Virus record (IMG/VR): IMGVR_UViG_3300043473_000044
Coordinates: 1-55,741 of that record
DNA from: a virus
Lineage: Duplodnaviria > Caudoviricetes
DNA: 55,741 nt
Direction: 5' to 3' (one strand)
Below are positions 1 through 55,741 of the stretch, one piece after another. The notes under the pieces are model-generated. The model saw only the letters and a list, made by a program, of their open reading frames with translations. It was not told the origin of the DNA and made no database searches. The position numbers were made by a program, and so were the translations under genes. Numbering within the stretch: position 1 is the stretch's first letter; each line of letters starts with the position of its first letter.

Positions 1-127
1 TAGACGGGCGCTTCTGTCGTAGTTGGCGTTCCTGCTGCGGATGTTTCTGTTGAGGTAGTGGTGCCCGTTTCTGTTGTCGTTTCGGTTCCGGTGGCTTCTG
101 CTGTTCCCGCAGGGTCCCCCGTCGTTT
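1..127. repeat. Terminal overlap, identical to 55615-55741 (circular assembly overlap)
   Basis: Exact 127-nt match of the two ends; 127 is a common assembler k-mer; it lies inside an ORF that reads through the junction. Confidence 0.95.
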
Positions 128-152
128 CGGGTGCTGCGTTTTCGTCTGACAT
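1..152 (-). CDS. Capsid scaffolding protein, 5' part (continues across the junction to 54843)
   Basis: ATG at 152 preceded by TAGGAG RBS; MSDENAAPETTGDPAG... stays in frame with the 54843-55523 ORF once the overlap is collapsed (about 307 aa in total). Confidence 0.8.
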   Translation of the reverse strand, partial: MSDENAAPETTGDPAGTAEATGTETTTETGTTTSTETSAAGTPTTTEAPV

Positions 153-182
153 TTAATGCTCCTAGTAGTTATGGAATCGGGT

Positions 183-431
183 TTACTCTACGACGTGCCA
201 ATCGTCTGTCAGCATATCTGTTTGGCTGGCCAACCAAGGAACCCGCGCTCCGGGGGTGTTGGCAGAATCAGAAGGATAGTTAATGTAGATGTAAGGCAAA
301 GTCATCTTGCTATTAGCATCTGGAACCTGAAGTTCGAGCCATAAACCCTTACCGTTCCAACCGCTACGTTGGACTTTATTTCCTTTACGCAGTGATGCAA
401 GCGCGCCTCCAAACGATAAATCTGTAGTCAT
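183..431 (-). CDS. tad2: DUF2829 / Tad2-like anti-defence sponge protein
   Basis: F.GAL..L..G.KV.R.GWNGKG.W ... VPWLASQTDML.DDW signature of DUF2829. Confidence 0.85.
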   Translation of the reverse strand: MTTDLSFGGALASLRKGNKVQRSGWNGKGLWLELQVPDANSKMTLPYIYINYPSDSANTPGARVPWLASQTDMLTDDWHVVE

Positions 432-440
432 TTAATGCTC

Positions 441-542
441 CTAGTAGTTATAAATCAGTCTTAAAATAAAATAAAGTTCTACGGCTTTACACACCAGCAC
501 GATCGTCGTGCCGATAAGCATCCCGGTCAGAAAGTAGCCCAA
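441..542 (-). CDS. Possible small membrane peptide (33 aa, LGYFLTGMLIGTTIVLVCKAVELYFILRLIYNY)
   Basis: Hand-translated; hydrophobic and fills the gap between two genes; weak TTG start. Confidence 0.3.
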   Translation of the reverse strand: MGYFLTGMLIGTTIVLVCKAVELYFILRLIYNY

Positions 543-547
543 ATTTT

Positions 548-736
548 TCAGTTCAGTTCTACTACCTTCAATACGGTTTCAGGAAACTCGCCTACCCGGA
601 GGATGCCCTCGGATATCCAGAGGCACTGGATCGTTCGGCAGTCCTCGCCCATGAAGTGCTTCCGCGCTTGCTGCACGGTCATTAGTTGATCGGAAGATGG
701 AAGCTTTACAACGGTACCCGGTTTGAATTCAGGCAT
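548..736 (-). CDS. DUF2158 / YodC-like small protein
   Basis: FKPG.VV.L.S....MTV...C.W......F.E..L pattern; AAGGAG RBS before ATG at 736. Confidence 0.7.
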   Translation of the reverse strand: MPEFKPGTVVKLPSSDQLMTVQQARKHFMGEDCRTIQCLWISEGILRVGEFPETVLKVVELN

Positions 737-855
737 TTTAATCTCCTTAAATTTATGCCGGATTTGGTAGATTAAAAGGCGCTCCGGCGGCGCCACTTAT
801 AGTCCCAACGGCCGGTTTTACGAAAGCCGTCGGCCACATCTACCAGATGGTTCAT

Positions 856-1140
856 TTATGACTGTTTGTTCTCCTTGAATTTCATCAAATTTAACTTCAG
901 CATCTTCACGATTTGCAAGCCCACGAAGCGGCGACCGCTCACGAAGGCGTGATCCCGAGCATCGCTCCGGTATTCAAGATCATAGGTGCCAGCAGCGTGG
1001 TTGATGACCCAATCGAGCGCGCGCTTCTGTTGATCAGAGTCCGCTGCTCCTGCTGCCAGTGCTTGCATCGCTGCGATATCCGGTAGTTCATACGGCGCCG
1101 GGTTACACGCTGGCGGTTCTACGAATTTCTTTGGGGCCAT
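856..1140 (-). CDS. Conserved podophage head-module protein (Bbp19-like)
   Basis: Position between portal and scaffold; HAF..GRR.VGL.I motif. Confidence 0.55.
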   Translation of the reverse strand: MAPKKFVEPPACNPAPYELPDIAAMQALAAGAADSDQQKRALDWVINHAAGTYDLEYRSDARDHAFVSGRRFVGLQIVKMLKLNLMKFKENKQS

Positions 1141-1265
1141 AAAGATAGTGCTAAAATATTATTGCTCCAGATGTGTGATGGATTTCTCTGAGATTCTATC
1201 GCCGTTGATAAAGAGTTTTTGAACCTCCCTCTTAATCAACGCCCCGTCTGGGGCACCTTCCACCT

Positions 1266-1676
1266 TTAGCTTACAACTTTCCAATCTTCTGCTAACAGAT
1301 CGGCTTTAGTGAGCGTCCATGTAGCATCATTCATGGCTAAGTGCTTACTAGCTGCCCATCCTGCACGGGCGACCTTCTTGCCCTTGCGTACCGCTTCAAC
1401 AGCCAAGCCAAAACTGAGGCCGTCTGTACGATGGTAAGCCTTCACGAACTGCGCTTTGGACAGCCAGCTAACATAGCCTTCATACCCCGGAAGATTTGGG
1501 GCATAACCTATGTGTACGACAAGAAAACCTTCATCGTCGCCGTCTTCACCCGCTGGCAAAGTTGTACCCGCGAGATCGTGAAACTCTCCACGGGTCAGTA
1601 CCTTGGCTTTTATCAGCTTAGTTCCGATGTAGTTAGCTAATTCATGGTCATTGCAAGTTTTTGTTGCTGTATTCAT
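1266..1676 (-). CDS. Two-domain protein: YIGTK N-terminal domain fused to DUF2829/Tad2
   Basis: YIGTK..KA ... YVSW..K..F.KAY followed by GLSFGLAVEAVRKGKKVARAGW ... DLLAEDW. Confidence 0.75.
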   Translation of the reverse strand: MNTATKTCNDHELANYIGTKLIKAKVLTRGEFHDLAGTTLPAGEDGDDEGFLVVHIGYAPNLPGYEGYVSWLSKAQFVKAYHRTDGLSFGLAVEAVRKGKKVARAGWAASKHLAMNDATWTLTKADLLAEDWKVVS

Positions 1677-1697
1677 CTTTACTGCTCCTTTTAGTTA

Positions 1698-3341
1698 TCA
1701 CACAACAGCTTGCGCTTGTGTTGGTTGCTGCGCCTGTGCCTCGGCCATGGTCTTAGCGATGTCGCTGCCTTGTTGCATTTGGTCAAGTAATTGCGCAGTT
1801 TGTTGCTGTTGCTGCTGTTGTTGCTCGATCGCAGCAACATCATTCTCGGAACGCATCCACTTGGATGGCGTCCCGATACTTTGAAGCACGTCGCGGAAGG
1901 CGATCTTGACGTCGATGATCGCGGAGGCCGATGGGTCGATCGCAACCGCCTCGGCCATCATGCTCTTGGCCTCAAGGAAGCGTTGACCTTTCTGTCTCTC
2001 GGTCGCGTCGTGCAGCGGTGATTCGAAGGCGAACTCATATCCCATGCCCTGAAGTTCACGCGGCATATCCATAGGTGATCCGAAGGCTCCGGCGCGCAGC
2101 ATGAGCGAAAACGTGTTCTCGCAGATCGGTGCGTTGTACTCGGCCTCCATCGGCTCGAACAGCGGCATTGCTTGCCGGATGTACTCCTGTACGCGCTGGC
2201 CAACTTCGTATGCAGTCATCTCGCGCTCCGACGGGGGCATGGACAGCTTATTGAGGAAAAAACACTCAGCGATCATCTGCTGAGTGTCCCGCGCCATGTC
2301 GCGCCCTAGAGGGATTCCCCGGGTGTCCTGAGTCAGAGGGCGCAGGACTTCGCCCATGCGCTCGTCGTACTCAGAATCGACCCATGTCACGCCACCAGCG
2401 TAGATGCTGATATCCGACCGCAGGGCTTCCTGCACTGCAATCATCGGGGGATTGGTAGCCTTCTCCCCGGCCTCAAGCAGGACGCGCGTCATCGCCTGTA
2501 TCAGCCGGGCGTCAGGCAATGCTGCGACCGTGGAGGGCGAGTAGGCGTACTGTGAACCGGACACGGTTTGCCAGCGCGGTATGACGTACTCCATGGTGAA
2601 GATGCCGACTTGCTCCATGATGTGCTTGTTATCCACGTCGATGTAGTACGACTTGAACGGTGTACGGGAAGGTCTGCCGTCGGGCATGTAATCGGACGGC
2701 ACGATGCAGTGCCACACGTTAAATTCGCAGAACGGATCGCTCTCAAGCTTGTCTGTGACGCTTTGGTGTACCTTGCCGGGGAACAAGATAGAGAGTTCGC
2801 GCGCCGTGGGTTTCCATTTCCGGTACACGGTATCCACCATGCCCTCGTCATTTTCGCGCCATGCCACATCGCGCAGGTGCCAGCAACGATATAATAGGCC
2901 GTCTGCGTTTTTGTTGAGCGATGTCTGAATGACGGCTTGGCCAAAGGTGGCGAAGTCATGGTCGGCTTCTTTGGTAGCGCGTGTAAACTGCGCCCGTCTG
3001 TTGTACATCGCTCTTTTTTGAACGCTTGACGCCCATTCGAGCCACGCCCGGGCTTCAGTTCCCAAGTTCTCCCAATTCTGTGAAGTTCGCAGCCTGAACC
3101 ACTCCTTGCTGGTAGGCCGCAACATGGAGCCTAGCGCGTTGCCGAGATCGCGTCGTGCAAGCAGGGGGTAGCTGGTCGTCAGATGGTCAGCGAATTCCTG
3201 CCCAACATTGCGGATCGTCGTGAAATCCGCGCGCTCGGGATAGAAGTTGTCGGCAATTTCTTGCCACAATGAGAGCAGGGACGATCTGCTATCAAACAAC
3301 TTGCCCCCCTGCTTCAGGTGGAATTCGATGGTGTCCTGCAT
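1698..3341 (-). CDS. Portal (head-tail connector) protein, T7/BPP-1 type
   Basis: 547 aa; WQEIADNFYPERADF, PRW...SG..Y..SP, MTA.EV..R motifs; Gln-rich C-terminus. Confidence 0.92.
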   Translation of the reverse strand: MQDTIEFHLKQGGKLFDSRSSLLSLWQEIADNFYPERADFTTIRNVGQEFADHLTTSYPLLARRDLGNALGSMLRPTSKEWFRLRTSQNWENLGTEARAWLEWASSVQKRAMYNRRAQFTRATKEADHDFATFGQAVIQTSLNKNADGLLYRCWHLRDVAWRENDEGMVDTVYRKWKPTARELSILFPGKVHQSVTDKLESDPFCEFNVWHCIVPSDYMPDGRPSRTPFKSYYIDVDNKHIMEQVGIFTMEYVIPRWQTVSGSQYAYSPSTVAALPDARLIQAMTRVLLEAGEKATNPPMIAVQEALRSDISIYAGGVTWVDSEYDERMGEVLRPLTQDTRGIPLGRDMARDTQQMIAECFFLNKLSMPPSEREMTAYEVGQRVQEYIRQAMPLFEPMEAEYNAPICENTFSLMLRAGAFGSPMDMPRELQGMGYEFAFESPLHDATERQKGQRFLEAKSMMAEAVAIDPSASAIIDVKIAFRDVLQSIGTPSKWMRSENDVAAIEQQQQQQQQTAQLLDQMQQGSDIAKTMAEAQAQQPTQAQAVV

Positions 3342-3342
3342 G

Positions 3343-3729
3343 CTATCCTCCTAATAAGGTGCTCGGAGCAGTCTTAGGTTTCCGTTGGTCACGCAGCCTT
3401 TGCAAACCCGCTTCATCAAAATCCACAATAGAGCCGCCTATGGGTGCGTAAGTGAACCCGCCGTAATCGTTTGGCATCTTCTGGACTTTAGTAGGGTCTT
3501 CATCTTTAGCGATAAAGCCAAACTCCTGCAGCAATTTAACATCCTCGTAAGGATCAGGCGCTTCAGTTTGCGTCGGGGCGTTCGGGTCTGTTGGCTCCAC
3601 GCCTGTTTCCTCAAACAGCTTCTGTGCATTTACGCGCCGGGCGCGTTCCACCCCCGCCTCGTAAGTGCTGCCGAGGGTCGGATCGTTGGGGCTTAATAAC
3701 GTCGTCGGTTTTTTCGGTGTCGTTGCCAT
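3343..3729 (-). CDS. Hypothetical protein
   Basis: 128-aa ORF coupled in the late operon; ends TLLGG. Confidence 0.6.
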   Translation of the reverse strand: MATTPKKPTTLLSPNDPTLGSTYEAGVERARRVNAQKLFEETGVEPTDPNAPTQTEAPDPYEDVKLLQEFGFIAKDEDPTKVQKMPNDYGGFTYAPIGGSIVDFDEAGLQRLRDQRKPKTAPSTLLGG

Positions 3730-3730
3730 C

Positions 3731-4015
3731 TTAATATCCTCCCCCCAAGCTATCAGAAGGTCCCCTGTCCTCGGTCAGGATCGTACTTTCCCGGCCTTGC
3801 CGTTGCGTTTGACGCAGCAACGATCTCCGGCGCGCCTCCTCGACCGACTTGGTATCGATAGTCGGCATGACGGCCTTCACCGGCTCAAGCTTGGGTTCTT
3901 CAATAGCCGCTGGTTCTGGCAACGCCGCTGGTTCTCTTGGAGATTTGGACATGGCCTTGCTGATTATGGCTCCGGTCGCTGCGGCAGCGACGGCTGCTAC
4001 GACTGCTGGTGGCAT
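3731..4015 (-). CDS. Small virion-associated protein upstream of portal
   Basis: Ala-rich N-terminus and RQGRESTILT...LG C-terminus typical of podophage pre-portal genes. Confidence 0.6.
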   Translation of the reverse strand: MPPAVVAAVAAAATGAIISKAMSKSPREPAALPEPAAIEEPKLEPVKAVMPTIDTKSVEEARRRSLLRQTQRQGRESTILTEDRGPSDSLGGGY

Positions 4016-4476
4016 TTTGATATCCTTTTTTGATAAATTATTGAGATCGGTTCATACCCCAAGAACTCCAGCAAGTGACCCAACTTCATGTCCTTCAGGT
4101 TCGTATGGTTAAAAACCAAGTGTATCCCCATTACTGCAAAGTGTTCCTCTGCGAGTCGAATCAGCCGGGTGCCGACCATGCCTCCACGATACTCTGGTCT
4201 GACATAGAACACGTCCTGCGTCGCTTGCCATTCGTCTACGCAATGCACTCCTTGATGGATAAAGACCGCCGAGTACCCGATCATCTTGTCGTTCTGTTCA
4301 GTATCCCGCGCGGTGAAGATCATCAAACCGCCGTTGGCGTCAGCGTTCCGATACAGTTCGTAATTGACGTTCAGCGGTGTGCCCGGGGAGTGCGTCAGTT
4401 CCCTCCAGTGAGCTTCCAGCATAGGACTCATCTCATCCAGCACACTTTCAAACGCCTCGCTTTGATACGTTATCAT
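3997..4476 (-). CDS. GNAT-family acetyltransferase-like protein
   Basis: DVFYVRPEYRGG.VG.RLI acetyl-CoA motif A; LGYEP. Confidence 0.8.
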   Translation of the reverse strand: MITYQSEAFESVLDEMSPMLEAHWRELTHSPGTPLNVNYELYRNADANGGLMIFTARDTEQNDKMIGYSAVFIHQGVHCVDEWQATQDVFYVRPEYRGGMVGTRLIRLAEEHFAVMGIHLVFNHTNLKDMKLGHLLEFLGYEPISIIYQKRISKCHQQS

Positions 4477-6050
4477 CTGTGCCTCCGTGCAAGCGCCCCC
4501 CGGCCCATTATCACTTGTGGCGTCATTCTACCGCCTTTGACGTTCTTCCACTCCCCGCCAGCAAGCTGTTCCACCTTGTAACCATCCCACCACGCCATGA
4601 CTACGGCATCTCCCCGATCGGGAGATCGATTGAGGCGCTTGCACACATCCTCCTTGCTCTCTAGCCGGATGCCTCTGGACGTCACCTCGTAACGCGGCGC
4701 ACAAAGGTCGGACACCAGTTCGGGATCGATGGGCAATATGATGTTGGAGCCTTGTGGCTGCGATGGGTCGAGCGCTTCGCGAAAGCGCCAGTACGCCTCG
4801 GTGCGCACGTTGAAAAACGCCAGTTGCCGGTCGCGTGTGCGCCGGGACGAGGACTTGATCCCCATGTAGGCCACGCAGTCGATGCCGTTCGCTTTCATGT
4901 GCGCGTAGGCCTCGCCACCCCATCCGCCGCCGATATCCACCACAACGCGGCACTCATCACGCCGGTTGGTCACGACCTGCCCCGCAACGCTTGGCCCATC
5001 CTTGGTCTGAGCGCCGGGGATGACAAGAAGCGGCGCGTACCAGCCGTCGTACCTTGTCGCCAGCACGGTGTTGTCGTTACCGCCCTGCGCCACGTCGACC
5101 CCGATGCAGCACATCGGTACCCCGTAGGGCGGATTCTTCGTCCAGCGCGCTTGCGCTTCGAGCACCCACGCCGAGGGGAGCGCTTGCATAGGCTCATCAC
5201 GCAGCCCCACGCCGAAATCACCGTCGCGATAAGCGAGGCGCAAGTCTTCAGGGAGGCCAGCTAAGGCGGCAGCGTAGTTAGTGGCTGAAAGATCAGGGTT
5301 ATCGGACAGTTTTGAGGGTATAAACGTGCGTGATCGCGCAAAGACCTTTTCTCCGTTTATAATGTGCGGTCCGCGACCGTCAACCTCAATCTCCTTCCCT
5401 TCCTCGCCGGTCGTGTACCAGCGAAGTTCTCCGGGGCGTGCGGGGTTGGCATGGCGCGGATCAAGCCATGCACCCCACCTCTTTACCACCCATAGACCTT
5501 CAGGACGCGTTGGCGGGTTCCCTGCTGCCACAATACGGCACCGTTGTCTTGGGTCAGCGCTCCGGTTCCATGCGTTGATGAACACATATTGAGTCTCGGT
5601 GAAGTCGCTCACCTCATCGAACGCGATCAAACTGTGCGGGTTCCCCTTGTATCGTTGCTTATCCGACTCTAACTGGCATCCACCGATGTCGATAATGCGA
5701 TCGGTGCCCGGTACCCGCCATGTGCCTTTCTGCGAGTTATACCCGTCGCGGGAGCCTAGAATCTCACCTATCCGGTCGGCAAGGCCGTCGGCCTCCTTAT
5801 TGGTTCGCCGCAGGATCAGGGAGCGATCGTGCTCGTTTATGGCCAGCCCGATCTCGAGATCGGACTTGCCGCCCCCGGCCTGTCCGCCGAAGAAAATCTC
5901 ATCGGCCTCGGAGAAGTACGCCGCAGTCTGAGGTCCCGGATTCGGCACCCACTTCATGTGGGCGGTCGCGTTCATCGCAAGCTGCTCGATCTCCTGACGG
6001 GATCGGGCGTCCTTAGTGTCCAGTGTTCGGATCAGTTCCTCGACGCGCAT
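4473..6050 (-). CDS. terL: Terminase large subunit
   Basis: Walker A GGQAGGGKS, Walker B LIAFDE, coupling motif AGNP, nuclease IGVDVA.GG.D and SPDRGDA. Confidence 0.93.
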   Translation of the reverse strand: MRVEELIRTLDTKDARSRQEIEQLAMNATAHMKWVPNPGPQTAAYFSEADEIFFGGQAGGGKSDLEIGLAINEHDRSLILRRTNKEADGLADRIGEILGSRDGYNSQKGTWRVPGTDRIIDIGGCQLESDKQRYKGNPHSLIAFDEVSDFTETQYVFINAWNRSADPRQRCRIVAAGNPPTRPEGLWVVKRWGAWLDPRHANPARPGELRWYTTGEEGKEIEVDGRGPHIINGEKVFARSRTFIPSKLSDNPDLSATNYAAALAGLPEDLRLAYRDGDFGVGLRDEPMQALPSAWVLEAQARWTKNPPYGVPMCCIGVDVAQGGNDNTVLATRYDGWYAPLLVIPGAQTKDGPSVAGQVVTNRRDECRVVVDIGGGWGGEAYAHMKANGIDCVAYMGIKSSSRRTRDRQLAFFNVRTEAYWRFREALDPSQPQGSNIILPIDPELVSDLCAPRYEVTSRGIRLESKEDVCKRLNRSPDRGDAVVMAWWDGYKVEQLAGGEWKNVKGGRMTPQVIMGRGALARRHR

Positions 6051-6051
6051 C

Positions 6052-7617
6052 TTAACGCCCCACTCCCATTAACATGCGCTTCCGGTCCCCGGCGGACGAT
6101 ATGCCGGTCAATTGAAGCAGCCGCGCGGTGAACTTGAAGTTCGCCGTGGTCAGCAAGATGATCACCGGCTCGGCAACGGGATTGACCTCGGTAGGATCAA
6201 AGTCAAACGTGGTCGCATCCAGCGTCACCTTCACGAAGGACGTCGTCCCGGTAGGTGCCGGGATGAAGTCGAAGTGCGCCACATCGAGCGAGACTGTCGT
6301 CTTGATTCCCAGCGGGTTCGGTACAAAGTTAAATACCCCCGGGATGAGATCAAGCACCGTTCCCGGTGGCCTGTTCTTCGCGTCGATGGGCAGCGTGGTG
6401 AACTCAAGACCGTCCGCTTCCACGTCCAGCGTGATCGTCTTCGCCGCGCTTACCTCTGCCCCGGAGAAGTTGAACTCAGCGGGATCAAGTGCGATCTGCT
6501 GGCCGATGAACATGCTCTGGCCAACGAAGTCGAAGGTCGCGGCATCGAGCGCGGGTCCGGCGACGAGATCGAGATCGGAAGTGAAAAAGTCGAAGGAGGT
6601 AGATTCCAGTTCGACCAGTGTAGCCATCTCGATGTCGTTGGCCACGAAGTCCATGGTTGTAGAATCAAGGCTCCACAACTCTCCAACGCTTATCGCAGCG
6701 CTTGGAAGGAAATTGAAGTCCGCAGTGCCGAGAGTGTTGCGAATTGCAAACTGGATACTTGGCCGACCAAAGTCAAAGATCGATACCTGAAACGATAGCT
6801 TCCTCAGTAACTGGATCGTGGTCGGCGTCAGTTTCAGGAGCGGAGGGCTGAACGTCATCGCGACTTTCGGCGCGATCGCGTTGGCCACGCCCGTCATCTT
6901 GAAGTCAGCGGGGGTCAAGTCCAGAACGAAGGGCACCGGCGCGGTATCGAACTCCACGCTGACGACCGTCCCGGTCATGGTTATGCCCGGCCATGCGATC
7001 GCCGTGGTTCCGGGGGTGTTGGCGTCCTTACTTACTACGCTGTCGTAAACCGTCGGCGTGTTGTATACGCTCGCAAACAGCATCGTAAACCCGGCAGGGG
7101 CGGTAGAGGGGTTCGCGTTGACCGTGTTCGCGAACAGCGACATTAATATTGGATTCGCCGCTAACCGGGCACTGTCCCACACTCCTGAATTAGCTCCACC
7201 CCCTGACGCCGGGACGTTAATCTTGAATTGTTTTACCGCTGCAAGACCTGCTCTCGACATCCCGGTTATCTTCAGGATGAGCATCCCCCCTCCGGTATCT
7301 ACCGGCGAGACAGGAGCGGGAGCCGTATATGTTGTCTGTACTGCTACTCCGAGGAGGGCGTTCCGCACATAGATAGCTTGCGAAACAATCCCCCCGGTGG
7401 ACATGGTCGCGATAGCGCCGATCAGGGAGTAAGTACCTAATCCGTCAGGGTTGTTATCAAACGGGCTATCCCACGCAGCGGTACCGGAGTGGTCAACAAC
7501 GATCGCTACCAGATCACCAACAGCGGGTTGCGGTCCCGACAACGCTGGGGTAAAAACCTTGTCCCCGGCGTTGGTGTTGAAGACCCGACTGTTTGCGTAA
7601 ACTACTATCGCCGCCAT
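6052..7617 (-). CDS. Putative virion fibre/appendage protein with about 13 beta-repeats
   Basis: N-terminal beta-sandwich-like region, then about 21-aa repeats L(D).A.F(D)F; ends RKRMLMGVGR. Confidence 0.6.
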   Translation of the reverse strand: MAAIVVYANSRVFNTNAGDKVFTPALSGPQPAVGDLVAIVVDHSGTAAWDSPFDNNPDGLGTYSLIGAIATMSTGGIVSQAIYVRNALLGVAVQTTYTAPAPVSPVDTGGGMLILKITGMSRAGLAAVKQFKINVPASGGGANSGVWDSARLAANPILMSLFANTVNANPSTAPAGFTMLFASVYNTPTVYDSVVSKDANTPGTTAIAWPGITMTGTVVSVEFDTAPVPFVLDLTPADFKMTGVANAIAPKVAMTFSPPLLKLTPTTIQLLRKLSFQVSIFDFGRPSIQFAIRNTLGTADFNFLPSAAISVGELWSLDSTTMDFVANDIEMATLVELESTSFDFFTSDLDLVAGPALDAATFDFVGQSMFIGQQIALDPAEFNFSGAEVSAAKTITLDVEADGLEFTTLPIDAKNRPPGTVLDLIPGVFNFVPNPLGIKTTVSLDVAHFDFIPAPTGTTSFVKVTLDATTFDFDPTEVNPVAEPVIILLTTANFKFTARLLQLTGISSAGDRKRMLMGVGR

Positions 7618-7618
7618 G

Positions 7619-7855
7619 TCAGCCCCCCAATCCTGTCAGGGCACGACGCGATCCAGTGACAAGGCTCTGCACGGGGAACAACAGCCTCCCGCGCAGGGTG
7701 AAGCTGGCCGTGCCAAGGGTCACTTTGGCGGCTGTGGATATTGCCGGGACTACAAGGTTGAACGTCGCCGGATCAGCGTCCACGACGTTCTCTCCCGGAG
7801 TCAGTCCGGCCTCCGTCGAGAAGCCGAGGGCGGCGGTAATTAACTCGACGATCAT
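7619..7855 (-). CDS. Short paralog of the fibre-repeat protein
   Basis: Two repeats (DADPATFNL, TLGTASFTL) and C-terminal RRALTGLGG. Confidence 0.55.
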   Translation of the reverse strand: MIVELITAALGFSTEAGLTPGENVVDADPATFNLVVPAISTAAKVTLGTASFTLRGRLLFPVQSLVTGSRRALTGLGG

Positions 7856-7870
7856 GCCGCCTCCTTGGAA

Positions 7871-8332
7871 TTATCTGCTGCTGGTGTAGATACCGGATGC
7901 GCTGAAGGCTACGCTGAAATCGGACGCGACGTTACCGAGGTCGGCACCGAAGTCGTTCGAGAACCCGACGAGCCGGGACGATGCCTGTGCGCCGGTGTCG
8001 TAGTACAGGATCGCCCGTCGCCCGTTGGCGAACCCGGCAGCGTTCTGTACCCACGTCGCGGGATCGGAGGCGTCAAACGTCAGCACACCGGCGGTCGGTC
8101 CCGTCCACGTCGGTGCCGCGCAAACGTTACCGCCAGCCGTGTACCCGGTGCCCACAACTTCGTTCGTCGCCGGTACCAAGTCGTCGTAGAAATCCCACGC
8201 GCCCTGCTCGGATGAACCGATAGTCATCGCCTTGAAGATCGCCAGCTTCAGCGTTCCGGCGATCGCCGCAGCACGGGCAGGATCAGCTACCGCTTTTCTC
8301 CAGTTGTCGAACAGGTTAAATGCTGTTGCCAT
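7871..8332 (-). CDS. Conserved phage structural protein (fibre adaptor-like)
   Basis: NEV.GTGYTAGG ... TFDA.DP.W ... DFG ... F.ASGI family pattern; AAGGAG RBS. Confidence 0.65.
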   Translation of the reverse strand: MATAFNLFDNWRKAVADPARAAAIAGTLKLAIFKAMTIGSSEQGAWDFYDDLVPATNEVVGTGYTAGGNVCAAPTWTGPTAGVLTFDASDPATWVQNAAGFANGRRAILYYDTGAQASSRLVGFSNDFGADLGNVASDFSVAFSASGIYTSSR

Positions 8333-8360
8333 GTCGTTTCTCCTTTAAAGAAAGTGTTAT

Positions 8361-8765
8361 TTAGTGTCTGTGCTTGTCGTGGCCATGACCATGGCCATGA
8401 CCGTGATCACGGTAGTGTTGTCGTTCGTAGTACCGCCTGTAGTAAACCTGACAGGACGGATGTTCCCGGTAAATCCATCCGCAATGTGGAGGCTGCGGGA
8501 ACGGAGGATAAGGTTGTGGATAAACAATCTGCGGGTAGAGAACTTGTGGCTGCGGTTGTACATAGACCGGCGGACGCCCGGTGGCTATGGCGACGGAAGT
8601 GCCATAAGGCCCCGTGCTGAAGTCTATCTGAGGCTGAGGCCGGTTCTGTTCATGCGCCTCGACCTGCCTCCCGAAGAAGACCGCATATAGAAAGATCGCG
8701 GCTGAGGCCAGCACGATGAGCCAGTAAAGCCACCACCAGTTCTGCTTCATTAGGGCATTACGCAC
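8361..8765 (-). CDS. Membrane-anchored Pro/Gln/His-rich protein
   Basis: N-terminal hydrophobic helix WWWLYWLIVLASAAIFLYAVFF; QPQP and HGHG low-complexity tracts. Confidence 0.55.
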   Translation of the reverse strand: MRNALMKQNWWWLYWLIVLASAAIFLYAVFFGRQVEAHEQNRPQPQIDFSTGPYGTSVAIATGRPPVYVQPQPQVLYPQIVYPQPYPPFPQPPHCGWIYREHPSCQVYYRRYYERQHYRDHGHGHGHGHDKHRH

Positions 8766-9049
8766 CCGGGAGGGTTCTCAGGCGTGGGGCCGGGCACCGG
8801 ATCGACCTTGCCGTAGGCGGCTTCCCGATAACGCTCGATCTCCGCATCCGGGATATTCGCGCCTTCCTCCTTCGCCTGTACCAAGCGCTGATACCGCGCG
8901 AGTGCCCGGGCGTCTACGATCTCGGGTGACGGAGCGAAGTTCAGCGGGTTGTTCGGATCAGCGGGTACGGGTTCCGCCATGGCGCGGACGTTGACCGGAT
9001 GGGACGTCATGGGGATGTCGAACGGTGTGGATGCGCGCTTCTGGTTCAT
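8750..9049 (-). CDS. Hypothetical protein
   Basis: AAGGAG RBS; in operon. Confidence 0.65.
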   Translation of the reverse strand: MNQKRASTPFDIPMTSHPVNVRAMAEPVPADPNNPLNFAPSPEIVDARALARYQRLVQAKEEGANIPDAEIERYREAAYGKVDPVPGPTPENPPGCVMP

Positions 9050-9061
9050 GCTTAAGTCTCC

Positions 9062-9400
9062 TTAGTAGACGAGGGTGTAGAGGATGTGGATGCCGCACTC
9101 CGTTATCGCGATCTGGTTCACGTTGAGCGGTTGCCCCTTGGCGCACTCGAACCAGCCGTGTTCACAGAAATTGGCGACCATGCCCCCGAGTGCCACGAAG
9201 GGCATGGCCGGGGAGATGGGCACGGCTCCAGACAGGAACGTCACGACGTTCTCGGCCGTGGTAGTGATGATAATCGCCAGCACCCTGATCTTGGCCGAAG
9301 CCTCGGGCGCGGGTACGAGCACAGAGGGACCGCCTACCGCTGCGTTGATGAAAGCTACGCGGACATTCTTCGAGATGCCGCTGGCCGGGATGACGTCCAT
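9062..9400 (-). CDS. Hypothetical, probably structural beta-rich protein
   Basis: In operon; TGAcATG coupling to the upstream gene. Confidence 0.6.
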   Translation of the reverse strand: MDVIPASGISKNVRVAFINAAVGGPSVLVPAPEASAKIRVLAIIITTTAENVVTFLSGAVPISPAMPFVALGGMVANFCEHGWFECAKGQPLNVNQIAITECGIHILYTLVY

Positions 9401-9401
9401 G

Positions 9402-9554
9402 TCAGCCCCCCTTCTTCTTCTTGGCCACGGCCTTAGTCTTACCGGCGGTGTTCATGGCGATGGCGACGGCCTGTTTCTGCGGCTTGCCGTGCGCCATCTC
9501 CGTCTTGATATTGGCGGAGATGACCTTCGCGCTACTTCCTTTTTTCAATGGCAT
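9402..9554 (-). CDS. Small basic phage protein ([33 protein letters not shown]...), 50 aa
   Basis: Hand-translated, below the ORF track cut-off; widespread MPLKKG...[10 protein letters not shown] family; AGGAGG RBS. Confidence 0.8.
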
Positions 9555-9566
9555 GGTGTGCCTCCT

Positions 9567-10070
9567 TTATGATCGATAGGTGATGAACTGGTTATCAGCG
9601 ACGCGCCGGGTGCGCCACTGCGCCGTGCTGACGCCGGTCGAGGCCGCAAGCGACGGCACGATGGGAAAGCCCACAATCAGGTGCCCCGAGTTGGACGTTA
9701 CCGTGATGTCGTCGTTCGACGCGATCGCCAGATTCGCCAGTTCCCAGCGGAAGCCCACGTTCTCCCGGAACCGCTTGCCGAACTCCCCTGCCTCATTGAT
9801 GTAGTTCTGCATGGCGGCTCCCGTCGGAAGCTTGTACTGCATGGCGAGGACGGGCGTGGCGTTCAGGTACTTGTGAAAGAGGTGCTCCGGCTTGAGCAGG
9901 AAAGTCGCGCCCGGTCCGTCTATGGCAAGCGGTGCCTCCATGAGTTCGAGCATCACGCCTTGGTCATTCTGCACCTTGACGCCGTGGCCATCGACCACCA
10001 GTTCCCCGAAGGAGGACAAGCCCATCCGCTTGCCCTCGATGCTTGTCAGAATCTTCCGGGTCGCTGGCAT
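9567..10070 (-). CDS. Putative capsid decoration/structural protein, paralog B
   Basis: Aligns end to end with 10075-10590. Confidence 0.6.
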   Translation of the reverse strand: MPATRKILTSIEGKRMGLSSFGELVVDGHGVKVQNDQGVMLELMEAPLAIDGPGATFLLKPEHLFHKYLNATPVLAMQYKLPTGAAMQNYINEAGEFGKRFRENVGFRWELANLAIASNDDITVTSNSGHLIVGFPIVPSLAASTGVSTAQWRTRRVADNQFITYRS

Positions 10071-10074
10071 AACC

Positions 10075-10590
10075 TCAAGCCCGGTAGGTCACGAACACGC
10101 TGTCGGCCGTGCGTACTGTTCTCCAGAGCGAGGTCGAGGTACCGTTGAGGCCACCTGTGGTCGGATCATTCGAAGGCACCAGCGGTGATCCCACGATCGT
10201 GTGCCCGGCAGCGGCCGTCAGCGTTATCGTGTTCGCCGCACCCGTGGACAGGTTGACCAGCCCCCAGCGGAAGCTGGCGTTAGGCAGCGCAAACGCCTTC
10301 ATCAAGTCAGGATTCGCGTTGATATACGCTTGCATGGCAGCGCCCGTTGGGAGGGTGTACGCCTGTGTCGCACCGGCGGCATGTGTTCCCGTGAGCGTCC
10401 TGTTGAACAACTCGTCAGCCGTCAGAGTGACGGCGACGGTCTTCGCTATGACCGTTGGCATGCTCTCCACGGTGAGTCCCGCGTCGTTGGCCATGAGAAC
10501 TGCGCGGCCATCGACGATCAACTCGCCCTGCGCTGACAGACCAATGCGTCTGCCGTGGAGTGACACTAAAATCTTCTTGGTTGCTGGCAT
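10075..10590 (-). CDS. Putative capsid decoration/structural protein, paralog A
   Basis: AAGGAG RBS; TLTA.EL ... YTLPTG ... F.TYR pattern shared with its neighbour. Confidence 0.6.
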   Translation of the reverse strand: MPATKKILVSLHGRRIGLSAQGELIVDGRAVLMANDAGLTVESMPTVIAKTVAVTLTADELFNRTLTGTHAAGATQAYTLPTGAAMQAYINANPDLMKAFALPNASFRWGLVNLSTGAANTITLTAAAGHTIVGSPLVPSNDPTTGGLNGTSTSLWRTVRTADSVFVTYRA

Positions 10591-10677
10591 GATGTTTCTC
10601 CTTTATAAGTTATGTGTTCTCAGCGGTGGCGAAGCCACGGGTGAGAGAACTGCTGCGGAGCGCTACTGCGCGCGACA

Positions 10678-11556
10678 TTACTCCGTGGACTCAACGGCGT
10701 CAACCACCTCCGGTGCCTGTTGCAACACAAACGCGACCCGCCGGGCGATCTCCGTGGGCGACATCTGCACCTCCATCTGGATCGGCGCCCCATCCTTCCC
10801 CGTGACTTCAACACGCTGCGTCTGATTAAACAGCCCCAAGTATTCACCGAGTTGCTGCAGCGCCTTCAACTTGTTACTGAGCTTGTACTTCACGCGCGTC
10901 ACCGTGGACACGTCGTTGAACTCAGTCTCCTCCATATCCAGACTATCGACGGCGGCAGCGACGTTGCGCGGCAAGAGATGCAACGGGATGTACCTGCCGG
11001 TTTCCGGGTTGATTAGTGCGCGGGGGTCAAACAGGGCGATATGGGCGATCTCCCGTACCACATTCAACATATTAATGCCCTCGTTGTGCAAAATATCAGC
11101 CCAATGGCTCTCAATGGTGTCCCGTATGCGGGGATTGGACATCAAGGCGACGCCGAGATCAGACGGATTTTGGGGGTACCCGGCGATGAGAGCAGCCTCC
11201 TGCGTTGACATCCCTTTTAAGATGCTCTTTATAAACAGCTTCTCCTGTTGTTTAAGCTGTTGGGGGGTCAAATAATCAGGGGAGTTGTAGTGGGAGTCAG
11301 TGCGGATAAAAGGCAGGGGCGAGTGTGGTGAAGGGTCAAATCCGCTGGGTTTTGGGGGATTTGTGGGGATATAGGGCGTTCTTCGGGCTGATTTTGGGTG
11401 TTTTGTGGGTTTTTGTGGGGGTTCTGCTGGTTTTTCGGGTTGGATGGGGGAAGATTGAGAATTCTTCCCCAATTTGGCTTGTCTGGAGGAGGTGTTTGGA
11501 ATCTCTAATCGGGATTCCGACCCGGGATTCGCGACCTTGCGGTTTGTGTGTATCAC
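10678..11556 (-). CDS. terS: Terminase small subunit with long disordered N-terminus
   Basis: LT......F......TQ.AA..AGY HTH, IA.FDPR, KLKAL.QLG.YLGLF and VEVTGKDGAPIQ; GTG start with AAGGAG. Confidence 0.85.
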   Translation of the reverse strand: MIHTNRKVANPGSESRLEIPNTSSRQAKLGKNSQSSPIQPEKPAEPPQKPTKHPKSARRTPYIPTNPPKPSGFDPSPHSPLPFIRTDSHYNSPDYLTPQQLKQQEKLFIKSILKGMSTQEAALIAGYPQNPSDLGVALMSNPRIRDTIESHWADILHNEGINMLNVVREIAHIALFDPRALINPETGRYIPLHLLPRNVAAAVDSLDMEETEFNDVSTVTRVKYKLSNKLKALQQLGEYLGLFNQTQRVEVTGKDGAPIQMEVQMSPTEIARRVAFVLQQAPEVVDAVESTE

Positions 11557-12352
11557 GCTTAATTCTCCTTGTAGTATGAATCGGATTGGTATGTCGTTTA
11601 TTCTATTTGATTTTTTAGGAAATAGGGAGGCGTTGAGTTATCGGTAGCTAGAAACGGGTCGAGAATCGGGATTTTAGATTCCAGTTATTTTTCCGTAGCT
11701 AAAAGGGACTCTTTAGTTTGACTTTTCAGTTTTTGGTACGCGTGGTTATCATCAAAAGGCTGGGTAAAAATCCAAACCCCCTCCCCCTTCGCCTATAGAA
11801 ATTCTATGCAGAGAAGAACTATAAGTGAGTAAAATCAAAAGCATAGTGTCGCTTCGCGGCTGTTGTTTAAAGGCATCAATGCAATGTCCTCGCTGCGCTC
11901 GGAGCGTTGAATCAAAAGCGAAAACCGGCGGAGCCGGAAGGCCGCGCAGTTCGCCACGAATAGCGCATAGCGCGTCAGGATAGCGTCTAGGCTAGGCGAT
12001 CAGGCAAACAGCGAGGGCAGCGCACATATTAAGAACGCGCGCGCGTATATCACGTTTAAAGCGCTTAGTAAATAGGCAATAATGATGCGCCGATGGTATG
12101 TTAATTGCTTGGGCGCTATTCACGAATAGCGAATAACCTGATAGCGGGGGCGCGCAGTCATTAAAGAATAGTGAATAGAATCAATATTGTGGCATACTAT
12201 ATGGAGTAATAACCGATTCGCTGGCAGCAATGAGCGCGGAACTATGCGGGGCGCTGACTTGCGCCGTGCTGATTACTGCCAGCGAATCGGTAAGAGTGAA
12301 TCGGAGCGGGGAGCGGATCGGAGCGGGGCGACGATTGCGCCCCGTGATTGGT

Positions 12353-12805
12353 CTATATTAAATCGTCAACATTGTTGATGGGCTTACCGTCCTTTCCATA
12401 AGGATTGTAGATATGATGGCGTGATAAGGTCTTACCGTCGGCTTTATATTTCAACACACCGTCAGGCCAACGTTCTAAGGGTTTTATAACCCTTTGCGGG
12501 ACGCTTGGCGGCGCTGGGGCGCTGTTAGCGTTTGCCTTTGCGCCGATTGAGAGCGCTTTATTTATCTGTTTATCTCTTATGTCTTCATGTCGTTTTATAA
12601 AAACGATTGGTATATTAGCTTTTAGCACTTCAGCAGCGGCGCATAGATCATCGATCATATAATCCTTTATTCTGACTAAACCGTTTTCCCAAGCCGCTAA
12701 ACCTTGTGCGGTAATCTTTAATCGTGAAGCAATTTCACGTTTACTTAGTCTTGATTCACGCAAAATATAGTGAATTACGGGGTGAATATCTTTATGCTTT
12801 TTCAT
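12353..12805 (-). CDS. XRE-family HTH regulator
   Basis: LSKREIASRLKITAQGLAAWENG helix-turn-helix; AGGAGG RBS. Confidence 0.75.
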   Translation of the reverse strand: MKKHKDIHPVIHYILRESRLSKREIASRLKITAQGLAAWENGLVRIKDYMIDDLCAAAEVLKANIPIVFIKRHEDIRDKQINKALSIGAKANANSAPAPPSVPQRVIKPLERWPDGVLKYKADGKTLSRHHIYNPYGKDGKPINNVDDLI

Positions 12806-12855
12806 GCTTTTTTGCCTCCTTAATAGTTAATAAAATCATCACTTTAAGTTAATAA

Positions 12856-12997
12856 ACTTGTGTTTTAGTAGTGTTTTATTGAATAAAACAACCTAAACAC
12901 AACTTAAACACTACTCCAGATAGGGGTTAAACACAACCTAAACACAAACTAAACACAAACAAACTAAACACAACCTAAACACAAGTCAAACACAAGT
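12856..12997. repeat. Array of about 11-bp repeats TAAACACAA(C/A/G)(C/T): about 9 direct plus 2 inverted copies
   Basis: Direct units near 12884, 12894, 12905, 12928, 12939, 12950, 12965, 12976, 12987; inverted units at 12856-12877. Confidence 0.9.
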
Positions 12998-13084
12998 TAA
13001 AAGCAAACCAAGATAAAAGAAAAGCCAAACAAAACCATAATAAAATAATAATAAAAGGATAATTATGTGTATATGAAAAGTAAT

Positions 13085-13117
13085 AAGGGGGAGTGCTTAT
13101 ATAGCACCCCCTTTTTT
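13085..13117 (+). terminator. Intrinsic terminator-like hairpin
   Basis: GGGG(GA)GTGCT-tatat-AGCACCCCC stem with a small bulge, followed by T6. Confidence 0.6.
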
Positions 13118-13271
13118 CATACACAGAATCCCAAGTATTAAAAACTAAAATATTGCATTTATCTAAGGATAAATTGACCTATATCAACGAATCCGATTCA
13201 TAAAGCGATTACATTACACCCATAGCATTTAGCTATTGATAACTAATTAACTTTGATAAGGAGCTTTAAAC

Positions 13272-13565
13272 ATGTTGAATACTTCAAACGGCAAAACGGT
13301 TTTAAATTCCAATGGCGCGGTTAGCGCATCGGTCAGGGAGCATCAAGCTTATAAAGCAGTAGAGGCAGCGCAAGCAGCGTACACGGCAGCGCAAGAGAAA
13401 GAGCGCGCAGCATGGGCAGCTTGGGACGCGGCAACCGACGAAGGCTTTTCGGCAGATTTTCAATCGAGATGTTTTGATATCGCAGAAGAAGCGCGCCGCA
13501 CTACATGGGCAGCATTTAACGCAATGTGTAAAGCGCAGACGGCACTAAGGGAAGGCACTTATTAA
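13272..13565 (+). CDS. Early hypothetical protein (first gene of the block)
   Basis: AAGGAG RBS; Ala-rich helical. Confidence 0.75.
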   Translation: MLNTSNGKTVLNSNGAVSASVREHQAYKAVEAAQAAYTAAQEKERAAWAAWDAATDEGFSADFQSRCFDIAEEARRTTWAAFNAMCKAQTALREGTY

Positions 13566-13575
13566 ACGGCAGGAC

Positions 13576-13635
13576 AGCACCGGCACTAGACAAGGGGCGC
13601 AATGGTGCGCCCCGACAACTACAGGAGATTTGAAA
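13576..13635 (+). promoter_or_regulatory. Cassette leader element copy 1 (AGCACCGGC, GGGGCGC hairpin, RBS)
   Basis: AGCACCGGC at 13576; GGGGCGCA-atgg-TGCGCCCC at 13594-13613; AGGAG RBS. Confidence 0.7.
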
Positions 13636-14271
13636 ATGAAAGCAACTACAGCATTAACAACAGCAGCAAAACGGGAAATCATGCTTTCGAAGAAGCGCGC
13701 AGGAATGGCGACATTAAGAGCACGGCGCAAAGCCGAAGCGCTAGAGGCGCAAGCGGCGATTCTTGTCGCAGTCGATGGCGTGATTAAGGCAGCTAAGGAG
13801 CGCGCAGCGGTAGCGCGTTATAAGGCAGCGGTTAGGGCTATCCAAGACGGCAAAACAGCGCGCGAAGTTGCGGCGCGTGAGAATGAATACCGGGTGAGTG
13901 AAGCGGCGATCTTGAAGCGCGAAGGGGGAGCACTAGCACCGGCGACGCTTGATCTAACCGGCGCGCTAACGGCAGTGCGCACCTTCATTGCATATTCGGC
14001 ATTTGGAAAGCTGATATTAGCGGCGCTCTGTAATCAGTACAACCGGCGGCACTGGCTACAGCAAGCTTTTGCAGACGGCAATTGGCAGAAGGTGAAACTG
14101 TGCGTTATGAGAGGCAGCGAGCTTGATGTATTGAACTATGAGCTTTCGATTACTAAATGCCGCTTTAACGCTCATCTATGCCGGAGGCGCATTGCCGGAC
14201 TGATTGAGCTTGCTGAAAGTGAAAGCGCCGGTATTACACGGCATAGCCTGAGCGCTGGAACAGCTTATTAA
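13636..14271 (+). CDS. Early hypothetical protein
   Basis: ATG at 13636 after AGGAG. Confidence 0.7.
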   Translation: MKATTALTTAAKREIMLSKKRAGMATLRARRKAEALEAQAAILVAVDGVIKAAKERAAVARYKAAVRAIQDGKTAREVAARENEYRVSEAAILKREGGALAPATLDLTGALTAVRTFIAYSAFGKLILAALCNQYNRRHWLQQAFADGNWQKVKLCVMRGSELDVLNYELSITKCRFNAHLCRRRIAGLIELAESESAGITRHSLSAGTAY

Positions 14272-14343
14272 AATGAATTTATAGCACCGCCAGTGCGTTT
14301 ATATGCTGGCGGATAGTCAACCATACCAGAGAGGGGCGGGAAA

Positions 14344-14568
14344 ATGAGGCAAGCTTACATAGTGATTGCGGAGCACCCGGACGACGAAAGCGCGCAGCGG
14401 CGGATATACACCAGCGCGCAGAATGAACTAAGCGCGCTGGTGCTAGTGCAAAGCTATCTTGACGCGGGAGAGGGCAGGGAGAGCGGCTATAGAGTAATCG
14501 GTATTGATTGGGCAGGGACAACAGCGGAGCGCGAGAGCGCAGCATTAAGACAAGGGGCAGGAAAATGA
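14344..14568 (+). CDS. Early hypothetical protein
   Basis: ORF with GAGGGG RBS; ATGA overlap with the next gene. Confidence 0.6.
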   Translation: MRQAYIVIAEHPDDESAQRRIYTSAQNELSALVLVQSYLDAGEGRESGYRVIGIDWAGTTAERESAALRQGAGK

Positions 14569-15095
14569 GCATACAGACAACGTACACACTCAAGCAATTG
14601 GAGAGCATAGCAAAGCGCGGGGGGCGCGTCCTGTTAGTCGAGACAGGCGACAGAATAGGACATGTCCTAAGCTGGCATAAAGGCGACAAGGCAGCGTATG
14701 AAGCGGCGCAGCGGTCAAGCTATGAAAACACGCGGCGCATATCGGTTAAAGAAGCGATAAGAGAGCTAACACCGGCAGCACCGGCAGCACCGGCAGCACC
14801 GGCAGCACCGGCAGCACCGGCACCAGCACCGGCGCTGTTTTTAATCACGATGGAAAAATCAGGACTTCACTATTTTTTGCGAAGCACTATTTGTGCTAGT
14901 TCCGTGATCCGTGCGGATAAATTCGAGACACACGAAGCGGCGGCGGCAGCATTGCTAAAGCTAAAGGCTAAAAAATTCTATCCGGCGCAAGTATTCAAGC
15001 AGTTCAGGATCGTACCGGCGGACACATTCGCGCCGGACTATGACAATTTGGAAGTATTCATTGCAGCGCAAAAAGCGAAAGCGAACCAGCAGTAA
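14565..15095 (+). CDS. Early hypothetical protein with (PAA)n linker
   Basis: Starts MSIQTT at the ATGA overlap; 9-bp tandem repeat at 14777-14833. Confidence 0.65.
   Translation: MSIQTTYTLKQLESIAKRGGRVLLVETGDRIGHVLSWHKGDKAAYEAAQRSSYENTRRISVKEAIRELTPAAPAAPAAPAAPAAPAPAPALFLITMEKSGLHYFLRSTICASSVIRADKFETHEAAAAALLKLKAKKFYPAQVFKQFRIVPADTFAPDYDNLEVFIAAQKAKANQQ
14777..14833 (+). repeat. Tandem AGCACCGGC x6
   Basis: Five perfect tandem 9-mers and a sixth at 14825. Confidence 0.95.
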
Positions 15096-15167
15096 ACAGC
15101 ACCGGCGGGGCGCAATGTCGCGCCCGGCTTAACCTTTATGGGAGTTTTAAAAATGAGTACAGCACTA
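15095..15167 (+). repeat. 73-bp cassette leader repeat (copy 2; 70/73 identical to 15502-15574)
   Basis: AACAGCACCGGCGGGGCGCAATGTCGCGCCC...TTTATGGGAGTTTTAAAAATGAGTACAGCACTA. Confidence 0.95.
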
Positions 15168-15503
15168 AAGACAATTTTAGGCAATGCGTTAATCAGCTTA
15201 ACCGATGAGCGGCGCACATTAGAAAGCGGACTGTCAGAGATTACCCGGCAGATTGCGCAGATTGAAGAAGGCATTGCACGGCTAAACAGTCAGGGCGCGC
15301 CGATAGCACCGGAACCAAGCACGCCGCCTTGCGCCGCCTTCAATCTGGTACAGGATGGCAGTAAAGAGCTACCGTGGAGTTATAAGCTTTTGGACGTTGA
15401 CGGCAAGATGATTGCCTTTAGCATTAAAGGCTATAGAACCCCGACAGGGGCGCGCCTCGCGGCGATCATGGCTAAGAAGAAAATAAACTATAACGCAAGG
15501 TAA
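15153..15503 (+). CDS. Early hypothetical protein (coiled coil plus small C-terminal domain)
   Basis: Starts MSTAL within the repeat; GGGAG RBS. Confidence 0.7.
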   Translation: MSTALKTILGNALISLTDERRTLESGLSEITRQIAQIEEGIARLNSQGAPIAPEPSTPPCAAFNLVQDGSKELPWSYKLLDVDGKMIAFSIKGYRTPTGARLAAIMAKKKINYNAR

Positions 15504-15574
15504 CAGCACCGGCGGGGCGCAATGTCGCGCCCCTCTTAACTTTTATGGGAGTTTTAAAAATGAGTACAGCACTA
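15502..15574 (+). repeat. 73-bp cassette leader repeat (copy 3)
   Basis: Near-identical to 15095-15167. Confidence 0.95.
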
Positions 15575-16318
15575 GCGACAGCGGTCAGGGAACAGGCGGT
15601 TAAAGAAGCGGCGAAGGATAAAAAGCAGCGGCGGAAATATGCGGCGAAAATGGAAGCAGCGAAAGCACCGGCGGCGCACCCGGCGGCTTTGCCGGTCACG
15701 CTAGAGATTGACGCGCACTACCTGAAAGCCGCGCTTTGCTTTGCAGCGGTCAAGGATTTGAAGCGCCCTATGTTGCAAGGCGTGTGTCTGAACGTGTTAA
15801 GCAGCGGTCAGGTGCGCTTGACGGCTACAGACGGGCGCGCAATGGGTATTTTTAACTTGCCGTTAGCGAATCTCGAAGCGAACCCGGCGCGGGAAGACTT
15901 CCAGACGATCTTACCTCGCGACATTATCGAAGCGCTAAAAATAAGGAGCACAGATTTTCAGCATATTCCAGTTTGCTTGACTGTAAGCGCAGACAGAAAA
16001 CAGCTTACGCTTTCGCGCTTTGGTCAGACGTTCACATGTGCGGCGGTTAAAGACCGATACCCTGACTATTTAAACATCGTAAACGGTTTTAGAGGGCGGA
16101 CACCCAGCGGCGAGGCGGCGCAGTTTGACGCGGATATTCTTTATACGATGGGCAAAGCTTTCAAGATATTGCACCCCAAAGTTAACTATTGCGCACCGGC
16201 TATAGCGCACGACGGCGCGAACGGTAGCGCACTGTTTAGCCTTGCCTGTGAAAACTTTATAGGCGTAGTTATGCCGCTAAAAGTTGACGCGCCGCGCGGC
16301 TTGCCTGACTGGATTTGA
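15560..16318 (+). CDS. DNA polymerase III beta-clamp-like protein (partial, about two domains)
   Basis: LKAA..FAA.KD.KRP.LQGV ... ATDG ... YPDY..IV ... GVVMPL resembles DnaN domains 2-3. Confidence 0.7.
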   Translation: MSTALATAVREQAVKEAAKDKKQRRKYAAKMEAAKAPAAHPAALPVTLEIDAHYLKAALCFAAVKDLKRPMLQGVCLNVLSSGQVRLTATDGRAMGIFNLPLANLEANPAREDFQTILPRDIIEALKIRSTDFQHIPVCLTVSADRKQLTLSRFGQTFTCAAVKDRYPDYLNIVNGFRGRTPSGEAAQFDADILYTMGKAFKILHPKVNYCAPAIAHDGANGSALFSLACENFIGVVMPLKVDAPRGLPDWI

Positions 16319-16377
16319 GCACATGATTTGCCAGGGTAAACGAGTGACTATTTTCAACGAAAAGGGAGCACTGAATT

Positions 16378-16590
16378 ATGAACCTGACGCAGTTAAGACA
16401 ATATCCGGCGCTGTTCGCTTACCGCAAAGCTTTACAGGCAGAGGCAGAAACAATCAAAGCTTATTTGTATTGTTTAGAACAAGGCGGCGCGGGACTGTTT
16501 GATACAGAGTGCGCTATGCACGATGCAAAAAACCGCACCCTGATTGCCAAAAAACGGGTAGAGCAATTTTCAACGAAAAGGGAGCACTGA
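16378..16590 (+). CDS. Early hypothetical protein flanked by 32-bp direct repeats
   Basis: ATTTTCAACGAAAAGGGAGCACTGAATTATGA at 16350-16381 and 16566-16597. Confidence 0.7.
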   Translation: MNLTQLRQYPALFAYRKALQAEAETIKAYLYCLEQGGAGLFDTECAMHDAKNRTLIAKKRVEQFSTKREH

Positions 16591-16593
16591 ATT

Positions 16594-17214
16594 ATGAGTT
16601 ATGACATGACATATTTAACCGAGGAAATCACGGCAGCGCACGGCACCCGCTTTAAAATCGAATTGTCTTATGACGATTATTTCCGCGAACCGTGGAAGGA
16701 AAACGACGGACATGGAGAGGTCAGCGACTGGACGACAAGAGACAAGCGCGCCGGGGAGCTTGTACTTTGGCAGGACGGACGCTCTAAGCTTTTTTATGAC
16801 TTTGCCGGAGCGGTCAAGACTGCGCGCGCTGACGGATGGGGAAGTCGCGATTGCGCCCCGGACGATACGCCCGGACAGAGAGCGCATAAGGCGGCTATGA
16901 GTGATTACAACTATTTGCGCGATTTTTGCCGTCAAGAGTGGTGGTATTGCGTTTTACATGTAGCAATGCTGAATGAAGACGGCACGGAAAACGAAGATTA
17001 CACAGATACTTGTGGAGGCTTCGAAGACGGTCACGGCAAGCGATACCGCGATTATGTAATGGAGGAGGCGCAAGGCATGGCAGACAGTCTGGAAAGGCAG
17101 CTTGAGGCGGACATAGCGCGGCGCTTGGCTACACCATGCACAGTTTGGCCTATGCCGTTAATCGCGCGCTATGGCAGCGGAAAGGCGGCGAATTATGATC
17201 CGGCGCGCTTATAA
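16594..17214 (+). CDS. Early hypothetical acidic protein
   Basis: GGGAG RBS; PW...DGHG.V, WWY motifs. Confidence 0.75.
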   Translation: MSYDMTYLTEEITAAHGTRFKIELSYDDYFREPWKENDGHGEVSDWTTRDKRAGELVLWQDGRSKLFYDFAGAVKTARADGWGSRDCAPDDTPGQRAHKAAMSDYNYLRDFCRQEWWYCVLHVAMLNEDGTENEDYTDTCGGFEDGHGKRYRDYVMEEAQGMADSLERQLEADIARRLATPCTVWPMPLIARYGSGKAANYDPARL

Positions 17215-17287
17215 ATTTATGGTTTGTGCAGTAATCGCGCTTGTGATTATTTTGGAAGTGAACCGGATATTAAGAGGATTTTAAATT

Positions 17288-17449
17288 GTGGATAAAAGAT
17301 TGATTGACTATTACCCGCCGAAAATGCGCGAACAGTTTGAGCGCGCAGCGCAAGAGCGCAAGCAGATTAGACCGCCGGATATTCTAGCGCTAATCGTTTT
17401 CGGCATTGTCATAGGTACGGTATTAGCAGAAGCGTTTTTATTGAAGTAG
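17288..17449 (+). CDS. Small C-terminally anchored membrane protein (53 aa)
   Basis: Hand-translated from GTG with GAGGA RBS; ends ILALIVFGIVIGTVLAEAFLLK. Confidence 0.55.
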   Translation: MDKRLIDYYPPKMREQFERAAQERKQIRPPDILALIVFGIVIGTVLAEAFLLK

Positions 17450-17498
17450 GCAGCACCAGCGGGATCTTGCAACTTAACTCTTTATAGGATTTTTAAAA

Positions 17499-17933
17499 AT
17501 GAAAAACCAGACAGAACCGAAACTGTTCGAACTGATAGCGCGCATTAAAGCGCTACAAACGCAGCAAGCGGACTATAACGCGCCAGCGCTGACCATAGCC
17601 GAAGCGAACGAACTGGAAAAAGCTATCCGCACCGTCGAGCACATTACAAATATGTCATATAGAAAACCGGAACCAGCACCGGCAGATGAGCGCGATTCAA
17701 TAACAATTACTTGGAACATTGACGATGTTTTTGATTTGGCAGAACGTGAAGGGCGCGAAAAACCGACAATCGAACAGGCGCGCGAAGTGCTGGCACGCGA
17801 AGTGCTGGCAATGGCTGACAAACATCACGATGCAAATTATGGAATTTCTTGGGATACCTTATCCCATTATTTGCATGAAGTGTGCGGCGACAGCAGCGCG
17901 GACGAAGACGTAAGCGAGGGGGGCGCAATATGA
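17499..17933 (+). CDS. Early hypothetical protein
   Basis: SI.I.W.IDDV ... A.EVL ... HDAN.GISWD pattern; 15-bp tandem duplication at 17781-17810. Confidence 0.7.
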   Translation: MKNQTEPKLFELIARIKALQTQQADYNAPALTIAEANELEKAIRTVEHITNMSYRKPEPAPADERDSITITWNIDDVFDLAEREGREKPTIEQAREVLAREVLAMADKHHDANYGISWDTLSHYLHEVCGDSSADEDVSEGGAI

Positions 17934-18202
17934 GAACTAAGATAATAAAAGTGATTGCCTATAAAGCGACAGACGGCAAATTATTTGAAGATAAGAACGA
18001 CGCGCTAGAGCATAGCCGCTGCTTATGGGAGGAAAGACTAGCGGCTTTCATGGGTAAATTAAAATTGGACGATACGCAAAACCCGATTAAAAACCATACC
18101 AAGCTAATGGAATTCATGCTTAAAAATGCGCTAGTGCTACGGGATATTTTCAATGCGGCGGCATACTCTGAAAGCGAGGGGGGCGAAAATGATGATTGCT
18201 AA
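17930..18202 (+). CDS. Early hypothetical protein
   Basis: ATGA overlap start MRTKII; AY.A.DGKLF motif. Confidence 0.65.
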   Translation: MRTKIIKVIAYKATDGKLFEDKNDALEHSRCLWEERLAAFMGKLKLDDTQNPIKNHTKLMEFMLKNALVLRDIFNAAAYSESEGGENDDC

Positions 18203-18668
18203 GTTACCAGCACCGGACGCGGCGCAATTACACGCTACCCAATATGATAATAAAGAAGTGATCCGGCATTACCATGTTATTGGTTTATTCGAGGGGCGCA
18301 TGATCGACTTCATAGATTGCCGGTTATACATGGGCAAGTCGCCTTGTGCGTCTGTTGTGTACGCTTCGATATGGGTCAAGGGAGAACCGACGGTCAGAGA
18401 AGGGGCGCACCCGTTCCGCTCAGTCTATACCGCTTGCGCGCTTCATGTGTCCGGGCGCGGTCAAGCTGGCGGCTATGGATACCATAAACCAAGTGCGGCT
18501 ATAGACGCGGCGATCCGTAGCGCTGGTATCACCCTTGAATATACCGACAGCGCAGACAAGGGGCGCAAGGCGGACATATCAGGCGTAGGCGACGAGGCGA
18601 TCCGGGAAGCGTTAGAAGCGATTGCGCGCGCTTGCGGGGCGCAAGGTGAAGTAATGATAGTGCAGTAA
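18189..18668 (+). CDS. Early conserved hypothetical protein
   Basis: G.G.AGGYGYHK.SAA...A...AGI motif. Confidence 0.7.
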   Translation: MMIAKLPAPDAAQLHATQYDNKEVIRHYHVIGLFEGRMIDFIDCRLYMGKSPCASVVYASIWVKGEPTVREGAHPFRSVYTACALHVSGRGQAGGYGYHKPSAAIDAAIRSAGITLEYTDSADKGRKADISGVGDEAIREALEAIARACGAQGEVMIVQ

Positions 18669-18736
18669 GAACAAACGCAGCCGCGCCCCGTTAAAAGGGG
18701 CGCAAACTTAAACTTAAATCAAAGGAGCAATAAACC

Positions 18737-19291
18737 ATGACGACAGAAATTAGCAGCACCCGTACTGCAATTAATCGAGGTGATATTGAGGCGCGAATCG
18801 AAGAACTGGAAGGGGAGCGCGAAACGCTACAGGAAGCAATCGAGGAGGCGAAGCAAGAGCGCGCGGACTTGCTAGAAAATATTGAAAACTGCAAAGCTGA
18901 CAACGAAGGCGAGGAACGCAGCGCGGACACCAGAGAGGCGCTAAGGGACGCAAAGCAAGCGCTTAGGGACTTTGACGAGGAGGGCAGCATTGAAAACGCA
19001 GAATTCAACTTATTAGCTTTCAATAATGACGAATCAGGCGAAGGCGCAGAACTGGCAGCGCTTCAACAATTGCTTGATGACATGGGCGGCGCGGACGAAC
19101 TGATAAATGATGATTACTTTACGGACTATATCGAGGAGCTAATAAAAGACTGCTACCCGATGCCGGAAGGATTCGACGAAGGCGCATGGCCGTGGCGACA
19201 TATGGCAATGGACTATGAGAGCGCAGCGGACGAAGCGAAGCAGGACTATTCAAACGTAGAATTTAACGGTCAGACTTTTTGGGCGCGGTAG
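18737..19291 (+). CDS. Highly acidic ArdA-like antirestriction / DNA-mimic candidate
   Basis: Very D/E-rich; F.DY.EEL..D....P ... DYE..A.E...DY resembles the ArdA C-terminal domain; AAGGAG RBS. Confidence 0.5.
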   Translation: MTTEISSTRTAINRGDIEARIEELEGERETLQEAIEEAKQERADLLENIENCKADNEGEERSADTREALRDAKQALRDFDEEGSIENAEFNLLAFNNDESGEGAELAALQQLLDDMGGADELINDDYFTDYIEELIKDCYPMPEGFDEGAWPWRHMAMDYESAADEAKQDYSNVEFNGQTFWAR

Positions 19292-19300
19292 TAATCAGGG

Positions 19301-19358
19301 AGCACCAGCGGGGCGCAATGTCGCGCCCCGTTTTAACTTTGATTGAGGATTTTAAAAA
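19301..19358 (+). promoter_or_regulatory. Cassette leader element copy 4
   Basis: AGCACCAGC, CGGGGCGC-aatgtc-GCGCCCCG, TTAACTT, GAGGA RBS. Confidence 0.75.
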
Positions 19359-19568
19359 ATGGAAATTACAACGAACAACAGGCCGCGCAAACTAAACGGA
19401 AAGGCTTTTAAGTACAGAGGGCGCTTTTTTCATCTTGATAATTTTAAACAAGCGCGTGCGGTCATGGTTTTATTAGGCTGGCATGGAGTAGTGCATAACA
19501 ACAGGGGCGGCGGCATAGCGATAAAACTCACGGCGGACAATTCGCACGTTATTGTCGGACGCTTTTAA
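19359..19568 (+). CDS. Early hypothetical protein
   Basis: I.TNN.PR ... F.Y.G ... V.VGR. Confidence 0.7.
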   Translation: MEITTNNRPRKLNGKAFKYRGRFFHLDNFKQARAVMVLLGWHGVVHNNRGGGIAIKLTADNSHVIVGRF

Positions 19569-19592
19569 CTTAATCACTTTGGGATTTTAAAA

Positions 19593-19802
19593 ATGAGCAC
19601 ATATTACGATAGCCAGATAGCAGCGCTAAAAGTTGACGAAAACAGCGTATATAAACCAACTATTAAAATTTGGGGAAATCGCGGCGACAACAAAAGCACG
19701 AATCACTTTTCGATAAGCTTTGACCAGCTAGAAAAAATCCGCGTTATCTTGAATCAAGCAGCACCGGCAGCGGTAACAGCACCAGCGGAAAGGGGCGCTT
19801 AA
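19593..19802 (+). CDS. Early hypothetical protein
   Basis: GGGATTTTAAAAATG start context shared with neighbours. Confidence 0.7.
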   Translation: MSTYYDSQIAALKVDENSVYKPTIKIWGNRGDNKSTNHFSISFDQLEKIRVILNQAAPAAVTAPAERGA

Positions 19803-19804
19803 TC

Positions 19805-20080
19805 ATGTACTGGACGACAGGCAGCGGCATAATAAGCTTACAGATAACGAAGGCAGAAGCAGCGCAAGGGGCGCATAGCGGATCGTGTGACGCTGACATT
19901 CTGGAACTAAGCAGAAAGCCGCGAATCAGGCGACAGCTTGCAAAGATTGATAAGGAAGTTTTAAAACGGGAACTTGACCAGTGGGGCGCTTGGGACGATG
20001 ACGAACTGGCTGACCATGAGCAAAATTTGCAGCGCGTTTTATGGATTGCTTGCGGCGATATATCCGAGGGGCGCTGTTAG
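19805..20080 (+). CDS. Early conserved hypothetical protein
   Basis: H.G.CD.D ... GAWD..EL.D...N..R.LW.A motif. Confidence 0.75.
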   Translation: MYWTTGSGIISLQITKAEAAQGAHSGSCDADILELSRKPRIRRQLAKIDKEVLKRELDQWGAWDDDELADHEQNLQRVLWIACGDISEGRC

Positions 20081-20107
20081 AGCACCGGCAGGACAGCAGC
20101 ACCAGAC

Positions 20108-20131
20108 GCGCCCCGCTTGGGGCGCTTTTTT
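20108..20131 (+). terminator. Intrinsic terminator closing the early operon
   Basis: GCGCCCC-gctt-GGGGCGC followed by T6. Confidence 0.85.
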
Positions 20132-20145
20132 ATGGACGCTACCCA

Positions 20146-20214
20146 GCGAAGGGCGCAGGACGGGGCGCGCAGGACGACAGCATCCGGCGAAGGGCGCAGG
20201 ACGGGGCGCGCAGG
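20146..20214. repeat. 28-bp direct repeat x2 (GCGAAGGGCGCAGGACGGGGCGCGCAGG)
   Basis: 20146-20173 and 20187-20214. Confidence 0.95.
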
Positions 20215-20286
20215 GTTTTTATGCTTTTTGGATTTTTTGACCCAAAAATCGGCCTCGATTTTTCCGCGCCCGACCCATGGTGAAGC

Positions 20287-20320
20287 ATCCCACACCGCGC
20301 AAAATCCCACACCGCGCAAA
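20287..20320. repeat. 17-bp tandem repeat x2 (ATCCCACACCGCGCAAA)
   Basis: 20287-20303 and 20304-20320. Confidence 0.95.
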
Positions 20321-20427
20321 ATAGTGTATTATGCGCGCTGAAGGTTTCGGATCAGTCCGCTATCGTCAGCCTGAACCCTCCTATTACTGATCTCCCCGAG
20401 AGTCACTGATATGGAGGGTTCAACTTT

Positions 20428-22404
20428 TTACGGGTTATTTATCTCTACCCGCCCATCCACAATGATTACCTGATTTGCTTTCTCAAGCTTATCAAGCCCT
20501 GTTCTGCCCCACTCCATTGCATGCACTTCGGCTACCGACGGCCACTCGCCGCGGCTATCGTGGTACTCCTTAACGCCATCAAGCACGGTATGGGCCGCAT
20601 CCCCCACCGACGTTCTGCGCTGCGCTTTGGGCGTGACCTCGCCCTCCTTCACAAAGCAACTGCCTACCGGCTCCCCGTCCTCATCCTCGCCCACCTCAAC
20701 CCATTCCAAAGTGAAGCCGTACTCAGCGCCTTCCTCTCCGTCCTTCTGCTTCTCGATTTCGGCCACGCGCTCGTTACCGTCGCGGGTCACGCATATCTCC
20801 ACACCGAGCGCGCCGCGCACCCCTGACCAGCCACGCGCGCCCTTCGATGCGTCCTTGCCGGAGTGATGGATAAGCAAGACCAGCGCGCCTGTGTGCTTAT
20901 GCACCAGCTTGCTGTTGGAGATGATCCGCCCCATGTCCCGGCTTGAGTTCTCATCGCCCCCCGGCATGACGCAAGCGACGGTATCGATGGCCACAACGAG
21001 CAGCGGGGGCGTACCCGGTACCTTCTGCAGCTTCTTCAGGCTCTTGATGAGGTCGGTTGTATCCTTGGTTTCCAACAGGTTGGGGGAATCCCCGAGCACG
21101 AACAGCGGGACGTCCTCGATGTCGAGATCATGGCGCTGCATGTACGCCTTGATGCGGTTCTTCGCCCCCATTGACCCCTCAGCCGCAACGTATGCGACCG
21201 ATCCCGCCTGTTTGATCTTGTGCTCCCTCCAATCGATGCCCTGCGCGACCGCGCACATCATGTCGAGCGCTAGGAAGCTCTTGCCGCTGCCTGATTCGCC
21301 GTAGATCATGCCGACTTCGTCCATGGGCAGCACGTCCTTGATGATCCATGACGGTTGCGCGCCGGTGACGAACTCGGACGCATGCTTGAACGCGAAGCGG
21401 TGAGAGGGGAGGGCGTCAGCCGGGTCCACACCGAGCAGATCGCTCACGTCGAACGAGTCCTGCGCGTTCTCCTCGATGATGTCGAACATGTCCGCCACGC
21501 GGATGCCGATCGCCTCCTTGAACTCTGTGTCGGTACGGTGAGCGCAGCTTGCGTGGAGGCAATGGAAGTGCCCCTCGACGTAGCCGCCGGTATGGGGAGG
21601 GTAGTACACGGTTTCCGTGGTGCCGCCGGACATGGAGTGACCATCCACGAAGGGGCAGACGATACTGAGCATGCCGTCCGCGCGCTGGTCGATGATCTGG
21701 CCGCGCTCACTCAGCGCTTGCACTATGGGATCGTTGGCGACCGCTTCGGAGAGGCGCAGCGCCTTGGTAGGCAGCGATGATTCGACCGATTCTTCGACCG
21801 CGAAGCGCTCCTCAAGCTCCTTCCACAACGAGTTGAATTCGGTCAGGGTCAGCGCCGTGATGTGTGTTGGCCAGCCTTCCGGCCACTCGTATCTGACCCC
21901 GCTTGTGTGAGTTGAATCAAGAAGGCACTGTTGACCAGTGCCTAGGAATTCTATGAAGCCATGCTCAGTCTTCAACCGGCGCTTGGGCAGGATGCCTTCG
22001 ACGTCAAGCAGGACTAGGAATTTGGGAGAGTTGCTTCGTGTGCGGAGGGGGAAGTGCCCGAACACGTTAAGCGCCTCGTACACGTCGCTGGCCAAGTTCT
22101 CGTCACCGATATCAACATCGATCGCACGGACATGTCGGGTCTGCATGCACAGGCCGAGTTCGGGATTCTTTGACCATCGCGTGATCTCGGCTTCCGTGGT
22201 CTGGTGTTCAGTCCATTTCGGCATGCCCACGGCCTGACCGTTACTGTTGTAAACGCTTGGCACCTTGCCGATGGCCTTGAGCGTTGATGTAGGGGAAATC
22301 CCTGCGTTTGGATTGGCCGCAACGGGCAGGAGGTCAGCCCCTAGCCCTAGAACAAGGTCAAAGTGATCCCACGCACCGGGAGAAGCCCCGTAGTGTTGGC
22401 GCAT
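20428..22404 (-). CDS. Primase-helicase (Prim-Pol-like N-terminus, Zn ribbon, RecA-type AAA_25 helicase)
   Basis: IDVD primase motif, CP...H...CLHASC, Walker A GESGSGKS, IDT, IHHSGKD...GARG.S. Confidence 0.88.
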   Translation of the reverse strand: MRQHYGASPGAWDHFDLVLGLGADLLPVAANPNAGISPTSTLKAIGKVPSVYNSNGQAVGMPKWTEHQTTEAEITRWSKNPELGLCMQTRHVRAIDVDIGDENLASDVYEALNVFGHFPLRTRSNSPKFLVLLDVEGILPKRRLKTEHGFIEFLGTGQQCLLDSTHTSGVRYEWPEGWPTHITALTLTEFNSLWKELEERFAVEESVESSLPTKALRLSEAVANDPIVQALSERGQIIDQRADGMLSIVCPFVDGHSMSGGTTETVYYPPHTGGYVEGHFHCLHASCAHRTDTEFKEAIGIRVADMFDIIEENAQDSFDVSDLLGVDPADALPSHRFAFKHASEFVTGAQPSWIIKDVLPMDEVGMIYGESGSGKSFLALDMMCAVAQGIDWREHKIKQAGSVAYVAAEGSMGAKNRIKAYMQRHDLDIEDVPLFVLGDSPNLLETKDTTDLIKSLKKLQKVPGTPPLLVVAIDTVACVMPGGDENSSRDMGRIISNSKLVHKHTGALVLLIHHSGKDASKGARGWSGVRGALGVEICVTRDGNERVAEIEKQKDGEEGAEYGFTLEWVEVGEDEDGEPVGSCFVKEGEVTPKAQRRTSVGDAAHTVLDGVKEYHDSRGEWPSVAEVHAMEWGRTGLDKLEKANQVIIVDGRVEINNP

Positions 22405-22409
22405 GGGAT

Positions 22410-22667
22410 TTACCTTTCAGTTGTGCGTCTGTCCGTTAAGGCATAAAGATCATCAAGGCTGACGAAGGGCAACTCCCCGTTCGTGGTCTTGTGCATCTCA
22501 TAAGTTTTTGCCGCTATCTTGTGGGCTAATCGCAGTCGGAAGTTATCGCGGTGCCCCCCGGCGATGATGTAGAGGTAGGCGACGCTTGTCTCTGCCGCTT
22601 CCGCCAGTTCCTCACGCTGCTCCGGCGTAGCATTGCGCATCCATTTGCTCAGTGCTTGGTAGTTCAT
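22410..22667 (-). CDS. Cro-like HTH regulator
   Basis: ELAEAAETSVAYLY.IAGGHR; lies upstream of the primase at a divergent promoter. Confidence 0.7.
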   Translation of the reverse strand: MNYQALSKWMRNATPEQREELAEAAETSVAYLYIIAGGHRDNFRLRLAHKIAAKTYEMHKTTNGELPFVSLDDLYALTDRRTTER

Positions 22668-22709
22668 GCTTAAAAAACCTTTTTGTGATTAAGTTAAAAC
22701 GGAATGAGA

Positions 22710-22738
22710 ATCCTATACGATCCATTAAGGATTATCAA
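22710..22738 (-). promoter_or_regulatory. Sigma70-like promoter for cro-primase
   Basis: TTGATA-17 bp-TAGGAT on the minus strand. Confidence 0.55.
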
Positions 22739-22773
22739 TAGATAAAAATATTTAACACAAGGTAATAATAGCA

Positions 22774-22782
22774 TGATATAGT
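22774..22782 (+). promoter_or_regulatory. Extended -10 promoter for the middle operon
   Basis: TGaTATAGT in an AT-rich divergent gap. Confidence 0.45.
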
Positions 22783-22827
22783 TTTCAGGCGTTTTTTAAT
22801 TTTTTAACAGAGAAGGGGAACTTTTAA

Positions 22828-23238
22828 ATGAGAACGGATGCAGAAATTGTGGCGCGGATAGCAGAGATAGAAAAACGTGATTTTTTGGGGTTTGAGCAGA
22901 ACGATCTGATCGCTGCTTTGACGTTTGAGGCAGCTAAACCGTACCTGATCGAGGACGCAACGGCAGAACAGTTCGGTGAGCCGGTACCGAGGGACAAGGA
23001 ATCAGTTCTGAAAATAATGCTGGACTACATGCCGTTCGCTTGGGAAAAAGCCAACAATGGCAGGGGAATCAGTGCAGCGCGCAGCATGTCGCACTACACC
23101 TCATGGATATGGCTGGCTGGGGATGATCTTGGCAATCTTAATAACTATCAGTTCTATGGCAAGGACAATTTGGTCAAGATTTGCGATCACTACGGTTGGG
23201 ATCACAAACAATGGGACGACGGCGTGAGGGAGAATTAA
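22828..23238 (+). CDS. Conserved hypothetical phage protein
   Basis: DY..FAW.KA...RG.SA.RS..H...W.WL ... YGK. Confidence 0.75.
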   Translation: MRTDAEIVARIAEIEKRDFLGFEQNDLIAALTFEAAKPYLIEDATAEQFGEPVPRDKESVLKIMLDYMPFAWEKANNGRGISAARSMSHYTSWIWLAGDDLGNLNNYQFYGKDNLVKICDHYGWDHKQWDDGVREN

Positions 23239-23265
23239 ATATCATTGGCTTTTTGCGAGGCCACC

Positions 23266-23883
23266 ATGAAAAACATTATGAAGCGGCACGGCTACCGGAA
23301 CCTGCGGGAAGACGTGGCCAAGAAGGAGAAGGCAATGGCGCCTAAGTATGTCAAGCCGCCGAGGGAGGCGGCAGTACCCGAACCGGAGCAGCGCCCGGTG
23401 AAGGAGCGCTATTGTGAGCCGGTTGATCTCGGGGTGAAGTACATCCTGACGAACAACACCCGGGTACTCCATGGTGTGACCCTGTACCAGATACGCGCCA
23501 TCCGTGATTTCGGCAACGTCAGGGCGGGGGACTTGGGCGGTTGGGTATCAGACGATGAGCGGCTGGCTCACGCTGGCCGGTGCTGGATCGCGCAGCAAGC
23601 GGCGGCGTATGAGAATGGTCAGATAAGAAACGCGGCGTGGGCAATGGACAGCACCCTTGTGAGGGGCAACGCGCTCCTTGCGGGGACTTCGTACATTGCC
23701 GACAAGGTGGTGTTGGAAGGCAATTGCAGGATCACAGACGAGGTTCATCTGTACGGCGATATAAAGATTGGCGGCTCCTTGTTCCTGAAGGGGAAGCATG
23801 ATTTTTATACCAAGAAGGATGTGACTGATTATTTGAAAGAGGAAATTGAAAAGAGGAGAGCAAAAAATGGGAGCGGGGAGTGA
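23266..23883 (+). CDS. Left-handed beta-helix (hexapeptide repeat) phage protein
   Basis: LYQIRA.RDFG.V.AGDLGGW followed by degenerate hexapeptide repeats. Confidence 0.75.
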   Translation: MKNIMKRHGYRNLREDVAKKEKAMAPKYVKPPREAAVPEPEQRPVKERYCEPVDLGVKYILTNNTRVLHGVTLYQIRAIRDFGNVRAGDLGGWVSDDERLAHAGRCWIAQQAAAYENGQIRNAAWAMDSTLVRGNALLAGTSYIADKVVLEGNCRITDEVHLYGDIKIGGSLFLKGKHDFYTKKDVTDYLKEEIEKRRAKNGSGE

Positions 23884-25024
23884 AGCGGTACAACAGATGC
23901 TTGATAAGCTGGTGAATCACAGGGATTGGGACCCGAAGGCGGCGGAAATATTAGCCGAGAGGCTGGATGAATACATCACGGAAGTATTCAAACGCAGAGG
24001 GGGGATCGATGAGAACGAGGTCAAGGCTATCGTCTGCCGCGCCATCCTCAATGGTAATCCTGAACACTGGCGCACTAAGAACATGATCGATCAGGAGCTT
24101 GGGGTCGCGTTCGAATCACGTCGTACTGACGGTACTTGGAAGTCGGGATCGTTCATGTTCTTGGGGGGTGAGGAGGAGTACCGGAGGGCGGAAGCTCCGC
24201 TGGACAAGGAGGGCGTGGAGGACATCAAGTTGAAGAAGATCGAACTGGTGCTCGATGAGGAAACAGGCCGGATAGACGTTCAGAAATCCGTCGAGAGTTT
24301 CGTCGAGGTGGGATTCGATCTCCCGAAAGCGGAAGCACTGGTAAACAATCTTAACCGGGTAGTCAAGAAGTTCATCAAGCTGCGCGAGGACGGGGATATC
24401 CCGATGAAGCACCTCAAGCGAGACTTCGGGGGAGAGTTCAACAAGGTGATCGAGGCAGCGCTTGAGGAGCAGTTCGGTACGCCAGATGAGCCGGATGTGG
24501 AGGGACTGAGAACAAGAGCGATCGCAGAGTTGACCGGGATCGGTATGCGCCCGGAACGCGCTCAGAAGCTGCTCTCCGATATGGAGAGATTGGCGGATAA
24601 GGTATCTGATATCAATGGATTGGCAGACCCTGAAGTGGTTAAAGAACTGGCGTTAAGCGCTATCAAGGAAGCGTTCGGGGAACAAGTAATCAATGCCTCT
24701 GGAGACATGAATGACCTCATGTGGCGCTTGGATTGCCTGAACAAACAGGAAGACGGTACTAAGTACGAGCACCTCTGCGAGGGTACTTGGGAGAGCGGTA
24801 CTCAGGCGTTCATCGACAAGAAGGAGAACTACCGTGAGGTACCGGCGTCGACAATCAGAACCGAGAGGCGGTACATGGTCATGGTGCTATGGACGAATAG
24901 CAAGCGCGTGAACTGTGTGTACAGCAAAAGCGGTGAAACACTTACGCAAATGTACAAGCGCATGGCCTCTACGGGTGAGCACATTATGATCGGTGATGTT
25001 GTTGAGAGGGAGGTGCCCCTATGA
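23867..25024 (+). CDS. Hypothetical protein with internally repeated modules
   Basis: DGTWKSG/EGTWESG modules; C-terminus shared with 25215-25619. Confidence 0.7.
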   Translation: MGAGSEAVQQMLDKLVNHRDWDPKAAEILAERLDEYITEVFKRRGGIDENEVKAIVCRAILNGNPEHWRTKNMIDQELGVAFESRRTDGTWKSGSFMFLGGEEEYRRAEAPLDKEGVEDIKLKKIELVLDEETGRIDVQKSVESFVEVGFDLPKAEALVNNLNRVVKKFIKLREDGDIPMKHLKRDFGGEFNKVIEAALEEQFGTPDEPDVEGLRTRAIAELTGIGMRPERAQKLLSDMERLADKVSDINGLADPEVVKELALSAIKEAFGEQVINASGDMNDLMWRLDCLNKQEDGTKYEHLCEGTWESGTQAFIDKKENYREVPASTIRTERRYMVMVLWTNSKRVNCVYSKSGETLTQMYKRMASTGEHIMIGDVVEREVPL

Positions 25025-25218
25025 AAACCATACTGGAGGTACTGACAGCGCAAGAGTTAATCCGGCTTATGGTGACGAAATCAGAAAGTGAGTGGAGCGA
25101 GGTGTGCGACGCCATAAAGGAAGCGCGGGGAGGCGCATACCCGGATGATTGGTTTGAACTCATGCTTGCCTCCGGGTTGATGAGGAGTATCCAACAGTCA
25201 TGGGGGACGCCGCGATGA
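25021..25218 (+). CDS. Hypothetical protein
   Basis: ATGA overlap; W..VC..IK.ARGG.YP.DW. Confidence 0.7.
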   Translation: MKTILEVLTAQELIRLMVTKSESEWSEVCDAIKEARGGAYPDDWFELMLASGLMRSIQQSWGTPR

Positions 25219-25619
25219 AAGACCTTATAGAGGGCTTAAGAGCCGTAGGTTTAACAGTATTGACGGAAGAAGATTTGCCCTTGCCCCTGCCGGAAGAAGA
25301 TCAGACATGGCGCGACGATTTTACCAAGCGGCAAGCAGATGGTGAGCGGTTCGATGGTTATATTGAACAAGTTAATCTATGGCTCGTTGGTCAAACTTGG
25401 GATTTTAGTAACCGGGTATTCAAGAAGGAGAACTTCAGGGTTCATAGCTGCCGTGACCAGTTGAAAACCGAGACTTGGTACATGGTGATGGTTAGGTATC
25501 GCGATGGCAGGATGTGGTCGTATGTCACGCAGGACAAGGCGCAGATATTTGCTGACGCTGTCACATGGCCTTACGAGATCATCGGTGATGTTGTTGAGAG
25601 GGAAGTGCGTTGTGGTTGA
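25215..25619 (+). CDS. Hypothetical protein, paralog of the 23867 C-terminus
   Basis: TE..YMVMV ... IGDVVEREV. Confidence 0.7.
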   Translation: MKDLIEGLRAVGLTVLTEEDLPLPLPEEDQTWRDDFTKRQADGERFDGYIEQVNLWLVGQTWDFSNRVFKKENFRVHSCRDQLKTETWYMVMVRYRDGRMWSYVTQDKAQIFADAVTWPYEIIGDVVEREVRCG

Positions 25620-25654
25620 GCCTGATTACAAACAACTTAAATAGGAGATTTAAA

Positions 25655-26098
25655 ATGAATTGGTATTTATCACAGGCAGCAAGAAACATACTGACTAGCT
25701 GGATGCGCGAAGGGATAAAAATCAACTTCGTGAAGGGAACGCTCCGGGATACCCCGGTCACGAAAGCGCATGCTGATTTTGCTGAGAGCGCCGAGTATTA
25801 CGCCATACCGAGGCAGCAATTGCCCAACGGTTTGCCGATCGATACCTTGGGGAAGATGTGGCACGAAGGGCTGCGCTTGGAGGTTCTGAGAGAGGGTACC
25901 GCTGTCCCGCTCACTGACCCGGCTGAACTTAACTCTCCTCTCTGGAAGCTGCTTGTCCCCCTGCAATCAATACCCAATCAATTGTTGTCGGAGGATGGCA
26001 AAGCTGAACGCCGCAGGGAGATGCGGCGTCAAGTGCAGATCGCGCAGAGTGCCTTGAACACCCTGACAACAATGCTTCAGGAGCCTGACTGTGGCTAA
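25655..26098 (+). CDS. Hypothetical protein
   Basis: TAGGAG RBS before ATG at 25655. Confidence 0.65.
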   Translation: MNWYLSQAARNILTSWMREGIKINFVKGTLRDTPVTKAHADFAESAEYYAIPRQQLPNGLPIDTLGKMWHEGLRLEVLREGTAVPLTDPAELNSPLWKLLVPLQSIPNQLLSEDGKAERRREMRRQVQIAQSALNTLTTMLQEPDCG

Positions 26099-26471
26099 TA
26101 AATCTGACGGATTATTGCAAAAAGTAAGGGCGAAGATCGAGGAGGAATTCGGCTTGCGTCGTCAGTTCAGTCACCTTGATTTTGAGGAATTGCTCGGTGA
26201 GGACAAGGCCAAGGATCGCAACCGGATAGGGGTTCTGTTCTGCGGCCTGAAGCGTGGCGGGGCGATCAAGATCGTCAGCACTACGCGGGGTGTTCTCGGT
26301 ACCAAGCGGTGCCGCATGTACAAGGTCGTGAAGCTTCCGTTAGGGGGCTACGTTCGCCGGGGGGAGGAGAAGGTTTCGGCCAAACCGGATAAACCTCTCA
26401 AGAGCGCTAGTCTGGACACCATCATGTTCAATTTGGGGAGGGCGCACCGTGAAGCGGAAGCTGACATATAG
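26091..26471 (+). CDS. Hypothetical basic protein (possible winged HTH)
   Basis: AGGAG RBS; GTG start. Confidence 0.6.
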   Translation: MANKSDGLLQKVRAKIEEEFGLRRQFSHLDFEELLGEDKAKDRNRIGVLFCGLKRGGAIKIVSTTRGVLGTKRCRMYKVVKLPLGGYVRRGEEKVSAKPDKPLKSASLDTIMFNLGRAHREAEADI

Positions 26472-26937
26472 CTTGATGGACGTACTGCTTGCCGATCCAG
26501 ACAAGCCGATCTCGCCCGAGCGCAAGAGTCATCAACTGACGAAGATGTACATCGCGCTGGACAGGATCGAGAAAGGTGCCGGTGCGGATGTCGAGGACTT
26601 GGCGCTGGTATCCGATGCCGTCGAGATGACCCATCGGTTCTACTATCACAACGTCACGACCTTGGAGGCGCACGACGCGATGCAGGATGACATCCAGATC
26701 GCGCGAAGGGCGCTGGTCGACGCTTACAAGCACTGGCAAGCGGACGACCTGACGCTCCTGACGGGTACGGGTATGCAAGCGATCCGCCGGGTGATGGATA
26801 CCTACTACGCCTTGATGGAGGTGGTGCCGGAGCGCCGGATGATTGAGATGCACAGGGAAACCGAGAAGGCCAACCGGCTGGCGCTATCGAAGGGGGAAGC
26901 GTTCCATGTTGGGAAAGGCAGGGAGAAGAAGCCATGA
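26449..26937 (+). CDS. Hypothetical protein
   Basis: Overlapping operon ORF; GGAGG RBS. Confidence 0.65.
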   Translation: MKRKLTYSLMDVLLADPDKPISPERKSHQLTKMYIALDRIEKGAGADVEDLALVSDAVEMTHRFYYHNVTTLEAHDAMQDDIQIARRALVDAYKHWQADDLTLLTGTGMQAIRRVMDTYYALMEVVPERRMIEMHRETEKANRLALSKGEAFHVGKGREKKP

Positions 26938-27161
26938 CAATTAACTCAGGAGGGGAGGAGATTATGAACAAGAACGAGACACTGGAACAGAAGGTTTACA
27001 GGTACATAACCAAGCACACACCGAAGGGGCACCACATGTCGTCCTTCGAGGCCATCGCCGGTACCGTAGATTTCAGGCACATGTGCTTGGCGTTCAGGGA
27101 GGCGATGGACGACGCCGCCCGAGAGGAGCGCGACCGCTTTGTGACGGGGGCGACGCCATGA
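26934..27161 (+). CDS. ETLEQ-family paralog 1 (start may be 26964)
   Basis: ETLEQKVYR ... F..MC..F ... EER. Confidence 0.65.
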   Translation: MTINSGGEEIMNKNETLEQKVYRYITKHTPKGHHMSSFEAIAGTVDFRHMCLAFREAMDDAAREERDRFVTGATP

Positions 27162-27361
27162 ACAAATGTGAGAAGTGCAACGTGGAACTGGTCAAGGGCG
27201 TAGCGCTGCAACAGACCTTTACCGGCGTACCGGACTTCCCCGGTGACGAACATCCGGTGACGATATCCCGTGGCGGTCCCGGCAAGCTGGTTCAATGCTG
27301 GAAGTGCTCCGAGTGCGGCAAAAGCTACGCCATGTCGGACAAGGAAAGGGCGACGCCATGA
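27158..27361 (+). CDS. Small C4 zinc-ribbon protein
   Basis: CEKC ... CSEC. Confidence 0.7.
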   Translation: MNKCEKCNVELVKGVALQQTFTGVPDFPGDEHPVTISRGGPGKLVQCWKCSECGKSYAMSDKERATP

Positions 27362-27648
27362 CCGGAGAAAGGGAAACCCTAGAGCAGCAAGTTTACCGGG
27401 TAGCGAATGAGGTACTCGGCTATGAGGTTACGTCGTTCGAGAAAGCGCTGGCGAGTAGACCGTTCGGGCAGATGTGCGCCTTGGTCGGCGCAGTCCTCAA
27501 GGAGGAGAGGATGGCCAGCGCAGCGGAGTGTACGAAGATAAGGATCGGCAAGATCGCAGGGCACAGCAAGACGTTCGTAGCGGGGTACATGTGCGCTGCC
27601 GAGTATTGCCGTGAGGCTATCGAGCGCCGGATCAAGGATCAGCTATGA
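27358..27648 (+). CDS. ETLEQ-family paralog 2
   Basis: ETLEQQVYR ... F..MC ... EER. Confidence 0.65.
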   Translation: MTGERETLEQQVYRVANEVLGYEVTSFEKALASRPFGQMCALVGAVLKEERMASAAECTKIRIGKIAGHSKTFVAGYMCAAEYCREAIERRIKDQL

Positions 27649-27875
27649 CAACTCCAAAATGTTATTACTGCGGGATAACAACCGATCTGAGGCCATACGG
27701 CCCTAAGCACTCTATGGTTTGTTTTGATTGCGCCACGCTTACCCCTGAACGAGAAGAAGTCACAAGGAATAACTTTCACATACAACTGGCAGCGTGTGGC
27801 TTAGTAGCTGTGATTGATGGTAGCGATGTAGGTCCATATCCATTGTCTGCACCAGAAGACAAGGATCAGCTATGA
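27645..27875 (+). CDS. Small C4 zinc-finger protein
   Basis: CYYC ... LRPYGP ... CFDC. Confidence 0.7.
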   Translation: MTTPKCYYCGITTDLRPYGPKHSMVCFDCATLTPEREEVTRNNFHIQLAACGLVAVIDGSDVGPYPLSAPEDKDQL

Positions 27876-28204
27876 ACCCCGGCGAAACCATCGAGCAGTA
27901 TGTGTACCGCATATTCCAAGAGATGCCCGACAATAGTATGCCACCGTTGGAGGAGGTCATGCACGACGCCTCGTTCAGGGACTTGTGCTACCTGTTCGAC
28001 CGGGCGATCAGGGACGAGCGCGCAGAGTGCATCGCGATCTGTGAGAGGGTAAAGACGGCCATGATAATGAGCAGCATGGCCTACCGATCAGGCCGCAGGA
28101 ACGGGGCGCAGCGCTGTCAGGATGACATCGAGCAGCGCAACTACCCCCCTTCTCCCCCCTCAATTAAACAATATGGGGGGTTGACCTATGGGCGATATCG
28201 CTGA
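27872..28204 (+). CDS. ETLEQ-family paralog 3
   Basis: ETIEQYVYR ... F..LC..F ... DER. Confidence 0.65.
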   Translation: MNPGETIEQYVYRIFQEMPDNSMPPLEEVMHDASFRDLCYLFDRAIRDERAECIAICERVKTAMIMSSMAYRSGRRNGAQRCQDDIEQRNYPPSPPSIKQYGGLTYGRYR

Positions 28205-28406
28205 CGAGATGCTTGACCGTTGGTACGGCTTCGACGATGAGGGTGAGTATTACTACGTTGAGGATCGACCTAACTTAAAGTGTCGCCGCTGCGGTAAGAA
28301 GAACTTGTTTTGGGAGGAGACAGAGCAGGGCTGGCGGTTGCGGGACGGGGATAATTTTCACACCTGTGACGTGACCAATATGTTTGACATTATCGAGGAG
28401 AACTAA
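28188..28406 (+). CDS. Small zinc-binding protein
   Basis: MGDIAD.M ... CRRCG ... H.C. Confidence 0.7.
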   Translation: MGDIADEMLDRWYGFDDEGEYYYVEDRPNLKCRRCGKKNLFWEETEQGWRLRDGDNFHTCDVTNMFDIIEEN

Positions 28407-28598
28407 ATGAGTGAAGCAGAAATGGGTGAAGCAAAGCTTAAACTGAGGATCGAGATCAAGCTGTTCGAGGACGGAAGACTGACTACCGAAGCTGAAAGCG
28501 TTGAACTGGACCACGGTCGTCTTGTCATGGTGGGCGCACTGGAACGGGCGAAGTGGGTAGTCATGGAAGAAGCCAAAAAAGCCGAAGGGGGGCACTGA
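28407..28598 (+). CDS. Hypothetical protein
   Basis: GAGGAG RBS; in operon. Confidence 0.6.
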   Translation: MSEAEMGEAKLKLRIEIKLFEDGRLTTEAESVELDHGRLVMVGALERAKWVVMEEAKKAEGGH

Positions 28599-28599
28599 G

Positions 28600-28857
28600 A
28601 TGGTTGGATTTATGAAGAAACTATTGAAGCTGGTGGAGCCATCGCTCAAAGAGCAGATGTCGAACGAGTTGCAGCACGCCGAGCACGATTTCCTCCACGC
28701 CATGACGCACGTCGATCACTACGCAGCGCTTGCTCAGTGCCATGCAAACCGCATACGCAGACTGCGGACGTCGCTGCGCATGGAAAATGTGCTGGCAAGG
28801 CCGCAGTGTGAGGAGGGTATCTACGCCATGCCGGAGCCGCTTCAGCGGGTACGCTGA
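28600..28857 (+). CDS. Hypothetical protein
   Basis: In operon; helical. Confidence 0.6.
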   Translation: MVGFMKKLLKLVEPSLKEQMSNELQHAEHDFLHAMTHVDHYAALAQCHANRIRRLRTSLRMENVLARPQCEEGIYAMPEPLQRVR

Positions 28858-28865
28858 AATAAGAC

Positions 28866-28893
28866 TTGACGAATTCTTAGCTGCTGCTAAACT
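28866..28893 (+). promoter_or_regulatory. Sigma70-like promoter of the replication module
   Basis: TTGACG-16 bp-TAAACT with extended TG. Confidence 0.6.
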
Positions 28894-28948
28894 AGGAGTT
28901 CGTATTGATAATCTCTAATCTTTAACCACTACTAGGAAAGGAAGCACC

Positions 28949-29422
28949 ATGTCACTCGAAGATCAATTAGGAAAAATAAACGCTAATCTCGAAGGTCTGA
29001 ACGTAACATTCGGAAAACTAAACACTAATCTCGAAAGACTGATCGCGAAGATTCCAACCCTTCCGTTCCTCAAGGAAGGTCCACCAGAAACCCCCGCTGT
29101 TAAGAACGAACCTCAAGAGAAACCGGCAAAGACTCCCGCTAAACCGAAGGGTGCTGACTCTGCGGCTGCTGCAAAACCAAAGGCTGAACCCGCTCCTGCT
29201 TCCGATCCAGATGCTGAGGGCGATGACAATCCCGAGAAAGTTACGCAGAAATCCTTGGGCGTATTAGTTACCGAACTTGGCAGCTTGGTCGGACGTGACG
29301 CTACGATCGCATTGATCAGCAAGTTCGGCGGCGATCGCTTGCCTAAAGTCCCTGCCGATCGATACGTCGATCTTGAGATCGCGCTGTCCAAAGCTATCAA
29401 CAAAGCAAAAGAGGCAAAGTAA
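28949..29422 (+). CDS. Conserved protein preceding DUF2800
   Basis: MSLE N-terminus, Pro/Ala/Lys linker, FG...L..VP...Y C-terminus; usual synteny. Confidence 0.7.
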   Translation: MSLEDQLGKINANLEGLNVTFGKLNTNLERLIAKIPTLPFLKEGPPETPAVKNEPQEKPAKTPAKPKGADSAAAAKPKAEPAPASDPDAEGDDNPEKVTQKSLGVLVTELGSLVGRDATIALISKFGGDRLPKVPADRYVDLEIALSKAINKAKEAK

Positions 29423-30753
29423 TGGGTGCCCATGCGAAGTTGTCGCCATCCGGCGCAGATGGCTGGATGGTCTGCGTCGGCAAGATGCACATGGAGAAGG
29501 GGTTGCCCGATCATCCGTCGAAGGCTGCGGATGAAGGCACGGCTGCTCACTTCTTGGCTTCCGAAAGTTTGATCGCGGAGGTCAATGCGAATGTTCACTT
29601 AGGCAAAATCATCGCCGTGGGGGTGAGCGCAGATAATGAAGATACATGTACATGGAAACTTGGTGGCGTTGCCGGTATCAAGGCGCGCAATGAGTTCGAG
29701 GTCGATCAGGATATGGTTGACTACATTCAGTCGTACATGGACTACGTTCTCAATCACGGCGAGGAGGGCGAGGTGTACGTTGAGTACGCGCTCGATATCT
29801 CACACCTCACAGGGGAGCCGGAGGCAGTCGGCACTCTAGACACGCACATCGTCAAGCCGGAGGAACTGGTCATCATCGATCTGAAATACGGCCACACGCC
29901 GGTATCCGTGGTCGGCAATCGGCAGTTGATGATCTATGCCTTGGCTGCATACAACGAGCACAGTCTGGTGCAGGACTTCAAGCGGGTACGGATGGTTATT
30001 CACCAGCCTCGCGTGTTTGACGATCCGGCTGAGTTCGTGATGGAGATCGATGAGTTGATGGACTTCGCGGATGAGGTGAAGCTTGCCGCAAACCGAGTAT
30101 GGTCAGTGTTCCGTGAGGAAGACGGCTCGATCGCTGAGAAGTACCTGACCCCCGGCGAGGCGCAGTGCAAGTTCTGCCGTGCCAAGCTTCAGTGCCCGGC
30201 GTTCAATAAAGCGACCGATGCCCTCGTCATATCACAGTTCGAGGATATTCAGGAGGGGATGGAGGGCGTGCCCGGTGCGACCATGGTTGGCCAAGTGGAT
30301 CACTTCGTCAAGAGTTACACGCCGGAGCAGCTAAACAGCATGGCGAACACGCTGCCGCTGGTCAAGCAGTGGATCAAGGCGGTAGAAGATACGCGGGATT
30401 GGTATCTTCTGGAACAGAACGGCCAGCTTGCCGATTGGAAGGTAGTTCAGGGCAACGAGGGCAACCGGGAGTGGGTCAACGTTGCCGCTGCCGAAGCTGA
30501 ACTGAAGCGCATGAAGATCAAGGAAGAACACATGTACAACAAGAAGCTTGTGACGGCGCCGCAAGCTGAGAAGCTGTTCAAAGCGAAGATCATTGGCGAT
30601 CGCCAGTGGCCGAAGCTGCAAGGACTTATTACCCGCAAGCCGGGCGGTAAGACTGTAGTACCTGCGACCGACAAGCGCCCTGCATTGACGCATGTCGCGG
30701 AGCAGTTTGAAGTAATCAGTGACAAGTCTGAAAGTGTGGACGATTTACTGTAA
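29422..30753 (+). CDS. DUF2800 Cas4-like PD-(D/E)xK nuclease
   Basis: HAKLSPS..., EGTAAH, GT.D, IDLKYG, N.QL.IYA, C.FCRAK..C. Confidence 0.88.
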   Translation: MGAHAKLSPSGADGWMVCVGKMHMEKGLPDHPSKAADEGTAAHFLASESLIAEVNANVHLGKIIAVGVSADNEDTCTWKLGGVAGIKARNEFEVDQDMVDYIQSYMDYVLNHGEEGEVYVEYALDISHLTGEPEAVGTLDTHIVKPEELVIIDLKYGHTPVSVVGNRQLMIYALAAYNEHSLVQDFKRVRMVIHQPRVFDDPAEFVMEIDELMDFADEVKLAANRVWSVFREEDGSIAEKYLTPGEAQCKFCRAKLQCPAFNKATDALVISQFEDIQEGMEGVPGATMVGQVDHFVKSYTPEQLNSMANTLPLVKQWIKAVEDTRDWYLLEQNGQLADWKVVQGNEGNREWVNVAAAEAELKRMKIKEEHMYNKKLVTAPQAEKLFKAKIIGDRQWPKLQGLITRKPGGKTVVPATDKRPALTHVAEQFEVISDKSESVDDLL

Positions 30754-30791
30754 TCGATAATCTGTAATAGTTAATCTCAAGGAGAAGAAAC

Positions 30792-31370
30792 ATGGCAATG
30801 GTAACTTTGAATAAAGTAAGGCTGGCCTTTCCTAACCTGTTTGAGGCGAAGTCGATTGACGACGGTACCCCGCGCTACGGCGCGACGTTCATCATCGACC
30901 CGGACAGCAAAAATGCCAAGGCTATCGAGGCAGCTATGGAGGAGGTGGCTACGACCAAGTGGAAAGCCAAGGGTGAGAAGACTCTAGAAGAACTGAAGCG
31001 CAAGGAGAAAGTTGCCTACGGTGAGCGCGAGAAGACGAGCAGCGCCGGGCAAGTGTTCCAAGGCTTCGAGGATAAATACTTCTTGAGTTCGTACAACAAG
31101 AACCGCCCGACCGTGATCGATGGCCGTCGCCAGCCGCTGACTGCCAACGACGGGAAACCCTACGCCGGTTGCTACGTCAACGCCATCGTCGATATATGGG
31201 CGCAGGACGATGCCAAGTTCGGCAAGCGGATAAACGCTACCCTGACCGGCGTCCAGTTTCATTCAGACGGCGACGCCTTTGGCGGCGGCGCACCGGCACC
31301 GGCTGACTCCTTCCCCGATCTCTCGGACAGCGGCGACGAGGATGATGGTGATGTTGACGATCTCATATAG
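30792..31370 (+). CDS. DUF2815 single-stranded DNA-binding protein
   Basis: VRL.FP.LFE, YAGCYVNA, GVQF..DG..FGGG and acidic tail. Confidence 0.88.
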   Translation: MAMVTLNKVRLAFPNLFEAKSIDDGTPRYGATFIIDPDSKNAKAIEAAMEEVATTKWKAKGEKTLEELKRKEKVAYGEREKTSSAGQVFQGFEDKYFLSSYNKNRPTVIDGRRQPLTANDGKPYAGCYVNAIVDIWAQDDAKFGKRINATLTGVQFHSDGDAFGGGAPAPADSFPDLSDSGDEDDGDVDDLI

Positions 31371-31587
31371 AATTTTAACGGGGGTGCCTTCCTAAAATGA
31401 GCGTGTTGGTCACACGCCTGATGGGGGCTGATGAGCTAGGTATACGGAACCCATCTCGTGTAACACAGCTTCGTTTACTGTGCATAAACCGCGTGGCACC
31501 TTAAATTAAAAACCGGAAATCAGCCCAACGACCATGTACGAGGAACCCTAAAGGTTCCTCTTACTTCTTTAACTCAGGGATTTAAAA

Positions 31588-33654
31588 GTGATCTGGCTCG
31601 ATACCGAAACATTCAATGCTGTACCGATCAAGAACGGTACCTACGCCTACGCCACCACTTGCGAGGTGATGATCCTTACCTATGCCATAGACGACGGCCC
31701 CGTGGTGTGCCTCGATCTGACCGCCGGTGAGCACCCTTATAACGATCGCACCTTCATGGAAGCGATATGCGACGACGACCAAATTGTGACCGCGCACAAC
31801 AGCATGTTCGACCGCAACGTGCTGCGCTCCTCCAGTAACCTTGTCCTCGATGTCCCTATCCACCAGTGGCGGGACACGATGGTGCAAGCGTTATCGCTTG
31901 CGCTGCCCGGCTCCCTCGACAAGCTGTGCCAGATATTCAAGGTGGAAGATGATCTGGCGAAGATGAAGGACGGTGGACGACTCATCCATTTATTTTGTAA
32001 GCCTCGTCCAAAGAACGTCAAGATACGCAGGGCGACGCGCTTCACGCACCCCGAGGATTGGGCTACTTTTAAACAGTACGCGATTAACGATACCGCAGCC
32101 ATGCGCGAGATCGCGCGGAAGATGCCGATATGGAACTACAAGGGAAATGAATTAGCGCTCTGGCATCTGGATCAGGAGATCAACGACCGGGGGTTTGCCG
32201 TTGATCTTGACCTCGCCCACGCAGCGCTCCGCGCCGTCAACATGGAGCAGAAAATCCTCAAGCGCAGGACACATGAATTGACCGGAGGGGCGGTTGCCAG
32301 CGCTACGCAGCGGGATGCCTTACTGGAACATATCCTTGAGGAGTACGGGTTTTCGTTCCCCGACATGACCAAGGATACTTTAGAAAAAGTGCTGGCTGAC
32401 CAAGAGGTGCCGGAAGCCCTGAAGGAGTTGGTCAGGGTGCGCCTCCAGACTTCGACGACCAGCACTGCAAAGTACACCAAAATTATCAAGTCAGCCGTCG
32501 ACGGCCGTCTGTGCGGCACCGTACAGTTTGATGGCGCAGGACGCACCGGCAGGGCAGCGGGGCGCACCGTGCAGCCGCAGAACTTCCCGCGACCGGACAT
32601 GAAGGCAGAGGAAATCGATGAGGGTATTGAGGCGCTCAAGGTTGACTGCGCTGACCTCATATACCCTAACGTCATGTCGCTCACCTCCAACGCGCTGCGG
32701 GGCTGCATCGTGGCGGCTCCGGGCATGAAGCTGGTCGTATCTGATCTGTCCAACATCGAAGGCCGGGGGGTGGCGTACTTGGCCAAAGAGAAATGGAAGC
32801 TGCAAGCCTTCAGGGATTACGACGCAGGACTGACTGAGGACTTGTATCAGGTTTCCTATGGCAAAGCTTTCGGGGTACCGCCCTCGGAAGCGATAGGTGA
32901 CAAGCGTCAGATCGGTAAGGTCATGGAGTTGATGCTCGGTTACGAAGGAGGAGTCGGTGCCTTCCTCACGGGAGCCGCGACGTACCGCATCGATCTCGAT
33001 CACATGTCACGGATGGCCATACCCAGCATACCGGAGAGCGTCTGGAACGAGGCGGTCAAGTTCTGGTACTGGTGCAAGAAAACCAAGCGCACGACCTACG
33101 GCCTGAGCCTTGACGTGTTCTGCGCCTGTGATTCATTGAAGCGCATGTGGAGGGCGCAACACCCCGAGATCGTCGCATTTTGGGCAGAGGTGAGGGAGGC
33201 GACAATCATGGCAATCAGAGAGCCGGGCATATCGTTCACCTGCCGCCGGGTTCGGATGAGGCGCACCGGCGAATGGCTCAGGATTATCCTGCCTTCCGGT
33301 CGCGCGCTCTGCTACCCGGCACCAAGGGTAGATGACAAGGGCAAGATCAGCTACGACGGCGTCAACCAGTTCAGTCACAAGTGGGGAAAGATCAGTACCT
33401 ACGGGGGCAAGCTGGTGGAGAACATTACCCAAGCGTTCGCGCGGGATGTCTTCTACTGCTCGAAGTTCAACATCGAACAGGCAGGGTACAGGATCGTGTT
33501 GGAAGTACATGACGAGTTCATCACTGAGGTACCTGACAGTGACGAGTTCAGCGCGGAGGGACTGAGCCGGATACTGTCTGCCAATCCGAGGTGGGCACCG
33601 GACATACCGTTAGCGGCCAAGGGCTTCGAGACTTATCGTTACCGAAAGGGATAG
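31588..33654 (+). CDS. polA: Family A DNA polymerase with 3'-5' exonuclease
   Basis: ExoI DTET, AHN..FD, motif A DLSNIEGR, motif B RQIGKVMELMLGY, motif C VHDE. Confidence 0.95.
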   Translation: MIWLDTETFNAVPIKNGTYAYATTCEVMILTYAIDDGPVVCLDLTAGEHPYNDRTFMEAICDDDQIVTAHNSMFDRNVLRSSSNLVLDVPIHQWRDTMVQALSLALPGSLDKLCQIFKVEDDLAKMKDGGRLIHLFCKPRPKNVKIRRATRFTHPEDWATFKQYAINDTAAMREIARKMPIWNYKGNELALWHLDQEINDRGFAVDLDLAHAALRAVNMEQKILKRRTHELTGGAVASATQRDALLEHILEEYGFSFPDMTKDTLEKVLADQEVPEALKELVRVRLQTSTTSTAKYTKIIKSAVDGRLCGTVQFDGAGRTGRAAGRTVQPQNFPRPDMKAEEIDEGIEALKVDCADLIYPNVMSLTSNALRGCIVAAPGMKLVVSDLSNIEGRGVAYLAKEKWKLQAFRDYDAGLTEDLYQVSYGKAFGVPPSEAIGDKRQIGKVMELMLGYEGGVGAFLTGAATYRIDLDHMSRMAIPSIPESVWNEAVKFWYWCKKTKRTTYGLSLDVFCACDSLKRMWRAQHPEIVAFWAEVREATIMAIREPGISFTCRRVRMRRTGEWLRIILPSGRALCYPAPRVDDKGKISYDGVNQFSHKWGKISTYGGKLVENITQAFARDVFYCSKFNIEQAGYRIVLEVHDEFITEVPDSDEFSAEGLSRILSANPRWAPDIPLAAKGFETYRYRKG

Positions 33655-33656
33655 CC

Positions 33657-33944
33657 ATGAAGGACAAGCCAATTCTGGAAGGAGATATCAGGGACTATCT
33701 GCTGAAGGTAGCCAAGCAGTACCACGCGCTAGTCCGCAAGGTGACGTGGTACCAAAGGAAGGGAGCACCGGATTGGTTCGTGGCCTTTAACGGGGTACAC
33801 CTCGTTGAACTGAAGCGTCCGGGAAAGGACTTAGAGGATCATCAACACAGAGAGATTGCGCGGTTAAGGTTGCAAGGGGTGGATGTCCGTGTGCTGGACA
33901 GTTATGAAGGTATTGAGGATTTTTTTAAGGAGATTAAAGGATGA
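33657..33944 (+). CDS. VRR-NUC domain nuclease
   Basis: LE.DI ... G.PD ... VELKRPG ... Q. Confidence 0.88.
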   Translation: MKDKPILEGDIRDYLLKVAKQYHALVRKVTWYQRKGAPDWFVAFNGVHLVELKRPGKDLEDHQHREIARLRLQGVDVRVLDSYEGIEDFFKEIKG

Positions 33945-34195
33945 GGGTATTAAAGGAGGTTCGCTTTTCCCCGGTCAGAGGGGCGGGGGGTGATGTGCTC
34001 GGCTATCAGTCCGAGTTGGAAGTTGAGATCGAGGGGGAATTGTTTCACACCGAGGTGTACTTAAACATCGATCGGTACGAGTTGACCACGCCATCGATGC
34101 TCGATTTCATTCACAACAATCTGCGCAATGTTGTGATTGACAAACTCCGCAAAAGATTGTTCGAGGGGGTCGACCATGACAACCATAGCGTTTGA
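33941..34195 (+). CDS. Hypothetical protein
   Basis: ATGA overlap. Confidence 0.55.
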   Translation: MRVLKEVRFSPVRGAGGDVLGYQSELEVEIEGELFHTEVYLNIDRYELTTPSMLDFIHNNLRNVVIDKLRKRLFEGVDHDNHSV

Positions 34196-34667
34196 CGGCA
34201 GCATGATCGTGGCGGATACCCTGTGCGTCGATGCTTGGGGCTTGACGTCCACGGTAGAGGACAAGATACGCCGTGGCCTTGATTACTACATCGGCTTCGC
34301 CGGGTCTGTTCACCTCGTCGAGAGGTATTGGCGCACGGTGAAAGACGAGGGGCTGTTTGACGTCCTGCAACTTGGCTACCCTGACTATGATCCAGACAAG
34401 AGCGACATAAGCATTATGGTCTGCAACGTCGAAGGCAACGCATGGTACATGTCCGGCAGCGCCTACCAGAAGGTCACTCGGTTTTCGCGTTCTCGGGGGG
34501 CGACTTTTCCGTACCACGCCATCGGATCAGGCCGTGACTACGCCTTGGCGACGATGAACCTTGGCTACGAGGCAATGACCGCAGTCCAAACAGCCAGTGA
34601 GTTCGACCATCGTACCGGAGAAGGCATGGTTACTTATCACCTCAATTCACTCAGGGTGCCGAGATGA
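34176..34667 (+). CDS. HslV/proteasome-beta-like Ntn hydrolase
   Basis: MTTIAFDG...AD N-terminus; AIGSG..A...M ... AV..A...D..TG. Confidence 0.75.
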   Translation: MTTIAFDGSMIVADTLCVDAWGLTSTVEDKIRRGLDYYIGFAGSVHLVERYWRTVKDEGLFDVLQLGYPDYDPDKSDISIMVCNVEGNAWYMSGSAYQKVTRFSRSRGATFPYHAIGSGRDYALATMNLGYEAMTAVQTASEFDHRTGEGMVTYHLNSLRVPR

Positions 34668-36088
34668 GCCGGATCATATTGCCGCCGCGCAAGCTGTACA
34701 CGCCCCGCCCCTATCAGGGCATGATCGTGCAGCACCAGCTACGCCTGCCCCGCTGCTGCACATGGGCAGGGATGGGATCAGGCAAGACGGTTGCGACGTA
34801 CACCGCGATCGACATCCGCTTCATCGCCGGGAATGACAAGCCGGTGCTCGTCATCGCCCCGAAGCGCGTGGCCACGACAACGTGGCCGGAGGAGGCAAGG
34901 AAGTGGTCGCACCTCAAACAGATCACCGTCATGCCGATCATGGGTTCAGAGGATGAGCGCCGCCGGGCGCTGAAATACGACGCCAGCGTCTACACGATCA
35001 ACTTCGAAAACCTCGTATGGCTGGTTGAATACTACGGATCGAAGTGGCCGTTCGAGCATGTCGTGATCGACGAGAGCACCCGGCTCAAGTCGTTCCGTCT
35101 GAGGCAGGGCGGCGCCCGTGCGCGCGCCTTGGGCAGCATCGCGCATACCAAGATCAAGCAGATCGATCTCCTGACAGGTACGCCATCCCCCAACGGGCTG
35201 CTCGACTTGTGGGGTCAGCTTTGGTTCGTCGATCAGGGAGCGCGCCTAGGGCATAGCTACGAGGCTTTCAAGCAGCGCTGGTTCAGGCCGCCGGAGTACG
35301 GTGAGGGTCCACTGGTGCCTATGCCCCACGCACAGGCCGAGATTCAGGAACGCCTCAAGGACGTATGCCTGACCATCGACATGAAGGATTGGTTTGATCT
35401 GGAGGAGCCGATCGTCAACAACATCTATGTCGACATCCCGCCGAAGGCGAGAAAACTCTACCGTGAGATGGAGAAGAAGATGTTCATCCAGTTAGGCGAG
35501 AGGCAAGTCGAAGCGGTCAACGCTGCCAGCAAGACGCAGAAGCTGTTGCAGATAGCCTCCGGCGCTGTGTATCTCGACCCGGATGTTGATGATGACTACC
35601 ACCCGAAATCGAAGGATTGGAAGGAGGTTCACGACATCAAGCTTCAGGCGCTAGAGGAGATCATCGAGGAGTCCGGGGGTGAACCCATACTTGTCGCCTA
35701 CCACTTCAGGAGCGATCTCGCCCGGCTGCTCAAGGCTTTCCCGGCTGGCCGCGTGTTCGATGACAGCCCGAAGACCCAAGCCGATTGGAACGCATGCAAG
35801 ATACCCCTCCTGTTCCTGCACCCAAAATCGGCTGGCCATGGGCTGAACCTTCAGTATGGAGGCCGCACACTGGTGTACTTCACGCACGATTGGAACCTTG
35901 AGAATCGGCTGCAGATTCTTGAACGGATAGGCCCCGTCCGGCAGGAACAGGCTGGTTTCAAGAGATCAGTTTTCGTTCACAATATCATCGCCCGGGGGAC
36001 GATAGATGAGGATGTGATCGCCCGGACCGACGGTAAGAAAAGCGTTATGGAGGTGCTACTGGAGGCAATGAAAAGGAGGCAGGAATGA
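34664..36088 (+). CDS. SNF2-like DEAD/H helicase
   Basis: PRPYQ, MGSGKT, IDES, LTGTP, G.GLNLQ motifs. Confidence 0.92.
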   Translation: MSRIILPPRKLYTPRPYQGMIVQHQLRLPRCCTWAGMGSGKTVATYTAIDIRFIAGNDKPVLVIAPKRVATTTWPEEARKWSHLKQITVMPIMGSEDERRRALKYDASVYTINFENLVWLVEYYGSKWPFEHVVIDESTRLKSFRLRQGGARARALGSIAHTKIKQIDLLTGTPSPNGLLDLWGQLWFVDQGARLGHSYEAFKQRWFRPPEYGEGPLVPMPHAQAEIQERLKDVCLTIDMKDWFDLEEPIVNNIYVDIPPKARKLYREMEKKMFIQLGERQVEAVNAASKTQKLLQIASGAVYLDPDVDDDYHPKSKDWKEVHDIKLQALEEIIEESGGEPILVAYHFRSDLARLLKAFPAGRVFDDSPKTQADWNACKIPLLFLHPKSAGHGLNLQYGGRTLVYFTHDWNLENRLQILERIGPVRQEQAGFKRSVFVHNIIARGTIDEDVIARTDGKKSVMEVLLEAMKRRQE

Positions 36089-36189
36089 ATCTGACCAATG
36101 GAGAACTGGTAGGGATTGGACTATGGGGGATATGGATCGTGATCGCATTGTATGTGTTGTGGGATGTGTGGCGTCACAGGACTAAATAA
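36085..36189 (+). CDS. Small single-TM protein (34 aa)
   Basis: Hand-translated MNLTNGELVGIGLWGIWIVIALYVLWDVWRHRTK; AGGAGG RBS and ATGA overlap. Confidence 0.6.
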   Translation: MNLTNGELVGIGLWGIWIVIALYVLWDVWRHRTK

Positions 36190-36205
36190 CTAGGAGGAAT
36201 TAAGC

Positions 36206-36415
36206 ATGACATTAACAGGACAAGTAGCAGTATGCACGGGGATGATATTCGCGTTCCTGTTGGGGTACCTGATCCACACGCCGAAGGAAGATGCCAAGCA
36301 CTTCATGCCGGTTCAGTTCTATGCTTGTGACGTAGACCTCAACACCGCCGAGACAGGCATTGCCGATGCCTTGGCCAACCACTGCTCTCGCGTTAAATGG
36401 GAGAGGAAATTCTAA
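36206..36415 (+). CDS. Small membrane-anchored protein
   Basis: AGGAGG RBS; N-terminal hydrophobic helix. Confidence 0.65.
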   Translation: MTLTGQVAVCTGMIFAFLLGYLIHTPKEDAKHFMPVQFYACDVDLNTAETGIADALANHCSRVKWERKF

Positions 36416-36606
36416 TGGCTGACCATGCGGATATAACAGGGGAGAGGGTAGAGCTAACGAATACCGTAGCGGTCGCTGCGGTCAGGGCTGCTGCTGCGAA
36501 GATGCCGAAAGGGGAGGAGGGGGAGTGCCCCCTCTGCGGTGAGCACTCCTTGAGGATCGTAAGGGGTGCTTGCCCTCCCTGTAGGGACAAGCACAAACTG
36601 CCTTAA
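36415..36606 (+). CDS. TraR/DksA C4 zinc-finger-like protein
   Basis: MAD.AD N-terminal helix plus CPLC ... CPPC. Confidence 0.65.
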   Translation: MADHADITGERVELTNTVAVAAVRAAAAKMPKGEEGECPLCGEHSLRIVRGACPPCRDKHKLP

Positions 36607-36884
36607 TCTTTAGGTTCGCTTTCGTCTTCCACAACGTAGTAGTCGTGAGCGAGGATCACGTCCGCCGTAAATGTTATCGGCAAAGAGAGAACAGTCTCTG
36701 CTGGCCAAGAGTGTCGTTTACCGTCGGGCGTTATCCGAACAACGTGTGCCTGAGCGCCTGTCTCGGGCACCTCCGCCACGAATTCCAGATATCCATAATC
36801 TTCATCCCACGCGCGCCGGGCGACATGCTTGCCCTCGCGTAATGAGTCCATTGCTCCTGCGAATGTTCCTTTAAAGATACCCAT
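36603..36884 (-). CDS. Divergent DUF2829/Tad2-like protein
   Basis: TF.GAM..LREGK.VAR.AW ... D.ILA.DY.VV. Confidence 0.65.
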   Translation of the reverse strand: MGIFKGTFAGAMDSLREGKHVARRAWDEDYGYLEFVAEVPETGAQAHVVRITPDGKRHSWPAETVLSLPITFTADVILAHDYYVVEDESEPKD

Positions 36885-36901
36885 GTTTTAGTTTCTCCTA
36901 T

Positions 36902-37168
36902 CTAATCTAAAATAGCCGATGGCTTATGTTCTCCACCGTTCGGGAAGTCTACTACCCTGTCGCTGTCCGCCTTCAGTGCTGCGGCTACCCGGTCTGCGAC
37001 CATGGTATCCGTGAGCGTCCTCTGCTGTTCCTGCGCTTCCTGCTTACACCTTTGCACCTGCTCATTGATCCGACCTAGAAACTGCTGCGCCTTGTACATC
37101 GGCATCAAGATGCTGGCTGCTTCATTAATGAATTGCACGTCCTCCTCGGTCACAGTTATCTGAAACAT
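36902..37168 (-). CDS. Putative tail-fibre chaperone
   Basis: Follows the tail fibre; AAGGAG RBS. Confidence 0.45.
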   Translation of the reverse strand: MFQITVTEEDVQFINEAASILMPMYKAQQFLGRINEQVQRCKQEAQEQQRTLTDTMVADRVAAALKADSDRVVDFPNGGEHKPSAILD

Positions 37169-37178
37169 TTAATCTCCT

Positions 37179-38675
37179 TTAGTTGTTGTAGTAAGGCAGC
37201 TTATAGATAACACCATCGATCTTAAATCTCAAGTAGCCGCTCGTCTGCACCGGGAGGCCACCACTGTTGCCAGCGGTAGCTGAAGCGGCGATGTTGGTCG
37301 CACCGCCGGTCACACCGAAGCCCTGTTGGAAGTTTACCCAGCAATTTTCAAAGCCGACGATGTCCTTGAAGGAGGCATTAGCGCTTACACAAGCGCCTTG
37401 CGGATCGAACAGAAGTTTCCCCCCGGCGTTCAGAACTATTGCGCCGGTGCTGTAGGTACCGGACAACTTGATACCGATGGGCTTATTGCTGGCGTCCCAT
37501 ATACCGTAGATGGTATGCGCGCCGGAGGTGTTGATCAGAATCCCGGTCTGCATGTCGTAGTTCAGCCGGATACCGTTTACGAAGTATGAGCCGCCCGGAT
37601 CACCGTCGTAAGCACCGATCCGCAAACCGGCAGTTATCGTCGCGATCGTCCCCCCGGGATTAGCCCGAAGCGTTACCAGTTCGATACCGACGCGGGTACC
37701 GAAGGCGTCTGTACCGTTGGCGTATAGGGAAGCGGTTATCGCGTTGAGGGTTCCCGAGGGATCAGGCAGCGTCGTGAAGTCCTTGGCCTCGAACGCACCG
37801 GCTTGAGAGTGTCCGGCAGCGCGCTTGTTTACCCCGAAGTACCCCGCGATGTTGTAGTTCCCTAACGCGTAATTCTCAAGCGTTGAGTAGACTCCGAACT
37901 CGCGGTTCGTCGTGGAAGCTTGGACGATGTTCAGCACTTGCAGGGCTGCAGCTACCGTCCCCGCTGCGCCCCCGGTATGGTTGGCCACGCGTTCTACCCG
38001 GGCGGCATGCCGGTTAGGAGAGGTCGCTACGTCCGCGACGTGGAGCCAGCTTAGGGGATTGTTATTGCCGAGGCCGAGGTACCCGGAGGGGTTCACCACG
38101 CTCCCGCCGGGGAGGAATACTGCGTCCCTTACGAACAGGTTCCTGACCCTGAAATCCGTGCCTATGTCACCCGTCAGATTGGCCGCGTTGATTGTTGCGC
38201 GCGCTACCCCCGCATCGATATCATCGAGCATCGTCAGCATGAATGGGCTGACGTTCAGGTTGGTACCTCCCCCGCCGCTGCCCCCGCTGCCTAAGTACGA
38301 TGCCCCCGCGATCAATACAAACGTAAGGGGCGAGGTGCCGATGATGGGAGCGTTTGGCTGAGTGAGCATCCAGAGGGTGTTGGGGTTGGTAACGCCCCCC
38401 GGGACCGGGATGCACGTTCCGCGCATGATGTCCCTTGTGCCATCGAAATCAGGCGCGCGTTCCCACTCCGCCGTAGTGTTATAGAGATAGATTCCATTCT
38501 CGATCGGGTTGGTCTGCGCCTTGACCAGTATGCGTTCCCCGTCCGTAAACGGCCCGGCACCATCGACTATCTGAGCACCGAACAACGTTAGGTTTACATT
38601 GCTGGCCACCCGGCACGGAGCCTTCATCCCTAGCGTTCCGATCAGTCCTGCTATCCTGTCCTGTTGTCCTGCCAT
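37179..38675 (-). CDS. Tail fibre / spike
   Basis: K.P.RVA...NLTL.G.Q.VDG ... RILVK.QT...ENGIY anchor; Gly/Thr-rich; ends YKLPYY. Confidence 0.8.
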   Translation of the reverse strand: MAGQQDRIAGLIGTLGMKAPCRVASNVNLTLFGAQIVDGAGPFTDGERILVKAQTNPIENGIYLYNTTAEWERAPDFDGTRDIMRGTCIPVPGGVTNPNTLWMLTQPNAPIIGTSPLTFVLIAGASYLGSGGSGGGGTNLNVSPFMLTMLDDIDAGVARATINAANLTGDIGTDFRVRNLFVRDAVFLPGGSVVNPSGYLGLGNNNPLSWLHVADVATSPNRHAARVERVANHTGGAAGTVAAALQVLNIVQASTTNREFGVYSTLENYALGNYNIAGYFGVNKRAAGHSQAGAFEAKDFTTLPDPSGTLNAITASLYANGTDAFGTRVGIELVTLRANPGGTIATITAGLRIGAYDGDPGGSYFVNGIRLNYDMQTGILINTSGAHTIYGIWDASNKPIGIKLSGTYSTGAIVLNAGGKLLFDPQGACVSANASFKDIVGFENCWVNFQQGFGVTGGATNIAASATAGNSGGLPVQTSGYLRFKIDGVIYKLPYYNN

Positions 38676-38690
38676 GATTTTCTCCTTAAG

Positions 38691-41600
38691 TTATTTCCGC
38701 TCTTTAGGTGGGCCAAACAGTATTCCTTCCATCGTGCCCGTGTCGTCCATGAAAGCCCCGGTGCCGACTATGGCGTTCTTGATCGGGGTACCGGGCAACC
38801 CGAGCAAGTAGCTTACGCCCATGATAGCGTTGCCCACGCTCTTTTCGTCGCCCTCATCTTTGTAGAGGTCTATACTGGATTTGATGCCGAGCCGCACCCC
38901 TTCTCCTGCTGATACAACCGGCGATAACTTCAAACCATAGGCAGCGAGATCAGGATCGAAACTGCGCCATGCGTAAGGCCCGATCTCACGCAGGAGCGGG
39001 ATGAAACTCATCTGATACAGCATAGCGTCAGTACCAAGGCGCTTGACCCAATCCTCCGGTTCTTCCTCCCCCGGATCACCGCGCAAGAGACTCAAAGCCA
39101 GATCATTCAATATCGCCGGTAGTATCACGATCATGGCCGTGGCCTTCATAAACGTCGTTATGGCCTTGATCTTCTCGCCTTCATTCCACCGTCGCTTGGA
39201 TATCGAACCCGCCCGAATCTGCTGGTTTAACTGAGAACTGGCAAAGCTGTAGAACATCGTCATTAGCTGGCGAAGCGGCCCCTCCTGCATTTGTGACACA
39301 TCCAGTTCACGCCCGGAACCTTGCGTCTGCCGAACAACGTGATCGGCAAATAATACCGCTTCGCCGTGGTTGTTCGCGTAGTCCCGCATACCTTTCTTGT
39401 ACGCCGCGTTCCATGCGACCGCGCTCATTACCTGATCGGTCTTACCCATCAACCACAACCAAGTAGACATGGCCGGCATCAAAGGCTCGTTGATGGTCAT
39501 CTTCTTCGCTTCCTCCTGCAAAGCACGGTCGTAACTCAAGTGCCGGTTGCGAAGGTAATGCGAACTCTCCACGGCGAAGCGGTATGCCGCAGGACCGAGG
39601 GGGCTTATCATCCGCATGGCCTCCAGCGCCGTAGACGCGATACCGACCCGTGATGCCAAGGGCGCCAAGTTGAGTATGTTCTGCATCGCTGGCCAAAAAC
39701 TAGACAGCAATACCACGACCGTGTTCTTGCGCGCTATGTTAAAGAAGCGCTCGTAAGGCGTGTTAGGTTGATGCGCGCGCGTGGCCACGCTCTCGATACG
39801 CCCGACAAGTGCTTGGTATTCTTTTTCCGATGACGCTCTCTTGATGACCGTCTGGATATCCGCGTCGTTCAGAAGTCTGTAGGTATCCGCCACGGCCTCC
39901 CGGAAGGCGATGTCGTGTATTGTTTCGCCCACGGTAGTAGCGAAGATGTCCATGGACAGCTTGGGCGGTTTGCTGCTGGTTTCTACCCGTGCGATGCTTG
40001 CTCCTTGCATTGTGCGAGGTGCTACCCCGCCCATCCCCCCAGTATCCCCGCTCAACATCTGTTGGATCGCACCCGCGCCCGTCGCAGCAACACCCCTCTC
40101 CGAGTCGTACTTCAGCTTGAAGTACCCGCCGGTCATAGCCCCGTTTCGGGTCTGGTACGGCAGCGCTTCTACCTTGGGCGCAGCCTTGCCTCGGGTACGC
40201 TCGTCCAGTGCAGATAGTTCAGGCCAGATATCCTTATCGAATATCTCCCATATCCCGTTCACAAGCGCAACGTCGCGCGCATCAAGGAGATCGATGATCT
40301 CGCGCTGTTTGACCTCGTTCCAGCCGTAAGCAGCCTCCATACGCTGACGGCCTTCAGGATTGCCGTGCAGGAGTGCTATGACAGTGACCTCCTCACGGGT
40401 CAACACTATCGGATTACTGTCGGCATCCCGGATATTAGCGGGGACGATGTTCACCCGGCTGAACGCCCGGCGGTCAAGCACATTGTAGGGTTTATAAAGT
40501 GCCTTCATCTTCTTGAACAGGCCGTCCATCCGGGTAGCCTTCCAATCAACTCTCTCATCCATGCGCTTGAACAGCATCTCATGTAGCGCCCCGAACTCAC
40601 CCCCTTCCAGTACGTTTATGATTGTCTCCATGTTCATCAACAGCGCACCGTATTCACTAATCCGCTTCGCAAACCCTGACTTCTGCGAACTGCTCTGGTA
40701 AGGCTCCTGCTTAATCGAACCGTTCGCATTGAATAGTTTCCCGTGGAACTGCCGGAGGCGCTGCAATACCGTCGCCTTGTCCTCCGCGAAGGTCTGGTTA
40801 CGGATCGCCATGTACTGCTCACGCTCTCGCCTTGCGAGGATGCCGATCGACTTAACGGCGTCCGTCAACTCCCTGAACTCCTCAATCGTGAGGGTTTCAT
40901 AATCCTGCGATATCTGTTCGCTGAGAATCCATGGTGCGACGGTAGGCGCGATGGCCGAGTTCTGGCCAGCCGTAGCCTGTATGTACGTCCCGAGATCGCG
41001 ACGGGGTGCGACTGCGGTCTGCGACGTCTGACGGCTCTTGACGCCGAAGCGTTCAAGCAGTGCGTTAAGTTGGATGAGGTGTTCCCCGCCCATGGCCTTC
41101 TGCGCGGAGGGACGCGCCATGGCCTTCATGCGCACGATGTCGTTCTCGACCTCCTCCTGAGCATGTATGGCTTCCTTGTAGAGCGCGTTGTTGATTATCG
41201 CTGTCCGTTGCGCGCGGATTGCCCGTGCGGAGTCTGAAGCTGCGTACTTCAGTGCTTCCTTATTCGCCCGGGATTCTGCCGCTTCGTACTGTTTGGGGCG
41301 CAAGTCCTGCACCTTTACCTTGGCGATTGCATCCTGTGCTGCGATCTTCGCAGCCCTGATAATTTCCCGTACAGAGATGCCGCCGTGTCCGAGGATACTC
41401 AACCCTGTAGCGAGGAACCGTGTACGCGCTTCGTTCACTATGGCCGCGTTGACTGTCTCCTCGATCGCTTGGGCGTCGACCATCTCCCCATGGCGCTCTA
41501 ACATGCGCGCGTCGGTCAGGCCGTTGATCTTGGTCTGCGCGTCTTCCGCCGTGACGAGTTGCATGAATAGCTGCTGCGGCGTGTCGAAGCCGAACATGCT

Positions 41601-44600
41601 GGCCACCAAGTTCGGGTGTAAGCCGTCGGCGGCTACCATGTGCTTCATGTACGGCGGTATCTTCCCGTCGGGGGATATCTCCTTCATGGCGGCGGTGTTC
41701 AGCTTGAAGTTGTCGGCGCGGGTTACGGTGCCCGTAGCCGCATCGATCATCTCGCCAGTACGCAGGAAATGCCGCGCAAGATTGATCGGCTCGTTCATTA
41801 CCTCCTGCGTCACCTCTGCCCGGATTACGTCGCGCAAGGCTTTGGCTTCCGCTTGGATACGCTTCAATACCTTGCTCCGGGCGTTGGACAGCCACTTCAT
41901 GTCGCGCATGGCGCGGCGCTGTACCGTGTCCACGGCCTCTTGGGTCGCGGCCTCATCGAGCCGTAGATACTCCGCGTATTCGGCTTCTGTCATCCCGGCC
42001 TGTTCAGCCGTCTGGAAGATAGGCACATAGCCGCGCGCGGCCTCGGCCTCCGCAACCGCTTCCTCGCTTGCGATCAGGCGGGAGAAGACAGCGCGCACTT
42101 CGTTGTTCAGATTACCGGCCGCAGGATGGGACCGAAGGAACGCCTCCGCCGATTGGTAGACCCTCAACATCCAGTTCTTGAAGCGCACGAACACCGGCTG
42201 CATCTTGAGCGTCGGCGCTTTGCCCTCTAGCATCCACAACTCGAAGGACTCCGCAAACTGCTCATGGTGCGGGGTCTGTTCAGCGACGGACATCGAGTTC
42301 CATTGTTCAGCCGTCACCCCGAACCAATCCATGATCGCGTTGAAATCGTTGATTACTGTTTGCGGAGCATCTGGCCGGGCGGCGAGTTTCCCCATGACGT
42401 CGAGGTAGAAGTGCCCGCTCTCATGGATCACAGTGGACAGGTTCGCGCCCTCGAAGAAGGTCGTCATCATCCCGCTAGGATCATATCCTCCAAGAAGATC
42501 GCCCTGTTTAAGGATGTTTGAAGTAGTTATCTCAGCGTCAGGGTTAACGTCGAACCACCTTTGACCGTTGTTGTAGGCGTCGAACATCTCTTGTAACGAG
42601 AGTTCTTCCTTGCCCAACACGCCTTTCACCCCGGGCCTTATGAGGGTGTCGCCGTTAACTTGGGTAAGACGAGGGTTAAGTTCTAACTTACCTGAATCGC
42701 CCGTTACAGCGAAACCTTGGATCATCGAGAATAAAGACCGGCTGAAGGGCGTTGGTTGATTTTCGAAAACACCGGGGGCGACGAGTTCTTTTCCAGATAC
42801 GATCCATTTTTTACCGACTTTCCATTTACCCGGTTCGGCTTTCGTGCTCGGTAAAAACTGTCCGCCTTTATAGAAGTACCCATTTGACCCTGCGGTTTCC
42901 CCACCGACTTTTGCTTGTGTTCTATCATCTTGAGCAAACCCTTCACCCGTTTGCGCCGGTGCTGTCCCCGCTTCAGCTTGATAAGGGTACTGAGCGAACA
43001 TCTCTGCCGGAGACATTCCAAAGCGCTTAGACTGCACCGCGTAGAACTCTGAGAGCGGTATGGCATTGGCTCTAGCCGTGAACTTGTCGTACCTTCCGGT
43101 AGCAACTAGCTGGTCTGCGATCTCGTTGCGGATATCCCTCAGTTCGATCTCGCGCTGTTTCCGTGAGTCCTGCTTCGCTGCGGCGACCGCTGCCTGTTCC
43201 TTGAACGTCTGGAAGAAAACCTCGGACTCGATGAACGTCATGCCTTCCGGCGTGATTCTGGAGTTGTTCAGTATCGAATCGAGAACCTCGGGCGTCCTGA
43301 CGTTGGCGATCAGATCGCCGGTCGTGATCCGAATAGAGCCGCCTTCGTTCAAAGGGTCGTTCATCTGCGCGAAAACATCCGGCATGGTCTTCGCCAGTTC
43401 TTCCTTGTTCACGCCCGATTGGTTGAATATCTCCCCCAAGGTTTCAGTATCGACGTACACCTCGGCCATCTTCCCGTCCTCGGTCATCAAGTCGATGAAG
43501 TTCTGGAAAGCTTGGGGCGACCGGGAAAGGATCGCGTTGTCCGCTGAAGCGCTCACGATCGCCTCCAGCGTCGCACGGTCCTGCTGCGCCTGATCCGCCT
43601 TCGAGACATTGCTGCCGAACGCCCCGGCCATAGGTCCCCCGACCACGGGACCGAGGATCGCGCCCTGCGCCGTGGCTTCAGCTACGTTCTCCGTGAGTGA
43701 TTGCGCCGGGTTTGCGTAAATCTTGGTCGCGACGTTTTCTTCAAACTGCTCGAAGCCGCTTTGGGGTGCTTCTACTCCGCCCTCGATCGCGCCACCCTTG
43801 AGCGCCCGGGGTAAGAGAGCGCCGCCCTCGCCTATGATCTTGCCCAAGAACCTACCGCCGACGCCAGCGATCGCACCGGTCGTGACCAGACTCATCAAGC
43901 CGGAAGCTTCACCAGCCCGACCCGCCGTGAGCGTTTTTGCAACCTCCGGGTCATACCCGAGCGCGATGTATTCCTGAAACTCCGGTGACTTGGCGATTCT
44001 GTCAAAAGCCATTTTCTCGATCTTGGATGCAACGCTGGTGGACTGCTGACCGTAGGCCACCAAGCCCTCACCTATCCCCGCGATCGCGGTACCCGCTTTA
44101 ACGGCAGCAGCGATGGCTAAATCCCGCGCCTCCGTTAATGTAGCCCCCTCAAGCAGCGCCTTTGTCCGTGCAGCGATCGCAGCGCCCCTTGTTGCCGCCC
44201 CCGCGACCATCAACATCAAGCTACTTGGCAGGGATTGGAAGACATCGCCCAACACTTTGACTCCGTCGAAGTACGCAGCCTTCCGGGGGTCGAGCGTAAA
44301 GTATTCGAGCGGAGCGGTTCTTGCCTTCATCTCCGGGTCCACGCCTTGCATGACTGCTTCGCCCTTCGCCTGTTGACTTCTGGCGATTTCCTCCAAGGGA
44401 TGAAGGGCGGCACGTATCCTCTCAAACTCAGCCTTATCCCCTTTGGTGATGATCGCGATCTGCTCATCGGATAGAACAGCGTCGCCGCCCATACCCACGA
44501 AGTTCAAAAGCATCGATGCGGTCTTGGTAGCTGCGGCGGCGATGTTGTGCCCTCCAGTTTCCAAGGTCTGACCGAAATACTTCATTATGTTGTAGTCCAC

Positions 44601-45083
44601 CTCCATCTTCTTGAGGGAGCCTTCATCCCCCCGACCGACGGCTGCGTTGTTCTCCATCCACTTCGCGGTGGCCGGAGTCTTCTGCGCCATCTCCGCAGGG
44701 TCGTTGTTCTTGCGGAACAACATCTCCTGCGCTTCCTTCGTGGAGGCCGGTAAGGAACCCGGCTCCACGCCTAGCTGCCGGGCGATCTCCCGGCGCTTGG
44801 CTTCCTCGTCGGGGTTCTTCCCGGCAGAGGTCAGAATGGCTTCGTGTACCTTCTGAGGATCGGGAGTGTTCTTTTTTACGTCGCTGCTGACCTCGTCCAG
44901 AATGGACAGGTAATCGATCGCGCCTGTACGGGGTACCGGAGCCATGGCAGTTTCAGCCGGTGCCGTTACAGGAAGGACGGGAGCCTTAACCGGAGGCAAA
45001 CCAGCCGAAGGTTCTGTAGTGGTGCCGGTAGCGGAGCCGCCCGTGACCTGATCCAGCACTGACAGATAATCGATATCGGCCAT
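38691..45083 (-). CDS. Large internal virion (ejection) protein, 2130 aa
   Basis: Size and synteny; ANLSTVIHESGHFYL HExxH motif; hydrophobic Gly/Ala region. Confidence 0.8.
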   Translation of the reverse strand: MADIDYLSVLDQVTGGSATGTTTEPSAGLPPVKAPVLPVTAPAETAMAPVPRTGAIDYLSILDEVSSDVKKNTPDPQKVHEAILTSAGKNPDEEAKRREIARQLGVEPGSLPASTKEAQEMLFRKNNDPAEMAQKTPATAKWMENNAAVGRGDEGSLKKMEVDYNIMKYFGQTLETGGHNIAAAATKTASMLLNFVGMGGDAVLSDEQIAIITKGDKAEFERIRAALHPLEEIARSQQAKGEAVMQGVDPEMKARTAPLEYFTLDPRKAAYFDGVKVLGDVFQSLPSSLMLMVAGAATRGAAIAARTKALLEGATLTEARDLAIAAAVKAGTAIAGIGEGLVAYGQQSTSVASKIEKMAFDRIAKSPEFQEYIALGYDPEVAKTLTAGRAGEASGLMSLVTTGAIAGVGGRFLGKIIGEGGALLPRALKGGAIEGGVEAPQSGFEQFEENVATKIYANPAQSLTENVAEATAQGAILGPVVGGPMAGAFGSNVSKADQAQQDRATLEAIVSASADNAILSRSPQAFQNFIDLMTEDGKMAEVYVDTETLGEIFNQSGVNKEELAKTMPDVFAQMNDPLNEGGSIRITTGDLIANVRTPEVLDSILNNSRITPEGMTFIESEVFFQTFKEQAAVAAAKQDSRKQREIELRDIRNEIADQLVATGRYDKFTARANAIPLSEFYAVQSKRFGMSPAEMFAQYPYQAEAGTAPAQTGEGFAQDDRTQAKVGGETAGSNGYFYKGGQFLPSTKAEPGKWKVGKKWIVSGKELVAPGVFENQPTPFSRSLFSMIQGFAVTGDSGKLELNPRLTQVNGDTLIRPGVKGVLGKEELSLQEMFDAYNNGQRWFDVNPDAEITTSNILKQGDLLGGYDPSGMMTTFFEGANLSTVIHESGHFYLDVMGKLAARPDAPQTVINDFNAIMDWFGVTAEQWNSMSVAEQTPHHEQFAESFELWMLEGKAPTLKMQPVFVRFKNWMLRVYQSAEAFLRSHPAAGNLNNEVRAVFSRLIASEEAVAEAEAARGYVPIFQTAEQAGMTEAEYAEYLRLDEAATQEAVDTVQRRAMRDMKWLSNARSKVLKRIQAEAKALRDVIRAEVTQEVMNEPINLARHFLRTGEMIDAATGTVTRADNFKLNTAAMKEISPDGKIPPYMKHMVAADGLHPNLVASMFGFDTPQQLFMQLVTAEDAQTKINGLTDARMLERHGEMVDAQAIEETVNAAIVNEARTRFLATGLSILGHGGISVREIIRAAKIAAQDAIAKVKVQDLRPKQYEAAESRANKEALKYAASDSARAIRAQRTAIINNALYKEAIHAQEEVENDIVRMKAMARPSAQKAMGGEHLIQLNALLERFGVKSRQTSQTAVAPRRDLGTYIQATAGQNSAIAPTVAPWILSEQISQDYETLTIEEFRELTDAVKSIGILARREREQYMAIRNQTFAEDKATVLQRLRQFHGKLFNANGSIKQEPYQSSSQKSGFAKRISEYGALLMNMETIINVLEGGEFGALHEMLFKRMDERVDWKATRMDGLFKKMKALYKPYNVLDRRAFSRVNIVPANIRDADSNPIVLTREEVTVIALLHGNPEGRQRMEAAYGWNEVKQREIIDLLDARDVALVNGIWEIFDKDIWPELSALDERTRGKAAPKVEALPYQTRNGAMTGGYFKLKYDSERGVAATGAGAIQQMLSGDTGGMGGVAPRTMQGASIARVETSSKPPKLSMDIFATTVGETIHDIAFREAVADTYRLLNDADIQTVIKRASSEKEYQALVGRIESVATRAHQPNTPYERFFNIARKNTVVVLLSSFWPAMQNILNLAPLASRVGIASTALEAMRMISPLGPAAYRFAVESSHYLRNRHLSYDRALQEEAKKMTINEPLMPAMSTWLWLMGKTDQVMSAVAWNAAYKKGMRDYANNHGEAVLFADHVVRQTQGSGRELDVSQMQEGPLRQLMTMFYSFASSQLNQQIRAGSISKRRWNEGEKIKAITTFMKATAMIVILPAILNDLALSLLRGDPGEEEPEDWVKRLGTDAMLYQMSFIPLLREIGPYAWRSFDPDLAAYGLKLSPVVSAGEGVRLGIKSSIDLYKDEGDEKSVGNAIMGVSYLLGLPGTPIKNAIVGTGAFMDDTGTMEGILFGPPKERK

Positions 45084-48000
45084 TATTTTTTACCTTTAGC
45101 TTTGGGCGCTGGCTTAGGAGCGCTCATGCCCATCATCGGCCTTGGATCGTCCCAAACAGTGCGCCCGTCCTTGCCTGTATGAACAAGTTCAAAACGGGTT
45201 TCTCCGCCCTCTGTTACCCCGATGTGCTCACCCTTGTTTACTAACTTACCCGCCTTGACCAAGGTTTCGCTGTTGTTTCCGTAGACGGCCGTCGTCCCAT
45301 CGGTGTGCTTTACCATCACGACATTACCGTGAGAGCGGTTGGCTTGCCCCGCAAAGATGACGACCCCGCCCTGTATTGCGCGGACATCCTCCCCGGGTTG
45401 CGCATTGATGGATACATACCCGTGCTTGTGTGAGGTGCCTTCGTGAAGTTGATAAGTAGCCTCGCCGGAAACGCGCTTTGCCGCCGAGAAGCTGATCGGC
45501 TTCTGCTTGGTAGCCCCTGCTGTTTTTTGTGGTTGCAGGATAGTTCCCCCGCCCTTAATGGTGCCCTCATCGATCATCTGCTTTTCTTTAGCAGCGCCCA
45601 GCGCGGCCTTCTCCGCTATCGCCTTGGCGGTATCACTACTGCCAGCTTCGTCAGCTTTCTCAGTGATAGCCTTCTTGAATACTTGGGCTTCCTTCTCAAG
45701 TTCCTTCACCTCCACTTTCGGCACCGGAGAAGCAGCCGAGATAATAGTTTCAGGCTTGGGCTTCGCTACTTCCGCCTTGTTCTTCGCCTCGATCTCGGCG
45801 GTTAGCGCATCCGCTGCTGCTTTTTCGGCAGCGCGCGTCTTGTCGATCTTGGCCGCTGCCGCCTTGCGTTCAGCCGTTGCTGCGTCAGCCGCAGCCTTGG
45901 CCTCCGCTGCGGCCTTCGCAGTGGCCGCTGCCTTAGCCTTCTCAGCCTTGGTCGCTTCATCCTTCGCGGCTTGTGCAGCGGCGGCTTCAGCTTTAGCCTT
46001 GGCCTCCGCTGCAGCTTTCGTTGCGGCGCGCGCTTCAGTATCCGCTTTCACCTTGGCCGCTTCAGCCTTGGCAGTTTCCGCTTTAACTGCTTCAGCCTTG
46101 GCGACTTCAGCTTGGGCTACGGCCGCTGGCTTTGGTTTTTCCGTGGAGGGCTTCTCCGATATCCCGTAAGCCTTGCGCACTTCCGCTACCCGCGCTTCCT
46201 CAGTCTTGTGCAGCTTCTCGGCGTAGGCATTAGCCGCTTCCACTGTCTCGAACTTGCCTAAGTGCTCACCCGTCTTCTTGTAGTGCGCGATCGCCGCCTT
46301 GTCACTCACAATCTCCCCATCGATGACGGTCGGTATGAGAACTTCCTTCTTATCGATATTGACGCTTATCGAGCGCACAGTGCTGACCGTGCCATCGTTG
46401 GCCTCCACGATCGGACGGTTCTTGAGATCGATGTTGCCCTTCTCGACCAGACCATCCTTCGCCGGTGCGGGGGGCTTGATCGTTGCCGTAACTTCATTCG
46501 CTGCCGGAGCCTTGGTTTCTGCTTTGGTCGCTACCGGTGCTGGCGTTGTCGCTTTTACTGGTGCCGGTGTTTTAGCGGCTTCGATGTTCTTCACGATAGC
46601 GTCAGGCATAGGCGTGAGTTTAGGGGCCGCTGCACCCCCACCAGAGCCTAACCCCGGCGCTACCCCGGTTGACGGTGCCGATCCCCCGAGCGCAAACGTA
46701 GGCGCTGTTGCCGTTACCGTGGGTTCAGGAGCCTTCACCGCTTCAGGCGCTGCGGCTGGCGTACCCGCCGTTGTGGTCGTAGCGGTACCCGCGCCCGTTG
46801 CCGGTGCTCCAGTTGTCGATGGCACTACTTTCGGAGTTGGGGGTACCGGAGGGACGCCCAAGGTCGCCCCTTTCTGCCCTGTTGTTTTCTGCTGCTTCTC
46901 GATTACTTCCCACGCCTTCGCCAGTTGTTCGCCAGTTGGTTCTGGTCGCCCTGCGTTCCTCGCAGCATCTATGAGTTTGGAATAAGCGTCGCGCTGCGCT
47001 GGCGGAAGCTTGTATAGTTCTTTCTCGTTAAACCCGTAGATCATGCCGGGCACTTCGACCTTCTGAGTGACAATTTCAAGCATGATGTTCTTCTGTTCTT
47101 CCAGCGACGGCGCATGGCCATACTGCTCATAGAACTGACGGCCTCGCAACTCGGCCATCTCGTTGATAGCTTTATCGTAGTTCTTATTCTTTCTGATCGA
47201 CTCAGTCTTGACCGAATCAACTTCGTAACGGTTCATCTTGAAGGAATTAAACTCTTTATCCTCTTTAGCCTGTACAGCAATCAAGTGCTTGGCGTAGTCG
47301 ATCCCGATCTCGGGCGCTAGTCCCAAAAAATACTCCGGCGTTTTCTTCCTGAAGTTGGGGTCTTTGAACTCAGCGTTGACTCGCGCGATAACCGCTGGGT
47401 CGTTGTTCAAAGCATCTTGAGCGCGCCGCGCTTCAGCGGCTTTCCAAGCTTCCTCTGTGGCTGCGTGGCTCCTTTCCGCCCATATATCAGCTTTCACTGC
47501 CCTCTCGTCAGCAACCACATTCGTCTGCATAGTGTGGCGTACTACTGCCTTCTGTGTATCGTTGAGGGCGTTGAACTCTTTACTTGCAATGACCGAGTTC
47601 ATGGTCGCGCGATCAGGTGTTGAATAGAAAGTATTAAGTACCGAGCCTTGCGCCTCGGTGTCCGCAAGCTTCTTCTCCTGCACGAACTGCTGGTACAGCG
47701 AATGAGCAGCGCTTGCGACGCGGTTATTCGTGCCGGATTTCTCAAGAATATCCGCCGTGGCGTTGTACTTCGGATCGGCCAGATTCTTCTGGAACGCTTC
47801 AGCCGCGATGCCCTTGGCCTTCGCGAAGTCCGTAGCCGGTTGCAGTTGCGCCTTGACCGCGTCGGACTGAGCCAAGGTCATGTCCTTGCCGTTCGCCTTG
47901 AAGTAAGAATCGGCGTACTCGGTGTCCCCGGCCTTGAGCGCGGCGTCGATGACAGCGGTATGAACTGTCCCCCGTGCGCCCTTCACGAACTCATCCCTGA

Positions 48001-48604
48001 GCGCCGGAGAGATTTCATTCACCCCGAGGGTCTGCATGCGGTAATTGGTCGCTTCATCCACGCCGTTGATCTGCTGCGCAGTGATCAACTGGTTCTTGTA
48101 CGACGCCGACGCGGTCGCAGCGCGGGATAACAAGTCAGCCTTATAAACATCGCCGCCATACTTCTCGGACTCCGCCATGGAGTGCCGCATGACCTGTGCC
48201 TGAAAGTTCACGCCCGATCCGGCAGAGTGCCGCTTGAACTGTTCCTGCTGGCGAGGGCTTAGTGTGGAGGTGATCCGATCAGAGAGTTCCTTGTGCTTCT
48301 GGCCATACTCCTCCACGATCGGACGCTTGACCACGTCCCCACCCCGGATGTTCTGGTAGCCGTGCTGGGGATCGAAGGTAAGATCAAGTTCACCTTGACG
48401 CAGCGCGGTGGCCGCTTCGATCACGCGCAGTTCATCTAACTGCCTACGATGCTCGTCTGCCCTCTGGATAAGTTCTCCCCCGAGAGACTGTACCGACTCC
48501 GCAGTCGCAAGCTGTGCGCTCTCTGCGATGCCGCCACGGTATTGCGCGACTGAGGTAGAAGGTTCGGGCGTAGACCTTGCTTGTGCTCCCGGTAAGACGG
48601 CCAT
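45083..48604 (-). CDS. Internal virion protein with Ala/Lys-rich linker and C-terminal degenerate M23/LytM domain
   Basis: GNIDL..RP.V...DG..STVRS module; AAKA coiled region; G.V.FAG....GN.V.VKH......YG......VK.G..V..G..IG. Confidence 0.78.
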   Translation of the reverse strand: MAVLPGAQARSTPEPSTSVAQYRGGIAESAQLATAESVQSLGGELIQRADEHRRQLDELRVIEAATALRQGELDLTFDPQHGYQNIRGGDVVKRPIVEEYGQKHKELSDRITSTLSPRQQEQFKRHSAGSGVNFQAQVMRHSMAESEKYGGDVYKADLLSRAATASASYKNQLITAQQINGVDEATNYRMQTLGVNEISPALRDEFVKGARGTVHTAVIDAALKAGDTEYADSYFKANGKDMTLAQSDAVKAQLQPATDFAKAKGIAAEAFQKNLADPKYNATADILEKSGTNNRVASAAHSLYQQFVQEKKLADTEAQGSVLNTFYSTPDRATMNSVIASKEFNALNDTQKAVVRHTMQTNVVADERAVKADIWAERSHAATEEAWKAAEARRAQDALNNDPAVIARVNAEFKDPNFRKKTPEYFLGLAPEIGIDYAKHLIAVQAKEDKEFNSFKMNRYEVDSVKTESIRKNKNYDKAINEMAELRGRQFYEQYGHAPSLEEQKNIMLEIVTQKVEVPGMIYGFNEKELYKLPPAQRDAYSKLIDAARNAGRPEPTGEQLAKAWEVIEKQQKTTGQKGATLGVPPVPPTPKVVPSTTGAPATGAGTATTTTAGTPAAAPEAVKAPEPTVTATAPTFALGGSAPSTGVAPGLGSGGGAAAPKLTPMPDAIVKNIEAAKTPAPVKATTPAPVATKAETKAPAANEVTATIKPPAPAKDGLVEKGNIDLKNRPIVEANDGTVSTVRSISVNIDKKEVLIPTVIDGEIVSDKAAIAHYKKTGEHLGKFETVEAANAYAEKLHKTEEARVAEVRKAYGISEKPSTEKPKPAAVAQAEVAKAEAVKAETAKAEAAKVKADTEARAATKAAAEAKAKAEAAAAQAAKDEATKAEKAKAAATAKAAAEAKAAADAATAERKAAAAKIDKTRAAEKAAADALTAEIEAKNKAEVAKPKPETIISAASPVPKVEVKELEKEAQVFKKAITEKADEAGSSDTAKAIAEKAALGAAKEKQMIDEGTIKGGGTILQPQKTAGATKQKPISFSAAKRVSGEATYQLHEGTSHKHGYVSINAQPGEDVRAIQGGVVIFAGQANRSHGNVVMVKHTDGTTAVYGNNSETLVKAGKLVNKGEHIGVTEGGETRFELVHTGKDGRTVWDDPRPMMGMSAPKPAPKAKGKK

Positions 48605-48613
48605 GTCTGTTTC

Positions 48614-49216
48614 CTAATCGTAAAATGAACGCTCGTAGATCGGTGCTTTCACCACGACCTCGGAGTCGTCGGCTGGCGCGCCACCGAAATTAAAACCACC
48701 AGAACCCCAATCCTTCATCGCGCCTGACAGGATCGTGCTACCGGCACCGATTCGTGCGGCCTTCTCCGCCTCACGCCCGGCAAGGGCTTGCTGCGCGCCT
48801 TCGTACCGCGTGGCTTTCGCTTGGTTGACCATGCCCCGGGCGCGCTCCTCGCCGCCATAAATCGCAGTATCGAAAGCAAGCTGGCCTTCTTTCGAGAGGC
48901 TACCCACAAGCCTTACAACAGTAGGGTCAAGCGCGCCTCCCCCTGAAGCTGCGGCAACCGCTATGGCGCGCGACTGAAGCAACATACTCTTGCGTAGTTC
49001 CTCTTGCGCTGCGCGCTGGCTTGCTGCCTGTTGTTGCCCCGCGTTTTGCTCAAGCTGCTGCGCGGTGAACTCGGAAGCGCGTTGCTTCGCCTCCCCCGCG
49101 CGACGTGCGGCAGCACCCCCTGCGATCTGCCCCCCGGCCTTGACTCCCGACGCCATGCCCCCGATGGCGGCTTGTGCGGCACTTCCGGCGACCGCTGACC
49201 CTACCTGTTCGCCCAT
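48614..49216 (-). CDS. Small internal virion protein
   Basis: Ala/Gly/Gln-rich; A.AAASG motif; synteny after the nozzle gene. Confidence 0.7.
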   Translation of the reverse strand: MGEQVGSAVAGSAAQAAIGGMASGVKAGGQIAGGAAARRAGEAKQRASEFTAQQLEQNAGQQQAASQRAAQEELRKSMLLQSRAIAVAAASGGGALDPTVVRLVGSLSKEGQLAFDTAIYGGEERARGMVNQAKATRYEGAQQALAGREAEKAARIGAGSTILSGAMKDWGSGGFNFGGAPADDSEVVVKAPIYERSFYD

Positions 49217-49227
49217 TTAAGTTCCCC

Positions 49228-51900
49228 TCATAATTTTTCGTATGTGCTCATGCTGAATACTGCAGCGAGTACCGTGCAAGGGCGCGGAGAGTTTGCCCTC
49301 AGATGCAGCCGGGAGTCAGTGTCATAAGCCCCGTTGAACTCGACCGAGTCAGCGTCGTAAGAATCCCAAACCGTATCTGCCGGGGTCACGCTTCCTTCTT
49401 CGACCAGCGGCAAATCATCAAGGGTATAGAACGAATCGCCGTACTGCAGCCCTTGGTAGTGCGTATTGCGAAGAATCAGCCCGAGATGATCGAGGCGCTT
49501 CTTCTGCGTGAGCGCACTTCCGCTTTGCGCTGCGTAGGCCAGCTTGGTGCTCACGAAGGTAGCCGAATAAGAAACGCCGATGACGGCATAATTGACCAGA
49601 ACAGGCAGACTTATCGCGCCGTTGATAACCTGACCGCCCCCGAGATCGCGGCCATCCCCCCACGCGACAACGAACTCGCCCTCCAGATGATCCAATCCGG
49701 TGATCAACTGCGCCGGTTCAGGCCCTGAAAAAATGATGAACGAGTCAGCTTGCTTGTTCAACGCACCGCCTTCGCACTCGCTGGTTAGCGCCCATCTTTC
49801 AAGATAGCGCCGTGTCTGTCCGTTGATAGTGCGCCGCACGACATAGTAGACAATGTCCTCCTCAGACCCGCCGGAGGGGAGCACCACAACGTCCTCGATG
49901 AAGCCGAAAGTCTGGACTTTCACCCAGCAATTAACTTCCTCCAGCTTATCGAAAATCATCACGGCTGCAGAACCGTCAGCGAGTATGCAATGTATCCGCG
50001 TATCAATCTTACGTTGTACTGCTGTGCGCACTACGCCCGGACGTCCGATCTCGGGGGTTAGCGCTGTCAGTTCTTTAATGGCATAAGTCGCCCCGAAGGA
50101 CTCCGTGGTCAGTTCATATATACGCCCGAGGGTACGATCCACGAACATGACACTCGCATCGATGAGGATAGGATCGACCTGCGCGGAGCCTACGGTTGTG
50201 CCCCTCTTGATTTTGAAATTCGACGGAGTGATTGGTTCGTCCAGACTGCTTGACCGGCACAAGAACTCGCTGCCGAAGCCGCCCATGATCAAGCCTTCAG
50301 CGGAGATCAGCCAGTTGATCGTATCGACGGGACCGATCCCGATCGAACGGGAGATCGCGCCAGCGTCGCCCTCAACAGTAGCGAGGCCATAGGTGTAGTA
50401 GGCATCACTGGCAGAACCCCACAAGCGATCTTTACCTGCCCACCATAGCCGACCCTCATGGATGGCCACGGCAGAAGGAAATCCGCGACGGACAGACCAC
50501 GCGCTTTCCGCCCATGTAGTGACAGGAACAAGGGAGCCGATATCGCTAATGATGTCGCCTATCATCTGTGTGGAACTGATATAGGCCGTCGTCCTGATAA
50601 CGCCCGTAATAGAGCCGTGGGGAAAGGACAGCGTTACCAAGGCCATGCCGGAAGTGAAGTTGCCCGTCTTAGCGCCCAAGCGGTAGTAGACGATCTGGTT
50701 ATCGAGGCCGTCGTTGTAATCGACGTTCTGATTCGTGGTGTAGTTCGTGACGTCGATCCACCCTCCCGGGGCACCGACCGAGCGCTGCAAGGTGAGCGTT
50801 GCCGCCCACGTTCCTGACGTTGCGATATGTAGGTTCCGGTCAATAGTCAGCCCTGTAATCTCGATCGGATCAGTGAACACGTTCGCAGCCGAAATCGCTT
50901 TATCCCGCACCTGACCGCTCGACTGCAAACTGAAAAGGGAGCCGACATTCGCCGGAGTGAAGTACGCCCCGGAAGCGTTCAGCGTGGTCTGTCCGGTTAT
51001 CGATGTTGACGCCATCGTGATCGACGTCAGGTTCTCAACCATGAAGGGGCCGTCGTCAGGCAGGAAGGCTACAACAGACCAACTCGTCTTCCCTCGGCGC
51101 TCGATCTTCGTCGGCGGGACGCCCTCACAGGCCACGAAAATAGTATCCCCGGATTGCACATACCTGATCTTGGAGAGGTCAGATTCAGCCCATGGCGTCG
51201 GGATCATCATCGATCCGGGCGCTTCAAGAGTGACCGAATCCACTATCGTGAAGGAGTCGTTCCGGTTGAGCAGTCGCACATAGAAGTTGCCCGTCGGGGT
51301 AAAAGCAAGAGAGTGAATCCCGGGGCCTAGGTAGGTATCCGGTATGTACTCATTCCCACCAGTGATCGATCCCACGCGCAAGACCAGCACCCCCGACCTG
51401 ACCACAACTCGCAGGGCATGTTCCCCGCTGCCCAAGAGGTTCACCGTCTGCTCACGGATGGCGCCTAGGGTACCGTCGCCCAAAAGCGACATGAACCCGC
51501 CAGCAACCCATGCAGAAGTCGCGAAGCTGCCCTGATCGAAGTCAGTCCACCCGGCCAGATCAACATTGAAATCCCCGTTGATCAGGATGCTGTCTGCGGT
51601 ATCGGGGCGCGTTACTTCCTTGTCGTTTACGAGCACCCGCATCAAGTGGTCAGTCAGTTCGATGATGGCGGTATCGCTTACCGAAAAGACAAAGGGGATG
51701 TGCCGAGCGGGGCGATGAAGATGGGTACCGCCGATGAACTGCCATCCCGGACGGAGAGACATGGGGCCAAGCACCCGGGGCATCCAGTTCACTTGTGTTT
51801 CAGCGCTCAAGGCCACGCGCTTGACGTCTACCCGGGCGAGAGCGAGAGGGCTGATTACCCCCCGATTGAACGCTAGGCGTTCTATATTCTGCCTAGCCAA
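49228..51900 (-). CDS. Tail tubular protein B (nozzle)
   Basis: AFN.G.ISP...R.D ... RPG start; FP.AV..HE.RL; 890 aa. Confidence 0.88.
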   Translation of the reverse strand: MARQNIERLAFNRGVISPLALARVDVKRVALSAETQVNWMPRVLGPMSLRPGWQFIGGTHLHRPARHIPFVFSVSDTAIIELTDHLMRVLVNDKEVTRPDTADSILINGDFNVDLAGWTDFDQGSFATSAWVAGGFMSLLGDGTLGAIREQTVNLLGSGEHALRVVVRSGVLVLRVGSITGGNEYIPDTYLGPGIHSLAFTPTGNFYVRLLNRNDSFTIVDSVTLEAPGSMMIPTPWAESDLSKIRYVQSGDTIFVACEGVPPTKIERRGKTSWSVVAFLPDDGPFMVENLTSITMASTSITGQTTLNASGAYFTPANVGSLFSLQSSGQVRDKAISAANVFTDPIEITGLTIDRNLHIATSGTWAATLTLQRSVGAPGGWIDVTNYTTNQNVDYNDGLDNQIVYYRLGAKTGNFTSGMALVTLSFPHGSITGVIRTTAYISSTQMIGDIISDIGSLVPVTTWAESAWSVRRGFPSAVAIHEGRLWWAGKDRLWGSASDAYYTYGLATVEGDAGAISRSIGIGPVDTINWLISAEGLIMGGFGSEFLCRSSSLDEPITPSNFKIKRGTTVGSAQVDPILIDASVMFVDRTLGRIYELTTESFGATYAIKELTALTPEIGRPGVVRTAVQRKIDTRIHCILADGSAAVMIFDKLEEVNCWVKVQTFGFIEDVVVLPSGGSEEDIVYYVVRRTINGQTRRYLERWALTSECEGGALNKQADSFIIFSGPEPAQLITGLDHLEGEFVVAWGDGRDLGGGQVINGAISLPVLVNYAVIGVSYSATFVSTKLAYAAQSGSALTQKKRLDHLGLILRNTHYQGLQYGDSFYTLDDLPLVEEGSVTPADTVWDSYDADSVEFNGAYDTDSRLHLRANSPRPCTVLAAVFSMSTYEKL

Positions 51901-52531
51901 TTAATCTACTCCTGCTTCCGCGATCCCCTCTGCGATCACCCTGCCGTGAACCGACCCACGTTCCTTGGGGCAAGAACTGCGTCGGGCCTTGCAGGGCGTC
52001 CTTCGAGAGGGCGTTTTTCTTCGCGGTCTTGAGATCCTTCTCAAGCTTCAAAACCATCTTCTCGCTCTGAGTGATCCGCAAGGCGGATTCAGATGACAGG
52101 TGTGTTGCGACGTACTTCGCAAAAGTCTCCGGCCACTTACCGAAGTCATTGCCAAAATCAACATGGTCGGAGACATAGCTTGTGAAAATCTCCTCAAGAT
52201 CAGCGAACCACCATCCCGCTTCCTCGCCGTAGCTCAACAAGGGCACGTTCAGGTATTCATCGGTACACATCTTGGCGGTGCGCACACAATCGTCCGGGCG
52301 CTCGAAAGCGTGGCGATAGCCGAAGGCAGGATTAACCTCCGGTGAGAAGATCAACTTGGAAGTACGAAGCGCGAACTTCCACTGACCCTGTTCAAGGCAA
52401 TACTTGACTGCCTTTGGCCAGTTGATGTCAAGCACCCGGCGGGGTTCCCTGTTCTCGTCGAGGGAAGCAAGAGCGCGCTCCCCCATCATGTTCAGGGCAT
52501 CGTTGTATAAACTTAACTTATCACTGGCCAT
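51893..52531 (-). CDS. Tail tubular protein A (adaptor)
   Basis: N.AL..MG ... W.FA ... P.D; synteny. Confidence 0.82.
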   Translation of the reverse strand: MASDKLSLYNDALNMMGERALASLDENREPRRVLDINWPKAVKYCLEQGQWKFALRTSKLIFSPEVNPAFGYRHAFERPDDCVRTAKMCTDEYLNVPLLSYGEEAGWWFADLEEIFTSYVSDHVDFGNDFGKWPETFAKYVATHLSSESALRITQSEKMVLKLEKDLKTAKKNALSKDALQGPTQFLPQGTWVGSRQGDRRGDRGSRSRLIG

Positions 52532-52546
52532 GGCAGTTCTCCTTAA

Positions 52547-52849
52547 TTAGCACTTAGCGCGCTGCATTTCCGACTTGATGCGGTAGCCTTCCAGTTGCCA
52601 TATTTTTTCCACGGCGTCATCGAACGCTATCTGACGACCTACCTGTGCGTCGAAAGACTCCATGCTCAGACATGCGCTGTGCCCTACTACATGGAACCCG
52701 TTCTTCAGCGTTAAAAGGCATACCGTGACCGTTGTGCCCTCAAAGGTCCTGTAGTTATCGGTATCAATCTGCTCTAATATTTTCTCCCGCGTTAATTTCT
52801 CGGGAGGCCCACATTTTTCATCTACTTTCTTGTGTTTGCCATTAACCAT
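52547..52849 (-). CDS. N4 Gp49/Sf6 gp66 family protein (Acb4-like nucleotide sponge)
   Basis: T.TVC.L.LKNGF.V.G.SAC.S...FD...G..IA...A..KIW.LEGY signature. Confidence 0.85.
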   Translation of the reverse strand: MVNGKHKKVDEKCGPPEKLTREKILEQIDTDNYRTFEGTTVTVCLLTLKNGFHVVGHSACLSMESFDAQVGRQIAFDDAVEKIWQLEGYRIKSEMQRAKC

Positions 52850-52858
52850 GCCTGTCTC

Positions 52859-53359
52859 CTAGATAAGCGCGTTGATTTCGTACTCCCGCACCCACTTGAG
52901 TGCTTCCTGCTGGGAGGGGAAACCCTCCTTCACCGTTGTGCGATCGCTCTTGCGGATCACACGGAAACGCGCTTTCACTCCGGCGTAGAGTATTTCAAAA
53001 TCATCCTCCTGCTTCTTCTCCTCGGGGAACCCATCCACAAGCGGGATGTACCGGAGCAATCTGACCTTCGCCCAATTCAGGCCACTGGATAAAACGATCA
53101 ACTCCGCAAACCATGAGTTGTCTTCAGCCACGACCTCGATCCGCGACAAGGGACTCAAGTTGGCTGCGACATGCGACCAGTATTCAGGCTTCAAAATATG
53201 GTCTAGATCAGTATTTACAGCGGGGGTAACAGCGTAGACAACGCGGACAAATTCAGCCGCCTTAAAACGGTCGGGAGTCAACTTGGGGGCTAGGCTTTTA
53301 ATGACTTTCTTAACAGGTGCTTTTGCTTCTTCTGTTTGTACGGTTTCGGTCATGTTCAT
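52859..53359 (-). CDS. Conserved hypothetical protein of the head-tail module
   Basis: P.YW.HVA..L ... I.V..ED..W.AEL.V. Confidence 0.7.
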   Translation of the reverse strand: MNMTETVQTEEAKAPVKKVIKSLAPKLTPDRFKAAEFVRVVYAVTPAVNTDLDHILKPEYWSHVAANLSPLSRIEVVAEDNSWFAELIVLSSGLNWAKVRLLRYIPLVDGFPEEKKQEDDFEILYAGVKARFRVIRKSDRTTVKEGFPSQQEALKWVREYEINALI

Positions 53360-53376
53360 CTTCCTCTAATTATATG

Positions 53377-53404
53377 AAAACGGGCGCTGTTTTAAGAGCG
53401 CCCG
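53377..53404 (-). terminator. Intrinsic terminator after capsid/cement genes
   Basis: CGGGCGCT-8 nt-AGCGCCCG then TTTT on the minus strand. Confidence 0.75.
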
Positions 53405-53437
53405 AATATCCTACCATGACAGACAAGAAAGCAGTTG

Positions 53438-53824
53438 TTACTCGGCAGGAGGTTCCTCTGGCGGAAGCGTGTTATCGATCACAGGAGGTGGCCCTTCTGG
53501 AATTTCGTTTCCGGGGGTGGGCTGCTCTCCAACAGGAGGAGGCGCTGCCACGTCTGCGGCGATCGCAGTACCAGCGGAAAGAGTGACCCCTTTCGTAGTG
53601 GTAGAAGCTACCGCGACTCTATGGAACGTGATCGCCGTTCCAGTATCGGTATCCGTTACGATCACGATGTCACCGACCTGCATGCCTAATTGCTGGCCGT
53701 TGATGATGTAATCAACACCGGCGACGGTTGCAGCGGGATCGGTGGAACGATAAATCCAGATACGACCCGGTCCTGCGATCGGGAAGCTGATAAGCGCTGG
53801 TGGATTGTCTAATGCGTATGTCAT
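53438..53824 (-). CDS. Capsid cement/decoration protein with Pro-rich tail
   Basis: Directly after the capsid gene; W.Y.S.D....V....Y..NG..LGM.VGD.V. Confidence 0.65.
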   Translation of the reverse strand: MTYALDNPPALISFPIAGPGRIWIYRSTDPAATVAGVDYIINGQQLGMQVGDIVIVTDTDTGTAITFHRVAVASTTTKGVTLSAGTAIAADVAAPPPVGEQPTPGNEIPEGPPPVIDNTLPPEEPPAE

Positions 53825-53836
53825 GTCGTGTTCTCC

Positions 53837-54670
53837 TTAAAGGTTAGGGTTAAAGGCAGAACCGTCATGGAGCATCTGTACAACGCCTGAGTTCTGAAGC
53901 AGCTTGGAACCCATGAACACGGTGCTACGCGCATACGAGTAGTCGTGCTCTTTCTCGTAGTCAACCGCTGTATCGATCCCGCCGGTGTTAATGGCTTGGC
54001 CGATGGCGTTCTTGTGATACATGAAGGTCTTCTCCGCAGCGGTACCCTTGCCCGGAAGGTTCGGATGAACGATGAAGTTGATTCCTGCCCAACGGTATTG
54101 TAGCAACTGGTTCGTGAACGGTTTGTTGTTCACATAGTCAACGCTTGCGAATTCCTTGGTCTGCATCAAGTACGCATGGAACGCCGGGGTAATCAGCGCG
54201 GAGATATTGCCATCCAAAGGGACAGCGTTATTACCGAGGATAGCTTGAGCGTACATGACCAAGGACAGGCTACCAGTTTGTGTAGCGCCGGTGTCTTGAG
54301 TGCCGGTGGCCAACTCATTGATGATGTCCTCATCGACCTTGCGGTTGATAACGGCCATTGTTGTTTCTTGCATAATCCTGCGGCCATCGCCTTGGGACGC
54401 GAAGATATTGAACTGAGTACGACGTACCAGATCGTGCCACTCAAGCAAAGTAGCGGTGAACTGGTTCAAGTTGTCGGAACGAGCAGGGATCAGACCATTC
54501 AACCCACGGGTTACAGCCTGTGCGTTGCCGGAGTCAGCGACCAGAAATACGGCCTGATTACCCTTTATGACGGACTCGGTAGTGACGGTGTTGCGAACTA
54601 AGGATTGCCTTTGCTCGAACCCGGCGATAAATTCTTGTCGGTACTGCGTTTGATATGCGTGGTCAGACAT
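53837..54670 (-). CDS. Major capsid protein
   Basis: Q...EF...FEQR.S ... R..D..II ... GVV; GGAGG RBS; follows scaffold. Confidence 0.88.
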   Translation of the reverse strand: MSDHAYQTQYRQEFIAGFEQRQSLVRNTVTTESVIKGNQAVFLVADSGNAQAVTRGLNGLIPARSDNLNQFTATLLEWHDLVRRTQFNIFASQGDGRRIMQETTMAVINRKVDEDIINELATGTQDTGATQTGSLSLVMYAQAILGNNAVPLDGNISALITPAFHAYLMQTKEFASVDYVNNKPFTNQLLQYRWAGINFIVHPNLPGKGTAAEKTFMYHKNAIGQAINTGGIDTAVDYEKEHDYSYARSTVFMGSKLLQNSGVVQMLHDGSAFNPNL

Positions 54671-54809
54671 GGTCTACCCTCCATAAGTTAAAGATATAGC
54701 TTCATATCCGTTCGCTTGGGGTATCCACGCTGACTTCTTTGGCTAGGTGCCCTCGGGGAGGATTAGCCTGAAAAGCCTATGGAGCCTTGCTAGTCGGTGT
54801 TGTGTCGCG

Positions 54810-54838
54810 AAAGTACGCCGACTAGCTAGGGTTGTCAA
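54810..54838 (-). promoter_or_regulatory. Near-consensus sigma70 promoter for the capsid gene
   Basis: TTGACA-17 bp-TACTTT on the minus strand. Confidence 0.75.
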
Positions 54839-54842
54839 TACC

Positions 54843-55741
54843 TTATGCCACTTTTTTCTGAACCGTGAGGAGATCGCGGTATCGCTGCTGCATCGCCTCG
54901 GCCTTTGGCCCCTTCCAATATTCTGAGGTAGGATCGCCCATCATCTTCTGCATGCCCTGCATCTCGTTTTCAATTGCCTGTGCTGCGTTCACGCCAGAGC
55001 CGGGCACCACGGTCGCCATCGGATTGATTTCGCGCGAAAGGGAAGCCAGCCAGCGCAACGTGGCAGGATCGTTACCGATCTTGGTACCGTCGGCCAACCG
55101 ACCCCCCATGATCTGATCCTTGACGCCAGCGGGAGCGGTATCAAGCAAGCCGGTTATCAGATTGATGTTCAGCTTGTACTCGCTGCCCCAATCCTTTCGG
55201 AGAACTTCCTCCCCCGCGTTTTGCGAAGCACGATCCTGCTCCGCGCGATCGTCAGCCATCTTCTGATCAATCGCCTGACGCCACTCGACCATCTTCGATA
55301 CCTGCGCCGGGGTCATGTTCATGTCGTGCGCGGTCTTGAAGAAGTCCGCAGCCGTTATCGGATCGGTACCGTCCGGCAACTTGACGCCGTAATCGTTTGG
55401 CGTCGCCGGTAGCCCGTTCTCCACGCGCCAGTTTTGAAGTTCTTCCGGCGTTGGGTTCTCCGGCAGCGCGGACATGAGTTCCCCACTCGATATCCGGTTC
55501 TGCGCTGCGATAAGGGCATCCATCGCATCCTTCTCGGAGGAGTATCGAGATAGCCGGGCTAATAGCTTGGCGTCGCCGTTAGCGTACTTCGAGCGCTTGG
55601 TTGCCCAATCCTCGTAGACGGGCGCTTCTGTCGTAGTTGGCGTTCCTGCTGCGGATGTTTCTGTTGAGGTAGTGGTGCCCGTTTCTGTTGTCGTTTCGGT
55701 TCCGGTGGCTTCTGCTGTTCCCGCAGGGTCCCCCGTCGTTT
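54843..55741 (-). CDS. Capsid scaffolding protein, 3' part (starts at 152 across the junction)
   Basis: G.P..P..Y, L..DWG..Y and GN.P motifs; directly upstream of the capsid gene. Confidence 0.82.
   Translation of the reverse strand, partial: TTGDPAGTAEATGTETTTETGTTTSTETSAAGTPTTTEAPVYEDWATKRSKYANGDAKLLARLSRYSSEKDAMDALIAAQNRISSGELMSALPENPTPEELQNWRVENGLPATPNDYGVKLPDGTDPITAADFFKTAHDMNMTPAQVSKMVEWRQAIDQKMADDRAEQDRASQNAGEEVLRKDWGSEYKLNINLITGLLDTAPAGVKDQIMGGRLADGTKIGNDPATLRWLASLSREINPMATVVPGSGVNAAQAIENEMQGMQKMMGDPTSEYWKGPKAEAMQQRYRDLLTVQKKVA

Follow-up and report, generated by a model that had tools for sequence, protein, structure and literature searches.

Tad2-family sponge genes as likely accessory cargo in two slots flanking a Bbp19-like head gene of an uncultured soil podovirus

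The window analyzed here is the whole stretch of 55,741 nucleotides, which is a complete circular podovirus genome (55.7 kb) of an uncultured phage from soil. The terminal repeat of the record is 127 bp long, and the putative scaffold gene crosses it. On the minus strand, the genes from the portal to the putative scaffold are p136, p94, p62, a doubtful 33-codon ORF and p82 (Table 1). The original prediction had described this stretch as an anti-defence island between portal and scaffold genes. Its portal border was confirmed by a strong PF12236 match. At the other border a large gene does begin at position 152, and the capsid gene (PF19821, E 1.3e-26) comes next, but "scaffold" is a putative name taken from gene position: the gene had no Pfam match, and the phrog_3742 family it belongs to has no known function. 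Its position is kept in the relatives, between p94 and the capsid gene.

Table 1 Positions of the genes and other features discussed in the text, in window numbering
Feature	Position	Strand	Evidence or properties
Portal (head-to-tail connector) gene	1698-3341	-	PF12236 E 1.4e-67; phrog_332 E 3e-89; upstream border of slot A
p136, N-domain (about 11-86, no Pfam family) and truncated Tad2-like domain (87-136), slot A cargo	1266-1676	-	136 aa
Spacer A, 125 nt, non-coding, short GC hairpin	1141-1265	-	about 99% identical to L043; fold z -1.29
p94, Bbp19-like head-module core gene	856-1140	-	adjoins portal gene in 15/15 relatives
Spacer B, 119 nt, terminator-like hairpin 778-794	737-855	-	about 99% identical to L043; fold z -1.13
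p62, DUF2158/YodC-like, first slot B cargo gene	548-736	-	likely start ATG 736 behind AAGGAG; 62 aa
33-codon TTG ORF inside spacer C	441-542	-	no Shine-Dalgarno; -1 frame of p62
23-nt direct repeat (family D1), upstream copy, with RBS and start codon, before Tad2 gene	429-451	-	100% identity
p82, Tad2 sponge family gene, second slot B cargo gene	183-431	-	PF11195; 82 aa
23-nt direct repeat (family D1), downstream copy, before scaffold gene	150-172	-	100% identity
Putative scaffold gene	start 152, across record junction to 54843	-	308 codons; phrog_3742 E 1.8e-32
p100, Acb4-family (anti-CBASS 4), third slot, between p166 and tail tubular protein A	52547-52849	-	PF13876
p93, divergent Tad2-like, last structural-operon gene	36603-36884	-	PF11195 21.7 bits, below cut-off 25

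Positions 1-6100 gave zero megablast matches among cultured phages, and the best portal protein among cultured phages was 29% identical to that of the window. The Rfam search of positions 1-2000 gave nothing at E ≤ 1, and PADLOC matched none of the 8 proteins submitted. The genome had no match to PF24729 (Acb2/Tad1 hairpin) or to PF21825 (Sequestin), and the latter profile was also silent on its control, which makes its blank weak.

The gene list of the original prediction had omitted p94, which lies between the two DUF2829 genes. Its place beside the portal gene was identified by tblastn in 14 relatives and, in the remaining one (L016), from motifs present in a 104-aa ORF. The Bbp19-like profile PF25181 matched 5 of the 12 aligned members of the p94 family at E ≤ 0.1 (best E 2.4e-05), and the p94 of the window itself scored 14.4 bits against a gathering score of 25. 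Comparison with the near relative L043 gave a dN/dS of 0.04. p94 is a conserved head-module core gene and not cargo. Because it is conserved in all 15 relatives, the single island that had been proposed has to be replaced by two separate insertion slots, one on each side of p94: slot A at the portal/p94 junction, with p136 as its cargo, and slot B at the p94/scaffold junction, with p62 and p82.

Both slots were empty in 14 of the 15 relatives, and the fifteenth (L018) had different cargo in both, which bears out the claim that the small genes are accessory cargo in the head block. In the four relatives L005-L008, whose portals are 81-82% identical to that of the window, the portal, p94 and scaffold genes are consecutive with gaps of about 5 nt. 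Records of 5 relatives at a greater distance, of which 2 are complete, had no PF11195 match. The G+C content of the cargo stretch was 0.49-0.51, compared with 0.56-0.60 across the next 9 kb. This absence at the same junction in close relatives and the deviating composition are features of a moron or accessory insertion. The slots resemble known anti-defence hot spots and morons, such as the anti-signalling hot spot described for N4-like phages, in holding sponge genes with uncharacterised neighbours, in content that varies among relatives and in a G+C content below that of the flanks. One could also suppose that the DUF2829 proteins serve head assembly or DNA packaging and not counter-defence, which would account for their repeated occurrence next to portal, terminase and scaffold genes, since DUF2829 genes occur in packaging or head modules both here and in the cultured phages phiAH14a (p64), Kapi1 (Kapi1_043) and IME346. 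The three cultured phages are also precedents for the placement of the cargo seen here. We regard a head or packaging role as very improbable, because these proteins are missing altogether from relatives whose portals are 81% identical and whose scaffold and capsid genes are the same, the SPO1 and N4 homologues lie in non-structural regions, and all family members tested in published work act as signal sponges.

L043 was 94.3% identical to the window over 6.2 kb and carried the same cargo in the form of alleles that have diverged strongly; these differed at dS above 1, or in 48% of residues, inside the 94% identical backbone. This pattern shows the cargo, and not the backbone, as the part that apparently recombines between near relatives, and related phages would exchange sponge alleles by recombination. 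We aligned contigs from four soil/rhizosphere runs to positions 1-3400. One 5206-nt contig of run X3 spanned the region in an L043-like form except for a 73-nt diverged stretch (308-382), and no contig of the four runs joined across a missing cassette. The contigs of run X6 left p136, p62 and p82 uncovered, from which absence should not be concluded.

The spacers around the cargo are 116-125 nt long and nearly invariant between the window and L043, and the Tad2 gene p82 lies between the two copies of a perfect 23-nt direct repeat. The predicted RNA folds of spacers A and B (z in Table 1) and of spacer C (z -0.68) were not significant. No sigma-70-like promoter was recognised upstream of the cargo, and the sole promoter-like site on the minus strand (212-185) lies within the 3' end of p82. 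Counts of promoter and terminator sites did not exceed the shuffled expectation. One terminator-like hairpin (794-778) follows p94, and this counts against the cargo explanation.

The identification of p82 as a DUF2829/Tad2 gene was upheld by the HMM search, in which PF11195 matched with 74.1 bits (cut-off 25; E 1.4e-20) over the full profile (2-73 of 73). Solved Tad2 chains were matched at E 7.7e-12 to 2e-08, and the alignment with SPO1 Tad2 (8sme, E 5.9e-11) ran from end to end; p82 was 40.9% identical to SPO1 gp34.65 and 65% identical to its counterpart in phage PaBG. The gcADPR contacts reported for SPO1 Tad2 are W25, N26, W73, S76, T78 and D79 (10.1101/2023.05.01.538930), and p82 retains both pocket Trp and the Asn, Ser, Thr and Asp as W25, N26, W66, S69, T71 and D72. 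These residues also correspond to W21/N22, W87 and S90/T92/D93 of HgmTad2, in which mutations of W21/N22 and of S90/T92/D93 are reported to lower binding (10.1101/2023.11.15.567273). The two short proteins are of the same length class (82 aa for p82, 89 for SPO1 Tad2). They differ in the water-coordinating D67 and H71 of SPO1 Tad2, which are absent from p82, and in the beta2-beta3 insertion, which is still shorter in p82; since this insertion is too short, a cyclic-dinucleotide pocket of the HgmTad2 type would not be expected. Comparison with the L043 allele gave a dS of 1.17 and a dN/dS of 0.07. Judged by its sequence, p82 is a bona fide canonical short member of the Tad2 family. We infer its ligand binding and oligomeric state from this membership, and a p82 tetramer would most likely sequester gcADPR-type Thoeris signals. 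p82 also matched PDB chains deposited as AcrIIA7 (E 2.9e-11 and 3.3e-10), and homologues are labelled "anti-CRISPR protein" in some phage records, but it is extremely improbable that the DUF2829 genes encode anti-CRISPR proteins of the AcrIIA7 type: one study reports that inhibition of Cas9 could not be reproduced for HgmTad2/AcrIIA7 or for its homologues, and it describes HgmTad2/AcrIIA7 as a gcADPR and cGG sponge (10.1101/2023.11.15.567273).

The DUF2158 assignment of p62 stood in part. In the language-model atlas the top match of this real gene was the YodC/DUF2158 cluster (score 0.91, 197 shared features) and 26 of the 30 matches were DUF2158, but its PF09926 score of 17.4 bits (E 0.0039, profile 3-48 of 50) is under Pfam's own threshold of 22.3. 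Two homologues (P0121 and P0122) scored 18.0 and 18.3 bits with the same profile, and phrog_3261 was matched at E 1.2e-08. The protein is a near orphan, with only 3 proteins matched at E ≤ 0.001 among 1.84 billion representatives; cultured phages gave a single weak match (E 0.01) to an unannotated Aeromonas phage module, and PDB sequences gave nothing at E ≤ 10. The comparison with L043 (dS 1.76, dN/dS 0.04) indicated strong purifying selection. p62 is a real, constrained gene which travels with the Tad2 gene. A split two-domain protein made of p62 and p82 was also considered and dropped, as p62 matched the p136 family profile with an hhalign probability of 0.2%.

For the DUF2158 gene as an anti-defence candidate, as proposed earlier, its neighbours are the sole link to defence. 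For p62 itself to be an anti-defence factor, perhaps as a small oligomer that binds either a signal or a defence protein, seems unlikely to us. No family or structural tie connects it to any known inhibitor, PADLOC was blank, the AF2 model built from a 4-row alignment was unusable (pLDDT 52.5), the 3 matching proteins given above are too few for measuring co-occurrence with sponges, and DUF2158/YodC proteins are widespread in bacteria, plasmids and prophages (atlas taxa) with no known function; our literature search found no paper on DUF2158 function. What speaks for such a role is that p62 lies in slot B with the Tad2 gene in both phages with the slot filled, that it is under the selection described above, and that there is a precedent in Bes1 and Bes2, which were uncharacterised genes adjacent to sponge genes and are reported to be anti-signalling factors (10.64898/2026.06.04.730250).

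As for the possible transmembrane peptide, the 33-codon ORF exists, but it has no ribosome-binding signal and its translation is unsupported. It had 1 change in 102 nt relative to L043, a conservation equal to that of the ORF-free spacers, and it is probably not a gene. The open stretch in the -1 frame of p62 begins at position 578, and inspection of the sequence found no X_XXY_YYZ slippery site for a frameshift fusion of p62 with this ORF.

The original prediction of p136 as a second Tad2 was correct in part: PF11195 matched with 34.7 bits (cut-off 25; E 2.7e-08), but only in two stretches (profile 2-28 and 56-73), and the protein is a fusion of an N-domain to a truncated domain without two of the pocket residues. 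In the alignment the middle of the Tad2 domain is missing and GWNGKG has become GWAAS; beta2, alpha2 and beta3, the whole beta2-to-beta3 insertion, are absent. The dimer interface of SPO1 Tad2 consists of helix alpha2 and strand beta2, and the beta1-beta2 loop lies at the edge of the pocket. The p136 pocket retains W107, W120 and D126, while the Asn is replaced by A108, the Thr by A125 (N26A and T78A in SPO1 numbering) and the Ser by T123, and the residue set of the gcADPR pocket is incomplete. The p136 family had 315 homologues at E ≤ 0.001, typically of 160-165 aa, and p136 and its 96%-identical twin were the shortest among the 120 homologues listed. Among 60 homologues, 65 positions are conserved at 90% or more, and p136 departs from 20 of them: 14 of the 42 that lie in the N-domain, and 6 of the 23 that lie in the Tad2 domain. 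The other proteins had a median of 1 such deviation, and the next worst had 9.

The AF2 model of p136 had a pLDDT of 87.8, and its residues 86-136 superposed on HgmTad2 (8kbi_A, Z 8.4, rmsd 1.4 Å) and on ModTad2 (9eib_A, Z 8.2, rmsd 1.7 Å), over 51 residues in both cases. The C-terminal part of p136 is thereby predicted to have the Tad2 core fold, and compared with the Tad2 systems (SPO1, HgmTad2/AcrIIA7, SptTad2, ModTad2) these last 51 residues retain helix alpha1, the Trp loop and the C-terminal Trp/Asp segment. The prediction of a four-copy complex (score 0.27, mark 0.42) was uninformative in either direction.

The N-domain recurs with different partners. N4 gp49 has the two-domain architecture of p136, with the N-domain of the p136 family followed by PF11195 (E 8e-24), whereas the Tad2 domain of p136 is truncated. 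Gp68 of Pectobacterium phage CB1 ("RyR Tad") has a homologous N-domain (hhalign 96.1%, E 3.5e-09, 65 columns against family alignment A3), with an RyR-like partner instead of the Tad2 of p136. In a third protein (P0133) the same N-domain is fused to Sequestin, and it was 49% identical to that of p136 (BLASTP E 2e-18) and 52.9% identical to that of N4 gp49 (E 2e-12). Foldseek of the N-domain against the PDB gave nothing at E ≤ 0.001, VIA-align gave only weak SH3/Tudor-like rows within noise (DUF1653 3be3, Z 5.0), and the literature search found no name for it beyond its description in gp68. The atlas had returned PF13876-bearing clusters for the N-domain, and an assignment as Acb4 was rejected, as PF13876 in N4 belongs to the neighbouring gene and p136 has no match to it. 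On these comparisons p136 is a derived, N4-gp49-like family member, a strong outlier and unusually stripped-down.

We propose that p136 would combine a dimerising N-domain with a Tad2 domain cut to the three retained elements, and that it is probably still functional, with altered or unassigned ligand specificity. It is somewhat unlikely that p136 is instead a decaying or repurposed remnant and not a working sponge, inert or acting otherwise through its N-domain. The loss of elements on which the tetramer and the pocket depend, the outlier status of p136 in both conserved positions and length and the change of the pocket Asn and Thr to Ala all point in that direction, as does the only published experiment, in which the isolated N-domain of gp68 is reported to have had no anti-Thoeris activity (10.64898/2026.06.04.730250). 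However, two phages have an intact reading frame, both pocket Trp and the Asp are retained, and the confident model superposes closely on Tad2 cores. Moreover, the last 29 codons (108-136) occur as two alleles with a dS of 1.04 and a dN/dS of 0.10 (the latter based on just 17 changes), which argues that the short form is old and selected.

A further reading joins p136 with the spacers, and we offer it as a doubtful one: p136 would be a new minimal sponge architecture, and the spacers and the 23-nt repeat would be recombination adaptors. A domain-swapping N-domain may supply the dimer interface that normally comes from the Tad2 insertion, by which the Tad2 domain may have shrunk to a core of about 50 residues, with a pocket re-tuned (Asn and Thr to Ala) for a signal new to Tad2. 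The adaptors, in turn, may let soil podoviruses swap sponge alleles into and out of fixed slots of the structural operon.

Two more sponge-family genes, p100 and p93, belong to the same operon; they lie outside positions 183-1676, which the original prediction had covered. p100 matched the whole Acb4 profile PF13876 (92 bits, cut-off 27; E 1.6e-27; profile 1-81 of 82), and it matched the founder of that family, SPO1 Acb4 (PDB 9E4W), directly (9e4w_A, E 1.9e-05). SPO1 and N4 are reported to have both an Acb4 and a Tad2-family gene (PMC11722364), as is the case here. p100 stands alone among structural genes; counted across the record junction, it lies about 3.5 kb away from the Tad2 gene. Its slot was empty in each of the 8 more distant relatives whose sequence extends over it, and its allele in L043 was 52% identical. 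p93 scored under the cut-off of the Tad2 family and matched the PDB Tad2 chains only at E 0.14-0.28, and against the near relative it had a dS of 0.32 and a dN/dS of 0.044. The N4-like hot spot is one cluster in the replication region, whereas the cargo here is spread over three structural-operon junctions and the operon end.

Sponge proteins are a major phage route around signalling immunity (Thoeris, CBASS, Pycsar). We consider it likely that the stretch between the portal and putative scaffold genes consists of accessory cargo for counter-defence, which entered the late structural operon at two slots flanking the Bbp19-like head gene. What the analysis shows is the membership of families, the conserved residues, the insertion status, the purifying selection and the mosaic of alleles described above. 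p82, p136 and p93, together with the Acb4-family p100, would be the multi-sponge set of this phage. Since the cargo matches the virion genes in strand and spacing, it is presumably made together with them; no RNA run was listed among the sequencing runs that contain this DNA. We likewise infer the timing of expression and any effect on defence systems. Sponges are expected to be made early, as stated in an earlier report (10.1101/2023.05.01.538930); contrary to this, the sponge genes here are in a late-looking operon. Among sponge homologues reported elsewhere, 19 of 84, about a quarter, inhibited none of seven systems (10.1101/2025.08.24.671296).

The sponge strategy of counter-defence is already known, and what is new here is another example of it, in which four sponge-family genes occupy separate junctions of the structural operon, with one or two genes per junction, rather than an early-gene cluster. 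If they are made late, with virion proteins that are able to trigger such systems, this would bear on the amount and timing of sponge that a phage needs. The DUF2158-like p62 is a weak yet testable candidate, and the truncated Tad2 and its widely fused N-domain are targets for binding assays, which may reveal new ligand specificities.

The record of 55,741 bp has direct terminal repeats and is rated 100% complete in IMG/VR, and its first 127 bases recur at its end, which allows a circular reading of the genome. Megablast found nothing among cultured phages, and the best cultured portal was only 29% identical to that of the window; no cultured phage is close to this virus. The public sequencing runs containing its DNA were soil metagenomes, none of them an RNA run. 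All the genes discussed here lie within one long same-strand block, which runs from the small and large terminase genes through the acetyltransferase gene and two small genes to the portal gene, and past the capsid gene through tail tubular proteins A and B, internal virion proteins and the tail fibre, to end with p93. The acetyltransferase was 40-44% identical in relatives with an 81% portal match and 100% identical in L043, the record of a near relative. Among the virion-module proteins, the 2130-aa one has an LPD22 domain and the 1173-aa one a C-terminal M23 peptidase, and both are probably ejected internal proteins.

Late-operon features of the window, with Nei-Gojobori estimates against L043
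Feature	Position	Strand	Match or remark	dS	dN/dS
Terminase small subunit	10678-11556	-	PF03592		
Terminase large subunit	4473-6050	-	phrog_2 and phrog_979		
GNAT acetyltransferase	3997-4476	-	PF00583, E 5.8e-08; between large terminase and portal genes		
Portal	1698-3341	-	PF12236, E 1.4e-67; followed by the slot A/B stretch	0.27	0.006
Slot A (portal/p94 junction)			p136 and 125-nt spacer		
p136, codons 1-107	1266-1676 (whole gene)	-	N-domain and shortened Tad2	0.013	not given (3 changes)
p136, codons 108-136		-		1.04	0.10
p94	856-1140	-	94 aa	0.62	0.04
Slot B (p94/scaffold junction)			119-nt spacer, p62, 116-nt spacer, p82		
p62	548-736	-		1.76	0.04
p82	183-431	-	short Tad2	1.17	0.07
Spacer/junction segments 98-100% identical to L043	430-560, 712-905, 1100-1265				
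Putative scaffold, 308 codons	spans record junction	-	between slot B and capsid gene	0.11	0.066
Capsid	53837-54670	-	PF19821	0.18	0.044
p100	52547-52849	-	100 aa, PF13876		
1173-aa virion-module protein	45083-48604	-	very large		
2130-aa virion-module protein	38691-45083	-	very large		
p93	36603-36884	-	93 aa	0.32	0.044

To place the accessory genes, 36 loci were fetched around portal relatives, and the 15 with a 47-82% identical portal match (L005-L019) were compared. A p94 homologue adjoined the portal gene in all 15 (14 by tblastn, and L016 by motifs of its 104-aa ORF), and 5 of 12 aligned members of the p94 family matched PF25181 (Bbp19-like; best E 2.4e-05). In L005-L008, whose portals are 81-82% identical, the portal, p94 and scaffold genes come in direct succession, separated by about 5 nt each time. 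Since p94 is conserved beside the portal gene and the three genes abut in these four relatives, the window carries two insertions, in slots A and B. The original prediction had placed a single anti-defence island at 183-1676; instead, two slots flank a conserved gene and the cargo is spread over the late operon. Both DUF2829 ORFs, the DUF2158-like ORF and the 33-codon ORF that it listed exist, but p94 had been omitted. Among the compared relatives, both slots were filled only in L018, and PF11195 had no match in five records of more distant relatives (two complete). The L018 cargo genes (portal 47% identical; 114 aa at L018:7685-8026 and 94 aa at L018:8301-8582) belong to no Pfam family and are possible further counter-defence candidates. 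The G+C content was 0.49-0.51 across the first 2 kb vs 0.56-0.60 in the following 9 kb. Identical 23-nt direct repeats, each made up of a ribosome site and ATG, precede p82 and the scaffold gene, and we estimated the chance of such a match within 2 kb at about 1e-8. Other relatives differed elsewhere: in L012 the scaffold and capsid genes are separated by an inserted gene of 102 aa (L012:5286-5591) whose start resembles a signal peptide, and in L005 the large-terminase match (L005:2210-4750) is in two pieces about 1 kb apart (residues 1-144 and 143-516), a split that hints at an inserted intein, intron or homing endonuclease.

The DUF2829/Tad2 call was correct for p82, which matched PF11195 at 74.1 bits over the whole profile and solved Tad2 chains with E values of 7.7e-12 to 2e-08. 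Among cultured phages, its nearest homologue comes from Pseudomonas phage PaBG (65%), and it aligned end to end with SPO1 Tad2 (gp34.65, 40.9% identical). The main contacts reported for SPO1 Tad2 are W25, W73, N26 and D79, with T78, I63 and T65 in addition, and the water-coordinating residues are N26, D67, H71, W73, S76 and D79 (10.1101/2023.05.01.538930). At the equivalent sites p82 keeps W25, N26, W66, S69, T71 and D72, has T59 in place of T65, and departs by A57 for I63, G61 for D67 and a gap at H71. For HgmTad2, gcADPR binding is reported to be lowered by W21A/N22A and by S90A/T92A/D93A, cyclic dinucleotides to be held in a long beta2-beta5 insertion, and the gcADPR site to be kept in nearly all Tad2 proteins (10.1101/2023.11.15.567273). 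The p82 insertion is shorter than that of SPO1 Tad2, so p82 would be expected to have a gcADPR-type pocket only. Tad2 homologues are also described that can bind His-ADPR, N7-cADPR or cUMP/cCMP instead (10.1101/2025.08.24.671296), and gcADPR is therefore only a candidate ligand of p82.

The second predicted Tad2-like ORF, p136, passed the PF11195 cut-off (34.7 bits), but only via the two ends of the profile; it is an N-domain joined to a cut-down Tad2 and more interesting than a plain copy. A search found 315 homologues at E <= 0.001, and nearly all of the 120 listed had 150-177 aa; in the alignment, the homologues have a complete Tad2 domain after a 75-aa N-domain. In p136, as in a twin 96% identical to it, beta2, alpha2 and beta3 are missing and GWAAS replaces the family GWNGKG. 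We took 65 columns in which conservation among 60 further family members reaches 90% or more, and found that p136 deviated in 20 of them (14 of 42 in the N-domain, 6 of 23 in the Tad2 part), while the median of the others was 1 and the next worst had 9. The AF2 model was confident (pLDDT 87.8), and its last 51 residues superposed on HgmTad2 (Z 8.4, rmsd 1.4 Å) and ModTad2 (Z 8.2, rmsd 1.7 Å).

The N-domain of p136 matched no Pfam family and gave only weak SH3/Tudor-like structural matches. It recurs in N4 gp49 (160 aa; N-domain and PF11195, E 8e-24) and in the protein P0133 (166 aa), where a 49% identical N-domain (BLASTP E 2e-18) stands ahead of PF21825/Sequestin (E 6.4e-19). In gp68 of Pectobacterium phage CB1, the N-terminal domain matched the family profile over 65 columns (hhalign probability 96.1%, E 3.5e-09); this domain is reported to be a fold with no known function that often has a gene to itself and forms a domain-swapped dimer and, according to the same source, shows no anti-Thoeris activity on its own (10.64898/2026.06.04.730250). 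As leads only, the protein atlas contained clusters joining a like-folded part to Tad2, to Sequestin, to Acb4 plus Sequestin or to an Acb2/Tad1 hairpin, and stand-alone forms of 75-78 aa. Sequestin itself is described as having been discovered by treating any domain fused to a sponge as a further sponge candidate (10.1101/2025.07.12.664507). Because the N-domain has no Pfam family, a Pfam-based search of the kind described there would probably have missed it. Identification of the N-domain as Acb4 was rejected, because the PF13876 match in N4 falls in the adjacent gene. In the N4 record (EF056009 33632-34485) this Acb4-family gene and the N-domain-Tad2 gene (gp49 there) form a pair immediately next to the gene for the virion RNA polymerase. 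Although PF13876 takes its name from 'N4 Gp49', the gene it matches in that record carries the annotation gp48.

L043 (41 kb, 89% complete) was 94.3% identical to the window across 6.2 kb with the same gene order, and carries all three DUF2829-like genes. The low dN/dS values indicated that the cargo genes are real and constrained. The shortened p136 tail exists as two old alleles of equal short length. In the alignment, gene bodies 75-88% identical alternated with near-identical spacers and gene junctions; we read this pattern as probable allele exchange by recombination among related phages sharing the slots. In the three conserved spacer segments, neither a significant RNA fold nor an Rfam match was found.

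The likeliest start of p62 is the ATG at 736 behind AAGGAG, and the listed GTG start falls within a hairpin. This ORF, predicted to be a DUF2158 gene, is real, and YodC/DUF2158 clusters ranked first in the protein atlas (0.91), but its profile score of 17.4 bits was below the cut-off of 22.3, as were those of its two homologues. As a neighbour of sponge genes, p62 is only a candidate for an anti-defence role. The 33-codon ORF, proposed as a possible TM peptide, begins with TTG and lacks a ribosome site. It sits in a conserved spacer with 1 change per 102 nt vs L043, no better than the other two spacers, so it is probably non-coding.

Scanning the genome with PF11195 gave a third, weaker match below the cut-off (p93, 21.7 bits). 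This divergent Tad2-like gene is the last of the structural operon and is under purifying selection vs the near relative. With PF13876, p100 was found (92 bits, E 1.6e-27), which also matched SPO1 Acb4 (9e4w, E 1.9e-05); Acb4 is described as a 3'3'-cGAMP/cUA sponge (PMC11722364). The genes on either side of p100 are those of p166 and tail tubular protein A, which abut in 8/8 more distant relatives covering the junction. The L043 Acb4 allele in this slot was only 52% identical, with neighbours at 93-95%, and PF13876 occurred in one of five more distant relatives' records, at another place. The true pattern is single-gene slots scattered through the late operon, not one island.

Among other phages, Pseudomonas phage phiAH14a has a two-domain homologue between a head-morphogenesis gene and the genes preceding capsid, Escherichia phage Kapi1 has one between lysis genes and the small terminase gene, and in Klebsiella phage IME346 a DUF2829 gene of one domain separates the large terminase gene from the portal gene. 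In the window, p82 would form a Tad2-type tetramer soaking up a TIR-made ADP-ribose-derived signal, and p100 would act as a sponge for the cyclic dinucleotides of CBASS. Both p136 and p93 are derived Tad2-like proteins whose ligands are not predictable, and all the sponge-family genes would be transcribed together with the virion genes. The observation behind the original prediction was sound and its interpretation partly right. The literature already describes sponge families, fusions of sponges and anti-defence hot spots, so this case adds a member to a known strategy.

Follow-up and report, generated by a model that had tools for sequence, protein, structure and literature searches.

A sharply bounded, single-copy island of mostly uncharacterised small genes in a BPP-1-related podophage

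The locus and its genes

The window analysed here, the whole stretch of 55,741 nucleotides, is a complete, circularly assembled podophage genome of 55.6 kb, the ends of which share an identical 127-bp stretch of assembly overlap. Judged by its sequence the phage is a virulent-type podophage related to BPP-1, its TerL being 40% identical to that of BPP-1 and 43% to that of Acidovorax phage AP1. It also codes for large T7-like internal or ejected proteins, one of 1173 aa that shows matches of lysozyme-like and peptidase type and another of 2130 aa, and its replication genes are of the T7 type (gp2.5-like SSB, PolA, exonuclease, helicase). Between TerS and the primase-helicase gene lies a block made up of an HTH gene read leftward, iterons of 11 bp, a set of 16 small co-oriented genes and a terminator, with the following features.

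11557..12352, no strand: non-coding control region of about 800 nt, from the TerS start to the HTH gene stop
12353..12805, minus: XRE-type HTH gene, 150 aa (Pfam HTH_31, HTH_3; PHROG)
12883..13017, plus: iteron array within an AT-rich spacer, 11-bp units with approximate consensus CTAAACACAAC (repeat family D1)
13089..13111, plus: GC-rich hairpin followed by a T run, from the terminator-like scan, just upstream of the operon control element
13174..13202, plus: conserved control element TTGACCTATATCAAC followed by the palindrome GAATCCGATTC, candidate promoter/operator of the array
13272..15503, plus: genes 1-5, ORFs of 97, 211, 74, 176 and 116 aa
15095..15173, plus: gene-boundary unit, reference copy (repeat families D3, D6-D9, D12)
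15560..16318, plus: 252-aa beta-sliding-clamp-like protein (Pfam DNA_pol3_beta_2, TIGR00663, PDB)
16378..16590, plus: 70-aa ORFan cassette with perfect 32-nt direct repeats at 16350-16381 and 16566-16597 (D14)
16594..17214, plus: 206-aa protein of a phage-only family of uncharacterised role (phrog_11104, E 4.5e-35)
17288..18668, plus: genes 9-12 of 53, 144, 90 and 159 aa (phrog_10258 for 144 aa, phrog_7028 for 159/171 aa)
18737..19291, plus: 184-aa acidic protein (phrog_25535)
19359..20080, plus: genes 14-16 of 69, 69 and 91 aa (phrog_14450 for 91 aa)
20108..20133, plus: intrinsic terminator closing the array, 7-bp GC stem, 4-nt loop and T run
20143..20320, no strand: right-edge repeats, a pair of 31-nt copies at 20143-20214 and a tandem pair of 17-nt copies at 20287-20320

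The array consists of 16 co-oriented ORFs on the plus strand (13272-20080), amounts to about 15% of the genome and points away from the repeat-rich non-coding region. About 17 small co-oriented genes had been counted in the initial annotation; the co-orientation stands and the number is corrected to 16. Strong ribosome-binding sites and a clean terminator had also been described, and both were recovered: a purine-rich Shine-Dalgarno-like stretch, read by eye, precedes the start of each of the 16 ORFs, and the array closes at 20108 with a GC stem and T run (GCGCCCCGCTTGGGGCGC followed by TTTTTT, 20108-20125; fold -16.4 kcal/mol). The layout of a separate, terminator-closed small-gene operon in a BPP-1-related podophage was borne out, as were the clusters of repeats, formed on the left edge by the iterons and an inverted repeat and on the right edge by the two repeat pairs, which sit in a 300-nt gap between the convergent array and primase gene.

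No family-supported ORF was found in the control region, which contains GAATCGG/CCGATTC half-sites (6 of the 11 genome sites fall within 11578-13193), repeats of the GAATAGCG type and, at 12212-12291, an inverted repeat of 28 nt. The HTH gene is transcribed away from the array. Its product matched Pfam HTH_31 and HTH_3 with E about 1e-3, under the curated cut-offs, and PHROG transcriptional-regulator families also with E about 1e-3, and is a probable regulator; a homologue (35-39% identity) stands at the same position in the related genome G001. The iterons, present in 8 copies mostly at 11-nt spacing, lie in a region of GC 0.378 (12501-13500), and G001 carries different repeats in their place. 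The hairpin that follows them (-18.5 kcal/mol, z -3.9) has its equivalent, with T run, in G001, as has the control element (TTGACCTATGTCAAC). An inverted copy of this element, CAATCCGATTCATA (13/14 match), is found at 11575-11588, 4 nt before the TerS ribosome site. Since a sigma-70 rule scan lists no promoter at 13.1-13.27 kb, we can only infer that 13174..13202 serves as promoter/operator of the array; the best -10 candidates nearby match the consensus poorly, and the regulator might be paired with these sites.

Pfam, PHROG and NCBIfam were all without a match for genes 1-5; for the 211-aa protein just one near-identical relative turned up among 5.8 billion proteins, and the 176-aa gene contains a 9-nt tandem repeat (14761-14832). 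The 252-aa protein is without the first clamp domain. It scored 29.1 bits with DNA_pol3_beta_2 (cut-off 27), E 1.9e-10 with TIGR00663 dnaN (under the cut-off of this model, positions 110-248 of 367) and E 0.005 with beta clamps of the PDB, and is 25% identical (E 2e-5) to a 364-aa ORF of the G001 island. Together with the iterons, this clamp-like gene would suit replication no less than regulation. The 206-aa protein was detected by tblastn in 52 phage records, among them phages of Pseudomonas, Xylella and Achromobacter, and its homologue in G001 is 40-42% identical. The 184-aa protein possesses a conserved N-terminal motif, a variable coiled-coil linker and a conserved C-terminal domain (alignment A1), and 0 of its 192 homologues are informatively named. 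Both gave confident structure models (pLDDT 87.5 for the 206-aa AlphaFold2 model and 88.9 for the 184-aa protein) and neither model had a convincing match, the best PDB hit of the 206-aa model reaching Z 6.4. The 184-aa gene was located in 32 viral loci, in 29 of which the flanks fetched held no other block gene; it appears to be a promiscuous phage gene that travels alone in these 29. No family match was obtained for the 53-aa and 90-aa proteins in profile searches including Pfam, PHROG and NCBIfam, and phrog_10258 and phrog_7028 are families without assigned function. In PHROG altogether, 10 of the 16 array proteins had no match and 5 of the other 6 belong to families without assigned function. 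The host-takeover role initially proposed for the block found no support from homology, 0 of the 16 proteins falling into a family of known takeover or anti-defence function in the family profile searches.

Composition of the island and its gene-boundary units

The block is a sharply bounded island of mostly uncharacterised small phage genes with its own sequence style. In a second-order Markov log-likelihood scan, trained on 13500-19500 versus the backbone, the top-scoring segment was 11598-20338, its edges matching the start of TerS (11556) and the stop of the primase-helicase gene (20428), which are the true landmarks; the bounds put forward earlier were 11800-20330. The tetranucleotide sliding window suggested at the same time gave L1 distances of 0.36-0.50 for 2-kb windows starting at 11001-18001 and at most 0.316 for all others. 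GC3 was 0.52 in the block (2069 codons), 0.68 in the late genes (7907) and 0.70 in the replication genes (4233), and the chi-square per codon was 0.076-0.094 between the block and the other sets vs 0.020 between replication and late genes. Of the codons held to mark this style, CTA (0.21 vs 0.06/0.06 in late/replication genes) and TTA (0.25 vs 0.07/0.06) are clearly enriched, whereas ATA (0.31 vs 0.19/0.21) and GCG (0.48 vs 0.37/0.37) rise only modestly; the bigger effect, unmentioned at first, is the avoidance of CTC, GCC, CCC, TCC and ATC (CCC 0.04 vs 0.29/0.27). The dinucleotide odds also differ between the block and the rest (GC 1.71 vs 1.06, TC 0.54 vs 1.08), and GGCC was seen 6 times in the block where 18.7 were expected. 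GGGGCGC, a strand-polar heptamer, is present 22 times where about 2-4 would be expected.

The gene-boundary units follow one order: stop codon, AGCACCGGC, a hairpin GGGGCGC-loop-GCGCCCC, TTAACTTT, GGAG, TTTTAAAA and ATG. Besides the reference copy, further copies lie at 13566-13635, 15502-15580, 18672-18736 and 19298-19376, and a hairpin-less one at 17450-17498. The hairpins fold with -16.4 to -22.8 kcal/mol. TTAACTTT has 5 matches vs 1.24 expected; the ribosome-site motif is found 7 times in the block and once elsewhere in the window, and 4 of its 4 matches in G001 fall inside the island of that genome.

Copy number, relatives and possible explanations

The block had been suspected to be an 8.4-kb direct terminal repeat, carried twice per virion and collapsed by circular assembly. 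The first-step-transfer region of T5 and the host-takeover module of SPO1 both lie in long terminal repeats, and the block resembles them in its numerous small genes, its sharp limits and the clusters of repeats on either edge. With the 127-bp end overlap merely an assembly overlap, a collapsed repeat would be compatible with the assembly, and in the BPP-1-related Caulobacter phage SR18 kilobase terminal repeats are annotated (1-2078 and 43186-45260); these, however, span TerL and a portion of TerS rather than a block of early genes. Sequencing depth was compared, as per-contig means in 4 runs, between Logan contigs wholly within the block and the rest of the genome. The figures come from two runs, possibly of the source sample: in X2 the in-block contigs had depths of 48.8, 53.1, 48.8 and 46.6 and the 53.8-kb genome contig 48.6 (ratio 0.96-1.09, where a terminal repeat would give about 1.8), and in X1 the in-block contigs had 6.9, 7.3 and 8.4 and the outside contigs 8.9-11.1 (ratio 0.6-0.9). 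No doubling of in-block contigs was seen in X3 and X4 either, both of which hold relatives, so that the depth stayed undoubled in 4 of 4 runs; in bulk soil DNA some phage DNA could be replicating concatemers that would leave a terminal repeat undoubled. The block is present once per genome and therefore is not a long terminal repeat, an idea to which we now give hardly any credence.

The backbone of G001 is collinear with the window at 65-77% nucleotide identity. Between TerS and primase it has a low-GC island of its own (GC 0.42-0.47, tetranucleotide distance up to 0.43) with 4 of the 17 block proteins (HTH, 206-aa, 184-aa and clamp-like), and in contig L088 (primase 55% identical) the GC is 0.38-0.48 past the primase stop vs 0.53-0.58 within the gene. 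In both relatives this locus is occupied by a low-GC island, the genes of which are for the most part different. Close relatives differ by gain or loss of whole genes at the repeated boundary units, as 2 of the 3 in-block indels end at boundary repeats. One of these, in contigs of X3 and X4, joins 16349>16566, skipping 216 nt with 31 letters shared at the joint, and the 70-aa cassette is missing there. The other concerns the middle 69-aa gene (19593-19802), in place of which relatives have other sequence: X4 joins 19596>19793 with 202 other letters, X3 joins 19596>19823, and the near-identical record G002 has the same gap. The third indel (13311>13663) ends away from the boundary repeats, which speaks against a cassette reading.

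The block occurs once per genome, is sharply bounded and compositionally distinct, has repeats at its gene boundaries and, in relatives, gains and loses cassettes; in our opinion it is best explained (rough probability 0.6) as a single-copy, fast-turnover accessory operon, the 'ORFan' region of this lineage, with products that are probably early. The AT-rich control region, flanked by the leftward HTH gene and the rightward array and carrying iterons, hairpin and the conserved TTGACC-containing element overlapped by a palindrome, would govern an array read as one unit to the strong terminator. The boundary units, each combining GC hairpin, T7 gene-10-like 'epsilon' motif, Shine-Dalgarno site and A/T spacer, would provide strong translation starts, perhaps also transcript attenuation or stabilisation, and might serve as homology patches where whole genes are gained, lost or swapped. 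Turnover from a gene pool common to other phages could keep the composition of the island apart from that of the backbone. Judging from the layout the array genes are probably expressed early, and their products probably act on the host or its defences.

Compatible with the accessory-operon explanation is that the block is the first-entering end of a fixed-end genome without long duplication, like the T7 class I region, with the physical end in the 11.6-13.1 kb non-coding region and rightward host RNA polymerase helping to pull the DNA in. The size and direction of the array, its strong terminator, the T7-like internal proteins and replication genes, and ribosome sites copying the layout of the T7 gene 10 leader would fit this. 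However, no terminus is visible, all runs being contigs and the assembly graph circular. In the nearest TerL relatives with annotated ends a redundancy of 2 kb covers TerL and TerS, and this is more suggestive of headful-type packaging from near TerS; fixed ends here would place the start of the late operon no more than a few hundred bases from the other end; we consider such a leading end possible but doubtful.

It seems unlikely that the left part is a replication origin, its iterons and AT-rich spacer bound by the HTH protein or the primase-helicase, with the clamp-like protein as replication accessory, so that the block would belong in part to replication and not to host takeover. Origins, more typically than XRE operators, contain direct repeats, and 8 phased ones lie here in a stretch of GC 0.38; the islands of both the window and G001 have a clamp-like gene, a second repeat set adjoins the primase-helicase gene, and G001 pairs different iterons with diverged proteins. 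Against this, no initiator family was found, the other replication genes form separate operons at 20.4-36.1 kb, and 15 of the 16 array genes are without replication-related similarity. Very improbable is a recent foreign insert (moron island, satellite or plasmid fragment), to which the deviating dinucleotide and codon signature and the scarcity of GGCC might point: the low-GC island recurs at the same locus in G001 and L088, G001 has in common with the window the HTH gene, the hairpin, the control element and the motif of the ribosome sites, none of the block proteins matched an integrase or transposase, and the edges are operon ends, not insertion scars.

Comparison with known systems

With the T5 and SPO1 regions the block shares many small early-type genes, sharp bounds and edge repeats; unlike them it is without the defining duplication, its depth being one-fold, and its proteins resemble no known pre-early or takeover protein. 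The T7 class I region likewise has co-oriented small genes, a strong terminator at the end and about 15% of the genome, and the replication and internal-protein gene sets of the two phages are alike. The block ribosome sites are laid out as TTAACTTT-spacer-GGAG-spacer-ATG, as is the T7 gene 10 leader, and in PMC10557345 TTAACTTTA is named the 'epsilon' enhancer. Unlike T7, this phage has no phage RNA polymerase, its late genes are on the opposite strand, and the 7-bp block hairpins are in our judgement too short for T7-type RNase III sites.

The Caulobacter podophages JessA, SR18, RapA and BL94, related to BPP-1, have TerL of the same clade (39% identity). Ely et al. 2024 (PMC11053796) describe a clustering of indels and hypothetical genes of obscure origin in their terminal regions, while central replication and structural genes are kept; unlike the block, the annotated 2-kb terminal repeats of these phages cover TerL and TerS (GenBank MN746332.1).

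On our best reading, the block would be comparable to the hyperplastic regions of T4-type phages. Such regions with PeSL cassettes were reportedly treated by Comeau et al. in 2014. T4-type hyperplastic regions with PeSL regulatory cassettes are described by Arbiol et al. 2010 (PMC2839356). The PeSL combines a strong sigma-70 promoter with a terminator stem-loop, whereas the unit described here combines a stem-loop with a translation-initiation region, no promoter being seen; T4-type phages are myoviruses with several such regions, and here a podophage has a single island under one probable regulator. In both systems, small and mostly uncharacterised non-core genes are split by short repeated stem-loop units, and close phages differ by insertion, deletion and replacement at the regulatory units.

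Composition, limits and gene content of the block

The window is a single IMG/VR virus record of 55,741 bp that the database places in the class "direct terminal repeats", and the bases at its start and end are identical over 127 bp; this stretch lies within a late gene and is an overlap left by circular assembly rather than a repeat of biological origin. The gene map has the following main features, with the late region also encoding an adaptor, a tail protein and two large proteins of 1173 and 2130 aa.

Main features of the window (gene map)
10678-11556 down through 1, then 55741 to about 36600, minus strand: late and structural genes, starting with TerS
10678-11556, minus strand: TerS
4473-6050, minus strand: TerL, in the late region
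12353-12805, minus strand: 150-aa XRE-type helix-turn-helix (HTH) gene
13272-20080, plus strand: array of small genes
20428-22404, minus strand: primase-helicase, accompanied by a small gene, also on the minus strand
22828-36088, plus strand: replication operon (gp2.5-like SSB, exonuclease, DNA polymerase A, helicase)

The closest matches of TerL were found in Acidovorax phage AP1 (43%) and Bordetella phage BPP-1 (40%), thus the placement among BPP-1-like podophages made in the initial annotation is reasonable. Phage AP1 itself is temperate, its layout differs from that of the window and it was uninformative. Neither the block nor the late region had a megablast match among 50,697 phage records, the Rfam search of the whole window gave no family at or above its gathering score, and the tRNA gene search found none.

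It was clearly demonstrated that the stretch between TerS and the primase-helicase is a real compositional block, well above chance. In a tetranucleotide scan with 2-kb windows the starts 11001-18001 scored 0.36-0.50 and all others at most 0.316, and a Markov log-likelihood scan, trained on 13500-19500 only, gave 11598-20338 as the maximum-scoring segment, that is, the full interval from the TerS start to the primase stop. The sharp bounds that had been claimed for the block are thereby borne out, and so is its distinct codon style (GC3 0.52 in the block vs 0.68 and 0.70): the block uses CTA and TTA three to four times as often and strongly avoids CTC, GCC, CCC, TCC and ATC, and the codon use of the replication genes resembles that of the late genes. 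The dinucleotide signature of the block differs from the rest in GC (1.71 vs 1.06), TT (1.70 vs 1.09) and TC (0.54 vs 1.08). Between 11557 and 20427 GGCC is depleted (6 observed vs 18.7 expected under a maximal-order Markov model; 0.68 per kb vs 4.49 per kb elsewhere); GCGC is enriched in the same interval (21 per kb vs 9.6). A second short AT-rich stretch of block-like composition, 22501-22950, separates the primase-side operon from the divergent replication operon and is probably the promoter region that the two share.

About 17 small co-oriented genes with strong ribosome sites had been counted in the block; the co-orientation and the ribosome sites hold, and the count becomes 16 rightward genes. 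Each of the 16 is preceded by a purine-rich ribosome site, the intergenic gaps range from -50 to 73 nt, and the HTH gene stands upstream in the leftward direction. The clean terminator closing the array was located at 20108, and repeat clusters are indeed present at both block edges.

Copy number of the block and the same locus in relatives

The initial annotation proposed that the block is the leading end and possibly a long terminal repeat of the kind that carries pre-early genes in T5 and SPO1; such a repeat would appear as about two-fold depth with sharp edges. The sequence is present in Logan contigs of 11 runs, with no RNA run among those listed, and depth was compared in four of them; since the internal repeats of the block split the assemblies into small contigs lying wholly inside it, each of these carries its own depth. 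In the run X2 the in-block contigs had depths of 48.8, 53.1, 48.8 and 46.6 vs 48.6 for a 53.8-kb contig comprising the remainder of the genome and both block edges, where a two-copy block would predict a ratio near 1.8. The corresponding values were 6.9, 7.3 and 8.4 vs 8.9-11.1 for contigs outside the block or spanning its edges in X1, and 4.4-10.9 inside vs 5.4-7.5 outside in X3 and X4, two runs containing relatives. Doubling was therefore seen in none of the four runs, and the terminal-repeat reading is contradicted and the block is single-copy, within the limits of these data, which are per-contig means from bulk soil DNA in which intracellular concatemers would hide a doubling, and in which X1 and X2 are possible source samples. 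The Caulobacter phage SR18, which is related to BPP-1, has annotated terminal repeats of kilobase length (1-2078 and 43186-45260), and these span TerL and part of TerS and hold no early block. The related record G003 is not collinear with the window upstream of TerL, so its contig end is uninformative on the termini, and nothing directly useful was found in the literature on the packaging mode of BPP-1. It should be emphasized that a sharply bounded block of odd composition in a circular metagenomic phage assembly needs a depth check before it is called a collapsed terminal repeat; for this block the check was feasible, and its outcome was one-fold.

The same locus was compared in two relatives. 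The backbone of the first (G001, 52 kb and considered complete) runs collinear with that of the window, with 65-77% nucleotide identity; DNA similarity to the block is absent, and a low-GC island (GC 0.42-0.47) occupies the equivalent locus. An HTH gene homologous to that of the window is found in this island, along with iterons unlike those of the window, a matching hairpin with a T-run, and five rightward genes, three of them related to block genes (the 206-aa gene, the 184-aa gene and a full-length clamp-like ORF), and the island has the control element TTGACCTAT(A/G)TCAAC in common with the window. In a more distant relative, a contig whose primase is 55% identical, GC falls to 0.38-0.48 immediately past the primase stop; the small genes beyond are oppositely oriented, each with a repeated unit of about 110 nt before it, so that every small gene looks like its own regulatory cassette. 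On the reverse complement of this contig the units lie at about 600-700, 1440-1560 and 1850-1970, and they combine an element of the TTGATATAG type with the ribosome site TTAACTTTTATAGGGA. Since low-GC islands are present at the same locus in both relatives, the island is not a recent insertion but a constant part of the lineage whose gene content varies.

A separate difference between the genomes concerns TerL, which is 525 aa long in the window. In G001 it is a continuous ORF of 857 aa (3106-5679 of contig L016) with an in-frame insertion of about 330 aa at the equivalent of window position 5621-5625; the insertion has an N-terminal junction that starts with Cys and a C-terminal junction with Asn-Cys, looks like an intein, and contains a 271-aa ORF on the opposite strand. 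It was also noted for the contigs L004, where TerL appears as two tblastn pieces about 1 kb apart, and L006; TerL of the window is without it.

Array products and the control region

The homology of the array proteins did not bear out the host-takeover module of the initial annotation. PHROG matches were absent for 10 of the 16 proteins, five belonged to families of unknown function and one was sliding-clamp-like, without the first domain; none fell in the category 'moron, auxiliary metabolic gene and host takeover', and Pfam and NCBIfam added only the clamp-like match. The 211-aa protein has one near-identical relative among 5.8 billion proteins, and 192 matches place the acidic 184-aa protein in a large phage family, its gene being found in 32 diverse viral loci, 29 of them without other block genes nearby. 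AlphaFold2 gave confident models for the 184-aa and 206-aa proteins (pLDDT 88.9 and 87.5), for which Foldseek against the PDB returned nothing at E ≤0.001 and the PDB sequence search nothing meaningful. With VIA-align the 184-aa model gave coiled-coil matches only (Z up to 9.2), confined to residues 12-119, and the best score of the 206-aa model (Z 6.4) was background. Searches of the ESM Atlas found only viral hypothetical clusters for the 206-aa protein and no usable match for the 159-aa protein. The coiled coil dominates both fold searches, therefore the C-terminal domain of the 184-aa protein was barely probed by them; its presumed resemblance to ArdA found no clear support in Pfam, where none of the 35 proteins of the family matched ArdA with an E-value of 1 or less, nor in Foldseek, where ArdA (2w82) stood at rank 12 in the coiled-coil-dominated search (E 0.68, TM 0.25). 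The two models thus revealed no convincing structural relative, and a possible host-takeover role is suggested by the layout of the block. In the 176-aa protein a 9-nt tandem repeat (CACCGGCAG, about six copies, 14761-14832) encodes a Pro-Ala-Ala run; the relatives in X3 and X4 have one extra copy (insertion at 14823), and the local depth is inflated here by numerous unrelated metagenome contigs that adhere to the repeat.

The interval from TerS to the array comprises a non-coding part of about 800 nt, rich in GAATCGG/CCGATTC half-sites, the HTH gene, eight phased iterons of 11 bp, and a conserved element with the palindrome GAATCCGATTC. Of the 11 half-sites in the genome, six fall inside 1.6 kb of this control region. 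The sequence around the GAATCCGATTC palindrome recurs, inverted and with 13 of 14 positions matching, immediately ahead of the ribosome site of TerS. Aligned with its counterpart in G001, the non-coding region upstream of TerS shows little clear conservation; a -35-like TTGACC is situated within a 15-nt element conserved with G001, and the consensus sigma-70 scan listed no promoter upstream of the first array gene. A 16-nt inverted repeat pair, 94% complementary (11575-11590 and 13187-13202), has one arm beside the ribosome site of TerS and the other overlapping the array control element, and thus encloses the non-coding DNA, the HTH gene and the iteron set. The HTH protein would be a putative regulator of the array, and perhaps of the late operon too, acting through some of the sites in this region; that the iterons form a replication origin is a live alternative.

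Taken together, the block is best read as the fast-turning-over, single-copy accessory operon of this lineage, probably an early one, as its layout suggests. Variable early regions house most of the unknown phage genes, counter-defence genes included, and the island is a compact example: its boundaries are unusually legible, its cassette junctions clear, and relatives display turnover at a fixed locus, and for these reasons it is a reasonable site to seek new host-directed functions and to study the movement of ORFans.

Boundary units, the heptamer and known systems

At five gene junctions a repeated unit was recognized, consisting of the stop codon, AGCACCGGC, a GGGGCGC/GCGCCCC hairpin, TTAACTTT, a GGAG-type site, TTTTAAAA and ATG, with its TTAACT and TAAAAA elements only 13 nt apart. 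The five hairpin-bearing copies and the array terminator are all made of GGGGCGC/GCGCCCC, and the unit hairpins fold at -16.4 to -22.8 kcal/mol. TTAACTTT was observed 5 times vs 1.24 expected; the ribosome-site motif has eight copies in the window, seven of them in the block and all seven on the coding strand, and in G001 4 of 4 copies are in its island. The consensus scan listed no promoter-like site at the units. Two of the units (15095-15173 and 15502-15580, 79 nt each, 94% identical) reach into the first codons of the next genes, which is why the 116-aa and the clamp-like proteins share the N-terminal MSTAL.

The heptamer GGGGCGC is strand-polar: 22 copies are on the coding (plus) strand of the block vs 1.9-3.9 expected analytically under order-1 to order-3 Markov models, seven, mostly hairpin partners, are on the opposite strand, and outside the block the counts are 4 and 5 vs 6-9 expected. 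The intragenic copies occur in all three frames, and seven copies are within the final 450 nt of the block; the enrichment is absent from the G001 island.

Gene turnover among relatives was seen at the units in two of the three in-block events. Two runs lack exactly the 70-aa gene at 16378-16590, which is flanked by perfect 32-nt repeats (joint 16349>16566), and in X3, X4 and the near-identical record G002 other sequence takes the place of the 69-aa gene at 19593-19802, between its start codon and the ribosome site that follows (19596>19793/19823); the third indel (13311>13663) ends at no unit. A divergent gene beside a co-oriented array of hairpin cassettes is reminiscent of an integron, and this reading was rejected, the divergent gene being an HTH gene, not a recombinase, and the hairpins simple 7-bp GC stems.

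In its co-oriented genes and downstream terminator the block is like the class I early region of T7; its upstream end has the -35-like TTGACC and no promoter in the consensus scan. The layout of the unit agrees with the T7 gene 10 leader, as compared on the T7 record; the TTAACTTTA of this leader is the 'epsilon' translational enhancer according to PMC10557345. Gene turnover at the units parallels the PeSL cassettes of T4-type hyperplastic regions (PMC2839356), although a PeSL carries a strong sigma-70 promoter and the unit of the block has translation signals instead: in both, small non-core genes are split by a repeated short stem-loop unit, and gene gain, loss and replacement among close relatives are bounded by the units. 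A more far-reaching reading, which we consider unlikely as a whole, is that the island forms an array of cassettes obeying a grammar of their own, whose promoterless ORFans would be exchanged between phages by recombination at the conserved unit, and that GGGGCGC has a signalling function superimposed on the coding sequence, which could be that of a Chi-like guard of an entering DNA end or the site of a phage-encoded RNA- or DNA-binding factor. On that doubtful reading the array would be a podophage counterpart of the T4 PeSLs based on translation signals.

What the first reader, a model, noticed from the sequence alone, without database searches (positions are those of the whole stretch)
13576..20089. 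Seventeen co-oriented copies of a Chi-like 9-mer (AGCACCRGC; reverse GCYGGTGCT)
Seen: exact copies at 13576, 13935, 14777, 14786, 14795, 14804, 14813, 14825, 15098, 15505, 15664, 17452, 17675, 19301, 19760, 19778 and 20081. Near-matches lie at 15305, 16192, 18209 and 20098, with one reverse copy at 14436. Six copies are intergenic, so codons alone cannot explain them. Established: E. coli Chi is GCTGGTGG and is read by RecBCD approaching from its 3' side. Inference: GCYGGTGC is 1-2 bases from Chi and is oriented for an enzyme entering from an end near 11.8 kb. The phage may armour its leading end with host Chi, with the PAA protein repeat as a by-product. Alternative: a boxA-like antitermination or translocase-loading site.
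Basis: partly seen in the sequence, partly recalled or inferred. Interest (0 to 1): 0.8.

Follow-up and report, generated by a model that had tools for sequence, protein, structure and literature searches.

The report
Gene-boundary motif in phage early operon
A nine-base word repeated 17 times in one direction in a soil phage's early genes marks the boundaries between genes and protein modules, as the front edge of a repeated spacer cassette, and it has not been shown to copy the host's Chi recombination signal.

Summary
AGCACCRGC occurs 24 times in the 55.7-kb phage genome, against 1.3 in shuffles. Seventeen plus-strand copies lie at the stated places.

The copies fall into two classes.
- Six are intergenic, 0-10 nt after a stop codon. 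They form the 5' edge of a roughly 65-nt cassette: 9-mer, hairpin GGGGCGC-AATGTC-GCGCCCC, then TTAACTTT-GGGAG-TTTTAAAAATG. A related metagenome phage (L009) has the same cassette with 9 forward and 0 reverse copies.
- Eleven are coding, all read GCA-CCR-GC (Ala-Pro-Ala). Six of these are one length-polymorphic 9-bp array. They sit at fusion joints or homology breakpoints against L009.

Genes present in only one phage are flanked by cassette copies.

Best reading (0.5): an intercistronic punctuation and junction cassette, like T4 PeSLs but without a promoter. In-frame copies serve as linkers.

The Chi reading stays open at about 0.17. GCACCGGC is the genome's commonest octamer, and codon use does not explain that. 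Against it: there is no strand polarity outside the operon, a relative with an 81% identical portal has one copy, and the phage has its own exonuclease and annealing protein. Neither the host nor the genome terminus could be determined.

The parts
13272..20080 (+). Early operon of 17 small co-oriented genes. It is the only region where the 9-mer is dense and polar.
   Evidence: ORFs and translations are. Most products have no Pfam family. PHROG hits go to unknown-function families plus a clamp-like domain. A divergent HTH gene lies at 12353-12805 and a terminator at 20108-20131.
13576..13635 (+). Cassette copy 1: 9-mer, 9-nt spacer, hairpin 13594-13613 (loop AATGGT), ribosome-binding site, ATG at 13636.
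   Evidence: The fold is -20.8 kcal/mol with z -2.24.
15096..15152 (+). Cassette copy 2: 9-mer directly abutting hairpin 15107-15126, then TTAACCTTTATGGGAGTTTTAAAA and ATG at 15153.
   Evidence: It is the reference copy of the 79-nt repeat family D3, and copy 3 (15502) is 94% identical to it. It is 93.6% identical to L009 4799-4876.
15504..15559 (+). Cassette copy 3: 9-mer, hairpin 15514-15533, ribosome-binding site, ATG at 15560.
   Evidence: The simple scan flags it as terminator-like.
17450..17498 (+). Hairpin-less cassette copy: 9-mer, then CTTAACTCTTTATAGGATTTTTAAAA and ATG at 17499.
   Evidence: It is 87% identical to L009 6967-7018, where the 9-mer region is expanded to (GCACCA)3.
19292..19358 (+). 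Cassette copy 4: 9-mer, hairpin 19310-19329, ribosome-binding site, ATG at 19359. The last 3 nt of the 9-mer extend the stem.
   Evidence: One search gives -27.3 kcal/mol with z -2.98 and 0 of 200 shuffles as good. In strain G006 the same site reads AGCACT-AGCACC followed by the hairpin.
20081..20131 (+). Operon end: 9-mer immediately after the stop codon, a near-copy at 20098, then hairpin 20108-20125 and a T-run (intrinsic terminator).
   Evidence: It is conserved in G006 with R=A.
14768..14833 (+). Tandem array of 9-bp units encoding (PAA)n, at the joint of two modules in gene 14565-15095.
   Evidence: family D1. Residues 1-52 match L009 gene 4027 and residues 91-174 match L009 gene 4281, with the array between them. 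One extra unit is present in runs X3 and X4.
13935..13943 (+). Coding copy (Ala-Pro-Ala) in an interdomain linker of gene 13636-14271. It is conserved at the orthologous place in L009 (3221).
15664..15672 (+). Coding copy at residues 36-38 of the clamp-like gene, directly before the point where protein homology to L009 begins (residue 39).
17675..17683 (+). Coding copy at residues 60-62 of gene 17499-17933, directly before homology to L009 gene 7335 (from residue 63). In L009 that gene is preceded by a full intergenic cassette.
19760..19786 (+). Two coding copies at the C-terminus of gene 19593-19802, just upstream of the next gene's ribosome-binding site (GGGGCGCTTAATCATG).
   Evidence: This whole gene is replaced by other sequence in runs X3 and X4 and in G006.
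14283..14313 (+). One-mismatch copy (AGCACCGCC) running into a different hairpin (CCGCCAG...CTGGCGG). In L009 the stem reads CCGCCCT...AGGGCGG, which is two compensatory changes.
16350..16597 (+). Two exact 32-nt copies of another start-region repeat flanking gene 16378-16590.
   Evidence: family D7. A joint 16349->16566 that removes the gene appears in contigs of runs X3, X4 and X5.

Best explanation
AGCACCRGC is the conserved front edge of a roughly 65-nt intercistronic cassette that punctuates the phage's early operon. It also serves as the sequence at which early-gene modules are joined.

The cassette has a fixed order: stop codon of the upstream gene, the 9-mer, a 7-10-bp G/C hairpin, and then a strong translation start (TTAACTTT, GGGAG, TTTTAAAA, ATG).

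Inferred mechanism, in three parts:
- On the polycistronic early mRNA the hairpin acts as a leaky attenuator, or as a processing or 3'-end stabilising stop, between cistrons. The downstream part then restarts translation.
- Because the cassette is repeated at about 90% identity, it gives portable homology. Early genes are gained, lost and swapped between cassette copies, as described for T4-type PeSL cassettes.
- Read in one frame the 9-mer spells Ala-Pro-Ala. When two cassette-bounded genes fuse, it therefore survives as a harmless flexible linker and can expand by slippage.

Shown here: the architecture, its conservation, its position at boundaries, and indels flanked by cassettes. Inferred: the RNA-level role and the recombination mechanism.
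For: Position and architecture:
- The six intergenic copies lie 0-10 nt after a stop codon. In 3 of 6 the hairpin abuts the 9-mer, and the ATG follows the hairpin by 22-29 nt.
- AGCAC is invariant in 9 of 9 aligned intergenic copies from the window, L009 and L129.
- The hairpin pattern occurs only in this operon: 3 matches against 0 in shuffles, plus the variant at 15107.

Conservation in relatives:
- L009 carries 74% amino-acid identity in the marker gene and has 9 forward and 0 reverse copies. The other 79 of 80 metagenome loci have 4 forward and 4 reverse in 482 kb.
- Cassette copies are 87-94% identical between the two phages. Most genes are 73-80% identical.

Indels bounded by cassettes:
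- Window gene 15153-15503 is absent from L009 and is flanked by two cassette copies.
- L009 gene 7012-7275 is absent from the window and is flanked by cassette copies.

Coding copies at homology breakpoints:
- The array lies between residues 52 and 91 of a gene that is two separate genes in L009.
- Ala-Pro-Ala at residues 60-62 sits before homology that starts at residue 63.
- Ala-Pro-Ala at residues 36-38 sits before homology that starts at residue 39.
- L009's Ala-Pro-Ala at residues 137 and 140 sits before homology that starts at residue 149. The window has an intergenic cassette at that junction.

Other support:
- All 11 coding copies use one frame.
- Contigs from other soil samples show one extra 9-bp unit in the array. 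They also show loss of a gene between two 32-nt start-region repeats and replacement of gene 19593-19802.
- The hairpin appears in the minimum-energy fold of the 6 cassettes folded that have it. Two of them pass a terminator-like scan.
Against: - No RNA data exist, so the RNA-level role is pure inference.
- Whole intergenic segments fold clearly better than shuffles (7 or fewer of 200 as good) in only 4 of 11 segments.
- The hairpin copies are almost identical, so there is no covariation. The only compensatory changes are at the different hairpin at 14283.
- Terminator-like sites are not enriched in the region overall (16 found against 12.3 in shuffles).
- The cassette explanation does not account for GCACCGGC being over-represented outside the operon. 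There it occurs 15 times against 2.8-4.4 expected, and it encodes 7 of 14 Ala-Pro-Ala sites (p=1.5e-5).
- It also does not explain the A before in-frame copies (6 of 7, p=0.002), unless those copies descend from cassettes.
- Two cassette copies lack the hairpin.
- A relative with the same operon layout (G001) manages without the 9-mer or the hairpin.
Confidence: 0.5

Rival explanations
1. Chi-like site. GCYGGTGC(T) on the minus strand is the crossover-hotspot sequence of the unknown host. It has accumulated near the first-entering or packaging end, where it attenuates RecBCD/AddAB and promotes recombination.
For: - GCACCGGC is the most frequent octamer of the genome, with 22 on the + strand and 8 on the - strand. 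This is the criterion used for phages LLS and MD8.
- Codon use does not explain the excess.
- The motif is 1-2 mismatches from GCTGGTGG and from the Pseudomonas GCTGGCGC (abstract). A rough chance estimate for that closeness is about 0.03.
- The cluster is co-oriented and lies next to the terS/non-coding region, in the orientation that suits entry from that side.
- The array varies in copy number between strains.
- Clustered, co-oriented Chi near ori and pac sites is in print.
- A 3' end made at Chi would also place mosaic joints at the motif.
Against: - Polarity exists only inside one transcription unit. Outside it the octamer is 7:8 and the 9-mer is 1:5. The cluster stops exactly at the operon terminator.
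- Fourteen of 17 copies are the form that is two mismatches from Chi.
- Intergenic copies have fixed spacing to the stop codon, hairpin and ribosome-binding site.
- Relative G001 has 0 forward and 1 reverse copy, yet it shares the exonuclease and annealing-protein genes.
- The phage has its own exonuclease and Gp2.5-like annealing protein. Chi-rich lambdoids mostly lack a Rec module.
- In 201 Pseudomonadota genomes no clear outlier was seen, but that call gives no replichore information, so it is inconclusive.
Confidence: 0.17
2. nut-like processive antitermination site. The single-stranded 9-mer (boxA-like) and the hairpin (boxB-like) on the nascent RNA load a phage protein and host Nus factors onto RNA polymerase at each gene boundary. 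The candidate phage protein is the Arg/Lys-rich N-terminus of gene 13636-14271.
For: - The architecture is a single-stranded motif directly 5' of a hairpin with an invariant loop.
- The first copy lies just upstream of gene 13636-14271. The Arg/Lys-rich segment of that gene is its best-conserved part against L009 (82.5% over 13661-13740).
- The last copy precedes the operon terminator.
- G001 lacks both that gene and the cassettes.
Against: - The motif bears no resemblance to the boxA consensus as I recall it.
- There are 5-6 sites per operon where two would be expected.
- Rfam gave no match.
- The co-occurrence rests on 2 phages with the feature and 1 without.
- Coding copies inside translated ORFs could not act this way.
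Confidence: 0.1
3. No function of the word itself. Early proteins favour Pro/Ala linkers, slippage multiplies one codon set (GCA CCG GC), and the intergenic copies hitch-hike on a duplicated hairpin-RBS cassette.
For: - Ala-Pro-Ala is enriched at the protein level: 8 observed against 1.09 in residue shuffles, 0 of 5000 as high.
- At the 8-mer level the codon choice at these sites is not significantly different from the rest of the genome (7/8 against 7/14, p=0.095).
- Repeat units of 9, 6 and 3 nt occur at the motif.
- The cassette copies are paralogous.
Against: - AGCAC is invariant in 9 of 9 intergenic copies. Two of those lack the hairpin, and one has a 9-nt spacer.
- The -1 A is enriched.
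- There are 9 forward and 0 reverse copies in L009, mostly at non-orthologous places. That looks like maintenance through turnover.
Confidence: 0.15

Closest known systems
PeSL (promoter-early stem-loop) cassettes of T4-type phages (Arbiol et al. 2010, PMC2839356; abstract and section 14 read)
   Same: Both are repeated intergenic cassettes running from the upstream stop codon, through a polyG/polyC stem-loop, to the Shine-Dalgarno sequence and start codon. Both are concentrated among small early genes of unknown function. In both, insertions, deletions and replacements between related phages are bounded by cassette copies.
   Different: No sigma-70-like promoter is found in the cassette. The cassette has a conserved 9-mer that also occurs in frame inside genes as a linker. 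The phage has a T7-like portal and is not a T4-type myovirus.
Start-associated sequences (SAS) and extended SAS of Cluster K mycobacteriophages (Pope et al. 2011, PMC3203893; passages read)
   Same: Both are asymmetric short repeats, nearly all in one orientation. Both are restricted to the non-structural genes, lie between genes, and are paired in about half the sites with an upstream inverted repeat. Both are conserved next to unrelated genes, and the function of each is unknown.
   Different: The SAS is a 13-mer lying 3-7 bp from the start codon and it contains the Shine-Dalgarno sequence. Here the 9-mer is at the far (stop-codon) end, 46-59 nt from the ATG, and it also occurs within ORFs.
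Chi-rich phages LLS, P1 and MD8 (Zheng et al. 2025, PMC12315714, abstract and sections 6, 15, 18 read; Bobay et al. 2013, PMC3784561, abstract and passages read)
   Same: In both, the commonest octamer of the genome is not explained by codon use. It forms a mostly co-oriented cluster near one end or near the packaging region, and it resembles GCTGG-type Chi.
   Different: There the sequence is the host's proven Chi, the polarity spans the genome, and the phages lack a Rec module. Here the host is unknown, the polarity is confined to one operon, a Rec-type module is present, and the copies are tied to gene boundaries.
Lambda-type nut sites (boxA plus boxB); recalled, no paper read
   Same: A short single-stranded word lies next to a small hairpin in early-operon RNA.
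   Different: The sequence differs from boxA and boxB, there are many copies per operon, and no N-like protein was identified.

Membership tests
Chi hotspot / Chi-rich phage class | Recognised by the host RecBCD or AddAB enzyme in one orientation | not testable with these tools
   This needs the host and an enzyme assay. The host is unknown: the best cultured-phage portal match is 29% identical, and the genome-contig scan gave only one hit at 22%.
Chi hotspot / Chi-rich phage class | Over-represented and replication-oriented in the host genome | tested here: inconclusive
   In 201 Pseudomonadota genomes sampled blind, motif-to-control ratios ran from about 0.3 to 11, with a highest density of about 1 per 5 kb. 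No replichore information is given and the host is not known to be among them.
Chi hotspot / Chi-rich phage class | Most frequent octamer of the phage genome, beyond codon use | tested here: met
   GCACCGGC occurs 22 times on + and 8 on -, the top octamer. Outside the operon it occurs 15 times against 2.8-4.4 expected. It encodes 7 of 14 Ala-Pro-Ala sites against an expected frequency of 0.068.
Chi hotspot / Chi-rich phage class | Same orientation across the genome towards one end | tested here: not met
   The 9-mer is 17:1 inside the operon but 1:5 outside it. The octamer is 7:8 outside.
Chi hotspot / Chi-rich phage class | Phage lacks its own recombination module | tested here: not met
   A DUF2800/PD-(D/E)XK exonuclease lies at 29422-30753 and a Gp2.5-like annealing protein at 30792-31370.
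PeSL mobile regulatory cassette | Sigma-70-like early promoter inside the cassette | tested here: not met
   None of the 8 promoter-like hits in 12800-20400 lies in a cassette.
PeSL mobile regulatory cassette | G/C stem-loop between the upstream stop codon and the downstream Shine-Dalgarno sequence and start | tested here: met
PeSL mobile regulatory cassette | Indels and replacements between related phages bounded by cassette copies | tested here: met
   There are two gene presence/absence cases between the window and L009. A further deletion between 32-nt start-region repeats occurs in three runs.
Lambda-type nut site | boxA/boxB sequence and a cognate N-like protein | tested here: inconclusive
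   Rfam gave no match. The motif is unlike the recalled boxA. The Arg/Lys-rich N-terminus of gene 13636-14271 is only a candidate.
Cluster K SAS/ESAS | Asymmetric repeat within a few nt of the start codon that includes the Shine-Dalgarno sequence | tested here: not met
   The 9-mer lies 46-59 nt upstream of the ATG, next to the stop codon. Only the separate GGGAGTTTTAAAAATG part occupies that position.
Stoperator (Cluster A mycobacteriophage repressor sites) | Bound by the phage repressor | not tested
   This is inference only. The iterons beside the HTH gene differ completely between the window, L009 and G001, while the 9-mer is the same in the window and L009.

The most novel reading that the evidence does not exclude
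The 9-mer is a true Chi-type signal of an unknown soil host, and the phage has planted it at every gene and module boundary of the operon that enters the cell first. There it would tame RecBCD/AddAB at the leading end. It would also focus crossovers on the boundaries, so that early (probably anti-host) genes are exchanged as intact cassettes. In frame it would double as an Ala-Pro-Ala linker.
Probability: 0.13. Interest if true: 0.8.

Novelty: new variant of a known kind. Interest (0 to 1): 0.5.

Why it matters
Early operons of uncultured phages hold most of the unknown host-takeover and anti-defence genes, and how these genes are shuffled is poorly understood outside T4-like and mycobacterial phages.

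This locus is a compact, sequence-defined junction. It acts as intergenic punctuation in one phage and as an in-frame linker in its relative. That offers a concrete route for fission, fusion and swapping of early genes.

If the Chi reading proved right, it would also give a candidate Chi for an uncultured soil host. It would further link Chi hotspots to modular exchange.

Tried and rejected
Relatives and host:
- blastn of the operon against cultured phages found no match.
- Two scans of viral contigs, one for the 9-mer plus half hairpin and one for the 206-aa early protein, found nothing.
- The hairpin alone found one record, G006, a third strain whose contig ends inside the operon.
- The portal search in genome contigs gave only one hit at 22%, and cultured phages are at most 29% identical.
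- The blind sample of 201 Pseudomonadota genomes gives no strand-by-replichore information. I first misread its hit list as a strand skew. The list is simply forward hits first, so I dropped that reading.

Ideas rejected:
- Rfam gave no match.
- An N4-like hairpin promoter needs a virion RNA polymerase. The 2130-aa protein has no PDB relative, and its only PHROG overlap with a virion RNA polymerase family is in an N-terminal region shared with other families. No T7-size RNA polymerase ORF exists.
- A sigma-54 or sigma-70 promoter inside the cassette was rejected by inspection and.
- Stop-codon read-through or a coding remnant was rejected because intergenic copies fall in all three frames.
- A mini-ORF (ATG in the hairpin loop) was considered and is not consistent across copies.
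- Pairing of the 9-mer with 16S rRNA or with another part of the operon was examined by eye only and found nothing.

Sequencing runs:
- No RNA holder is listed.
- All runs are kept as contigs, so termini, strands and RNA ends could not be read.
- Contig breaks in X1 at the repeats are assembly effects.

A correction: one search used n=9 collapsed Ala-Pro-Ala sites. The correct n is 8, recomputed.

Supplements of the papers were closed. Supplemental Table S3 and Fig. S5 of PMC12315714 may bear on Chi in non-enteric phages.

Full report
**What the window is.** The window is a complete IMG/VR virus record of 55,741 nt. Its 127-nt identical ends look like an assembly overlap and say nothing about the physical ends. 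It is a tailed phage with these identifiable genes:

| Gene | Coordinates | Strand |
|---|---|---|
| T7-like portal | 1698-3341 | - |
| Small terminase | 10678-11556 | - |
| PrimPol-helicase | 20428-22404 | - |
| Family A DNA polymerase | 31588-33654 | + |
| DUF2800 exonuclease | 29422-30753 | + |
| Gp2.5-like annealing protein | 30792-31370 | + |
| SNF2 helicase | 34664-36088 | + |
| Large virion proteins | within 37179-51900 | - |

There is no close cultured relative; the best portal match is 29% identical. DNA like it occurs in contigs of soil and rhizosphere metagenomes.

**The observation.** AGCACCRGC occurs 24 times, 18 on + and 6 on -, against 1.27 in shuffles with a largest value of 5. 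They lie within one transcription unit of 17 small co-oriented genes at 13272-20080. That unit starts beside a divergent HTH gene and an iteron array, and it ends at a hairpin plus T-run at 20108-20131. AGCACCGG is the commonest 8-mer of that region at 16:0. Six of the 17 copies form one tandem array, so there are 12 independent sites.

**Two classes of copy.** Eleven copies are coding and six are intergenic.
- All 11 coding copies are in the frame a|GCA|CCR|GC, which spells Ala-Pro-Ala.
- The six intergenic copies lie in 590 nt of spacer, where about 0.005 would be expected by chance.
- The intergenic copies sit 0-10 nt after the upstream stop codon and fall in all three frames relative to that ORF, so they are not coding remnants.

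**The cassette.** The intergenic copies are the front edge of a larger unit.
- In three window copies the 9-mer abuts the 20-nt hairpin GGGGCGC-AATGTC-GCGCCCC. In one there is a 9-nt spacer. One copy has no hairpin. The last copy precedes the operon terminator.
- The ATG follows the hairpin by 22-29 nt, through TTAAC(T/C)TTTAT-GGGAG-TTTTAAAA.
- The TTAACTTTA part resembles the T7 gene 10 'epsilon' translational enhancer as I recall it. No tool checked this.
- The hairpin pattern occurs nowhere else in the genome.
- In the minimum-energy folds the hairpin forms in the 6 cassettes folded that have it, and the last 2-3 nt of the 9-mer often extend the stem. Whole spacers beat shuffles clearly (7 or fewer of 200 as good) in only 4 of 11 segments.
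- Two hairpins pass a lenient terminator-like scan. No sigma-70-like promoter lies in any cassette.

**Relatives.**
- Among 80 metagenome loci that encode a relative of gene 16594-17214, only L009 (74% amino-acid identity) is syntenic. It carries 9 forward and 0 reverse copies. The other 79 loci (482 kb) carry 4 forward and 4 reverse.
- L009 has the same cassette twice, plus a hairpin-less copy in which the motif is expanded to (GCACCA)3.
- Cassette copies are 87-94% identical between the two phages. Most genes are 73-80% identical, with one gene segment at 92%.
- A third strain, G006/L129, keeps the terminal copy with R=A. At the 19301-equivalent site it reads AGCACT-AGCACC directly before the hairpin, so the core AGCACC is what persists.
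- Phage G001 has an 81% identical portal, a complete genome and the same overall layout. It has 0 forward and 1 reverse copy and no such hairpins. Its early genes keep only the TTAACTTT-GGAG-TTTAAA-ATG start regions.

**The motif marks boundaries.** blastp between the early proteins of the window and L009 gives four cases:
- Window gene 14565-15095 is a fusion. Residues 1-52 match L009 gene 4027, residues 91-174 match L009 gene 4281 at 90%, and the (PAA)n array fills residues 72-90.
- In gene 17499-17933 the Ala-Pro-Ala at residues 60-62 directly precedes homology to L009 gene 7335 (from residue 63). In L009 that gene starts after a full intergenic cassette.
- In the clamp-like gene the Ala-Pro-Ala at residues 36-38 precedes homology that starts at residue 39.
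- L009 gene 2442 is a fusion whose Ala-Pro-Ala at residues 137 and 140 precedes the part homologous to window gene 13636-14271. In the window that gene is preceded by cassette copy 1.

Gene content differs at cassettes too. Window gene 15153-15503 is absent from L009 and is flanked by two copies of a 79-nt cassette repeat that are 94% identical to each other. L009 gene 7012-7275 is absent from the window and lies between two cassette copies.

Contigs from other soil samples add the following:
- one more 9-bp unit in the array (runs X3 and X4);
- loss of gene 16378-16590 between two exact 32-nt start-region repeats (runs X3, X4 and X5);
- replacement of gene 19593-19802 (runs X3 and X4), also seen in G006.

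These are contigs, so they show presence only.

**Is it only codons?** It is not.
- With proteins fixed, synonymous shuffles give 1.08 copies against 11 observed. With the array collapsed they give 0.57 against 6. In each case 0 of 3000 shuffles reached the observed count.
- Ala-Pro-Ala itself is enriched in the early proteins: 8 observed against 1.09, with 0 of 5000 shuffles as high.
- The codon set GCA-CCG-GC is also favoured outside the operon. It encodes 7 of 14 Ala-Pro-Ala sites against an expected frequency of 0.068 (p=1.5e-5).
- Because of that, the early sites do not differ significantly from the rest at the 8-mer level (7/8 against 7/14, p=0.095). They do differ at the 9-mer level (6/8 against 3/14, p=0.022).
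- The preceding A is present in 6 of 7 sites (p=0.002).
- GCACCGGC is the commonest octamer of the whole genome at 22+ and 8-. Outside the operon it is 3-5 times over Markov expectation (15 against 2.8-4.4). G001 has one copy.

This genome-wide excess is not explained by the cassette reading.

**The Chi reading.** Clustered, co-oriented Chi in phages is published.
- In lambdoids Chi is concentrated near the origin and the packaging sites (Bobay 2013).
- Pseudomonas phage MD8 has 32 GCTGGCGC sites, all on one strand. In these phages Chi is the top octamer and they lack a Rec module (Zheng 2025).
- GCTGGCGC is the P. syringae Chi.

The present motif shares the top-octamer property, the excess beyond codon use, and a GC(T/C)GG-type sequence 1-2 mismatches from both known octamers. 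My rough chance estimate for that closeness is about 0.03.

It differs in five ways:
- Polarity exists only inside the early operon. The 9-mer is 17:1 there and 1:5 elsewhere, and the octamer is 7:8 elsewhere. The cluster ends at the operon terminator, although 13 kb of plus-strand genes follow.
- Fourteen of 17 copies are the two-mismatch form.
- Intergenic copies are locked to the stop codon, hairpin and ribosome-binding site.
- The phage has an exonuclease and an annealing protein of its own.
- G001 lacks the motif while sharing those genes.

The host could not be found. A blind sample of 201 Pseudomonadota genomes gave no clear outlier and no replichore information. Termini cannot be read from contigs. 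Boundary placement does not decide the matter either. Spacers and linkers are where any selected word is tolerated, and a 3' end made at Chi would itself put mosaic joints at the motif.

**Verdict.** The feature is real and non-random. Its best-supported description is a promoter-less, PeSL-like intercistronic cassette whose 5' word is also the junction sequence of early-gene modules and survives in frame as a Pro/Ala linker. The architecture, the conservation and the boundary association are shown. The RNA-level role (attenuation, processing or stabilisation plus translational restart) and the recombination role are inferred by analogy with PeSLs and with the SAS/ESAS repeats of Cluster K mycobacteriophages.

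I put this reading at 0.5, the Chi-like reading at 0.17, a nut-like antitermination site at 0.10, and a functionless linker, slippage and hitch-hiking origin at 0.15. The remainder is unassigned.

Two earlier first-reader notes on this genome pointed the same way (a hairpin-RBS cassette array, and an early host-takeover block). I saw their titles only and checked the first myself.

Noticed in passing
window 12883-13017: About eight 11-bp-phased TAAACACAA units lie between the divergent HTH gene and the early promoter region. L009 and G001 have homologous HTH genes but entirely different iterons at the same place (AAAAGAGATCAAAA; AGATACATGTTTA and GTAACTAAAA). This looks like swapping of repressor or initiator specificity.
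   Followed up: partly
window 11683-12083: A non-coding stretch between terS and the HTH gene is 74.5% identical to L009 and partly conserved in G001, including a CCCCCTCCCCC run. It is a candidate packaging or end region. No terminus could be mapped.
   Followed up: partly
window 16350-16381 and 16566-16597: Two exact 32-nt copies of a start region flank gene 16378-16590. Contigs of three other soil runs join the two copies and lack the gene. L009 has an unrelated gene at that position.
   Followed up: yes
window 20143-20214: Two 31-nt direct repeats (97% identical, 41 nt apart) lie just after the operon terminator. They are conserved in G006.
   Followed up: no
window 15560-16318: The early gene carries only a DNA polymerase III beta central-domain-like region (252 aa). 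Relative G001 has a 364-aa clamp-like gene at the end of its early operon.
   Followed up: no
L011 2818-2920 and 3441-3540: A distant phage that shares the 206-aa early gene has an AT-rich early block. Each gene there is preceded by a repeated cassette of GC hairpin plus T-run, a TTGCTTGCAATAATTAATTAATTAAGT stretch, and a TATAGGAGT ribosome-binding site. That is a true terminator-promoter (PeSL-like) cassette.
   Followed up: partly
window 13636-13740: The N-terminus of gene 13636-14271 is Arg/Lys-rich (KREIMLSKKRAGMATLRARRK). It is the best-conserved part of that gene against L009 (82.5% at the nucleotide level).
   Followed up: no
window 19593-19802: This 69-aa gene carries two of the 9-mers. 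It is replaced by an unrelated sequence of similar length in contigs of two other runs and in G006, with joints right after the ATG and just before the next ribosome-binding site.
   Followed up: partly
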